Of a stretch of DNA of 64,000 bases, positions 1 to 64,000 are shown one piece after another. The stretch spans positions 124,001 to 188,000 of the forward strand of contig NW_026861419.1 in the NCBI RefSeq assembly GCF_026571515.1, in the 5' to 3' direction. Numbering within the stretch: the stretch's first letter is position 1; every line of letters begins with the position of its first letter. The notes under the pieces were generated by a model that saw nothing but the letters and a program-made list of their open reading frames with translations, was not told where the DNA came from and made no database searches. Source of the DNA: Ruditapes philippinarum (taxonomy: Eukaryota). The translations under genes were made by a program, and so were the position numbers.

Positions 1-59
1 CCCCGCTCCAGGGGCCTATATACAGGTGAGCGACTTTGGGCCATCATGGCCCTCTTGTT
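1..59 (+). mobile_element. 3' end of a pearl/HINE-type non-autonomous element
   Basis: CAGGTGAGCGA...GGGCCATCATGGCCCTCTTGTT terminus with hairpin; the same end occurs at 33448-33484 and, reversed, at 62726-62765. Confidence 0.75.
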
Positions 60-493
60 AACACATGTCATTTGAAATTAAATGATGCATTTCTTTCAGT
101 CTAAGTTATACTTATTTTTAAATTCTCATTCCTACATTTTATAGTTTCGTCTCTGTTTCTTGTCAAATCTTTAAGTAATATGATGAGATGTAATGATAAT
201 TTGTCTTAATATAAGTTTGTCTTTAGTTAAAATATCATTTGCTTCCTAGTATATATTGATTCTGTTTCAACTTGAATAATGTGTTCTAGTCAAACTGTGT
301 TAAAATGAATAAAACCTATCTGTGATAGTATATAATTGAAATATTTGCACTGGATAAAGGCTATCTATGTCATGTCACCAACACAGGGGAGCACAATGGA
401 AATAAGATTCCCTCTTGTTTGTGCTATCGTTGGTGTTGGCGTGCATGTCATGGCTTAGCTAATATCATTTATGTTATATATTTCGATTTGTTG

Positions 494-1785
494 TTTTTAT
501 GTCCCCGCCATATAATGGCTGGGGCATATAGCGTTACCCTGTTCCGTCATTCCGTCCTTCCGTCATTCTGTCATTCCGTCATCATCAGTTTCCGTTCATT
601 ATTTTAGTAACGGCTGCACACATTCAACTCAAATTTGAATTTGGTCATGGTTCGATGATTTTTGGCAGAGTTATGCCCCTTTTACTTTGAAAATAATATG
701 AAATTTTCAGTTTTCGTTCATTGCTCACCAACGGTATTACACATTCAACTCAAACTTGACATATGGATGTGTCATGAGACAATACATGTCAAGTTTGAAT
801 TTGGTTATGATTCGATGATTTTTGGCAGACTTATGCCCTTTAACTTTAAAAATAATATAAAATTTTCAGTTTCCGTTCATTATCTCCCCAACAGTATTAC
901 ACATTCAACTCAAAGTTGACATATTAATACGTTAAAGGAATGCGCAGGTTAAGTTCGAATTTGGTTATGGTTTGATGATTTTTGGCAGAGTTATGTCCCT
1001 TTCACTTAGAAAATAATATGAAGTTTTCAGTTTCTGTTCATAATCTCCCCAATAGTATTACACATTCAACTCAAATTTAAAATGTGGATATGTCAAAGGA
1101 ATGCGCTGGTCGAGTTCGAATTTGTTCTTGGTTCGATGATATTTGACAGAGTTATGTCCTTTTCACTTTGAAAATAATATGAAATTTTCAGTTTCCTTTC
1201 ATTATTTCCTTTAGGGTATTACACATTCAACTCAAATTTGACATATGGGTACGTCAAAGAAATGCGCATGTCAATTTCGAATTTCGTCATGGTTTGATGA
1301 TAGCTGACAGTGTTATCCCTCTTGAACTTTGAAACAAAATAATAAATTTTAAGTTTCCGTTCATTATCTCCCCAGCAGTTGTACACATTCAACTCAAATT
1401 TGACATATAGATACATCTTAGGAATAAGCAGTTCAAGTTTGAATTTGATTGTGGTTCAATGATTTTGGACAAAGTTATCTTTCTTGAATGTTGGAAAAAT
1501 TTTGAATTTTCAGTTTCAGCACTCATACTTTTGTGGAAATGTATGTAGCTATTATTTTGGCTACAAATATGCAATATGCAATTTACAAAAAGTTAACATT
1601 GAATAGTTTCAGTGCCTTGAACTTTGTATAAAAATGGTTTGTGTTAACATTGAAAAGTTTTCAGGGCTTCGAACTTAAAATGAAAAAAATAATTTGTGCA
1701 AACAAATTTGGAACTAAATATTATAACATCTGAAATTTTGGATGCATGCGGGGGCATCCATGGCGTGACGACACATTTCTAGTTT
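494..1785 (+). mobile_element. Tandem-core non-autonomous element (pearl/HINE type), about 6 x 161-bp units
   Basis: Subterminal inverted repeat ATGYCCCCGC / GCGGGGGCAT, TTCCGTCA microsatellite, ACATTCAACTCAAA recurring at about 741, 901, 1062, 1223, 1385; GACACATTTCTAGTT end. Confidence 0.85.
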
Positions 1786-3237
1786 TGAAATGCCGTGTAA
1801 TATATGTATATCACACCAAAATAAAAAAAATGACTTTCTTAATCACGTTTATTTTTCATATCAAGGCATCTCAAAACACTTAAAATATAAATAAATGCCT
1901 ATTTTTGGCTTGGGATATTTAAGAGACTTTATTCAGACACCTTTTAAAGTCTAGTAATTATGTCATCATATTTATTTTAAGTAATAAATATAAATATATA
2001 TCACATAAATTTTGTCATTTGTTTCATAACTAATAGTAACAATTTACTTGCGTAATCATATTACAAAACGAACTTGAGAAGTATTCTGATATTGATTTAA
2101 ATAGAATGTATTTTTCTTTTAAAGTTGTATATTGTCTACTAAAAACATTATGACTTTGTTCGAACATTCACCCCATTTTAAATTATTCATTTGCGAACCC
2201 TGACACTCGAGTGTAAGTACGACATTGTGCTAATAAATATATTACCGTGTTATATCTAGTTTTTATTAAACTTTTATCAGTGTAGTTTCAAGTCGCAATA
2301 AATTTGCAGCTGTATTTTAAAAAAGTAAAAGATCATGATTGTCCCAAGGTTGCTTATCTGGCAAAATATTGAACTAAGGATCGGTTACTTGTACTTACGT
2401 CATTTATAATTTTATTATAATTACCGAATAACATACTTGTATTACAAGTTCTTGTGCAAGTTTTAACTCATTACTGTGAAATATCAGTCAATTTTGCCTT
2501 GACATAGATTAACTTGAAATTAAGCTACACATCGTATTCATGTATGATTTTTTACCAATTGATATTTTCTAAGTGATTATTATCATTAATATTCAATTTT
2601 TGTCTTTTGTTTAAAACTTCACAAACATTTGCATATAACAATTACAACTGTACAATTGTACCTTTTTTCAAGTAGAATTTGGTATAATGTAAGTATTTTA
2701 TAGCGTTCAAGTAAAGGAGAATTCATTATATACACATATTACATTTGACTTTTATGTATTTAGCTAGAATAACATAGGTATTACATTTTCTGAAAAGGTT
2801 TACATATCTATCACGCTTTATTTATAAACTGTTGCACTAAAATGTGTAATTAAGCGTTTTAAACTTGGAAAGACGAATTCATAATTATGCATACAGTATG
2901 TACATTTTAACGTCTTAAACGTAACACTCATATTATTGATATCTATCAGTAAACTCCAAGAATTTAACTTTGAGTTTAAACTCTCGTTTTTTTATATATT
3001 TTTTAACTCTCTTCCGCCAACATTGCTTTTTTATAACCAACTTAAATTTGTACAATTTAGGTAACTTGAAATGAACTTTACCTGTAATAAATCATATTAA
3101 TTTTTGTTAACAAGTTTTCCAAAAATTATTGAAGAAATCTGTCTAAGTACATATTTATATTATTATATATATTGTCTCACTACTTTTGTCATATTCAATT
3201 ATATGCTCCTTTTAGGAAAAACAAGTAACCTGAAAAG

Positions 3238-3822
3238 ATGCCATTTGACATTTACAATAAAGAGTTTCAAAATTGGTTAAAAGGTGTATTTGGACTAAAC
3301 GCAACAAGAACTGCATTATGTGAATGTATTTCAGATAAACTGAATACCGTTTTAAGCAAAATGTTCTCCAATGAGGAATTACACCAATATTTTTTGTGTT
3401 TAAAAGCAAACAATATATCACTGTTGAAAACAACAACAAAAAAAGATCAACGGGAAAAAGAATCGAAATCAAAGGGATCTAAAAAATCGAAATCAAAAGG
3501 ATCAAAAGATAAAAGATGGGAATGTGAACATGATAGGTGTCGGGAACTTATGCAATATTTTATTGACAACCATCAACAAAAAGTACATTTACATTACACA
3601 TGGGCGCTGCTAGGAAAGTCAAAACGTACTGTCACAGCAGGTGATGGCTATCCTTGCAAAGAGTTAAAATGGAATGTTATCAAGCTATATATGCACATTG
3701 AAAAAGAAGATGTTATAAAACAATGTTCCAGTTTAGACTGTCTCGATATAACGCATGTTATCAAAATCATAAGAAATTGTAAACTTATAGCTACGGATGG
3801 CTCCGATGAACCTTTAGAAAAG
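3238..3822 (+). CDS. Coding exon 1: N-terminal part of CXorf38/DUF4559-like domain (195 aa)
   Basis: Acceptor TTTAG ends 3215, donor AAG|GTAAAT at 3823 (phase 0). Motifs EFQNWLK, C-x4-C..NH..W, WNVIKLYM, DCLDITHVIKIIRNC parallel CXorf38 as I recall it (EYKNWVK, WEVAKAFM, ECDAVALLSLINSC). Confidence 0.85.
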
Positions 3823-6800
3823 GTAAATTTCTTTTTATGCCCCCGCCATATAATGGCTGTGGCATATAGTGTTACCCTGTTCCGTCATTCCGTCATTCTG
3901 TCCTTCCGTCATTTCGTCATTCTGTCATTCCGTCATCATCAGTTTCCGTTCATTATTTTAGTAACGGTTGCAAACATTCAACTCAAATTTGGCATATGGA
4001 TACGTCATGAGAAAATACAGGTCAAGTTCGAATTTGGTCATGGTTTGATGATTTTTGGCAGAGTTATGCCTCTTTAACTTTGACAAAAAAAGAAATTTTC
4101 AGTTCCTATTACTGTCCCAAACAGTTGTACATATTCATCTCAAATTAAAGATATGGATATGTCATAAGAATGCATCGGTCAATTTCGAATTTCGTCATGG
4201 TTTGATGAAAGCTGACAGAGCTATCCCTCTTGACCTTTGAAACAAAATAATAAATTTTAAGTTTCCGTTCATTATGCCCCTTTTACTTTGAAAATAATAT
4301 GAAATTTTCAGTTTCCGTTCATAATCTCTCCAACAGTATTACACATTCAACTCAAACTTGACATATGGATATGTCATGAAAAAATACAGGTCAAATTCGA
4401 ATTTCGTCTTGGTTTGATGATTTTTGGCAGAGTTATGCCCCTTTTACTTTGAAAATAATATGAAATTTTCAGTTTCCCTTTCATTATTTACCCAACGGTA
4501 TTACACATTCAACTCAAACTTGACATGAGACAATACAGGTCAAGCTTGAATTTGGTCATGGTTCGATGATTTTTGGCAGACTTATGCCCATTTTACTTTG
4601 AAAATAATATGAAATTTTCAGTTTCCGTTCATTATCTCCCCAACAGTATTACACATTCAACTCAAATTTGACATATTGATACGTTAAAGGAATGCGCAGG
4701 CTAAATTCGAATTTGGTCATGGTTCAATGATTTTTTGCAGAGTAATGCCCCTTTCACTTCGAAAATAATATGAAATTTTCAGTTTTCTGTTCATTATCTC
4801 CGCAACAGTGCTACATATTCAACTCAAATTGGGCATATGGATATGTCAAAGGAATGCGCAGGTCAAGTTCGAATTTGGTCATGGTTCTATGATTTTTTGG
4901 CAGAGTTATGTCCCTTTCACTTTGAAAATAATATGAAATTTTCAGTTTCCGTTCATTATCTCCTCTAGGGAATTACACATTCAACTCAAAGTTGACATAT
5001 GGATACGTCAGAGAAATGCGCAGGTCAAGTTTGAATTTTGTTATGGTTTGGTGATTTTTGGCAGAGTTATGCCCCTTAACTTTGATAAAAAAGGAAATTT
5101 TCAGTTCCCATTCATTATCTCCCCAGCATTTGTACATATTCAACTCAAATTAAAGATATGGATATGTCATAAGAATGCATCTGTCAATTTCGAATTTGGT
5201 CATGGTTTGATGATAGCAGACAGAGTTATCCCTCTTGAACTTTGAAAAAAGCCCAGAAATTTTAAGTTTCCGTTTGGTTGTACACATTCAACTCAAATTT
5301 GATACATCTAAGGAATAAGCAGTTCAAGTTTGAATTGAATTGGTCGTGTTTTAGTGATTTTGGACAAAGTTATCTTTTCTTGAATGTTGGAAAAAATTTG
5401 AATTTTCAGTTTCAGCACTCATACTTTTGTGGAAATGTATGTAGCCATTATTTTGGCTACAAATATGCAATGTGCAATTAACAAAAAGTTAACACTGAAT
5501 AGTTTCAGTGCCTTGAACTTTGTTTAAAAATGGTTTGTGTTCACATTGAAAAGTTTTAAGGGCTTTGAAATTAAAATGAAAAAAAAATTGTGCAAACAAA
5601 TTTGGAACTAAATATTTTAACATCTGAAATTTTGGCTGCATGTGGGGGCATCCGTGACCTGACGACACATTTCAAGTCTAGAAAAATGTTCGTATAAAAG
5701 AGTAATGAAATATTCACAAATTATGAAAATCAACCAGATGTATGGCCCCCTTTTTTCGTCAAAGTAGCAGAATAAAAGAAATTAATGTAAAGTAATCAAT
5801 TCTCAGCCAATACAAGACATATATATAAATTAGAGGCCATGTTTGGTTTTAGAATACTTAACCGGCATTCTAAATACACAAAATATTTCAGGTTTTAGAT
5901 TCCAGGAATCAGTTAATGCACTCACCTAACAATAAGATGACGGATAGTGATACGTGTAATATATTACAATGGACAAAGAAGCTTCTGGATTGTCTCGATA
6001 TAGCAGAGAAAACGTATTATAACAATGCTGTGCAAGAACTTCAAGACGTAAGTTATAGCTAAAATAAATATTATGTTCTGATATGACTCGTGTTTTTGTC
6101 ATTACACATAAAGAAGTAAAAAAAAGTAATAATGGACAACATGTATATGCAGCTGTTATTTCAATACATCAACACCCATAAAAAATGGATAATCAAAGGC
6201 AGCATAGATAATGCAGTATTATTGGTATTATCCGTTTCTTTCAAGTTTTAATGTAATATTATCATAAAATCACATTTCACATACAATAAGGCTGCAAGGT
6301 TTAAATCTTATTTTTACTTCATTCCGACGATATGATAAATGTTAGAATAATTTAAGACTATTTAGCATCAGCGTAGTGACGTCAATCAAGAAGCGAACTC
6401 AATCATTATTTAACGCGCTAGAATGAAGTTATTATAAACTTACATTATAAGATTATCCGTCGATGTGATAAATAACTTTAAATTGTTAAACAATTGGTAA
6501 AATAATACATAAATATGTTCATTCATAAGTGTGTTTGATACTTAAAATGAAAAACCTCTCTTCTCATTTCTTTCGTTTATTACATATGCGGTAGTAGGTT
6601 GTGTAAACGGAAAACAAAATATGAAACCGGCAGCGAAAATAATCTCTCTTTCAAAAAGCGTGTTTGGACTGGAATAATATGAGTCTGTCGTATTGATACG
6701 AAAAAGTAAACAGCCTTTGTGGTGAATTCCTATGCATCAAAACTCCAAACCGGTATAAAATAGCCAAATAACGCCACTCGGACCGACATGATTTTAATAA

Positions 6801-9800
6801 ATATACAATTGTCACAGTTGATTATGAGTGCTCTTTATTTCAAAGTACATGTTTTACTATTTTTGTAAAACATTTGAATTTAAGAGAGATTTCTTTTTCT
6901 TAAGCTTTCAGAGAACGATTTTGTTTTAAGATATCAGTCAGATGACTGTGAACGAATTCTAGCAGATGTGATAGATGCAAAACACCTTGCTGATGAATTA
7001 TATAGTACTATCAAGGATGACAGTCAACAGGCTAAGAGTCAGAGTAAACGTCTACAAGATATGCTTGAAAGTATAGCTGCATTAAGGGTATGTTTCTCAG
7101 TTACATGAAATATTTTATATCACAATACGAGAGAGAAAGAGAATCAATATACAAATTCAAATTGAGACTCGGTTTGATTGACTTGGTCATGGACGGTACT
7201 GGTAAGTGCAATCTGCCGTCCACTCCACTCGCACCGGCACAATTCATTGGTTTACATGGAATGGTAAAATTTTAAGTTAAAAACAAATGCGGATAGTTAT
7301 TTTTAAACTTTCCATTTGGTGCCATTTCTTGAAAGGAGGCGTGTGGTCAACTGTAAGAAATGGGCAAAACTTAAAAAAATGGAATTTTGAAAAGGAACAG
7401 AGGTTATAAAGCCTGCATTTAAGAGGCAAGCTGTCAAAGGCAAATTTAAAAAAGGCAACATATATTATATGATTTTATAGTTATTAAAGAAAACTGGAAA
7501 CCAGTTATGCAACCAGAGAAAAAAAAACCTCGTGCTTAATGATATGCAAGGATCGGGAACATTACATTTCTGATTGAATAGACGAGTCTCCACAAAGCAC
7601 ATATGATATATTTTTCAATTTCATTTATATAGGCTAAGCTTTACTTTAAACTGAAATATAAATGGATATAAGATATTAACCATTAAGGAAATAGAAATGT
7701 TGGTTACTTTGGCAAATTGGTCGGAATCAGTTATTTTGTGTAAATAGTCATTTTAAAATATTGTTTTTACTTTCACACCTTCAATATACATACATGTATA
7801 TGGTATATTTGTACATTCCGTTTTTGTAACAACGATTTCTCAAATATTAAATAAAAAAAATCATGACAACTATAAATCTTTAAACTATATAAATTCATTG
7901 TTTTTCATTTCAAAGTGTAGAGAATAATAGGTTTCATAAAAAATCGTTTTATTGGTAATATTATACGCAAATATCAGACGTTATTGACTATTGTGGAAAA
8001 CATAACATTGATGGAAATCTTTTATTTTTAGATTTTAGATATGCTTTCGATACGATCAAGTTTGACTTTCTAGTTAAAACCCTTGACAATTTTTACTTTA
8101 AACAAATATATATTCACTGGACAACGTCCCTTTACAAAAATATTTTGTCATGTATATTAAACAATGGGTGGATATCAAAAATCTTCTCTCTAACACGTGG
8201 TCTCAGACAGGGGTGCGGGATTTCTTCGTTGCTTTTTATTATCGTTACCAAGGTCCTAGATAATTCAATTTGAGAATAATGACATTAACGGAATCTCAAT
8301 AGAAATAAACAACGGATATTTTAATCTTAAAATGACACAACTTGCCGACGATACTACAATGTTCTTAAAAAGCTCAGAAGACGTACATGAGAATTATAAA
8401 CTATTGAAATTTTTGGAAACATTCTGGTCTACAACTAAATTTGCGCTAGACAGAAGGTGTTAGATAAGGAATAACTTTGATAATTTAGAATTAACTAACA
8501 TAAAATGGATCAAAAACGTTAACGCTTTAGGCGTCTTTTTTGGCACAAATAAAATCAATTCGAACAATCAAACTTCGAAATGAAAGTTCAAAACTGTAAA
8601 AACTTAAATAACTCATGGAAGAAAAGAAAACTTACTATAAATGGACAACTCACTGTTATAAAATCAATTTTACTTCCAAAATTTACCTACTAAATGCAAT
8701 CACTCTACTTTCCAAAAGAGATACATAAAAAACTCAACTCATTATTATATACTTACCTCTGGGACGATAAATGTGAAAATGTCTAAACAATTATATTGAT
8801 AAACAATTTCGAAAAAAAGGCGGTTTAAACATGATCGACTTTGAAAGTTTTGTTAAAATGCTGCAAGTAAAATTGGTAAAATCCCTAGTTTCAAATGAAT
8901 TTATTTGCAAACTGGAAAGTCATTCCAAGTTATTTCGTAAACAAATTCGGCATGTTGTTTTTTTTACATGAACTTAAACAAATCTGTCTCAAGTTAACCA
9001 AAAGACTATTTACTTTATCTGATATGTATAAAGAACTTATTTAAAATGGATCTTGTATAAATAATTGTAAAGAAGCAGCCAAAACACTTCTTTGAAATTC
9101 GTAAAGAAATAATTTGGAGTAATGAACAACTTTTATGGAATAAAAGATCTTTATATTTTCATAACTGGATAAACTCTGACATAATTTGTGTAAATGATAT
9201 AATCGATGCAAATGGCGAGATTAGTGAAATTCTTATTCTTTCAAAATTCAGAAGTAAATCAAATTGGCTATCCGAAATTTATACGCGACGAAAAGCTATA
9301 CCGCAACTCTGGAAATTCATCTTAAAATCTGACGAATCAATCAAAACTAGGGTTAAAACTGACTTATCTCCTTTACTCATAAAAGAATCAAACAAAAAAC
9401 TTTATAACATACTTAGAAACAATAAAACAGAAAACCATACATTCATCGCTAATGGGAAATTTTATTTGAACATGACATTCGTTGGAATAAAGTATACCTG
9501 AATATAAAATCAAGCATTGACAATAGATATAAACAGTTCCGTTATAAAGTCATTCATAATACGGCAGGGGATAACTTGTACAAATGGAAATTGAAAAAAT
9601 AATCCAAACTGCGTTTTATGCAATTGTACTGATAGCACAGAACATTTCTATATTCATTGTCAATCACTAAATGCTTTCTGGAAAATAATTATTGAAACTT
9701 TGAAGTCGTTAGGAATCTGTAAACATATATTTTTAATTTCAAAAATATTGTACTGGGTTATAGTTTCGAAAATACGCAGCAATTAAATCCTTGGCAAATT

Positions 9801-12800
9801 AATTTGATCTTTAAGAATATTGGCTTTAGTAAAAACAAAGCTTATATGACGAGTAACCAACGTGCAGATATTATAAACACTCATGGAATCTTTCTACACG
9901 AACTTACAAGAAATATAATTCTCATTTTGTTCAACGCTTTACAACAAACTTTTAATATTGTCAGACATGTAAAAAGATACTTATTGTGAGTAAATTATGT
10001 TATAAAAGTTTATTACAGCTATGTATACCTTTTTCTAAATTGTAATTCTTTTATAATATTATATTTGATATGTTAAAATTATTAACAGTACAAATATTAT
10101 ATGCAAATATTCTTAATGTTTTTAAGTAAAAAATTAAAAAAAAGAATAATATGTAACGGATAAGATCTGATGCAATAAGTCTGAAATGCAAATTATATGT
10201 TTGCATAATTTAAATAATAATTGTACATGTATTTTGCATGCACTTTAGTCTACAACAAACACAAGATTGGAAATGAAGCTCTCTAAATACAAAAGAATAT
10301 CAAAAGAATTCTTAGAAATGAAAATTGGTGCAATAACATTGGATCAAACGGAATTCGATAAAAACAGCGCCGAATATAAAAAGATGGAAGACCTTAAGGA
10401 AAGGACAAAACGGGAAGTCAAAAAAGCTATAGTATGTTATGATATATATTTACCAAAACTGATGATTAATGTCGTCTAAAATTAATAAAATTTCTTCAGT
10501 TTAAGTCAAACTTTTTTATTGTATTTTGTATTTTAATAGCTAAGAGCACACTTAGACACATGCTTACAAACAAAAGGTCAGCAAGCATTTATAAATGACA
10601 TGTTTTTTCCATTTGATAGAAACAAATGCAAAAGCTGGAGCCAGAAGAAATGGCTGATGAAATTAAAAAGTTGAGAAAAGAAAATGAATCACTAAAGTGT
10701 GAAAACGAACAATACAATACAGCGGTAAGTATTCCTAATCAGAACATAAACACGAAATTCACAATTAAACAACAGGTTTTTAATTTTGTACTTAAGAAAT
10801 TATATCGGTATAAGCGGTGTTAATAGGCTATTTGAAACCGGTTTGGAGTTTTGATGCGTAGGAATTGATGTGGAGGCCTGAGTGGTTAATTTTTCCGCAT
10901 CAAAACTACAAAACCGGTGTTAAATGGCTAATAAACACCGCTCAGACCGATATTATTTCGATTCCAACAAGATAATATAAGGAAGATCACTGATGTTATT
11001 TTTTTCAAGCGGAAATAACTTCCGGTGCCGATTTTCGAATAATGCTGTTTGATTTCGCACCCTATTGTTGCTAAGATATAGAAATGATTAATCAAAGAAA
11101 TAATAAGAAAAAATGTTATTTTATTAAGATTTCAACAATAAAAACTTACGTCTTAGAATGGATTGTATTGTGTTTACATCAGTGTCCAATTTATCATTCT
11201 TGTATGTTTGAAATGACGTCATCGTTTATGACCAATTCGTATACTTAGGATGACGTCAGTACGCTGCTTACGGATTGGCGCCGTTTTGTCAAAATATTTA
11301 TTAACTGATATGGATCAAATCTGTGGTGTTAATGTATGTGAGATATTATTTCGGTATTGTATGAAAAGAATACATTATAAGAACTGAAAATATGAATTAA
11401 AAATGCTTTTTATTGTTGCTTTAAAAGGCTTTGTAAACTATACAATCGAGCCGCATATACAAGTAGTCCCTAACCAGTGTTTATTGGCAGTTTAACACCG
11501 TTTTCTTATTCTTTGTCTATAGTGACAAAATTACGAGGAGTGTAAGAATAAATATTATATGAAAGCTATAAAATGATGTACGTATATACTTAAGTTGGTA
11601 TGTGAGTATATAGGTTTGTCGAACTATTTGCTCTTTTTGAGAGCGTCTTTTTCCGCGCTGCTATGGAAACAGTCGTTATCTGCTCTTGACGTAAAGGCTG
11701 CCCGCTGGTGAAATATTGCAATAAATGTGTAATATATTTATAGCAAAATCACTCAAAACAATATATGTCTTTTAGTTAATTATACATTTTTATTACTGAA
11801 CAAGAGCACCGCTAGACGGAGCATTATATGCCCGAAAGTGTGTTTTTTAGGTAAGGATGAAGCTTTTGTAAGACATGGAAATTAAATAAAGTATAACCTC
11901 CTTTAAGTCGCAATCCTCCTTTATAGCTGAAGAACCTTCATATATATACAGTTGCTGTTCCTAAAGCACCACCATCAAGTTGTTAACTTGTAAGTAAAAA
12001 TGCTACGACGGATGGATATATTGGACATGGCTGTTCATCCTTTTAAATTTTACAGCTGTAGGTTGATTAAAACTTAAATTACTGAGCGGAAACCATTTTC
12101 AGTTTTAAGGTTAAAGCGACCTTGAACTTTGACCATGTGACATCAAAATCAATTGGGGTCTTCTACCCAATATTGACAATCATCATATGAAGTTTGAATA
12201 TTGTGGGCCAAATGGTATTCACAACACTCTTCTTAACTTTATGAATGATTGTCTCGGACTGAATGGAAGTAATGTTGTGAATGAATCAAAGACCATATAC
12301 AATACTTTGCACTGCCAAATTGTTCAATCTAGCCCCCCCCCTAATTTAGTTGAGAAACGACAAAAACACGAGATTGTAAATTTCCGTACAATTATTAAAT
12401 AATATTCTATTAAAGTTTCATAAACAATGGTATTTATTCCTTTCAATTATAATCTTAATTTTTATTTTAAAACAACAATTGTTAGCGTTATAAATAAGTT
12501 TGTCATTAAAAACCTCTAATAGGTTAATGATATATTTAGGGGTTAAATGTCAAAAATGTTAAACATGTTTGACATTTGATGAGAATATTACAAATGTCCG
12601 CTCTATAAATCCTATACGCCTTGAAGAATTTTCTTCAACTATGGCTCAAATTGTAAAAAGCGGTAATGATGTCTCAAGGTCAAGTTGAGCCTTGAAACTC
12701 AAATAATAGATAATCTTCTGTCCGCACTTTAAATGTTATACTCCTTAAAGAACTTTCTTCAAAGCTTAAATGGTCACTTTCAAACATAATGTTAAACGGT

Positions 12801-15800
12801 ACATACGATCCGATGCACCTGTAGCCGGTATAAGAGTGTTTGGGTATTTGTGACTCCTTTGGCAGCTCAAGTTTGGTAATAAGTGTTTTATGAATGCAAT
12901 TGATTGATGGCATGCCGTTTTATTCATATAAATCTTGATACATACTTTTGTTCAGATTGCTAATGTCAATGACATTAATTTGTTTAAATTCTATGATATG
13001 AGGTTTGTTAAATCCGTCACAGGGCCGTGGTGCCATCTCATCTAAATTTAACGATACACCTACATCTACACAGTTTCCTTTTCAACTCAACTTTATTTAA
13101 GTAATTGAAGGGAAGAGTCAAAAATGGGAGAAGGGGGTAAGTTTTCAGTCAAAACGAAGTGACATTATTCTGTCATTACGTGTCTTCCCATTTCAACCGT
13201 AAATTTATGACAAGAAAACCGAAACTTTTCAAGAGCAGCAACAAATTCTCTCCTCTAATATATCAAAGTAAAAGAAACCTGTTGTATTTTATACTGTTTC
13301 TCAAAATTTAGGCTCACTGTAACTGTCACTACAGCTGAATCAGTCTGTTAAAGTAATCGAGGTTTAAAATTGGACAGAGGGATCAAAGATGGCTGCCATT
13401 ATGTTAGTTCCTGTAAGAAGAGAACGCCAATTTTGTTATACCTTGCATTTCTGTTGTACTTTACTAATCGTTCCAAGCAGACTTTCCGGGCACTCTCCGT
13501 CTCTCTAAACCATTACGCATGTTCATGCAAACCGGTAGGTCTGGGAACACTAAATTATTCTATGCATTCACAACACTCTCCTTAACTTTATGAATGATTG
13601 TCTCGGACTGAATGGAAGTAATATTGTGAATGAATCAGTATAACCTGTTTTCGGAAGCTTAAAAGAACAAATGTCCTTTAACTTACTTGATTGTAACAAA
13701 ATCACAAGTCGGCTAAAAGCCTATTACGAATGCATCTTCAAGAGACAGGAAGTCGTCTAAGACAAAGGCTAAAGCTAACTTTCTAGGGCTGGACGCCCAC
13801 CAGAATTTCATTTATCATAGCTGCCTGTCCAAATGCCTCCATACATGACCAAAGTTACTTGGTATTTTTTAAATATCAGGATTTCAGAACACTGGAGCCT
13901 TGGTCCTTGAAGTATTGATGTTATTTATGTTGATCGATCACTGTTACAGTAGCAATCTTGAGACGAACTTCAAAACCAAGTTGAATGTAACGCTGACAAG
14001 TTCTGACAGCTTTACTGGCGGACCTAAACCCCAACCTGAATGTAACACTGACAAGTTCTGATGGCTTTAATGGGGGACTAAAGGTCCAACCTGCCTTCTT
14101 CCGATCATATTTGACTGATACTGCCTTCATAGAGTTACTGACTTTTCTCATCTGAGACTTCTAGAATCCTTTCAACAAAACTTTGGCTACTTTTGGCCAC
14201 TTTTCTGGCTACTCTATACAATTGACAAGGTGACGATACCCTGCATCCTCTGCAGGGGGAATATGGCGCATCCTAATCCAGAAGAAAGGGAGATTCTTCG
14301 ATCTGGGATCGCTGCTATCTGGTCACACAGGAATGAATAAACCAGATTAGTGAAACCAAAGTACGTCCTTGGAAAAAGCTCCATGCAATTCTTGAGCACA
14401 TACTGGTCTCCTGTCAAGTAGTAGTGTTGAATATGTTGACGTGAAATGACGAACTTCTTTTAACGTGCTGCAAAAGCTTGAACTAACATCCAATACCTTC
14501 TTATCTTTCCCGATGCCATAGCTTAGCATGTCTTGGATGCAAACCGACAGCAATTTTCATGTCAACTGGCAGGTCAAGAAATCTCTGCTCAGAAGGATAT
14601 GTCTTTGGATGGTTAAGGACGGCTTCTTCACCAACCAATTTAACTTTTTTAAGTTTGGTTAAGGCTTGGTTAACAAGAACCTTTGCGAGGATCTCTTCTA
14701 AAGGACCTGATGAAGTTCTGTCATGGTGGAAATGACTGTCATAAACTTCTGGCAATTTCTCTTAAGATTTCTCTTCTGGCTTATCAATTACTATGCCCTC
14801 CAGTGGTCATTTTCCTAAGTGTCAGTTCTTTTTGCTAGTAAAACAAGGACCTTACAATGAATTAAAGCATCTGGTGAATTGATTGGCTCTAATACAAACT
14901 CGTTTTGAGCTGATATCTTTCGGAACTTACAGAATGCCTGCAAAGCCTCTGACTGAATTGACATCACAACTGTCTTGTCTATTGAAATTTAAAGTTTCTG
15001 GATTTTGATGAAGGACATCAATTCATCTAGGGAGGCTTGTCTTTCCAGGAGCCATCTTATAACTTGGATATGTGCACAATACTCCCTCATCATCATGTTT
15101 GAGCCTCTTATGAAAGATACAACGGATATGAAGCACGAAGGCGTGAGCATACATGTACTTGGCTGGTTCCAAGCAGCTTTGTACCAAGCATTTAGCGTGT
15201 TTCACGTCTATTTTGTCTTTCTCTGTGGGTTTTCTTTCTTCTGTTGCTCTCCTGACTATAAGTAAAGTATCCTCCGTTTTCTGTTTCTTCAAACTTAATG
15301 AGATGGGCAGTTTCGGGTAGCTGACTGTCATTTACACTCCCCATAGTAACATTTCGCTCTCCACCTCGGATTAAGGTAAAGAATAACCTAGAAGAATCAG
15401 AAAGCGGCTCTTGTTTTCCTTTTATGAGAAGGGCTAAAAGCCTCTATTTCATGCCTGGTCTTTAATGATTCATCGTGTTTAACCTTAGGAGGTGCAGATA
15501 CAATGACTGGACTTTTCGTAGTCAGCTTCCTCATTGGCGACTTCGACTCTCGTTGATGACCGGACTACGACTAACATCCATTTGATTAGGAGAAAAGTCT
15601 TAAAGAGCTTCCTCTGCCTTCAGATCCAGGATGTCTTCTGAAAGATCCAATATGTCTTTCAGAATTTCTTCTTCTTCGGATTTCTCCTTCGGACTTGGAT
15701 TTTTTCCCGAAAAATCTATATGTTCTCAGAGATTCAGTCTCGATTTTCTACTTTAGCCAAGTCTTGCTGCACTGCAGCTTCCTTCAACCAAGGATTCCTA

Positions 15801-18800
15801 GTTTTAATATTTCTGCTCGTTAGAGTTCTTGCTTCACGAGAGTAACCAGTTCCAAAATGGTTCTCTCTGATTTACTGGTCTCCTGCTCACTAGGATATTT
15901 TAAACATATCTTATTGATAAATTCCCTAGTAGGCTTATACGCCCGTCCTTCCTCAAGCTATTTAGTCGCAATAACCTCAAAATCACTATGTTCTTTCATA
16001 TCTAAAAAAAAGGATAACAAATATACAACGCTTACCCTTATCACAATATTTTGTTTTTCTCCTTGCATGCTAGGCATTTATATCGATCAATTTCAAGCGG
16101 ATCTGTTGTGCTGACATGACGCATGATCCATGGAGCCATTCATTGCAATATTTACACATAATCATAAATTTCCGTTCTGTGGCTTCCTGCAGATGCAATA
16201 CACTTCGTGTTCTTAAGCATTTAAATCATAAGCATCTGATTCAGGTCTTTCCCTGTATTTAATAATCCATGATGGTACAGTCCGATCTTTACAAGGCATC
16301 ATCCTTGCATGGCTTGATACGAATTCGGTATTTCGTAATTTTACCCGATGCAATTTTGCTGACAGCTTCTTGGTTATTATGTCTGGGCCTTTCTATGGGG
16401 TAAGAACTTGCGGGATTTACCTTTTAAAGATGTTGTATCTAAAAGATAGACAACATCTACTTCTGAATAAGGTATGTAGCCTTAAGTCATAATCTTGCTT
16501 TATATGTTTCATGGATGTCTTCCGAATATTCTTCGCAGTCTCATGTGTCTTTTGCATTATTTGTAGAATATTTGACACATATTCACCATACTCGCGCTTT
16601 GCATTGGGAAACATCAATTGGTCAATGTATTTACTCCCCTCCCCAACATTCACATGTTTGGTGTGAAACCAGTACAACGGTTAACTGAAGCTCTTATCTC
16701 ATAGATATCTGTTGAATATTTTGGTCCCAATTAACTTGAGAATGGAAATCTATAGCGACAAAGATGTCACCAATGGCAGCCTTTGCAGTCACTTCCGCTT
16801 TCTTTGTTGGTAAAGGTATGCATTCTACCCATTTAGTAAACTGGTCAACCATCATCATGCAATATTTTTATTTTGGTTGTGATAGGCCAAGGTCCAATAA
16901 AGTCTATATGTTCACGTTCCAATGGTGCACCTGCTCGATATTGAGTAAGTGAGACCTTGCTATATCGCAGTTTCTTCTTATTTTGATTGCACGGATTACA
17001 ATATGAAAAATAAAACTCAACATCTCTTAAAAGACAAACCCAAAATAATTTCTCTTTAAGTTTGGATTTGTTATAGCTATTCCCTGATGTCCTATTGATG
17101 TTATGTCATGATGCCAAAGTAATGCCTGTTCCTTCAAACGTTAAGGCACAACCAACTGTAAATCCTCAAATATTTTAAAAAACAACACCATATACCAACT
17201 GGAATAGTTCTTTATTCAGCCAATAGAATTTAGGTTCTGGACTAGATATGAGTTCTTTCTTGCCTTTCAACCACTCATTTATGAAGTGGAAGAATTTATC
17301 TTAAGACGGATCTCTCTGTAAGTTTTCGAAAGTGAATTCCTAGCAGGAAAGACTATCTTTTAAAGAGTGTACTGGCATATTGTTATAAAGCTTTGCCTTT
17401 CTTCTCCATTGCCTGAAATAACAATATCGAAACGAGAATCACTTCCTCCTAAACTTGTTACATCTGCTGAGAGCATGCAATCAACTAGAACCCGTTCTTC
17501 TCAGTACGATCTCCAAGACCAGTACCCTTTTCATCAAAATAGGACTGCCTCTTTACTGATATTATTCGTACTTGATTGTCTTTAACTTCTAAATTCTGAG
17601 CCTGCCGGACTAATAGTCACGGAATTTATATCTAGGCCAGCTACTTTTTTGGGCTTGGATGGTAAGTCATAGATCACAAAGCTATTGATCACAAAGTTGT
17701 TATAGAGTATGGTACGACTTTTAGTCATAGTCATTATGTAGATTCAGCTGTACACTGTGATGTTACTTCAAAAATACAATCTGATGTGAATGAGATTATT
17801 GATAAAATGTCTTTACGTCATCACTTACAAGACTAAAATATCGAAGATATTTTCAATAAAGAAACAAAAAATGAAGAAATAGTCAATATTTCATCAAGTA
17901 CGTGCTGTTTCTCCTTTTGTATTATCAACAGTTCGTAATAAAGAAGTCAAAGTAAGAATTGAAATAACCATCCTTTCTTAAAGTGTCTTCGATAGGTAAG
18001 TAAGCCTGCAAAAGTAAAAAGTGCAGTTAATGGTTTCATTACCAAACCATTTAAATTGCAAATAGAATCTCAAGTTTATGAAATATTTAATGTTGAACCT
18101 ATTGGTGATGAAATGCTGACTGCTGGGATATGATATGCATCATTAAGGAGTGATGATGAATATGCATTTTGACACTATGATTGTGCCTATAAGCGGATTC
18201 CAATAAATACAAACCGCAGAGAGGGAAAGCCAAGTATTTCAAGAGTAACAGTGTTCAAACGTACTGTGGTTCGACCAAATTCAGTTGTACGGATGGCATG
18301 CAGTCTCAACAAACGTCTAAGTGGCTATTTCATAGAGCCAGATGAAAAGTTGAACACAGTTGGTATATTGATGCGAAGGATTTTGATGTCTTCAAAGACG
18401 CAACCTATTGTTTGTTTCGTCAACAAACTCTTGCGAGACATTAAAGAAGGGTAGAGTGAGTGCAAATGAATATGAAGTAGATCATATCTTAGATGAACAA
18501 TACGAAATATCTACATCTCTGCCTAAAGAAAAGAAAATGTGACTTCAAGGAGTCTCTGTCAGAATGGATGGCCTCTTCAGTTTTGATCAGAAAGCCAGAC
18601 GGATATGTAAGATGTTACATCGATTACGGAGCCCTTAATGGCACCACTGTTATGGTTACATTTTCATTACCATTTGTCAAAGATTATCTAGAAACATTAT
18701 CGGCAAGCATTTGGTTTTCTAAATTTGATGCAAACTCAGCAAACTCAACAAATTATGGATTCCCAAGACAGATTTGGTGACACTTGTTTGTGTCCCTTGT

Positions 18801-21800
18801 TGTTTTTTCGTCTACGATAAGTATCTTCCTTTTGCCCCTAGTTTTATATCTTTAATTTTGCTCCCCTTCCCCTGAAGTTCATATCCTGTGCCCTTTTATT
18901 TTGTGGGCCTATTAATCAATCAATTTTTTTTTGTTTTCTTTTGATTTCCTTGTCAGTAACTATTATCTCTTCGTATGTATCATTTTAATGGTAGGCCTTC
19001 CGTGCTCTGCCTTGCACCCTGTCCTGTTTTTGTTTAAGGTCCTTCTGAGATCCTTGCCACTGGTTCTGCTGGGTCGTGTTGGGGTTGCCTTTCCTTGTTG
19101 ATCTTGTTTATTATTTTTGTTTGAGCATGTTAAAATGGGGTTTAGTTTGAAAAACGAACCAAGCCACATTTTCAAGAGTAATGGACTTGATATGGCGCGG
19201 TCTTACTTGGAAAACGGTATTAGCATTTTTAGATAGTGCTGGGAAGGAATTTTGAAGATCATCTGGGAAACAGTAGCCAAATGGCAATGTCCAAAATTAT
19301 CGAAATATGTCGAAAGGGATTTAGGCTTAGCAAATTACCGTCGAACATTTGTAAAGAACTTTGAGTATATAGCACTGTTATTAAATAAACTTACTGGAAA
19401 GATCAAATTTTCATGGGGTAAAGAAGAACAAAAAGCATATGATACATAAAGGGTAGCTTAAACAACACCACCAGTTTTAGCATTAAAAATTAGGTAGACC
19501 CTTTTAACTTGATTCGGATGCTTCGGAGAGTTGCTTCAGGTTCAAGATGGAGAAAAAAAGTAAAGCCTTATAGCATTTTTAAATGTGGATAAATAAGTAA
19601 GACTGGTTCAGTACGGTATAATGGCATCCGAATCGGAGAACTTTTGTTTAGGGTAAATTGCTGGGCTTTGCAGGTCAAATCTTGAAAATGGAGTATAAGG
19701 ATGCAGGTTGGACTTCCCATCTGGCCCTTTCTAGTTAAAGAGAATGGTTCGACTTTTAATTAAAGTTGTTAAATCACGATTCAATGGATTACCTTGCTGC
19801 TTCAGCTGATATATTAACTGCATTTACAGATTTTCATCTTTAGATCTTCTGGAATACGTTTGCCATCCAATGCCTACGAGATAAACTGGTGATCCTTTAC
19901 AACATTTCAGCCTGTATACTCCTAGAATGATCGAAACACGCATGCGTCCCTGCTTCTGTATCAACTAACCTTTGGCAGAATTTCAAAATCGCTTCCCTCA
20001 TTTTATGTTCTTCGGGTAGATCTTTAAATGCATATGTTGCTAATGTGAGAACTCTATCTGCCCAATCATCTAAAGATTCATCTGATGACTGTTTAGCCTG
20101 CTTAACTAAACACGTGCGTGATGTTTCTGGTCGTCAAATTTGTTCTCTAGTTTCTTCATAAGTTGCCTGAAAGAATTATAACGACCTGCTTTAGTCGTTA
20201 TGGTGACGAAATCTACTGCTTTGCCTTTAAGACTCCAAGTAAGATAATTCTTGCTCTGTATGTCAGACCAGTTCGAAACAACACTATAACTCTCGAATTG
20301 TTCTCTAGAAGATAATCCATTTGATTTCCCGTCTTATTGCAATTTTTTTTTTTGGAAGTTTCTTCGAATTAACATCCTTATCTGATTTACGTCAATTACA
20401 CCTGCAGTATCTTTGCCATCAGAAATTTCATCAGCAAAATTCAAACAACTACTTCTGCCATGATATCTAGATGGTTTACCATATTTATCCTGGGACGTGT
20501 ACTTTAGTTTTTGGGTCTGTACGCCGATAACTTCTTGATCTAGATCTTGAACTATTACCACAATTAAAAGACCTTTGTTTATATTTATAAGACTATAAGA
20601 TCGCAACCTCGAATAACTTGGACTTTTTGGATCGAGCTTGACCTTTGGTGTCCAGAAGACGACCTACTGCTGTAACTAATCCCTATTTTTTCTTCAATCT
20701 TGACTGAACAACTTTCCTATCTGTTGATCTTTTTCTACTACTGCTACTTTCGCTTGATCCTTCTGATCTGGTATGGTAACTTCGAAGGTCATGTCTCTTT
20801 TAGCTTTGGTGTAACAAAATACCTGTTATTTTTAACGTCAACGTATCCCTTAAGTTTTGTATTGCTTGCTGATCTTCAGAAACTGTTCAGGTTTTCTGTC
20901 ACACCATTTGATTCGAAGTTCCAAAAATGTTGAAGGTCAGGCTTGGTCGGAATTGAATCATCTATGTTTGTAAATATTTCAGATTTTGACATGTTGCCAT
21001 GAGTTAGAATCAGCATGTTTACATCAGTGATATCTTTGTCAGTTTCACCTGTTCTGCCAAAAGTATAAACCCTTTTGGACCTCTATCTTGTAACCTAAAA
21101 TGATGTCAAGATAATAATCATTTCCAAGAAGGAGTTCAACTGTGTCGTTTTGAATCTCTGAAGGAACCGTATCAGCTATGTCTAGGTTCTTCACTTAGCC
21201 GTCAAATTCTTTATTGTCGAATATTTGAACTTGCTTTTCTGAATACTGCCAGTGATATTTGGTACAATGTTTGCTGTTATCGTCAAATTTTGTCCATCCT
21301 TAAGACTAAGGTTCAACTTTGTTAAGACAGTTTTGATCAACTTTAGTTTGTGACTTCGAAATGTTACGCGTTGGATTTCTTGTTCACGCTCCTTTTTGAG
21401 CCCCAAAGATTTAGCAAGTCGTTCTGTTATATAGGTTCTTCGTGAACCTGAGTCAAGGAGAGTTCTAACATTTCTTACAATTTGAAGTGTCTTTTACCAC
21501 GGTTAGTGCTGTTTTCATTAACACAATTTCATTTGATGATAAAGGGGCATTTTCTTTTGTTTTTCAATCACTTGTTTCTTCTGTAGATAGTTTCACAGTA
21601 TCGTTTGACACATTAGCACTTTCCCTCAGCACAAATTTTTGAAACTTTTTAGGACATAGACTTCTGTGGTGAAAGTTAACTTGATGACAATAAACACAAC
21701 TTTTTTACTTTAACATTCCGTTGACATATGTCTCTCTTTTAAGCACTTTTAACAGCTTGCTTCCTTTGTTCAATATTTTTATACCTCGGGCATTCATCAC

Positions 21801-24800
21801 TCCAGTGATCCTTGTTGCAAAATCTACATCTCTTAGAATACAGCGTGTTACTTTTCTTTTCACTTGCTTCTAAAGTGATTTTAGGTAATGCTGGATTCCG
21901 AGAGTCCTTATTAAAAGTATTACCATATTTTGGAGCTTGAAATCTTGAAACGTTATTTTTGTGATTCAATGGCGTAACAATAGGTTTGCTTTTCTCCGAT
22001 TTTTCTCTGGATACTATGTTCTGTTGGAGAAGATCACGCAGTTTTTTAATTGTCCATTTATTATCAGTCCCTTTAAGAATGTCAAGCTGCAAAAGGACGT
22101 CATTTGGTAATTAACTCCGAATCATAGAAATGAACACATGTTGATCTTAATTCTCATGAAGCACTTGTAGACTGTGATGATTCGTTCAACTTTGTCATTT
22201 AAGAAACGTAAATTGTATTTAGGTGGAAATATATTCAACAGTCCCTTATAATGAAGATCAATGATTTCTTGTTTGTCACGGTATCTTTCTTTAAGAATTT
22301 TCACAGCTACCGCATAATTTTTATTAGACAAAGAAAGTCCAGCTATTGCACTCTTTGCTTCTCCTGTTAATTTTCCCTTCAAGTAATTAAATTTATCAAC
22401 GTCTGAAATCCTATCATTATTGAGCACCGCGCTTTCGAACGAGTCCCAAAACTCAACCCATTGTAATCGAGTCCCACTGAAAGAAGTCATTTCAAGTTTT
22501 GGTAGCGTTACCGAATGAGCACGCTTGGTCACCTGATCACTTTGCTTTTCGAAAAATTCTTGTTGTAACAGCATTTGAGCTTCACTTCTTTGTTGTTATT
22601 GTTGTTCAAAAGAATCCTGTTGCATTTTCATTTGCATGTCACACATCTTTTGGACAATGTTTTCACCTGCATCATGTACAGCCGCGTCACTTACTTAATA
22701 CAACATTGTTTCCTCCAGAAAACCATTTAGATTCTGAAGCTAACAATCCATTGACCAAGCTTTATCACATAAGTCTCAGTCATTTTTTATTATACTCTCT
22801 GTTAAATCCTTATCAGAATCTCCTAGCTCCTGTGCTAATTTTTTCGACTGAATGTTAAGTTTCTAAAGGTAAATATTGATCTTGAATTTACATTCAATCA
22901 CCTTCTGTCGTAAGATAGTGCAATCTTCAGGAGACAGTCAGTCAGTCTCTGTATCTATCAACGTTGAGCCATGTTGGATTTCTCTATCTAATCTACTGAA
23001 AAACCGTGTTCGAACTCCCTTCTTGTATTGAAGGTTACTTTTAGCCATGTTTCATAGGTTTACTTTACAAGTATACAATAAAAAAATCATAAGAGGAATA
23101 AATACATAAGCGAAAGGTTGTATCACTACTTTATTATATTCTATAATGTCCAGAAACATACAAATCAGAGCATATATTTATACCAAATTTTTTATCACCA
23201 AACAAGTATGAAAATCATGATTTGGAGTAAACCTAAAGAGTAATGATTTCCCGCATTAATATGTTAAATCAACAAGTATTTCGTGTAATTCACGACACCA
23301 GTAGCAATTCTTGGTCAAGGTTTAACAGTAGTAGGCGTAGTCGACTGAGATAGTAGTAATTGTACTACTTGCAATAGCAACAGGTGTAGTCATCGTACTG
23401 CTTGTAGCTGCAACACTCCCCTAACCCTAACCCTAGGACTTAAAATATAAAAGCAAGATCAACAAGGAAAGGTGGCGTTCAAAGAACGCAACCCCCCCCC
23501 CCCCACACACACACACGACCCAGCAAAAAGGCCCAGCGACCAGGAACCCAGAAGGACCCCAAACAAAAACAGGACAATGCACAAGGCAGAGTACGGACAT
23601 GATTTTCACTTAATAACACCTGAAAGGAAATACAAGTAACCGATAAGGAAATCAAATACAATTGACTGATTAATAGGCACACAAAGTAAAGGGGCAAAGG
23701 GAAAGTTTAACCGTCTGAACAGCGCGTTCTGCTTCCTAATTCCCGAACGGATATTGTGAACTACTGGTTTGTAAACGTCATAGGTGTATTGCGGTATTCC
23801 ATTAGAAACTATGGTATCGCATGTGCTATGTCTCGGTAATATTGACTTGAAATGTTCAGCTTCCGCCGCCGACGACTATGACGTAAGTCTTGATTGTTCT
23901 ATTTATTGCAAAAAGAAAACTACTACTAATAAATACGCGTATGTATGTCCTCGCCAATGAAAAAGATCTGAACCTAATTTTGACCAACTTCTATAAGGAA
24001 TCGGAGTAGATATTATTTGTTCTCTTTCGTCATTTTGAAATTTTGCACAAATATCGCAATTATGAATCATGCGCTGTATGTCACGTGATATACCTATTCA
24101 CCAAATTGATTATTTTGCGCTTGCTCTACATTTTGAAATGCATTGATGAGTTTCGTGCAACCTAGAATGTCGAGTCTCATGTATGTCGGAATAATAGTCA
24201 GTCATTTCTCATTAACAAACCTTTATTCACAGTAATTTTTTACCTATAAGGTTTATACAGTTTTGCAATTCAAAACACGAGCATTTAAATTAATATACTG
24301 CATACATAGTCAGCTTTTGTTTCCCTCAGCCTTTTTTCTGTTTTAGAACGATGCACATGAGTCAACAAACATTTTTTTATACAATCTTTAAATGTAATCA
24401 GAACCGCAAAAATCGGAATAACAGAAAGCAATTAAAATAAAGACCTAAACTGTTTTTTGCTTAATTTTTGGAGTTTCCCGGTAATAAAAAAATCTTTAAG
24501 GCCTTGTCCTTTAAATTTTCAAAATTACCTTTTAAGTTTTTCAACCACACATAACGGCCCCTTTCCCCTTTTCGCCCCCCTTATGTCCACCCGGTTTTGC
24601 TTTACCTGTATTTTTTTCCTTTTTTGGTCATTATATTGGGAAATTTTTCCAAAAAAATACACATGCGTGACCTTTAAACCCGTATTTTTTTAAAAAAACA
24701 TTTAAATCAACCCCTCTTTTGGGATAAATGCTTTTGACGCAAAAAATTTGTTTAAAACCCCTTTTTTCTTTTTTCTGAAGAACTACACTTCATTCCATAT

Positions 24801-27800
24801 TTGGAAAAGTCATAAAAAGGGTTTTTTCCCTGTTTGGACAAAAGACAACACAAATTTTTTGTAAAAGTAATTGCTTTACAAAAGAGGTGGGCTAACCAAA
24901 AAATGTTTTTTCATCCCAAAAACGCATGGGTTTTCGAGTCTGCTGATATAAAAATTCCACATTAACCCTTCCCAAAAAACTACGAACCAAATTTATTTTT
25001 TTTGGAGGATACTTTTCATGGCGATGTTTTGCCCGGGGGCTACTGAATTTTAGTTCCACCAAGTACCTAAACAAATTTAACCGTTTTTTTGCCGAGAACA
25101 CACTTTTTTCCATTTTTTTAGTTCCATAGTTCCATACTCTTTTTTGGAAAAAATTAAACCAACTCCCAAAAAGGGGTTTTAAGTACTTTTTTGACAAGTT
25201 TATTTGCCAAAATGAACTTTTTGCGTCAATTTTTTCTTTAAATGGCAATGGAAAAACACTCGCACATTTTTTTTCAAATGTGTCAAATTTATACATATGC
25301 CAGTTTTTGACATTTTAGGAAGCAACCCAAGCTGCGCACCAAATTTTGGGGCGTTCATCCCCTTAAAAAATTAAACCTTTTTAACATAGTCCACCCAAAT
25401 TTCATTTCGGAAGCAAATAAAAAAAACCCTTGTACAGATAAGCAAGGACGTACTTTTTCATTGTATAAAACGATACACACTCAAAATTCCCAAACCGCTA
25501 AAAAAAGGGAAAACCGTTGACTTTTCTAGGGAGAATCTCGATCAAAGTTATTTTTAAATAATTTTTTATCTTTTCCGAAAAACAATTTTTATATTTTTTA
25601 CAACGAAATTTGCTAAAAAGGTTTTTCCCATTTTGTAAAGGGTTTTGTGAAAATTACTGAAATTTTCTTTTTTTTAAACCTAACCGATAAGTGGGAGTTT
25701 TTTTAGTTGTTGCCTTAAAATATTTAAGAAATCAATTAATAAATATACAGGGAAACAAAGGTAACCGACAACAAAAATATAGAAGACGATTTATTGATTG
25801 ATTAATAGGCCCACAACGTAAAGGGGAAGGGGACCCAAAGTTTGGGGATGGGTGGGGCAAAATTAGAAAATTAAAAAAACTAGGTGGCTTAAGGGAAAAT
25901 TCTTACGGTAGACGAGAAAACAAGGGACGTAAAAGTGTCATCATAATATTATGAAACAACAAAGACATACGTCTATATGTTACTTCGTCATTTCACTGTT
26001 ATATCTTTGAGAATTTTATGCTTCAGTTCCTTTCAATTTAATGTTGCCCAGCTAGTAATTTTACAATTTAAAATCCAATCAATAGTTTTTTTATTAATTT
26101 ACAATTGTATGTAGGTCCATTTGTTACAATTAAATGTAAATTCCTTTCATTGTTTACAATTTTATGTAAGTCCGTCTTTAACTTCTATTTATTCTTACCT
26201 ACAACATGTACTTTTTTCTTACTTCGAATATCTTATTAAAAATGATCCGGAAGCATTAAAACAGCAAAATACATGACAATTGCAGACTCGGTTTCATTGA
26301 GTCTGTACGTGAGGGATAATGAAAAAGTGCAACATCTCATATGATAACATGACAAAACATTCTATAAACCTGGTATCAAAGAGTCAATTATATGATAAAC
26401 AATATCAACAAGGAAAGGCGGCATAAAGTGAACGCAGGTGTCTAAACTGAGTTAAACTCATGTGACTAGAGAGAATGAGAGAGCATATCATATAGCACAG
26501 CATTATGTATCAGCGCTGGGCCTCGGAGAGGCCTACACTGACTATACATTTAGGGTAAGTATTAAGCTAAACATACTCTAGGTGAGTTGTTGTCATCACC
26601 CATTGTCTGTCTGTCTGTCTGTCTTTCTGTCTGACCTTGCTTACAAGGAACGCAACCCCCACACGGTCCAGCAACAAGAACAAGCGGCAAGGAGCTCAAG
26701 TGGAGCCCAAACAAAAAAGGGCCAGAGCTTAAGGCGGAGCACGGATATGATAATCATTTAATTAATACTTATAAAGAAATAATAGTAACCAACAAGAATT
26801 TTAAAGAAACAAATAATTGATGAATTAATAGGCCCACAAAGTAAAAGGGCACAGGGGAAGGGGGACTCGAGATTCGGAGAAGGGAGGGACAAAATTAATA
26901 GTAAAAAACTAGGAACAAAAGGGAAGATACTTACCAAAGACGAGAAAACAGCAAGTGTCACCATAACAGTATGAAATAACAAAGACATACATCTTTGAAA
27001 GACAAAGGGGCGCTGTCTTGAAGCGGCAATAGCATAAGTCCTGCAGGGGTGATTAAACCAGTTAATGATGCACCAAATCTCACTCTCAGCCGCATCATGT
27101 TCCTTTAAAACGAGACATTGTTAATAAAACGAATCCCCGCCAAGTAAAATTTAACGGTTATGGTTACAAAAGTTGAAATAAGTAAAACATAGATTTGATC
27201 ATGTAGATACATTAAAAGTAAACCCAATGACCATAACAAAAGTACTGTATGTCTTAAAGTTAAAGGAAGGCAGAGCAACAAGAAAATCACCTACAAGGAC
27301 CCGACAAAGCAAGACAGAAGACGAACATTTAGATAATTCAGTCCCAGAGGGCTTCAAGAACTGTCCATCATAAAGGTTAATGTAGTCCTGTGTTTTGAAA
27401 AGTTACAACATCCGCACCTTTTAGAATTACACTTATGTAAAGGATACATTCTAGATTTATAAGGATAGTGTGTATGAGTAATATTATATTTCTTTAGAAT
27501 GGTATATTTTAAAGGGGATAGCCTAATGCGTTAAGTATAGTTTTATGGATCGAGGAAGATAAAAGAATTAACAAATGAAAACTTTAAAGGCAAAAAACGA
27601 CAGATGATGTTCGTCTAGGTGAACTGTGATATTTATGATTTTGAAGACGTAGAGTGTACCCGAAGAGGTAAAAGAAAGTGTTTATTATTTATATTAAAGT
27701 TATTCATGATAATTTGTTGAAATGAAATGATTCCGTGTACAGTATTTTCTTTTACATTTTGCCCCCCCCCCCCTGGCACCCGGTGTCCCCTTCCTCTACG

Positions 27801-30800
27801 CCCTTTACTTTCTGGGCATATTAATTAATCAATAAATTGTATTCTATGGTTTCCTTGTCGGTTTATATAATTTCCTTTTAAAATAATCATCCCCTATGTG
27901 CTTTGCCTTGTTCCCTGTCCTGTTTTACTTCGGGGTTGCTTGGCTCCTTGCCCGTGGTCCTGTGTCGCTTAATTGTGAGGGGGTTGCGTTCATGGAACGC
28001 CGCCCTTCTTTGTTGATCTTTTTTTCATATTTAATGTGAACGTGGCTGTTGTCTAGTGAAAAACTGTTTGTAAGACTTACATCACAATAAACATATTTTT
28101 CTGCATTTGTGTGCGTGATTTTTGTTGTTGTTTTTTTTTTTGTTGTTGTTGTTTGTTTTTTACAGGGTGACCTTCTGTCATTGTTGATCAAATTAATTTA
28201 ATATAGCATAAAAGGGTGCTGCTAAATGGTGCAATCCTTTTCTGTATGATGAAGACTGAAGATCTTTGTGTAAATTGATATTATATCACAGAAACGAGTC
28301 TTGGGTGACCGTCTACACATATTGTTCAAAAACTTAAATAAGTGTAATTGTGGTGCAGTAGTGGTAACTTTTCTTTTGATACATTTATTATGATTTCTTT
28401 AAACAAATTGTCAAAAAATGATTTGAATCAAAATTTTCATCTTGGCTATCTGATTACATGTTAGACTATTATAACGTTAGACTATTATATTTATAGACAG
28501 ATTAATTTTGTCAATCGTTAATGTGTTTTTTTTTTCATTATTTGACAGCAAAATGGCACCTTGAGACAAGCAGCTAAATTCAATGCTGAAAATGATGCGA
28601 TTATTCTAAGTGAAGCTATGAAAGGGTTAAGTGAGTACTCTTTATGTTTATACAAATATAAAAAAAAATATTTCCGTTAAGAAATCCTTTTACGATCACT
28701 ACTTTGAGTGAAAATAAAATAAGATATATTTTCGATGACGCCTTAACACGGACTGTTTAGTCCTAAGTGTGTAGTGAGCAACTGATTCAACCCTTATGAC
28801 CAGTGCAGACTAATATAAACCAGCAGACCCTTGCTATCTGTTCATGGTATACATTGTTATTTAGTCAGAAATTTTTCCTACAAAATCATAAATGTATTTG
28901 TCAAGATTGGAAGATCCGAAAGAGAGCATATAGTCGCCGCTTTGTCCGGATGTCCGTCCCATTTTCTTGTGCGGAACATAACTTTGTAGGTAGATAGATC
29001 TCATTAAATAAAAGTACAGTGCAAAAGAACTGTTCCTCTGCCTAGCCTAATATTGGAGTATTTGCAATTTGTTCATTTTTACATTTTGAACTTTGTCAGG
29101 GACAAAACTCTGAAACTAAAATAGACATCAACAAGAAACTAAGTAGGAACATAGATCTCATTGAGTTGATTTACTGTGTAAAAGAACCACTACTCTCCGT
29201 AGTCATATTTTGGAGTTATTGCTCTTTGCTCATTTTTATACTTTCAACTTTGTCCGGGACATAACTCTGAAACTATAACAGATATCAACAAAAAACTTAG
29301 TTGGTAGATAGATCTTATGTAGATGTTCAGTGCAAAAGAATTGTTACTCTGTCTTGCCTATTTTTGAAATTATTAGCCTTTTTTCATGTTTGCACTTTGA
29401 ACTATGTCCATGACATTTCTTTGAAACTATCAGTGATATCAATTAGAAACTTCGCAGGTGGATAGCTCTTATCAAGTAAATATGCAGTGCAAAATAATCG
29501 TAAATCTGCCTTGCCTAATATGGGAGTTCTTGCCCTTTGTTCATTAACACTGTTAACTTTGTTCAGAACATAACTCTGAAACTACAAGAGATTCAACAGG
29601 AAGTAGTTTCTCTGTATGTTAATGTAGCAAAACTTATGAATAATTTAGCTTTAATGAAGTTAATTATGTAAAATAGTAAACTGTAATAAACTTTGTAATA
29701 GAAAGAGCATAAATCAGATTGCCGACTGTTTTGGTGTAAACCTTTCTCTTTTAAGAATATGACACTTCTATCGTTATCCCTTTCCCTGTCGTCACATTAA
29801 GTAAACCCAAGAGAAAAGTGAGACAACCATTCAGCATACTATGAGTGCGGCTAACTAATACGCGCACTCCTATTAAAGCACAATACATGCATGTATAAAG
29901 GATTTAACACATTTTTATCAGAGAGGTCCCAAAACTATAATACAATTTACCCAAAATATATTGAATGTAGAAACAAAGGCATGTATATGAGAGTAACTGT
30001 CAGCTGTAGGTCTTTTATAAAAAGAACTTTTTTTCGGGCTTCTATTTTTCTCTATTTTGACTTAACTCATGATAAAAAAATAAAAATATGTTGTAATTTT
30101 AGCAAAATTCAATAGTCAATTGAAAAGCAAACAGTGCAAATGATGATTAGACTGCACAGAAGTGTGAGCTTATATTGTTCTGCACTGGTTGCCTAGCATA
30201 CCCTTAGTTTAATGTGTCTGTAACAGTAGGCATTAGAATAAGGCTAGGCATTTAAATAGATTAGTAATAGGTCAAAATGGTTAAGTGGTTAAATGTGGTG
30301 TAGTAGAAATAAAACGCACAACTGACTTTTCCATTTTAATTCTACATAAGTGTACAACTTGTTTTTCATCTGGTCAAATCCGAACTACCCCAGACTGGGC
30401 TTTTAGACCACCTTATTTCGCCGCATAAAAATATCAACATATTGTGTTTAATAAGTTATATGTAGAAACTATTTAATTATATCCGACATTTGACCAGTAC
30501 GTTTAAAGGCATATTGTAATATAATATATATTTATCATGTCATGTTTAAAGTTCACATTATGAAATACATACATGTCATCCCAAAACTGTGTTTGTCATT
30601 CTATAAAATATGTATGACTAATTAACCTTAGAGTGCAGTATGCAACATAAAGTTGCTGACTTTTAACCACTTTTCCTTACCACTATTGGTTGGAATCCCG
30701 CCAGTGACTGGATTCTGCCACTTGAAAAACCTTTCCAGCTACCATACAGAATGTTGGTGGTTCTACTCAGGTGCACATTCGTGCCAAAAATAATACACAA

Positions 30801-33800
30801 ATAGGCACTTGAGGTCCTCCTCCACCGGTAAAGCTGGAAAATTGCCACATGGGTTATACACATGTTGGTGTGATATAAAAAAATAACACTATCAGCAATT
30901 ATTTTGTTATATTAAAATCGCATGCTTAACAAGTATTATGATGATCATAATTTGCACAGAAAGAGACAGATAATCTTACCGGTCTTAGTTTACACAGAAT
31001 CTATTTTCGTTTTAGCGTTTAATTTGACACTCGCTCAAATCTGTTCCTGGAACCAACAAGGACTGAGCAATGAGTGTACAGTATCTTGTTAAAGGACACA
31101 ACAGCTTGTGCATTTGAACTCAAATGGGTAGAAATCTTTTGATTACATGTCTGACAAATTAACCACTTGACCATGCTGTCACTCATACTTATTGGGTCTC
31201 GTAAATGTTTTCTGTTCCTAAATTCAAAATAAACTCTGGCTATTTATAGTATAGGTATACGGTATGAGTTATGTAATAACATTATCAGCAACATGTTTAA
31301 ATTTGTATCTTAAATATGGTAACCACAAGCTATTGTTACGATTTACTTTTGTAAAGCAGCTAGTCTTTGCTTACATGTAAATAGTAAAGGGACAGATGGT
31401 CATATGGGCCATGCAACCTAAAGCCTTACTCAGTCAAGACTTGCTTCCTCATATAACAACAGTACTGGTTAGTTTTCGGAATTGGACCTGTTATGTTTTC
31501 AATTTCACAGACAAACTAAAATAGATATGTTTATTTAAAGTTTATAGTGTATAGTACACATTTAAATTGTGTCATATCTATTTTGCTCCAACAATGTAAG
31601 AAATTGTTATTTTTATATATACCACCGAAATACACTAAATAAGGCTTTATGGCTAAGTCATAATATTTATTTAATAGTCTGGAGCGTGATTTTTGCTTTA
31701 CCAATTAAATTAAAGCTAGGACCTGTAAAAGTGTTTAATGTTTACATATTTACTAATGTTATTACCAGTTAATCATCCTGGAATAGAGACTCATTATTTT
31801 AAAATGTCCACTTAGAACATGGCATATCTTAGATTCAGTAACGTCATCCTAGTGTGTTAAAAATTTTAACATATGATAAATACTTGTATTTGCATTCAAA
31901 CTGATTGGCATATTTTCAGACATCGATGAGAAGGCCATCATAGACATATTAGCTAATAGAACTAACAATCAGAGACAGGATATTGAACAAAAATTTAAAA
32001 CTTGTTTTGGAAAGGTAAAAAAATGAGATTAATCTTTTACGCAGTAATTATATAAAAAGAAGACTTAAAAAATATATAACTTAATGAACATGGTAATAAT
32101 GTCTGTAATTTGAATAGTATTTTTTCTTTGAAAATGTAGTTAAGAATCGTCAATTGATTTTTTTTCACTTCAGGATATATTGCCTGCTTTTAACATTGTC
32201 TTTTGACATCTTATCATTCATATGCAGGCTTCATATATAAAAGGAACATCCTGTGAACGTTGCCTTTGCCTTGTTGATCTTTATTCTTGTTATTTCATAA
32301 CATCTAACCCCCTTTTAAAATTCCGTTCTGTTTAGTTCCGCCCATTTTTAGCTCATCTGTCAGAAAGGGACATGGTGAGCTTTGTGATTGCCTTTTGTCC
32401 GACGTTTGTCCGTCTGTCCGTTCTTTACACCCGATAATCAACCTTTTACCCCACAAGTACAAGTTTGTGTGCAATGAACATGCAAAGATATTCACCCCAT
32501 CATGTCACTTGAGGTCGTACGTCCGTCCTTCGTCCGTCCATAAACCTTTTTTTAATGACATCTTCTCATAAATTGCTAAGCTAGTTTCATCCTAACTTCA
32601 CAGGAATGTTCCTTTGGTGGTCACCTTTGAAAACAATAATTCCTTGCTGCACTCTGGTTGCCATGGCAGCCCAAAGAAAAAATTCAAAATATCTCTTTTA
32701 AGGTCAGGGTCTTCCATGTGTGTTTAAATAAAAGCCCTTCGGTCAAATTTGGCCGGTCCGGGTCATTGTGATTTTTCTTACATGTTTATAATTAAGACTT
32801 AAAACTTATTCTTTTAAAAAATCAATGAGCTATCCCTTAGGTATAAAGCATAAAACATCTTCTAGTGGGTGTCTAACAAGTTGTTCAAATAAAAGACCTG
32901 GGTCAAAGTTGACCCCGCCCCAGGAGGTCATAGACTTTTTTTCTATGTATATTGTAAAAACAAAAAAAAAACTTCTTTTAAAAATCCCAAATAGCTAGAG
33001 CTTAGATATTTTACATGAAACATTTTATAGTGAGTGTCTACCAAGAAGCCACGGATTAAAATTGGCCCCGCCCCAGGGGGTCATTGATTTTCCTTATCTG
33101 TATATCGTAAAAACAAAAATCTTTAAAAAAAAAAAAAAAAAAACAAAGAGCTAAGATATTTTGCATGAATAATTTTCTAGTGAGTGTTTACCAAATTTGT
33201 TCAAATAAAAGCCCTGGGGTCAAAATTGGCCCCGTCTCAGGGGTTAATTGATTTACCTTATATGTACATATCTGTCGGAACTGTTGTTTTCCCTAAGCAA
33301 TAGTAACCAGTATTGTTTTTACACATGCAATATTTCTTATACAAATATGAACTTTGTGATATCAGTTTAAGATTTATATTTTTATCTGCTTTTGTTTTTT
33401 TATTGTTTACAATATTACTTGTTTCTTGTCATGGAGACTTTATATTCAGGTAAGCGATTTTAGGCCCATCATGGCCCTCTTGTTCCGTTGAGCTATTACT
33501 TGGGGACCTTACACCATTTTTCATGGAATTGCACCTAGTGTTACATTGTAGGTTCCATGATAACCGCCGTATGAACACATTTGCATATGTTTTGAAATTC
33601 AATATTTTACCCTTTTCATGTTTAACTGATGAATTATGCCGGTGCTAATAGGCATGAACGGTAAATTGCATTTTCCATTACCGTCAATGAACAGGCTCAA
33701 TAAAATAGAGCCGGCAACATTTTCAATTTTGCGTTTTGGACTGTCTTTAAGGATTCTTTATTTCTCTATTTTATGTGAGATAATGTATTTAAGGTATTTT

Positions 33801-36800
33801 AACTACCATATTTTATCAAACTTGATCTGTATGTTTTAAATAGTTTTGTTGACAAGACAAAAATGTTTTAGAATATTCTTTTTAATGCCTTATTCAAAAT
33901 AAAGAAATAAGAAAATATACATACTTATCATCTAATAATTAATTTCCAAGTGAAGCTTAAAGTAAATATTACTGGCTATTCAACTATCAAATTTTATCAC
34001 AGGCATTGACCGAAGAATTAAAGTGTAAGTTAGGTGGAAAGTTTAAGGATGTTATGATTGATTTAATGTGGACACCGGAAGAGTTCGATTCCTACGAGCT
34101 GAAGAACGCAATGACGGTAAATGACATTTAATTAGATTCCATTTGATGCTGAAAGAGGCCTCTTTGGTGCTGGAATTAAAATAATTGACTAACAGTTACT
34201 TGAACTTATACTCAATGTTACAGGTTTGAATATTTTATTAAAGGTATGGAAGCTGTTCACTCTACTGTAAGAGATCAGTGGTTCTACTTTCAACCCTACC
34301 TTGCCAGAAATAATGTTCAGGAATGCATGATATTGGCACCTAACTTCGAGTGCCCTCAAATGCTTTAGCTGTAATCTCACGGTAGCTCTGAAAGTTATTT
34401 TATTAAATTGAGTGTAAAATAAATACAACATACTGCAGCTCTTTCAAAAAATCAACTAGAATCATTATCATAAATGTTTAAAAGTGTAAAAGCGATAAAT
34501 GTTGGTTTGCACTCGAATAACTATCTTAAAATAGGGAACAAATTATCTAAAAACATAAATTGTCTGAACTATTTGCACACAGGTGTTGATCCAGGACTAA
34601 GTTTTACCAAAGGATTAACAAGTTCACAACAAACTAGTTCACACGAGCTAAAAATATGCATATTCCACAGCTTGTTTAACATTAATTTTGTTTTCAAAAA
34701 GGGGTCCTTAATCCAAACGTACTATAAATAAAGTGACTTTAATAAATGTAGTTAATTACTAAACCTTTATATAATGTCCTGTTTTATACATACAAAACAG
34801 AATAGCCGAAACCAAGTTGTACCCAATTAAAAAAAAACCCTACTCTGGACAAATCAATAGACACCTGGACATAAGTTAAGCACATCCCGGAAATTAAAAA
34901 ATGGTTGTGATTGGGTTTATAAGTATAGTGTTGGAGCGTTTACAAAATATTTACTGGTCGATATTTTTGGTAAATGTTAAAATGACATTATGTAGACAAA
35001 TTTTTAATAACGTATGTAACCGCCACGTGCCCGGATATTAGTCAATTTTGACAATACCGCAACTGAAATTTATTTGGGTCATGATACGAACCACCTGTTG
35101 TCAACCTGCAACAACTGGAACAAGCTCTGCACCAAGAATGGCCAAATTTACCTCAAAATCGCATTAAACGCTTTACTGGTAGTATGAGGAGAAGGGTTGA
35201 GGCTATCATCCGGGCACATGGCGGTTACACACGTTATTAAAAATTTGGCTACATAATGGCATTAACTTAGATTACGTAATCGGCAACATTAACAAAAATA
35301 TCCATCAGTAAATGTTTATAAACGCTCTAACACCGTACTTATAAACACTTACATTTTTGGTAAAATACAACACAATTGCTTATGCTTCAGAAATATGGTT
35401 AAGAATAAACTTAACTCGTAAATTTACTGGTTTATGATAACCAAATTGGTAATGCTACATATCAAATTACTTTTTTCTAGCTCAATTAAGTCGTCATCTC
35501 ATGACTGTGCTTTCAATCACAACCAATTTTAAATTTCCGAGGTGTATATATAGATATCTAAATGATATACGGGGTATATGCATGCACAAATATGTAGATA
35601 TTTAAAAGATATATTTTCAGGGTATATGTACAGATAGAGATGCTATGATTGAGATATTGTGTTCTAGAAATAATGCACAAATACAGAAAATCAATGAAGC
35701 ATACCTAAGAAGTAAGTGCTAACGTACCTTTGTAATCGTGTTTATCTATTGCTAAATTTGCATGCTGGAATTCTTGTCCATTTTTCTATTTTGAACTAAC
35801 CATTATTACTTTAAGGGATTGTAGGATTAAAACAATAAAATTAATGGTAACACATATATGTATGTAGTCCAAATTGGCTCTCAAATGTGAATACTATCTC
35901 TTGGTGAAAGGCAACATTGTTATTGTTTTACTACACTATGGAAGTTGATAAAAATGTTCCAATTAAAAGAGTTGCGTTCAATGAACGCAGCCCTTCGTTG
36001 ATGCTCTTGTTTTCTATATTTTCTGAAAAATTATTAGTAATTTTGAACATTAGAGTAAGAAAAACAGCAAAAAACACCAAAATGTTCACTATCAACAATC
36101 ATTTGTGACATAGTTACAGAATATAGATTTCATTTAATCCTAAGCATGCTGGCTGCTATACAATCTTCCCACGCAACGAGTCATAATAATTAATGTTCTT
36201 GTCCAGATGAAAGACGGAAGCGTTCATTTAAAACTTTGAGCAGGGTAAGTGGTATTAAACATATGCCACTATACTAGACATTTTTGTAGTTTTTATTTTG
36301 ATAGATGTTATAATAATTTTATGTTATTATTTCAGTGTATAAATGGAGGTTAGAACAAGACATTATTAATGAAACATCAGGTCATTTCAAGGAACTCATG
36401 GTCTCTTTGGCTAACGTAAGTGAAGGTGTGTGCGTGCGTGCGTGCGTGCGCGTGCGTGCGCGCGCGTGCGTGTGATTAAACATGTTTTATAAAATATACC
36501 TGAAGTTTTACATAAGCATAAGTTATTAAGACTCACTAAGTGTAATTGCTTTATATGTTACATTGATTAACTTGTCTGCCACTAGTGTAGGTTTGACTCC
36601 CACTGAAATGAGACCGAAGGGCTGCTTGATGTCCATCTCCACCCACCAATAAAACTGGAAATTTGTGGTTTGAAATTTACAGTGTCTGTGTAAACTAACC
36701 CCATCCCCCTCCTCTCCCAAATAGAAAAAAAGCATCTCACCCTCCTCTCCCAGCTGTAATCCCACCCACCCCCAGCTTTAACCCCATCTCTCCCTCCTTT

Positions 36801-39800
36801 CCCAACTGTAACCCCATCTGCCTCTCCTTTCCAGCTCCAAATAAAAAGAAAACATGAATGTATTGATTTGCTAGTCAGTGTTTAAACACCTAAATTATTT
36901 TAAATCTTTGTCATCTTTCATTTGTACAATATAAAAGGAACACATAACTATAAAAGGTAAAATATATATGTACATACAAATTTGCATCATATATATATCT
37001 GTATTATGTATTATTTTATTTATTTAGGGGGAAAGAATGGAGAATCAGGCTGTAGACATGAACAAAGCTAATTCTGATGCTCAAGTATGTATATATACAT
37101 ATATAGACTAAAAATCTGAGGTTAATATAATCATCAGGGCAAATAAACATAAAACAATATAAAATTCATTCCATCCATTGTATATCAATACATACAATAC
37201 ATTTTTTACAGTACAATCCATGTCTTCCTTAATATGGAATGTTTTACCTTTAATTTTAAAAGAATTTCCCTCTATTATATGATCACATAGACCACATCGG
37301 AATCGCTGCATTCAGAAACTTTAGGAATATTTTTGTTCTCTTCAAATTAGGATCTAATTAGTAAGTGTTTTAAATTAGGGAGCTGACGTTTGCATTTAAT
37401 TATTTGTGTGTTGTTTATAATTTTTCAGCTCACCTGAGCTAGCTCAGGGTGAGCCATTAGGATTGTTGAATGTCCGTTGTCCGTCCACATTTGCTCGTTA
37501 ATACTCTAGCGGTCACATTTTTGCCTCAATCATCATCAAACTTTGTCAGGATTCTTGTCTAGGTAATTGCTTGGATGAGTTCGAACATGAGTCATCTCGG
37601 ATGAAAAACTAGTTCACACGAGCTAAAAGTATAAAAATCTTGTTAACACTCTAGTTGCCACTGTTTTGATCTTAATATCCTGCAAATTGGTTTGAATTTT
37701 TGTTTTGATAGTTTCTAGATCAAGAATATGGGTCACCTTGTGTCAAAAACTAGGTCACACCGCACAAATATGGAAAAACATTGTTAACACTCTAGTGGTC
37801 ACATTTTTTGCCTCAATTATCTTTAAACTTTGTCAGAATGCTTGTCTAGGTAATTGCTCGTATATGTTCGTGCATTAGTCATTTCGGATTAAAAACTAGG
37901 TCACATGAGTAAAAATAGAAAAATCTTGTAAACACTCTAGTGGCTACTGTTTTGATCCAAATATCCTGGAAATTGGTCTGAAAGTTTGTTTTGATGCTTT
38001 CTAGATTGAGTTCGAATATGGGTCACATAGGGTCAAAACTAGGTCTCACTGCTCAAATATGGAAAAACCTTGTGAACACTCTGGTGGTCACATTTTTGAC
38101 ACAACTGTCTTGAAACTTGGTCAGGATGCTTGTCTAGGTAATTGCTCGAAAGAATCCGATGGGCCAGGTGAGCGAAATAAAATTTCCATATTATTTTTAA
38201 GAATTTCGAATACCTCTCTATTTTCAGGGTTTTTTTAAAAATATATGATAAAATAGATTCATTGTTACGTTCATTTGTGTTTAATAAAACTTTTAGGCAC
38301 TTGCATTGTCTTTATAACCTGAACATGATATTTTCTTCTTATTAGAATATTTGCCAGCTCCTATGATTTTAATTTGAGAACAGTGTTATTTGAAACTATT
38401 GAACATATTCTTCTTGCTAAGCAAAATGGAATATTTGTTTTGGGGTGTTTAGGATGTCGTGATTTGTAATCTAAATATTGTCTAGAATCAGTGTCCTTTG
38501 AAGTAAATGTCTGTAGAGCTTAATTATCAAAATATCTATGAAAGGGAGTTTTGTGTTACTAATTTGCATTTTAAATTTAATGTTTTTTATGAAAGAATTC
38601 AATGTCATTTCAAACAGATATAAATCTTGGGTAGGTTTAAGCCAAAATATGAAGCAATCATCATCCAGGTATCTTTTCCATTGGCCTCTTATCTAGTCAG
38701 CAAAACTATCGTCTTAAATATTTTTTTTCTATCAGTATTTCTTCAAGATAACCAATTACTAGAGAAGCATATGTTGGTGCATCTTTTGTACCCATGATTG
38801 TACCTTAAGCTTGTTTGTAGAATAAACAATTAAATGAAAATATGTTGTTTTCTAAAACAATTTTCAAGGCCTCAATTATAAAATGCTTATTAAAACGATC
38901 TATTAAAAGTTCTCGGTGTTTATCTAAACCAAAAAGAAGTAGCATTTATACCTAAGTCATGAAGAATGTTTGTATAAAGACTAACAACATCAAATGAAAC
39001 CGTTTATGCATGTTCATCATCATCATATCATCATCATCATCATCATCAAAATCATCATCAACAACAATTTCAATATATTAAATCTAAATCTTTAAACAGA
39101 GAAATAATGAATAAAAGCTGTGAATGTAAATTAGATTATCTTGAAAAGCAAGCAGTGCGATATATAGGCCAATTGTAGAATTTTTGTATTTAGACTAGCA
39201 ATACAATGTATTTACAGTAAGGGTATATAAAGATGGTGAGTTTTGACATTTATATGTTTTAAAGAAAGGTAAATCCTGTCAGATAAGACGGTCTCCATAA
39301 TTTTGTTTTGTGAGTTTTACGTGCTAAAAATGTATTGATTCAACTTTGAACTAAGCCATGATGTGAATGAAATAGCATTAAAATAGTTATATTCAACAGT
39401 TCCTTGTACAAGCTGAGATCAGCAAAATGGGTACGGAAAAGTCACGAATGATTGAAATCATGGCGTTGCAAAGTTACGAGCAGCTGAGAGCTTTATTTAA
39501 TGAATACACAAGCATCTCTGGCCGAAGCATTGAAATGTCAGAAATCCTTGACGTTGAAATGCTGCCTGTTAGTGAGTATTTTTATTTGTTATTTTATAAG
39601 ATTATACAGAATCTGTCATTACTCGTTATATGAATATGTCATGAAACAGATTGCGCAACTCGATTTTTTATGTGAATGTCTCAGAATAAATAGGCAAAGT
39701 ATCTTTACATGGATTCCAAAAAATATATGAGCATTATATTGAATGATGAAATATTTTACTTTCAATCAGTGCAGATTATTTTGTTTGAAAATACTCAGTT

Positions 39801-42800
39801 TTCCTGTGAAGAAAATGTGTTTTCATAAACTGTGCGCATGCCATAACAGTAAGAAAGATGATTACTTTTATTTTTGAAAAGCAGTTATGATGATCAAAAA
39901 TATTTATTTAACTGGCTATATGGCTTATTGGTCCAGTATAAATTATTGTAGTTTTATCTATCTTTAGCCAATATGTGAGAGTTTTATTACAAACAATCGT
40001 TTATACCCAGCCATATAACACAATTGAGTTATTTGGGAGATATCAATTACTTTATGATGTTTTTGCCAAGTATATAAAAATACAAATTTCTGCATTATTC
40101 AATGCAAGTAAACGTTACAAGTGTGCAGTTCAATAAAAGATATTTTAGGCATATATTAATAGTTCTATAGCTGTTCATTAAATTAAGCAACTACTGAAAA
40201 AAGTTGGTTATAAAACAAGCCATTATTCCCCTTTTGTATTATGTAAGAATTTTGAACATGTGGTATCTTGATTTCTTTTTAACAGTTGAATGTGTCCGAC
40301 ACAGGCCAGGCTACTTTGCAAAAAAAATATACAAATCTATGAAGGTTTGTATAACAATATTGTTTTGCCTCTTTTCACAGCTGAAATACAATTGCTTGTT
40401 AATTTCTAAAGACGGGGGTAACATGTTTCTAATCCAGGTACATATATTTTATCTGCTGGCAGCAACTGAATTACTCTTGTTACCAGTGCAAATTACGATC
40501 AGATGTCACATCTGTGCCATTTGATTATGATCTGCAGAGTTCAATAGGTAAAATTTTTCAGGTAAATTAGTTTTTAAGCAATTTGCCTTATGTTTTTGGT
40601 TTTTAATACACCCGAAAACACTCTTTTAGTAATGTTAAATTAAGGGTTTTCGGGTTTCTTTCATTTAGAAGCTGGACCTATGCTGCTTTAGCAGTTATTT
40701 TGAAATTTCCCTAAGATGATGAGGGGTGTCCATGGTCGAGTGATTAAGGTCGTTGACTTTAAGCCATTTGCCCCTCACCGCTGTGGGTTCGACTCCGGAC
40801 AGACAAGAACTTTGATTTTTTCATGTCAAAAACCTATCAAGCTAGCTAACAAAATGTCATTGGTTCTGCTATTGGTGCCTGTGCGTAGCTGAAATAATGC
40901 ACGAAAGGGTGCCTGAGCTCTTCCTCCTACAGTAAAGCTAGCAAATTACCATATGACCTACACTGTGTTGTTGAGACGTACGAGTAAAACGCAACCAAAA
41001 AACAATAAATATGATGATTATTTGCCCAAATTGAATGAAAGACATACCCAATTAAAATAGTTAGCGTCCAAATGGTTGAAAATACAGATAAATGAACAAT
41101 ATTTTTAACAGCAGCATAAATGCACAGATTACCGATATAAATCAATATCAGTTCTCTGAATGTTGACTATTACAGGATGCTTCTACAGATCATAGAACAT
41201 TAATTCGAATCATGGTAACAAGGGCAGAGGTTGATATGGAACAGATCAAACAAGTTTTCCAGAAGATGTATGGTCAAAGTTTGGAACAATTTGTTAGGGT
41301 TAGTATAGACTGTATTTATATCTTATCTTCTAAAAGCTATCCTGTATGTGAACTGGTCTGCAGACTGTATTCTATGTTTTAGCTTGAATAAATTAAACGC
41401 AAAACAATACGCTCATTGTTGTTAAATTTTGTTATCCATTTCAGGAAGGATTTACTGACAAATTTAATGACTGTTATTATTTATAATGATGCCTTTAAAA
41501 TTGGGTATTATAAAATATTTTCTGTTAAACAGTCTAATTAATAAATTATTTACATATTGAATATATTATACGAATGTGAAAATAATATATAGTATATGTC
41601 TGTAGAGTGAAATATTATTCTTTCAGATGCTTTGTTTCAAAACAAATATATCATATACATTTGTATATTGGCATGTAGAATTGTACTCCAAACAAGTTTA
41701 AAATATATTTACTACAACCTATTTCAAGATATTTTCAGTATTGGTATTTGTGTTGTGTTTTCTATAGAATACTATGTTAGTATAATGTAGGAAATTATTT
41801 TGAACTTTATTTTTCAAAATATTATAAAGGTTTTTAATTGCGAGGAAATAATTAAATACATACAATTATTTATTCCCTTTAATAAGAATTGACTGAAGAT
41901 CGTTCAGATAATTTATTCTGTTAGTTTTATGAGGTCTTGTACAGGTAATTTATTGCCAGGAAGGTAGGATTTCAATCAGACAGTTAAGCTAGACTTGTTC
42001 CTGTTCAATTATAACAGGTCTATGATTTAACATATTTGAATTTCCTGCAAATGTTAAAAACTAGTTGCTATGACTAAATGAGCACAAAGTGCTTAGGTGG
42101 TGGCTTTTTTGATAGCCCAGTGTTCATCAAATGTTGTATGTTAGTATTCACAATGTTTTTAAACAACGTCTTCTTTTAAGCCTAAAATGGTCCTTCAATA
42201 GGATTATTTTATCCATTTTACATTTGACTTACGTAAGCGATATAGACCTTCTTTGTTCTTATGTTAAATAGTACTTTTAAACCAGGTTTGCCTGTTTTGG
42301 TATTGATCAGTTGTATGCTTCTTGTTTTATTAGATAAGTCATATAATTTAGAGATATTACTCCCATCATTAATTACTTTTCATTCTTATGATGTACTGAA
42401 ATGATTTATTTGAAGTTCATACTAATTTAAATATTGCTTTCACTGTATGAAGAACCATATATTTCTTAATTGCGACAAGTAGTTGTCTGGATATTAAATT
42501 TTTGTGCCCCCACTATAGGAGGGAGTATATTTACCCTTTTCCGTCCGTCCATTCATTCTCATGTTGTGATGCACGTAGCACAAAAAAAAATTCAACCTAG
42601 AGTCATGAAACTTGAAAGAAAAGTTGGGCAGTATGTGTGCTGCTGTGCACCAGGTGTTTTGCTTGTGGATTTATTCTGTTTTGTCAGAGTTATTGCCCTT
42701 GACTAAGTAAAAATTTGTTATTTTTTAATTTGTGTCGCATATAACTCAAAAAGTCTACGGTCATGAAAATTTACAGGAATATTGATCAGCATGTGAGGTT

Positions 42801-45800
42801 GTGCACCTTGGGGTGTGCTTGTAGATTTATTCAGAGTTATTGTCCTTGACTTAGTTAAAATTTGCAATTTTCAACTTCGGTCGAGCGTAGCTAAAATAGT
42901 ATTTACCATAGAGTCATGATACTTTACAGGAATGTTGATCAGCATGTGTAATTCTGTATAAGGGTTTCGCTTGTAGACTTTTTCAGTATTACTAGAGTTA
43001 TTGCCCTTTGAATTAGTAAACATTTGCAATATTCAACTTGTGTCGTGTGTAGCTCGAAAAGTATTTGACCTAAAATCATTAAACTTTATAGTAATGTGTG
43101 TTGGCATGTGTAGTTGTGCGCCTTATGGTTTGCTTGTAGATGTATTTAGTATTTGTAGAGTGTTTGCCCTTGACATAGTATACGATTTACAGTTTTCAAC
43201 TTGTGTCACGTGTAGCCCAAACAATATTTGACCTAGAGCCATTATGGCAGTGTGAATAGTCATTCACATGTATGTAATATATTTGTATCAAATTTATCAA
43301 TAAGTGATCACTTCCCTGTCTGTTTCATTAGAACAGTTAAATCACGAGTTAAACGTGGTTTCCATAAGACAATGAAATATAGATCATTCAAGACATTTAT
43401 ATAATGAACAATCTTTTCAGACTGATTTAGCTCGATCTTCTCTAGAATCTGTGGAGTATATTGTTGATCCAAATTTAGCTTTACAAACCTTTTTTTCAAT
43501 AGTAAAAGATATTATTACCAAACATGCTCCAATAAAAGAAAAGAGAATTAAATTTGATGCACAGCCTAAATGGTTCACTGATGAAATTAAAGCAATGATA
43601 TTTTTAAGAGATAAATATCACAAAAATGGAGATTTCGATAATTATAAATTATTACGAAATAAAATAAACTCAGAGATTAAGAAAAGCAAAAAGAATTTCT
43701 TCAATAATGCAATAAATGAAAGAAAAAATCCAAAATACATTTGGCAAAATTTAATGATTTAACTAATTTAGGTAAAAAGGAAAATGTACTTATTCCCGAA
43801 CGGCTCACTTTTGGCGATACTACATTTACTGATCATGCTAATATTATAAATGAATTGAACAAACATTTTGTAAACATTTCTAATATTGTCGAAAAAGTAC
43901 AGTTATCTAACGACGAATTTAAAATATTGAAGGATAAGTTAGATAATAAATTGAAATGGAAAGAATTCAAAATTTAAAGCATTTCTGCATTTGAAGTTGA
44001 AAACATTATTAATAAACTAGATGCAAATAAGGCCACTGGACTAGATGAACTAGGTCCAAAAATAATAAATCGTGTGGTGACTTTGTGACCCCAATGATTG
44101 CTAGCATAATTAATAACAGTATAAGACAAGGAATATTTCCCGATGAATTAAAAAATGCCCGAGTTATTCCAATTTTCAAATCTGGACTGAAAGATGATCC
44201 GAGCAACTATCGACCTATTTTTATCTTGCCTACAATATCTAAGATTTTTGAACGTCACATAGCTAATCAGTTACAGCATTTTTTCCAAAAAACAAATATT
44301 TTACATAATAAACAATCAGGATTTCGAAAGAATCATTCATGCAATACGGCCCTAATTCATTTGATAGACTCCTGGCTAAAAGATGTTGATAGTGGCAAAT
44401 ATATAGGTACAGTATTTTTAGACCTGCAAAATGCGTTTGATTTAGTTGACCATGAAATACTTTTATATAAACTCAAACTTTATCACTTTTCTGTCACATC
44501 ATTAAAACTGTTTCATTCGTATCTGTCTAATCGTATGCAAATAATTTAAATTGGAGACTTAAAATCTGACGTACAGTATGTTACCTCTGGCGTTCCACAA
44601 GGCTCAATATTAGGTCCTTTACTGTTTCTTCTTTATATAAATGATCTCCCAAATATTTGCGAGGATGTTAACATAGATTTATATGCTGATGATTCCACGT
44701 TGCATAAATCTGGAGATGACATATCAGTTATAGAAGAAAAACTACAATATAGCCTTAATATGATTACTAAGTGGTGTAAAATAAATAATATGCTTTTACA
44801 CCCTAAAAAATCTAAAAGTATGCTGGTAGGTAGTAGACAAAAGCTAAAGATTGCAAAAGCAATAAATTTGAAAATTAACGACTCAACTCTTGACAATGTA
44901 GAATCACAAAAACTGCTTGGTATTTATGTTGAAAATACACTCAATTGGCACTGTCAGGTAAATGATGTGTGTAAAAAATTGAACTCTAAAGTTAATTTAT
45001 TTAGGCGTATAAAGTACTTTTTAAATAAGGAATCTCGCATGCTTTTTTATAATGCATACCTTCTTCCTATTTTTGATTATTGTTGTAATATATGGGGAAA
45101 AGAAAACAAAAAATATATATGCCAAATATACAAAATACAAACACGAATTTGCAAAATTATTCTAGACCTTCCAATGAGAAAACAATCAGAAAATTTATAC
45201 AAAAGATTAAAAATATTGCCTTTCAAGAAAAGATGTATTTTTCACAGCGGTGTCCAAGTATATAAAGCATTGAATAATATGTCCCCTCAATATATCCGAG
45301 ACTTACTTACCATATCTAATAATCAAAAGTATAATCTAAGATCGATATCTCACGGAAATTTAATTTCGTCTTACAAACCACGTACTAATTTTTTTAATGA
45401 CACATTCCAATTTAATACCATGGTTATTTGGAATTCCATACCACTGACTATAAGAAGAAAAACAAAATTGTCAATATTTAAGAAATGTTTCAAGAAATAC
45501 TTATTTAATCAAATTTAGCACGGTCCGTATGTCTTATATATACAGGATACGCTCTTTATATTCATACATGTGTTTTTTTATTATTATGTTTTCTAATAAT
45601 GGGTGTCTGTCTTAGTTTCAAGTTTTTTGACTCTGTTAATTTTGTAAGTTAATTTTACTTTTTAAATTGCAGATTAAAATGATGCACTGATGAAAGTATT
45701 ATGTTTAATGATAAATAAAATGAATTGTATGAATGTTCAGTATATGTGTTAATATATGTTAAAATTGTGATAACCATTTAATCATTTCTTTTTACATGTT

Positions 45801-47529
45801 ATATCGATGGCTCAGCGCAATACTGGTCTAACTGCTATTTTTGAAAATGTTCAGGAGAGACAAAAAACTGATTTTATTCAAAAATAATTATATTAGAAAA
45901 CTTTATTTTGCTATGTTAACATTAATTATATAAGGAAATAATGCCATTTATATATTTTTTATTTAAATGTTACAAATTGTGTATTTGAGAGTTAGACCTT
46001 TATTGCGCTGAAATTCTGAGCACAATACAAGACTTACTTGAGTTAGACTCAAATTCCCTCTTGCAATTTGGTAAAAGTGGTACAAATATTTGAGTTAGAC
46101 GTACCTTACATATTTTGATATAAATGAAAAACAAAATTGTTTTATTAATTTAAACATTGTTTAAAATATTCTGCAAGGCTGTAGAAGAACTTTACAAAGA
46201 CTAAATCCTTTAATATTTTTCTATTAATATATCATGCGGGCTGACTTTAGATGAAAGTACACTTCTTTCTTCTTTTTCAATTTGTTTGAGTAAGATTTTT
46301 TGCAGATTATCTGTGCAATAAATTTGAATTCTAAACAAAATGCAAACAGTTTTGATTCATATATTGTTATGAACAGTCATCATGAACAATGATGACTGAT
46401 GATCCAGGTATATATCATGATGTCATCAAAGTTTGAAAACAGGGAATGTACATTTTGTATAACCCACATTTGTACAAAGAAGACATATTTTATTTTCTCA
46501 ATGCACACTATTACCACCATTGGTGCTTAAATGGTGTGATTCCGATATTACTGTTATGCACTAAATCTTAATGAATTTAATGTATGCGGTTGTCTTTTCT
46601 GATGGTATAATCATTTATAAATATCAAATATTTTCAAAAATGGCAGTGAAACAATGTACAGTCTTAAGCAGAACACATTATATAAATATGAAAAAAGTGT
46701 AAAATTAAGAATTAGGAAATCTAAGGTCAAACTAAAAAAAAACAATTTTTAGAGGGGATCAGAGGTTATGAATCCCTAGTGTAACGCGTGTTATTTTCCA
46801 TTTTAAATGTGTGCATGAGAAACATACACTGTCTTTTACTAAATTGTACAAAAATGATAGTTTCACCTGCACTTTATGTTATCAAATAATACAGTATGAG
46901 TATGATGTAATGACTTCAAAGGCAAAATAAATGTGACACTAAGTTATAATTAATTTTTTTCAAGATTTTTCATTTACAGTTACTTGTACATGATATGCAA
47001 TTGGCTAATATTTCGCGATTAATACAAAGCACTGATGGAGGCAAATAATTTCTATTGTTTCATGAATTCTCACATTCCTTATAACACATTTCAATGGGAT
47101 ATGCATATTATTCTGTACCTGGAAATGAAACATTTAAGGTCTAACTCAAGCATTTTTGTGGAAAAGTGATATATTTGACATCGCAATAAGAGACCAACTC
47201 AAGTTAGACCTATATTGCACTGACGAAATTGAACTACCTGAGATAGTCTTTTATTTTAAATGTAAATAAAAAAGGCAAAATAGGCATAAATTACCCTAAA
47301 ATTTTCACAGAATGTGTATTTGACCTTACATTATCAAAATATGTAAAAAAGTGATTTTTGGTAAAAATGTCACTTAGACCAGTATTGCGCTGAGCCATCG
47401 ATATTATCTTTGATTGATATGTGTTCTTTTGTGTGTGTTTTTATTTTTTATTTTTATTTTAGAAGGCTGCATTGTAAATAAGATGTTGCAATCTGTATAT
47501 GTCTTAATGTGTTACCTTCGGTAAATAAA

Positions 47530-47566
<37 letters not shown>

Positions 47567-47960
47567 GATTGACAAGACTTGGAGTATGGGGGCACCCGTG
47601 TCCTATGGACACATTTCAAGTATATATATTGAAATAAGAAAAAATAATTTGAAAAACACGTTGGCAAAATATTGCTTTGGTCAGAGTTATACCCTTTGAA
47701 CTTAATTGAATTGTTGAAGTTGGATTTAAGGGGTTGAGAAGAAGAGCAAGAGATAAAGGTGATGGCCTAAGAGCACATTCCTAGTAGCTTGTTGTCTATG
47801 CCATGTTTCCCACATACATTCCTTGTATATTTTTCCATCTTTTGTATGTATCTTTTGTGATTTTTGTAATTGGCACAAAGTGTTTTTCTGTAAATTTCAG
47901 GACGCTGTTTCTAGCGAATACAGTCGTGTAATACTTGGAATGATTGGCGCAGGCTACTAG
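3238..47960 (+). CDS. Predicted 15-exon gene, 714 aa: CXorf38/DUF4559-like HEPN domain + coiled coil + divergent annexin core. join(3238..3822,5892..6047,6905..7087,10249..10431,10620..10724,28549..28630,31920..32014,34003..34116,35621..35711,36336..36415,37028..37084,39400..39571,40286..40344,41176..41298,47901..47960)
   Basis: All introns are GT..AG and phase-compatible; 2145 nt with no internal stop; in-frame TAA at 3226-3228 upstream of ATG 3238; TAG at 47958-47960. Exons 1-5 have no stop codon and exons 6-15 have no start upstream of the annexin core. The exon 5 to exon 6 splice is inferred. Confidence 0.7.
3832..5678 (+). mobile_element. Second copy of the same tandem-core element, about 9 units, in intron 1
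   Basis: Same termini and unit as 494..1785; the 3' 400 bp are nearly identical. Confidence 0.85.
5892..6047 (+). CDS. Coding exon 2: HEPN motif exon (VLDSRNQLMHSPNNKMTDSDTCNILQWTKKLLDCLDIAEKTYYNNAVQELQD)
   Basis: TTTCAG acceptor, GTAAGT donor, phase 0/0, 156 nt; R-N-x3-H at 5904-5921 resembles CXorf38 RNEIMHS. Confidence 0.88.
6360..6805 (-). repeat. Diverged, partial reverse copy of the hairpin-bearing element at 10800-11550
   Basis: 6725-6790 is the reverse complement of 10803-10866; 6600-6655 matches 11001-11050; 6363-6386 matches 11250-11270. Confidence 0.65.
6905..7087 (+). CDS. Coding exon 3: helical linker (LSENDFVLRYQ...LQDMLESIAALR)
   Basis: Polypyrimidine tract + TAAG acceptor, GTATGT donor, open 183 nt, phase 0/0. 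Confidence 0.8.
7925..10143 (+). mobile_element. 5'-truncated, decayed L1/Tx1-clade LINE (RT + C-terminal zinc finger)
   Basis: Frameshifted motifs GFIKNRFIG, LDFRYAFDTI, RGLRQGCGIS, QLADDTT, GGLNMID, CVLCNCTDSTEHFYIHC; A-rich tail near 10128-10143. Confidence 0.88.
10249..10431 (+). CDS. Coding exon 4: charged helical segment (STTNTRLEMKLSKYK...KREVKKAI)
   Basis: TTTAG acceptor, GTATGT donor, open 183 nt, phase 0/0; in frame with ORF 10267..10479. Confidence 0.8.
10620..10724 (+). CDS. Coding exon 5: coiled coil (KQMQKLEPEEMADEIKKLRKENESLKCENEQYNTA)
   Basis: TAG acceptor after pyrimidine tract, GCG|GTAAGT donor, phase 0/0; heptad pattern I-x2-L-x6-L. Confidence 0.82.
10800..11550 (+). mobile_element. 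Non-autonomous element with a 150-bp imperfect hairpin (possibly Crypton-type)
   Basis: Arms at about 10802-10866 and 10888-10952 (ATATCGGT..ACCGGTTT..TTTTGATGCG / CGCATCAAAA..AAACCGGT..ACCGATAT). Family assignment is tentative. Confidence 0.5.
11799..12216 (-). mobile_element. Truncated tandem-core (HINE-type) element fragment
   Basis: AACAAGAG terminus; GACCTTGAACTTTGACC...AAGTTTGAA core unit. Confidence 0.5.
14100..14755 (-). pseudogene. TatD-family DNase/metallo-hydrolase pseudogene inside the Gypsy element
   Basis: Ordered TatD-like motifs across frameshifts: DSHFH, IAVGLHP, QHIQHYYLTG (for IHLHCFTG), YFGFT, LLD*DAPY (for LLETDAPY). Confidence 0.8.
16062..16207 (-). pseudogene. PHD finger at the C-terminus of the Gypsy integrase
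   Basis: EVYCICRKPQNG / KFMIMCKYCNEWLHGSCV / LEIDRYKCLACK gives C4-H-C3 across two frameshifts. Confidence 0.85.
18777..19125 (+). mobile_element. SINE 3' portion (same family as 26400-27110) inserted into the Gypsy RT
   Basis: GTGACACTTG..TTGTGGGCCTATTAA..CCTTTCCTTGTTGATCTTG shared with the other copies; interrupts RT. Confidence 0.8.
20890..23415 (-). mobile_element. BEL/Pao LTR retrotransposon 5' fragment (short LTR, PBS, gag, protease)
   Basis: DUF1759-type gag LPKLEMTSFSG..WVEFWDSFESAV..KFNYLKGKLTGEA; knuckles CRFCNKDHWSDEC and CVYC..HHRSLC; protease LLDSGS; FWNFES motif at the truncation; PBS-like TGGTGTCGTG at 23291-23300; TGTTGC..GCTAC segment 23415 to 23301. Confidence 0.88.
23445..23705 (-). 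mobile_element. SINE tail copy
   Basis: Reverse complement of the 18777-19125 family. Confidence 0.75.
25740..25970 (-). mobile_element. SINE partial copy
   Basis: ATTAATAGGCCCACAA..GACGAGAAAACA..CAAAGACATAC shared with 26820-26990. Confidence 0.7.
26400..27110 (-). mobile_element. MetaSINE-like element, interrupted at about 26440-26640
   Basis: Minus strand reads GTGAGATTTGGTGCATCATTAACTGGTTTAATCACCCC..GCCGCTTCAAGACAGCGC, resembling the Meta domain as I recall it, followed by the shared pyrimidine-rich tail. Confidence 0.65.
27760..28030 (+). mobile_element. SINE tail copy
   Basis: Same family; GGGGGTTGCGTTC..GAACGCCGCC..TTGTTGATCTT. Confidence 0.7.
28549..28630 (+). CDS. Coding exon 6: start of annexin core (QNGTLRQAAKFNAENDAIILSEAMKGL)
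   Basis: T-rich tract + CAG acceptor (phase 0), GTGAGT donor (phase 1); annexin GT...F.AE.DA..L..AMKG pattern. Confidence 0.92.
28915..29600 (+). mobile_element. Tandem-core element, about 155-bp units
   Basis: GCATATAGT..GTCCGTCC head; ATAACTCTGAAACTA unit at about 29105, 29262, 29415, 29571. Confidence 0.75.
30630..30885 (+). mobile_element. Decayed V-SINE (RUDI-like)
   Basis: GGTGGTTCTACTCAGGTGC..CCTCCACC..AAAGCTGGAAA matches the copy at 40723. Confidence 0.75.
31030..31185 (-). mobile_element. CORE-type SINE fragment
   Basis: GTTCCTGGAACCAAC..TCTTGTTAAAGGACACAAC..ACCACTTGACCA resembles a reversed tRNA head plus CORE domain. Confidence 0.5.
31920..32014 (+). CDS. Coding exon 7: annexin repeat 1 (NIDEKAIIDILANRTNNQRQDIEQKFKTCFGK)
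   Basis: 95 nt, a typical annexin exon size; TTTCAG/GTAAAA. Confidence 0.95.
32345..33484 (+). mobile_element. Complete pearl/HINE-type element, about 160-bp units
   Basis: TTTTAGCTCA..GGTGAGCT head, GTCC microsatellite, AAATTGGCCCCGCCCCAGG unit x4, CAGGTAAGCGA..GGCCCTCTTGTT end. Confidence 0.85.
34003..34116 (+). CDS. Coding exon 8: annexin repeat 1/2 (ALTEELKCKLGGKFKDVMIDLMWTPEEFDSYELKNAMT)
   Basis: 114 nt, typical annexin exon; CAG/GTAAAT. Confidence 0.95.
34881..35546 (+). mobile_element. Internally deleted Tc1/mariner element
   Basis: TIRs 34881-34913 / 35514-35544 followed by TA; transposase C-terminus LEQALHQEWPNLPQNRIKRFTGSMRRRVEAIIRAHGGYTRY* at about 35090-35240. Confidence 0.88.
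35621..35711 (+). CDS. Coding exon 9: annexin repeat 2 (GICTDRDAMIEILCSRNNAQIQKINEAYLR)
   Basis: 91 nt; TTTCAG/GTAAGT; IEILCSR motif. Confidence 0.95.
36336..36415 (+). CDS. Coding exon 10: annexin repeat 2 (MYKWRLEQDIINETSGHFKELMVSLAN)
   Basis: 80 nt; TTTCAG/GTAAGT; ETSGHF motif. Confidence 0.95.
36427..36474. repeat. (GTGC)n/(GC)n microsatellite
   Basis: Direct reading, just after the exon 10 donor. Confidence 0.9.
37028..37084 (+). CDS. Coding exon 11: annexin repeat 2-3 linker (GERMENQAVDMNKANSDAQ)
   Basis: 57 nt; TTTAG/GTATGT. Confidence 0.93.
37150..39005 (-). mobile_element. Decayed Penelope-like retroelement (RT + GIY-YIG), split by a HINE
   Basis: FDVVSLYTNI, GTIMGTKDAPTYA, KRYLDD, and CGLC...MDCTVKNVLYVLIYNGWNEFYI. 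Confidence 0.85.
37422..38175 (+). mobile_element. HINE-type element with alternating A/B units of about 144 bp
   Basis: AGCTCACCTG head, CAGGTGAGCGA end; AACACTCTAG-like marker at about 37499, 37645, 37785, 37931, 38076. Confidence 0.85.
39400..39571 (+). CDS. Coding exon 12: annexin repeat 3 (FLVQAEISKMGTEKSRMIEIMALQSYEQLRALFNEYTSISGRSIEMSEILDVEMLPV)
   Basis: 172 nt; CAG/GTGAGT; SYEQLRA.F.EY motif. Confidence 0.92.
40286..40344 (+). CDS. Coding exon 13: annexin repeat 3-4 (IECVRHRPGYFAKKIYKSMK)
   Basis: 59 nt; CAG/GTTTGT; PGYFA..IY.SMK motif. Confidence 0.95.
40723..41010 (+). mobile_element. Full-length tRNA-derived V-SINE (RUDI-like)
   Basis: A box TGGTCGAGTGATTAAG, B box GGTTCGACTCC, TGAAATAATGCACG core, A-rich tail. 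Confidence 0.85.
41176..41298 (+). CDS. Coding exon 14: annexin repeat 4 (DASTDHRTLIRIMVTRAEVDMEQIKQVFQKMYGQSLEQFVR)
   Basis: 123 nt; CAG/GTTAGT; TLIRIMVTRAEVD motif. Confidence 0.95.
43240..47565 (+). mobile_element. 5'-truncated L2/CR1-group LINE with frameshifted ORF2 and (ATT)n tail
   Basis: PKWFT, KATGLD, NYRPI, QSGFR, FLDLQNAFDLVDH, GVPQGSILGP, YADD, WNSIP; AATAAAG(TTA)n at 47524-47566. Confidence 0.92.
45805..47400. mobile_element. Non-autonomous TIR DNA transposon (Sola1-like), 1596 bp
   Basis: Perfect 27-bp TIR CGATGGCTCAGCGCAATACTGGTCTAA; ATAT on both flanks (45801-45804, 47401-47404); subterminal GAGTTAGAC repeats. Superfamily inferred from the 4-bp AWWT target. Confidence 0.85.
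47901..47960 (+). CDS. Coding exon 15: annexin C-terminus (DAVSSEYSRVILGMIGAGY*)
   Basis: TTTCAG acceptor phase 0; aligns to DTSGDY..LL.L; TAG stop; AATAAA at 48162-48167 is a candidate polyA signal. Confidence 0.88.
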   Translation, partial: DAVSSEYSRVILGMIGAGY

Positions 47961-48689
47961 AACCACTACTTGATGTACTTGACTCAGTTTTGTTTTAGTT
48001 AGTTTTAGTATATATATATAATCATCCTGATCTCTTTCTTTATTCCCCCCCCCCTACTTATTTCCTTTTTTTATCATGTCATTACATTGATTTCAGTTGA
48101 TTAAGTGCATGCTTGATCAGTCACCCACAGCTTAATCAGAAACCATATCAATATATATTGAAATAAAATGATAAAAATGTCATATCTTAAACTCTTACTA
48201 GTTTGAAAATATTAAACTGATTATCTTTTTAATCAGATAGAATTTTTGAATATTAATGTCTCTCTTACATTTGACTAAACACATTCAGGACCATTACCAA
48301 TTGTTATGACATTGGCATATTAATGCGCACGGACGTGAACTTTAGAGATTTTTGACAGATTTTTGTTTTCATTTGGTTAAAACATATTTTATTCGATACA
48401 TTTACATTATGATGATCAATATATACACAATACATTTGGAATTGGACAGAAAGCTATATTGTCTTGATATTAATAACGTCCACGAATATATTGACAAGAT
48501 GTATTTTCATCGAGTGGTATGGAAATAAATATTTCCTGAGTTGCGGTATTATTTTTAAAATTATTCTTATTCTATTTTTGACATTACAATTTAAAAGACT
48601 TGCCCTAAAAGTGTGTATATTGGCTGAATTTAGAAGAAAGAAGTCCGGCAAGACACAAGTGAAAATGTAATGAAGAATAGATTTTTACA

Positions 48690-50255
48690 GTGCAAATACG
48701 AAAATGAAAATATGCATTTTATTTCTAATAAATAATTGTTCTCTATATATCCAAATATAGTTTATTAATAAATCTACGTGATCAACATTGTTCACTATAA
48801 AAATATTGCTAAACTCACGTAAGTAATTTCTATTAGATTTTTAATTGGTCATCAGCGTTTTACTGTGTTGTAAGATAATATTACATTTATTGTATTTACT
48901 AACATTGTAAAAACATTTCTAGACATACTTTTCTATATATATCCAATATAAGTGGTCAGCTATTTTCATTGTAAGTTTAACTGGTCAGCAGATTCTTCTA
49001 TACGTTTAACTGGTCATCAGTTTTTTGCATGACGTACAGTACGTTGAATCTGACCATATAGAATAAGAAGAAAATACGGCAAAAAAACACTTAAGCAATT
49101 TATTTTATATCTTAGTTGCTCAGCAGTGGTTTTATTGGTTTCCGAGATGTGGAATCTGTTATTTACTAACATAACAATATTAATTAGAAATTCACGGCAT
49201 TACATATTTCTTTATATATATCTAATTGGTCAGCAGTTTTCATTGTAAGTGTAACTGGTCAACAGATTCTACAATATGTTTTACTGGTCAACAGTTCTAC
49301 AATAGCCGATTCTACTATACATGTGTACGTTTAACTGGTCAGCATAATGCACAATACGTTAAACCTACTGACCATATAGTATAAGAAGAAAATATGGCAT
49401 AAACCACAAAGCAATTGCAAGATGTAATATTTACTAACATTGCAGAATGAATTAGTATTTCACGATAAATTTCATTTACCTCTATACATCACTTTCTCAG
49501 TGTTGAGCTAAAATCACTTTGGCTATATATACGCTATAAAACAGGTGGGCACCGAATTTAGTATATCTTAAATTGCCAGCAATGTTTTCTTTATTCAATC
49601 ACATTTATTTACTATCTCTAAGAAATATAAAAGCGCTCTGTTCACCAAGTACCAAAAATGACCCCATCATAGATATGGTGTAAAGCCTAAAGTTGTATAT
49701 AAGAACGAGCGTCAATTCAGTACGAAGTTGCTAATTGGATATTCGAACAACCAACGGTAGTTGGTTTTTTCGTAATCCCCAACTTCACACCAGCAGGTAT
49801 TCGATAATCCGAACTTGGCACGTTTTCAAGTAAAAAAAAATATAATGGATATATAGCAAGATAGATGTATTCTTCAACATTGAAACACCTTGTCTCACTT
49901 TATCCACCAGGGGAATCAGTTGGTTATAGTAGAATATGCTGACCAGTTAAACATATAGTGAGCATTGCTGATCATTTGTATCAATTATATAGAGAAAATT
50001 ATGTTTTGACGTAAATTTCTTATTTTTTAACAATGTTAGTAATAAAACAAAATCTATTTCTTACAAAATAATAAAACCACTGATGACCAATTATAATTTA
50101 ATAGTTATTACTTTAGTGATTTTAGCAATATTTTTATAGTGCCCAGTGCTGACCAGTTGGAGTTATTAATGAACCATCATTGAATTGTCGAGTAAACTTA
50201 CGTACTACTGACCAGTTGAATATAAGGAATCTTTCCACTTTGTATTTTACACAGA
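48690..50255. repeat. Foldback-like element with long diverged inverted arms rich in AACTGGTCAGCA
   Basis: 48765-48915 is the reverse complement of 50025-50170; the motif is mostly forward on the left and reversed on the right. Confidence 0.7.
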
Positions 50256-50719
50256 CTGTCCAAATTTACATAATCATCATTATCATTTTCCATTTCAAAA
50301 TTTTATTTCTGTACATATTTTTGTAACATGATATTTGAATATAATTTGTTTGTCTTTAAATAATAAACAATTATTTTAACATTTTTGCATCATTTAAATA
50401 TCAATATAACATCATTTTCATCTGAAATCTTTCGACTTTATCTAAGTTTTACACAGTTTATTAAATTTTCCATGTAGGTATAACTCTATAAGTATTTGCC
50501 TTAACTTTGGATATAAAAATGTTACCTATTAATTTATAATTTTATTTAGACGTGTTAAGCAAAGTAAAAAGAAAAAAGACCCCCCCCCTCCCCCTAGAAA
50601 TTTATTTAAAAAAGTAAAATTATTTTCTCATACTCTATATCGTCAGCTTTTTCGTCAGCAGTTTACAGCCGCCCAATCAGATACAAAAAAGGATGTGAGC
50701 ATTTGAACCGGAAGCTGTT

Positions 50720-51035
50720 AGTCGACAATGCGACAACGCGATGGCAACAGTACGATAGCGCGATGACGACAGTACGAAAATGCGATGACGACAATGCGAT
50801 TATGCGATGACGACAGTGCGATAATGTTATGGCGAAATAACGATACCGCGATGGCGACAACGCGATAGTTTTATCGCACTACCGTATTGTCCCCATCGCA
50901 TTATCGCTCTGTCATCATCGCGTTATCGCACTGTCGCCAACGAATTATCGCACTGTTGTTATCGCATTGTCGCACTATCGCTTTGTCGTCATCGCACTGT
51001 CGTATTGTCGTCTTCGTACTATCTCATTGTCGCCC
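50720..51035. repeat. Inverted pair of CpG-rich minisatellite arms (GCGATGACGACAAT-like)
   Basis: Forward units 50723-50868, reverse units 50872-51035. Confidence 0.8.
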
Positions 51036-52349
51036 TCTGGATTATAAAGAACATGTATAACCAGGTTGGCCCTAACGGTATTCCGAAAAATAGAGCAAAT
51101 GATTTAGGTTTTGTGGAGTTGTTGTAAGTTCAAACATAAATATGGTTGTATAAAATCTATTTATTTAAAGTCAGGTAGTTTAAATTTAAATGCTTTACTA
51201 ACTTAAAGTTTATTTTGTATGTTTATTGATGTAAATAATTATCCACTGCTTAAACGATTAACACACATAATACATGTACATGTATTTTCATTTGTTGCAT
51301 GCCCGTAACAATTATACTACCGTGTGTGGCATCTTTGGTGTTATAGTTTAGATAACTACATGTATATCTAAAAAAAACTCAGGAGTTTACTTTGGTTTGA
51401 AAATTGGAAAATATACACAAGTATAAAGAGTGAAATTTATACCAAAAAAATGCAGTTAAAATATACAGAGACCTGAATGGTTCTTGAGAATTACGTATGC
51501 ACTTGAAACACTATTTTACCTTCTTTTCATATACTTTTACAGTCTCTTGCTGTATAGTGAGAGTCCCTCCGAGGGTTAAATACAAGAATCGTTCAGATAA
51601 TTCTACAAGCAAACTATTTTCTATGTTAAAAGTAAGATATCTTACCCTCATATTTTATAGAGACCCCAAGTTCAAAATCAGTATGGTTCCCAAAATTCAA
51701 AATGGCCACCAAAATGGCGGCTGAATTTTATTAAATATTCACATACTCGTATATCTATGTTGAAATTACCATAATAGGATATTCTAATCAATTTTGTTAA
51801 ATATGAACATTGTAAATGGATTGTTTTCTAACATATATTGATTTTTTGTTCATGAAAAAGAAATATTTAATAACAAATTTTAGCCATTCTTTAGTTGAAA
51901 ATGTATAAAAAAAAAAAGAATTTATTACCAAATACAAAGTTTCACTTTTACTAGTGCTTTAAATGAGCCTTTCAGTGAATCAAACTAGTTTATGATATAT
52001 TTTGCCATTTTACAAAAGTTTGCTACACCTATGGATTTTCTTTGTTTTACTTGAAAAGTGGGTGGGGTAAACAGACTCGATTGCAAATAATGGTAATGAC
52101 ACACACTGCATCTGTGCAATCCCAACATAATCACTTTAGTGAAAAAAATATATTTAAAATCATACTGATGTTTGGCTATATTGCAGATTTATTAATAAAA
52201 AAAGTACAATTTCTCATTTTATATATTTGATTTAAGATAAAGGACACAAAACAAAATATTATTCCTTTTCGTTGGTACCTATGACATCATTTTCTAAAGT
52301 TGTTCAGATTCAATTGAAGGTTTTGTTGTTTTCATTTAGAAAAATCAGA

Positions 52350-52900
52350 CAAATTTTGATTAAATTCTGATAGCTGATTCATTTTCTTAAACATTATACC
52401 AGATTGCTCACAAGAGTATTCCAGCTACCAAAATAAGAACGTATTGCAAAAAAAAAAAAGAAACCATGGTTCAACGATGAATGTAAAAAAGCCGTAAGTA
52501 AATAGAAAGATTCTCTTTAAAAATTCGAGCAATGTCCAACATCCCAAAACCTTAAAAACCATGGAATATTACGAGCTAAAACTTGTAGACCAATTCGTCA
52601 ATATCCTTATAGATATGCAGTTATTCAAAAACATATTCCACTGTTCAATTTAAATCCAATAATGGTAAGATGCAAAAACAAAAAAGTTGATTAAAGAAAG
52701 CATTAGCAAAAACATTTGCAAAATAATAACAATAATAATAATAAAAAATAAAAAAAACAACTTTTTTCTAATAATTACTCAAAGGAGTTTCTATTATCAG
52801 AAAAAGGAAGGAAAAGAAGAAGTAAGATAGCAGAGATATTTCCAGACGGCACTAACAGTATGGCATTGACAAAAGACAATTATTTATGCTTAATAGCTTT
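52350..52900 (+). mobile_element. Highly decayed LINE fragment (clade uncertain)
   Basis: KPWFNDECKKAV and ALAKTFA motifs. Confidence 0.5.
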
Positions 52901-53019
52901 TAAAGAGAATGAATAATTTATTTTCGTTTGAGCAAACGAATTAGAAAATAAATGTTTTTATTCTTGGTAGAGCTATTGAGTTATGCTGTAATATATAGTA
53001 ACAGTGTAAAGATTTGTTG

Positions 53020-53478
53020 CACGAGATTTTCGTGCATTAACAAAGCGTATGATATTTCGATACTGGTTTCCCGGGGTTACTAAGTACTGATAGGATAAAC
53101 TCAAAGTCACACCAAATAAATTAATAAGATTCGTTCTGAATCTTGGTTATAGGTCCCATATTGATAATGAACACTTTAAAATTTAAAATTGGTTGCCTTT
53201 CCAAAAAAGAGTCGATCAAAATATCCTCTATAATGTTTTTAATATAAAACGTGGACTTGCCCCTGAATATATGGGATAAAACTTTATTCCCTTAGATTCT
53301 GTTCATACTTACATGACCAGGTCAAGTGAAAATGGGTGTTTTATGCTACCTAAGGTCAAAGATTCCGGATCAAAGTCTGCTGCTTACAGTGGATGTGTAT
53401 TGTGGAATAAATTACCCTCTTCTATAAGGATGGAATCAAAATTGTACAATTTTAAATTATATGTTATAAAACACTTGG
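53020..53478 (+). mobile_element. L2/CR1-group LINE ORF2 C-terminal fragment
   Basis: NKLIRFVLNL, GLAPEYM, HTYMTRS, YSGCVLWNKLPSSIR. Confidence 0.75.
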
Positions 53479-53479
53479 A

Positions 53480-55300
53480 AAGTGGGACGTGATCACACTA
53501 GTAAGAAAACAAATTGCAGATACTGTGGATATGAATATCCTCATAAATCAGGAAAATGCCCAGCAAGTGTTAAGACATGCACCTTTTGCTCGAGGAAAAA
53601 ACATTTTGAAGCAGTCTGCCTCTCAAAGAAAAAGGACAGAAGTTTCATGTTCAATCTGAATGATCAAAGAAAAAGGACAGAAGTTTCATGTTCAATCTGA
53701 ATGATAGCTTACAAAGTGAAAGTGATAAGGACAAAGAAAGCGAAGATGAACGAAATATATGGACGATTTGTCAATTCTATGCAATTACAAAGACAAAAGC
53801 TGAAGGTGCATATCAACAAATGTACAATTAAAACATTAATTGATAAGGGATCATCAATAAATGTACTTGACGAACACACGTACTAAAAGCTTCAAAATCA
53901 AGTTCATCTTAAGAAAGCACACAGCAAAGTCTTTGCATACGGTAGTTACCTTATTAGGCAATCCAAGCACGAATTAAATCTAAAAACAAAATAACAACAA
54001 CATTAGTATATGTGACAAAAGGCAGCAGTGGTATCTTCTCTCTTCTCAGACATATGTTGACCTAAATATTATTCCAGAAATAAACACAGTCACAGACAGC
54101 AAGGTCGATGAACTAAAAAGTACCAATCCCGTGTCCACAGGCATGGGGGAAATAAAAGCAACAAAAGTCAAACTTTATGTGGATAAAAATGTTCAACTAG
54201 TTACACAACAACATAGACGAATACATTTTCACTTAAGAAAACAAGTTGAAAATGAGCTGCAGAGGTTTGAAGACCTAGATATCATTGAAAAAGTTGAGGG
54301 TCCACAGACTGGGTATCACCCATTGTAGTAGCTCCAAAGGGTTAGGGTTAGCAACCAAATAAGGATATGTTTCGACATGAGGCTACCGAATCAAGCCATA
54401 AAGCGCACAAGACATATTATCCCAACAATTGATGACATGATTGTGGACTCAAGTGGTGCCAAAGTTTTCTCTAAACTAGATTTAAATCATGGATATCACC
54501 AATTAGAACTGCCAGAGGTATCACGCAACATTACAACAGTTACAACACCGATATAAACGCCTCAGTTTCGGAATCAATAGTGCAGCAGAAATATTCCAAA
54601 ATGTTTTAAGTACGGCTCTAAAAGGTCTAAACGGCGTTAGAAACATTTCAAATGATGTCATTATATGGGCTGGCGACCAAGCGGAACATGACAGAAGACA
54701 TGAGGCAGTGTTAAAGAGACTTGAGCAGAAAAACTTAGCTTTGAATAAAAGCAAATGTGAGTTTAATAAGCAGAAACCTTTTTGGGTAAATTTTCAGTAA
54801 AGATGGAATGTCAGCAGACTCTAAAAAGTTGAAACAATTAAAAAGACACAGCCTCCAAAAACAGTTTCACAGAAGTCGGAAGTTTCCTAGCAATGACAAA
54901 TTACGTGTCACGCTTTATCCAAAATAACAGCACTATAGCAGAGCTAATACGTCGTCTAATAAAGAAAAATGCAAAATGGACATGGCGAAATAAACAAGTG
55001 GAAGCATTTATCAAACTGAAATCTATTTTGAGAAGTGATACAGTCATGACATACTTTGATCCTAATAAGAAAACACAAATAGTCACAGACAGATGCATCT
55101 CCCGTGGGCGTGGCAGCAATTATGCTCCAAGAAGGTAAAGTTGTGTGTTATGCAAGCTGATCCCTGACAGATTTTGAACGAAGCTTTAACAGTCAATGCA
55201 ACAAGAGAAACAAAACTTAGCATTAGTTTGGTAATTAGAACATTGGCATATATACTTACTTGTATTTGGACATAAATTCACAGTCACAACTGATGCAAAA
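53480..55300 (+). mobile_element. Decayed Gypsy (Mag/K02A2.6-like) gag-PR-RT-RH fragment
   Basis: Double knuckle CRYCG..H..C / CTFC..HFEAVC, LIDKGSSIN, WVSPIVVAPK, FSKLDLNHGYHQ, YKRLSFGINSAAEIFQ, DASPVG; perfect 41-bp tandem duplication 53624-53705. Confidence 0.9.
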
Positions 55301-55309
55301 AGCAAAAGC

Positions 55310-56311
55310 TCTCAAAATTTATTCGAATATGTCGATTCATTTATAGTAAAAGAACCAAACATACTGTCTGATCACTGTGAAATTGACTTCTCTTTTATAT
55401 TTAAAAAGTCAGATAATTTAAATTTTACAAATAATGTAAATGAGAATGAGAATATAAATTATAAATATACATGGTATAATGAGAAAGCCGGAGAATATAT
55501 AGAGCGGCTGTCTGCACACGATACTAAATCGAAATTTGATGTTTTTATGCAGAATATTGACAATTGTATATGTAACAATGATATTGATTCTTGTTTAAAT
55601 GAATTCACCAATATTGTTGATGATGTTGTCACCCTTTTATTTAAATGTAGAACAGAACGTATAGTCTCTGTTAATAGTGTTGACTCAGGCCTGTCCTGGT
55701 ACTCTGTAGAATGTGACGAGAAACGCAGATTGTTTTATGCGGCCTTAAATTTGTATAGAAATGATAAATCAGACATAAATAGGCAGAGTATGAATAAAGC
55801 CAGGTCTGAGTTTAAATCTTGTTTGAGAAATGCTAGATATAGATATGATAAATATGAAACTGAAAAGCTAGTCAATGCAAAATACACAAATGCAAAACTT
55901 TATTGGAAAATGTTAAAAAAATGTGCTGGTATTAGTGACACAAATATTTCACTTGATATTTTTGAACAATATTTTAAATCGGTAAATAATCCCGATGATC
56001 GTTTTTTTTAGTCCAGATGAAGATATTTTGCATTTTATAAACAGATATGAAACAGATATGTTCAATATTATGTTTAATGAGTTAAACATACCATTTTCGA
56101 CAGACAGTTTATTGCAAGCTATTAATCAATTAAGTCCAAATAAGGCCGGCGGCCCGGATTTATATATCAATGAATTATTTATGCATGGTAAACATATATT
56201 AGTCCCTATCTTGTTGAAGTTATTTAACAGAATATTTGAAATAGGTTATTTTCCAGAAAATTGGTCAGAAGGATTTGTTTTTCCATTACATAAAAAAGGT
56301 AGTATTAACAA
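55310..56311 (+). mobile_element. RTE-X-like LINE fragment (end of endonuclease to start of RT)
   Basis: LSDHC, WYSVEC, YWKMLK, NKAGGPD, PENWSEGFVFPLHKKG; cut off at 56311. Confidence 0.8.
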
Positions 56312-59271
56312 GGGGAGGAATCACGCCGTTCGTTACCCAAACAAACAAGATGGTGGATGCAACCAAAAAGTAGGTTTTTCCCTTTTTTCTCTGAAATTCG
56401 TGATGTTCTTGTGTAAAGGTACATATAACAACCTTCTCCACAATTTTCCTGGCACACAGAAATTTATTTCATGAAGTTTCGTCCCGTACTTCTTCTGAAA
56501 TGCGCGTCACCAGATTCGAAGCGAGAGAATTTTCCACAGGTTTGATCGTGGTAACGTACGGCTTCTTCTCTAAAATTCACTGTTTTGTTTACATATATGT
56601 ATATTAACTGAAATCACTGACATTAAAAGTTGTAATATGTCGGCATCTAAGCATTCATGCCCATTCTGGCTAGAATAACCGCTGACAATATTAAAATCGG
56701 GGCATTTTCCGGAAATGATAACGTATGGCGCACAAAATATCAATGATAACGTACGGCGCATTTTTGTCTGCTTAATTGATTTTCTATATAAGAGAAAAGT
56801 TATGTTACCTGTTACCAGACATAAGAGGATGTGTAGAACCAAATAAAGAAACTGATTATTATTTAGTTTTTGCATAATATCTGTCAAGACTGTCATGTGT
56901 TTTTGTATCGGATAGAAATATCCGATCCAAGGGCTCTTTCGCATTGGGCTGTAACGAGTCTTGCTAACTTAAGCCCTTGTGCAGGTGCCAGTGGAATGGA
57001 TATTAAAATCCGATAGGTAATCACGAGTGATATGTTTTCTTGCATATCATACTCGAATATAGAGCAACTTTTCCACCTTTAGTGATCTTAAAGTTTCGTC
57101 AAAAGTGAAACTTGATCCCAAATTTCAAATATCTATGTATATGTTAGTGCTCATCCGTACTGTTCTATAGAAATTATAGATTTTGACGGGAGCGATAGCG
57201 ACAGAAGGATGTTTTAATTTCTGTAGAACAGCTACGGATGAATACTAACATACTAAGCGTCAAGCTTTTTTGGCACTTTATTACGTCACTATGCTGTTCT
57301 ATGAATTATTATGAAAATGAGAAATCGACTATGAACGGAATTCGATAAAGTGTCGTCTTTTGTTCTTCAATGAAAATTAACGCACAGATTTTCTTTTAGA
57401 AATACAGCGCTTTCATTGGGTAAGAAATAAATTTGGACACTACATAAACTTCTATTTTTCATAGTACTTCATAGAAATGTGTTCGTAAAATAGACAAGTA
57501 TAGTGACGAAAGAAAGTAAATATTAATGAAGCCAAATAAAGCTTGACACTAAGTATGTTAGTATTCATCCGTAGCTGTTCTACGGAAATAAGAAACATTC
57601 TCCGGCCGCTATCGCTCCTGTCATAGTTTCTAAATTCTGTGGAACAACACAGATGAACACTAACTGATTACTACGCTACTATGATAATATTGTTTACGAA
57701 GTATATGTTACTAACATATACTTCGTAAACACTATTATCATAGTAGCGTAGTAATTTTTACAGCTGTTCTTTCATAAAAATAATGACGTCATCTGAGCGC
57801 ATTCATGAGCGGTCTAGCTTTAATGATTTCAGACGGGTTCTCGGACATGGATAAAACATCGTAATCCAAATCCGATTTGAAACTTTATCATGGTAGGTAA
57901 AATGTTTACCGCAAATTTCAATGACACTCTTTTATTGCTGATATCTGCAATACTATTTTGTAAGAGATTGATTGTTTTTGTTGGGGCGTTTGCGAGAAAA
58001 AAAGCCAAAATATGATAGGCAAATTTATGAATTGGATGTAATTGTTTTGATCAAATCATTTATAATAAAAAACTACGGATATGTCGTGCAAATATATCTG
58101 ACGTCATAGTGGCACAACGTCACGCTAAATAGAAAACGTTTCGTCAAATAAACTGGAAATTTCTTACATAATAAATTTATTGAACTTTTTCGCAAAACAT
58201 TATTTTCTAACTAATCCAATAAATTCAATATAGAAGCTATACTCATTCATTATTCTCTTTTATGAATTTTCTTTTAATGAGCGACCAGATTGTATAAACA
58301 CAGGCTCATCTCATCTGGGTGTAAGCTAGTCGCAATCACTTTTCGTTTTGTTTATGTTTGACGTGGTTCAAATATTAAGATTTTCTTATCAGTAATTTGT
58401 TAAAGTAATTTTGGAAAAGAAAATATATCAAGTCTTCCGTACCATTTTAACATTTTTGCTCTGGTGAATGCATTTCTTCTTTCTGATAAGGGAATAAGAC
58501 CATAACTATCGCACAACACTGGCGAAATTTAATGTGAAGACAACAATACACAAATGTTTCCTAAAAGTGGCGGCTTTTCTTTCCATTCTGCATTTTATAC
58601 AAAAATATTCTCAAACTATAAACGTGTGTTTTACTTGGTATATTTACAACGAATATCTATCATGCCACCAGCTAGAAAGATATTGATACCCGATGGTGCA
58701 GCATTGTTCAATAATTTATTTCTGAAATGACAAACTTTTTGTTTCAAATATCTATCATTTCCTACATACAAATAATTTATTATCAGCTGACTGGACAAAT
58801 AGAAATCCACCAAGTAGAAAAATGCGCCGTACGTTATCATTGATATTTTATACGCCATACGTTATCATTTCCGGAAAATGCCCCGATATTAATATTTACA
58901 CCAGTAAATCTAGCCAAAATGGGCATGAATGCTTACTTGACAACATATTACAAATTTTTAAAGTCAGTGGTTTCAGTTAATATACTTATATGTAAAGAAA
59001 CAGCGAATTTAAGTGAAGAAGCCGTACGTTACCACGATCAAACCGGTGGAAAATTCTCTCGCTTCGAATCTGGTGACGCGCATTTCAGAAGAAGTACGGG
59101 ACGAAACACCATGAATTAAATTTCTGTGTGCCAGGAAAATTGTGTAGAAGGTTGTTATATGTACCTTTACACAAGAACATTATGAATTTCAGAAAAAAAA
59201 GGGAAAAACCTACTTTTTGGCTGCATCCGCCATCTTGTTTGTTTGGGTAACGAACGGCGTGATTCCTCCTC
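56312..59271. mobile_element. Non-autonomous DNA element with TIRs of about 470 bp (Sola2-like GRG..CYC termini)
   Basis: 56312-56780 is the reverse complement of 58800-59271 with scattered mismatches; no transposase ORF; no TSD. Confidence 0.85.
57667..57755. repeat. Near-perfect palindrome: 44-bp arms, 1-nt spacer, 1 mismatch
   Basis: ATTACTACGCTACTATGATAATATTGTTTACGAAGTATATGTTA-C-TAACATATACTTCGTAAACACTATTATCATAGTAGCGTAGTAAT. Confidence 0.95.
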
Positions 59272-60049
59272 GTGATTAGAATAGTCTTTGGTATTGAGTT
59301 TTCAATATAGTATACCACTATTGACCACAGGGGCATGACTTATATTACTTTGTTAAAGGTCCAATAGGTAACATGCAAATATCTTAGTAATGCATTGAAG
59401 CAGTAGTTTCACTCAAGCCGACATTGATCGCTCATCTGAGATGCATTGCTAGAAAAAAATTACTGTTGCTAGAATCAGCAATTAGATCACATTGGGTTTA
59501 TTACTTTTTACCCGAACTGAACAATTTCACGAGTATTTGGAGATGTCTGCAACAAAATGCTACAATTACTAGTTTATGTTCTATGCTCTAGGCATTGTAA
59601 TTTCACACAAGAAGACTTAAAGATCCTGTATGTTGTAATTGAGGTTGTATAACACTCTTAAGTGAAATTATATACATGTATATGTATATACTTATGCTTA
59701 TAAAACAATTTTCAAACAGCAAAAATATGTAATATATATACTGCAAATATTTGTACATATTATATGTAATCATTAAAATATATGCGTAGTCATTAAAATA
59801 TATGCATTCATTTCGTATTGAAAAATTTGACTTAGACTTAAAAGAAAATAAATTTTTATTACCTCCCTTTATTTACATGAAATGTTAAATTCGGTAATAT
59901 CTTTATAAATAATGTTTTTTGGAACTTACAAAAATTGATAAATCTTAATTTGAGCATCATATTTATGATAAAAAAAAAAACATTAAAAAATGGTCTTCCA
60001 GAATCTTTAAATGTAATTTTCATATATGCATGTATAAGTTTACATAAGC

Positions 60050-62690
60050 CAAGTGACAAAAGGGATAGGAATCAATTTTGACCCAAGGAGCTTCATTTAT
60101 AGATTTTTTTTCAGAAGACCACAAGGTGATGCTACATACTAAATAGCTAAGCTTTGGGCGTAACTGCCTATGTGATAACGTTTTTAAGACGATTTTATCT
60201 ACAGCCTTTATTAACTAAAGGACCCCTGAATCCAGGGTGGTTTTTCCCCAGGGACATGATTTATTTATCTTTTGAAGAGGTTTACTAAGCAATGCTACCT
60301 CAGTACCCCTGAAATTGTTTTTTTATGAGAGGAAAATTTCCCGCCTGAGACAGGGCCAATTTTTACCCTAGGGGCATGATTTATATAACTTTTGTTATAA
60401 GGCTATGATACATGGATAACATGCTTTGGGCATTTTTGTACTTTCAGAGAAAATTTTAAGACATTTTATTTTTCAAGTCCAAGCAAACTAAGTGACTCCT
60501 AGAGCTGCCCCAAGGCTAGGCTAGATTAGGCTACATGACAAATTTCTTAGCTCTCGGCCTTAAGTTTCACAAAAGAAGACATGTATTTTCCTATACAAGC
60601 CTTTACTAAAGAAGTGAGCCACGGGCGGACCATTTTGAACTAGAGTCATGATTTATATAACGTATGAAAACAGGACTATGAACAAGGTGATGTTGCGTGC
60701 CAAACGTGAACATTGTACTTTCAGAGAAGCAGACATTTTTTATACATGTATATAAGTATATAAATGAAGATAAAGTGATTCACATGGCGGAGCTATTTTT
60801 TAACCCATATGCATGACCACGGATCTTAATTGTAATATAAACCCGTGGCATGAGGTATAAAAGTTATGTAATGTTAACTTAAGACAAGGAACATGTCAAA
60901 TATCTATGTGTCTAAGCAATGAAGATTCAGAAAATAAAATAAATCTATTTTCCAGTATAAATCTATGTAAAGGAAGTGGCTCCGGAATCTACTTTTGCAT
61001 CATACTGGAACCATTTATATAACTTTTCACCTTATGATCATTGTAAAGGTTGGTCAAAATCCACCTAATGGTTACCAAAAATATATTGTTTAAAGAAATA
61101 GTAGATATTGACGAACCACAATCGACTGATGATGAACAAACTGGCATCAAAATAGCTCACCTCAGAGCACTTTGTGCTCAGGTGATCTTAAATAAGACGT
61201 TTTCCTTGCATTTTCCTACATAGGTCTATATAAACTAAGTTATCCCAAGTGCTGGGTCGTTTTAACAATAGGGGAGATTTATACAACTATAGTAGAGGTT
61301 CACTAGGCAGTGTATTGTGCCTTATATAGACATATGGACATAGAAGTTTCACAAAAGGAAACTTAAATGCAATTACGTATACAATTATATATAAACTAAG
61401 TGACTAAGGATTAAGCTAATTTTGACACTAGGACATGAGCTTGAACTTATCTTAGCTCAGGACTTTGTACTTTCAGAGAAGAAGATTTGCATATGTTTAC
61501 TATATCATTCAAAGTTCATTCATAACCCTACCCATCACCGTAACTATTTGAAAATAAAGTTGTCTGAAGCAAAGGTGCTAGTCGCATTGATTTCACCAAA
61601 AATAATGCTTAATCTCGCTATTTATGTAATATTTTATAAAAAGAGTGTTACAAGAATATAATAAAAACATTAACTAATACTTTCATGTCTTTCATATTCT
61701 CAGTGAGCCTAATTATTTCTAAAAGCATCCCTCAATGAATGACAGAGTATGACCAGATACAACCATCCATGTATTGTTTTGACGTTCAAGTATTGCCTTC
61801 ACCTTTTAAACTGCTGACCTGGCATTTGCATGTGACAAGTTCTCGTAATGTGCCACAGAAGTATGCCTAGTTACATTACTTCAAAATACATCCATGGATG
61901 ACATAATTGATGACTGGATATAACTATCACTGAAACTAAAAACCTTAGAAGTCCAAGTGTGACCTTGATCTTTAAGCTACAGAACCATATGTTTAAGCCA
62001 AGTTATTACAGAATCTGTCACTGAATAACATGGACTCAGGACATGACTATCAATGCATTATCATATCATGACTTTTGGCATGTATATATTTGACCTTTTG
62101 TTCACTACATATCATCTTAATAAGCAGCATATTTAAGCATATTAAAAGTATATCCGTGAATGACAAAGCTATGCATAAAAGAAGAGAATCTATTCTCAAA
62201 CTATTTGTTTGACCTACAAATGTAACCTTGACCTTTGAACTGGAGACTTGATCCCTATGCACGACACAATATCATGTCTTACACATTTATGCCAAATTAT
62301 ATAAAATCCATCCAGCTAAGGAACCAAATCTTTCGCGCGACACAGAGACATAATGTGCAACACATTTATGCAAAATATTTTTTTTAAATTTCATCCATCA
62401 ATAACAGAATTGTTAATCGGACACGAACATCAGTGCAATTTTATTAAATATTTCCTTTCAATTCAGTGTAACCTCGAACTTCAGACCTAAACCTTGCATA
62501 TGACATATTGTTGCATTGTGCTATAAAATCATTTTTAAATCCATCCATAAACAGCACAGTTATGGACCAAACAAACTTTTTATGGTTTGGGCAGATGTTC
62601 GGAAAGACAGAAGCTACAAAAACTTAATGCCCATAAAAATATCTTAACTAGAAATATGTCCATAGGATACTTGTGCCCGACTTAATTGCC
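60050..62690 (-). repeat. Cluster of old, decayed tandem-core (HINE-type) elements
   Basis: Recurrent TTTGACCC..GGCATGATTT and GACCTTGACCTTT units; AGCTCACCT..AGGTGA terminus at 61155-61190. Confidence 0.65.
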
Positions 62691-62725
62691 ATTCAGTATT
62701 GTATATACATACTGAAACTATTTTA

Positions 62726-63227
62726 ACAAGAGGGCCATGATGGCCTCCAGCCTAAGTCGCTCACCAGAAACAACTGCTTTTCTGTAAAAGATAAAAGACT
62801 ACCTAAGAATGCTACAGACAAAGTTTGGTGATCATCCATCAATTAGTTCTGTAGAAGATGCCTATAGGTTTTTGTATTTTTAGCTCTAGAGACCCCTTTA
62901 AAGGGCCAATCAAATTAAAATGAGCAAATTTGATACAAGACTACCTAAGAATGCTACAGACATATTTTGGTGATCATTCATCATTTAATTTAGTAGTAAA
63001 AGATGTTTAAAAGTTGTTTGTTCTTTAGCTCTGTTGACCCCTAAAAGGGGCCAATTGAAATGGAATGAGCAAATTTAAGTGTGACTGTCACAAGGAAGCT
63101 ACAGACCAAATTTGAGGTAACTCTGCCCTTCAGTTTCAGAGAAGATGAATGTTGACGACAGACAACGGAGCATCCCCCTTTGATACTATTAGCTCACCCT
63201 GAACCTTCGGTTCTGGTGAGATAATAA
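62726..63227 (-). mobile_element. Complete short pearl/HINE-type element, about 141-bp units
   Basis: AACAAGAGGGCCATGATGGCC end, ACTACCTAAGAATGCTACAGACA at 62798 and 62940, AGCTCACC..GGTGAG head. Confidence 0.85.
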
Positions 63228-63299
63228 AGGTTAAGTGTTATATTGATATATATGATACCATGTAATACAAATGTAGCAATATACATGTAACTCATAGGT

Positions 63300-63415
63300 T
63301 CCACTCATGTTCCTGGAATAATTCATATAGAAGCACTAGAAGTCTTCCTTCACCTGTAAAAAAAGAATGTTGTCATATGACCTTTACAATGTTGGTGCTA
63401 ATTATACCAAACCAT
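63300..63415 (+). mobile_element. V-SINE 3' fragment
   Basis: GTCTTCCTTCACC..CATATGACCTTTACAATGTTGGTG. Confidence 0.55.
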
Positions 63416-64000
63416 GCTAATGTTATCATTTTTAATTTGCCTTCCCACCAATCAGCAGCAATCATTTAAAAGCTTTAATAACTTTTTTCACTTTATTTAA
63501 ACAACTCATTTACAGATGAAATGCATGTAGTACTGAGAATAATTTATATTTTAAAGGAACTCTACTGAGATTTAAAGCCTGAAAATATGAATTTCTTTTA
63601 TAGATCAGTTTGGGCACTTAAAACATAAAGATATACAAAGATAATTGAGAAATACACATGTATACTCAGAAATAGCTTGATAATCTTATTTTCTGCACCA
63701 GTCTTGAGTGAAAAGCATTGCCATGCATTTCTATTTTCGGTCATTGTTCACAATTAGAATGATTATTTTGGAAAAACGGAGTAAGCAAATTATCTGAAAT
63801 TTTGCACATAAGTTATTGTTATAGAACTTCATCAAATGGAAAATAAATCTTGAAATATTATTTTCCAGTACTGTCATGTCAAAAAACGTCAGTGGAGTTC
63901 CTTAATGAAAAAAAAAGATTTTTCATATTTCTAAAATGAAAATGCTCAAAAACAAGTAATAAAACAGTTTCACTAAATCGATCAATAATTTTCTCCAACA

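Follow-up and report, generated by a model that had tools for sequence, protein, structure and literature searches.

The window, by which is meant the whole 64,000-nucleotide stretch that was analysed, carries an annexin gene whose ten core exons (Table 1) splice to 933 bases, corresponding to 310 codons and a stop, with no internal stop codons. The exons proposed by the initial annotation are real, as judged from AG at 10/10 acceptors, GT at 9/9 donors, and the open 933-base frame; neither the frame nor the splice sites are broken in the manner of a pseudogene. An alternative exon-1 donor at 28625 was rejected because it would not continue in phase into exon 2, and a tblastn search within the 64-kb window identified no second copy of any exon. 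Pfam PF00191 matched four annexin-repeat stretches (E 3e-70). The corresponding NCBI protein (P0001, annexin-B12-like, Ruditapes philippinarum) has 334 residues and consists of the same core preceded by 24 N-terminal residues. The motifs IEILCSR, TRAEVD, and PGYFA are present as previously quoted, and the loop and cap sequences had also been read correctly.

Table 1. Coordinates of the annexin copy and associated features in the window
Feature	Position	Strand	Observation
First coding exon of NCBI model	23811..23882	+	Homology to parent not found; no support in the RNA runs examined
Duplicated segment	about 26501..51537	+	Aligns collinearly with the parent locus (G000 C3094 and C11224); homology stops on both sides
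Remnant of parent's last tail exon, 3' end (54 bases)	26501..26554	+	Intact donor; frame open for 33 codons
Core exon 1	28549..28630	+	Helix IA and beginning of repeat-1 AB loop; joined to exon 2 in run X1
Core exon 2	31920..32014	+	Repeat-1 loop: second Gly to Asn (codon split across splice joint), Thr to Ile
Core exon 3	34003..34116	+	Repeat-1 cap Glu to Lys (34027-34029); another Glu to Lys (34045-34047)
Core exon 4	35621..35711	+	Repeat-2 loop: Gly to Cys (35627-35629), Glu to Arg (35636-35638)
Core exon 5	36336..36415	+	Repeat-2 cap Asp to Glu (36371-36373), acid retained
Core exon 6	37028..37084	+	Linker II-III; residue changes 1/19
Core exon 7	39400..39571	+	Repeat-3 loop rewritten and cap-removing deletion; 172-base exon also in X1 contig
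Core exon 8	40286..40344	+	Splice sites; exons 7 and 9 lie 59 letters apart in X1 contig
Core exon 9	41176..41298	+	Repeat-4 loop: Gly to Asp, Gly to Ser, Asp to His
Broken non-LTR retroelement in intron 9	43376..45518	+	Reverse transcriptase frames; unmatched in parent intron
Core exon 10 with stop	47901..47960	+	Repeat-4 cap Asp to Ala (47904-47906); outside RNA contig and read coverage

The surroundings of the gene are rich in repeats. Directly upstream, on the minus strand at 20334-22858, lie fragmented LTR-retrotransposon-like frames with a DUF1759 domain, which we take to be Pao/BEL. Further retroelement-like fragments occur at 7959-9501, 53984-54328, and 55235-56474, with reverse transcriptase confirmed only for 7959-8273. 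Introns contain arrays with units of roughly 145-165 bases (28980-29602, 32516-33270, 37422-38175, and 42833-43235), and these units have many similar copies elsewhere and are very abundant in the RNA runs. A 282-codon open frame at 3229-4077 (plus strand) gave no Pfam match above the cut-off; its look-alikes by language model (score 0.92-0.93), mollusc DUF4559 / DZIP3-like HEPN proteins, offer a lead only. The intron-9 retroelement likely inserted after the duplication described below, given that the parent intron has no match to it.

Annexin-repeat matches in the clam genome number 59, on 13 contigs. The protein closest to the window copy is P0002 (71% identical), named "annexin A4-like" by NCBI and encoded by an annexin A7/A11-like gene; next come its orthologues from Mactra, Mercenaria, Mya, and Dreissena at 62-65%. 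An 18-protein tree placed the copy as sister to P0002 with support of 100/99, on a branch of 0.51 compared with about 0 for P0002. The P0002-type gene, hereafter the parent, is found on two contigs of assembly G000, C3094 (with tail exons) and C11224; these are probably haplotypes, since comparison of nine core exons shows 8 differences and the introns diverge by roughly 10%. All core exon boundaries are common to copy and parent, and only exon 7 differs in length (172 vs 190 bases). The introns remain alignable at 0.27 substitutions per site over 4569 columns, both parent-type copies are equally 0.27 from the window copy, and the coding dS of 0.258 (95% 0.18-0.35) is in line with the intron value. 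On the evidence of shared exon boundaries, alignable introns, and the sister position in the tree, the copy is a young segmental duplicate of the clam annexin A7/A11-like gene, and by descent and exon structure it belongs to the mollusc annexin A7/A11-like group. Divergence has been one-sided: with six bivalve orthologues used for polarisation, the copy accounts for 78 of the 85 residue changes and the parent for 5, with 2 unclear. Orthologues of the copy were sought in other species by several non-exhaustive searches. An exon-7 query matched P0001 alone among 5 candidates, a full-length protein search found no relative closer than the parent, none of the best 150 of 4449 representatives clustered at 50% exceeded 58%, and a short-fragment search yielded no orthologue among 41 candidates.

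The parent on C3094 encodes a long Gly/Pro/Tyr N-terminal tail. Five orthologue tails matched the parent locus, but the 49 kb preceding exon 1 of the copy gave no match to any of them. The earlier statement that all ten exons are preserved is accurate for the core but not for the tail, where the parent exons have no counterpart save a 54-base remnant. Homology to the parent is detected no further 5' than the first base of this remnant, 26501, and no in-frame ATG lies within it. In RNA run X1 (see below), the exon upstream of exon 1 seems to have G as its last base, in agreement with the remnant exon and not with the NCBI exon. The 140 letters of this contig upstream of exon 1 could not be placed on 23600-28547 at 97%, and no X1 cover of the NCBI exon was found at the same threshold. 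N-terminal tails of this kind carry partner-binding sites. Annexin A7 is described as binding sorcin, and annexin A11 as binding ALG-2 (PMC8037771).

Type II sites are described as binding calcium through backbone carbonyls of the AB loop together with a cap carboxylate about 40 residues on; they are required for membrane attachment, for which weak sites alone are reported to be insufficient (PMC3588008). All four are intact in the parent. Alignment to the parent confirmed the central claim of the initial annotation, that all four type II sites of the copy are degenerate with frame and splice sites intact. Read as first Gly, second Gly, Thr, and cap, the copy has G/N/I/K in repeat 1, G/C/T/E in repeat 2, E/G/T/deleted in repeat 3, and D/S/T/A in repeat 4, so that 0/4 sites satisfy the strict motif (G-x-G-T plus acid cap) and 1/4 keeps an acid cap. 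The mildest lesion is in repeat 2, with one loop Gly-to-Cys replacement. Altered cap residues had been reported correctly for repeats 1 and 4; the repeat-2 cap does retain its acid, though as a D-to-E change relative to the parent. For repeat 3, the changed loop had been recognized but the fate of the cap overlooked: an 18-base in-frame deletion in exon 7, at about 39534, takes out the cap Glu along with most of helix IIID. The repeat-3 loop itself aligns best with a -1 and then a +1 base change near 39415-39430 under all three gap settings and is likely a compensated frameshift. Altogether the copy shows three apparent coding indels with a net shift of zero, all in repeat-3 loops. Five acid-to-basic swaps lie at or beside calcium ligands, and the net charge of the loops moves from -9 to -4, which is still acidic. 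The possibility of a positively charged membrane face that works without calcium found no support, as the loops remain at net -4 and the whole core at +1 to -5.

A survey of 101 near homologues found four sites kept in 89, three in 11, one in 1, and zero in none; the site loss of the copy is therefore more than chance. Among 99 scored cluster representatives (109 candidates, of which 10 were dropped for not spanning all sites), there was a single zero-site case, the annexin B9-like protein of Aphidius gifuensis. Elsewhere in the clam assembly, a group of tandem divergent annexins (G000 C5492, L051-L056) includes at least one member whose loop motifs have changed in repeats 1, 2, and 4 and may represent further site loss in this genome.

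The predicted structure of the copy has a pLDDT of 91 and superimposes on annexin XII (1dm5) with a TM score of 0.89 and an rmsd of 1.5, although the alignment on which the model leans consists of canonical homologues. In the model, helix IIID is shortened to the three residues left after the deletion. The model suggests that the copy protein is folded. Calcium bridging is predicted to be lost or much weakened because three caps are gone and loop glycines are replaced in all four repeats, with repeat 2 as the sole doubt.

Neutral evolution was simulated by evolving the parent sequence with the intron mutation spectrum along a branch of 0.135, half of 0.27. The expectation was 6.8 stops (P of none, 0.0008) and 8.1 frameshifting indels, scaled from 80 non-triplet intron gaps (P of none, 0.0003), and the probability of all 19 splice dinucleotides remaining intact was 0.004; at a branch of 0.10 the respective values were 0.004, 0.002, and 0.016. 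Non-loop residues conserved in at least 90% of homologues were changed at 6/61 positions vs 16.4 expected (P 0.001), and at 4/54 vs 14.7 expected with exon 7 omitted (P 0.0002). The absence of stops, frameshifts, and splice loss, together with fewer conserved-core changes than expected, indicates purifying selection on the frame and core along the branch of the copy. Against this, pairwise dN/dS between copy and parent was 0.61 (0.42-0.91), and the value for the copy branch is 1.16, 0.86, or 0.58 if the copy carries half, two-thirds, or all of dS. Change was neither even nor at a neutral rate along the gene, the conserved core being spared and the loops altered. The earlier view that the copy is under continued selection and is not a pseudogene gained support, because an open frame, intact splicing, and a spared core are each improbable under neutrality and because spliced RNA is present.

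Seven runs were compared. Two of these, X1 and X2, are assembled runs chosen because part of the stretch occurs in them, and their RNA label was a guess (none of the listed runs with the stretch is recorded as RNA, which was given no weight as evidence); for X1, a splice joint within a contig identifies it as RNA. A 356-letter X1 contig (depth 4.8) joins 28630 to 31920 at GT..AG, and a 446-letter contig (depth 8.1) contains exons 7 and 9 separated by a 59-letter interval equal to the length of exon 8, with 1 and 0 differences from the genome in exons 7 and 9, respectively (exon 9 compared over 41174-41286). Parent contigs in X1 have depths of 217-478, and in X2 a portion of exon 7 is present with depth 2.85 compared with 74 for the parent, although contig depth is a poor gauge of expression level. 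Raw data were sampled from the other five RNA runs, X5, X9, X10, X18, and X19, with 6-25% of each run read, and none of these gave a read assignable to the copy. At 41240, all reads in X9 and X18 were parent-type (10/10 and 134/134), with 0 copy reads, and X5, X10, and X19 had zero depth on exons 1-2 of the copy. Expression of the copy is low or restricted. At position 28578 the X1 contig has T, which would restore the parent's Asn in place of Lys at residue 34; this is possibly an allele, with an error in a lone low-depth contig also conceivable.

The explanation that we consider probable, if not by a wide measure, is that of a young, tail-less, spliced duplicate with a selected core and unconstrained loops, serving as a calcium-independent binding module in few cells; it fits the retention of the core, the loss of the tail, and the restricted RNA. 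After duplication, the four calcium loops would have been freed from constraint and the tail dropped, with the helical core and reading frame likely kept by selection. An annexin disc is the predicted fold of the protein, which would lack calcium docking on acidic membranes and act as a calcium-independent binding module in few tissues or stages. Such a role would imply a new partner. No replacement binding surface is visible, given that the loops are net acidic and that a K/H/R-G-D motif is absent from the copy core, as it is from the parent core. This explanation and the alternatives considered below partly overlap.

The alternative that survives best, unlikely as we judge it, is that of a dying duplicate: a gene long selected but now redundant and barely expressed is drifting toward a pseudogene, the loops having decayed first as the parent covers the calcium-dependent function. 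The low or undetected expression would suit this history, as would the helix IIID deletion and loss of the tail, a dN/dS close to 1 for the whole branch under an even split of dS, and the lack of any closer relative in the searches of other species. Exon 7 of the copy also occurs once in an assembly in which that of the parent is present twice. However, most of the changes arose while the frame, splice sites, and core were being maintained, and a second sample, X1, shows these exons likewise open, none of the pieces compared differing at more than 1 position. The selection tests describe the past branch, and a recent release from selection is compatible with them.

Changes are concentrated at the calcium sites, as had been claimed. 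Type II residues are changed at 10/16 positions vs 76/300 elsewhere (P 0.003), and the AB and DE loops at 26/52 vs 54/258 (P 4e-5; six deleted codons left out), or 17/39 vs 36/213 without exon 7 (P 5e-4); loop windows were fixed by motif position before counting, but after the alignment had been viewed. Synonymous change is not elevated in the loops (0.20 vs 0.26 overall). A more far-reaching alternative, which we hold doubtful, is that the convex face was remodelled under positive selection, either to bind a new ligand or to turn the protein into a calcium-insensitive antagonist or decoy acting on its parent. Loop dN is 0.33 on essentially one branch, compared with a dS of 0.26 over both branches, and loop change exceeds the neutral expectation with P 0.001 at the even split (branch 0.135). 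The five acid-to-basic swaps and the confinement of every apparent indel to the repeat-3 loops would agree with remodelling, as would exons 9-10, where 8 amino-acid-changing differences fall in 28 loop sites vs 4.5 in 112 other sites, with 2.5 silent differences in 40 sites. The excess depends on the branch length, however, with P 0.03 at 0.18 and 0.47 at 0.27, and with exon 7 omitted P becomes 0.034, 0.21, and 0.77 at 0.135, 0.18, and 0.27. Loop pN on one branch is not above whole-gene pS over both (P 0.49), and silent changes were left unpolarised, as outgroup coding DNA was absent from the comparison. Glu-to-Lys is a single transition. In neutral simulations repeats 1, 2, and 4 were jointly damaged in 26% of runs, and complete site loss therefore needs no targeting once constraint is lifted. 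Of the "targeted" loss proposed initially, the clustering in loops stands, but the case for positive selection is suggestive only and release from constraint suffices. The scaffold or decoy role put forward initially is a conjecture. If positive selection did dismantle the four loops within one clam lineage, through point changes, a compensated frameshift, and an in-frame deletion, as the tail was dropped, a reading to be entertained with low confidence, the locus would show an A9-like, calcium-blind annexin at the moment of its origin. The protein would be a calcium-insensitive antagonist or would bind a new ligand, and its intact parent lies in the same genome, so that each step of the switch could be rebuilt and assayed. 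Silent divergence is unequal among exons (P 0.023), with its minimum in exons 9-10, and partial gene conversion is possible. Around exon 10 (47682-47996), the non-coding difference from the parent is 0.12 and there is no silent change, yet five residue changes occur in the first codons despite this closeness, which possibly reflects gene conversion or constraint.

A low-affinity calcium sensor, in which repeat 2 and residual weak sites still bind and the protein has been retuned and not blinded, seems improbable. Repeat 2 retains its first Gly, Thr, Asp, and acid cap at the proper spacing of 39, binding through backbone carbonyls as described (PMC3588008) might survive a Cys, and repeat 1 retains Asp-Glu. 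Against this, the repeat-2 Gly that is now Cys is near-universal in the homologues of alignment A2 (conservation 1.0), its neighbouring Glu has become Arg, three caps are lost, and the reported requirement for type II sites (PMC3588008) leaves little to weak ones. That the copy is a product of misassembly, or a parental allele that has diverged, might be suspected in a fragmented assembly with two parent copies roughly 10% apart in introns but is very improbable, since two parent-type copies are already present and both 0.27 from the window copy, homology ends on both sides, and the altered loops and the deletion recur in independent RNA contigs beside parent contigs in the same run.

The preferred reading, a calcium-independent duplicate with a selected core, can be set against annexins already described. 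The parent (P0002; C3094 and C11224) resembles the copy in its ten core exons, alignable introns, and 71% identity and differs in its four intact sites, the Gly/Pro/Tyr tail on C3094, and contigs about 25-60x deeper in X1 and X2. Mammalian annexin A9 is reported to have lost all four type II sites, to be of low abundance, and to bind membranes independently of calcium (PMC3588008, PMC8037771). The copy shares the loss of all four sites, with repeat 2 its weakest case. In the sources consulted, A9 is described as close to annexin A2 and as having K/H/RGD motifs, whereas the copy nests with the clam A7/A11-like gene and has none; A9 has also been assayed for binding. Its site loss is independent of A9, with resemblance by convergence only, as judged from its position as sister to the clam parent at 100/99 in a tree from which A9 was absent. 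The Aphidius gifuensis protein (P0258) likewise has zero of four sites by the same scoring and a Lys at the repeat-1 cap; unlike the copy, it is from an insect (a wasp), keeps a Pro-rich tail, is 37% identical, and is a database entry only.

Partial loss is more familiar. About a third of annexin domains are said to lack a type II site (PMC3588008, PMC8037771), motif loss is reported as frequent in trematode and nematode (helminth) annexin clades (PMC3795353), and small motif changes are described as altering or abolishing annexin binding (PMC10882027). Annexin A10 and the helminth group B annexins are old lineages with partial type II loss, usually in one to three repeats, whereas in the copy all four repeats were altered within about 0.14 neutral changes per site. 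Literature searches, judged by titles and abstract openings, revealed no paper that deals with this gene or with the loss of annexin sites in clams. Annexins lacking all four sites are already known, and the copy is a new independent case. It alone defines no new system, and its low expression carries a real chance of decay. The role of calcium-blind annexins such as A9 and the contributions of drift and selection to site loss are open questions, and according to one review an A9 knockout does not exist. A9 is too old to retrace; the copy, in contrast, is young, its nearly unchanged parent resides in the same genome, and the changes between them can be counted, which makes it a manageable case in which to study what purpose an annexin core serves after calcium binding is lost.
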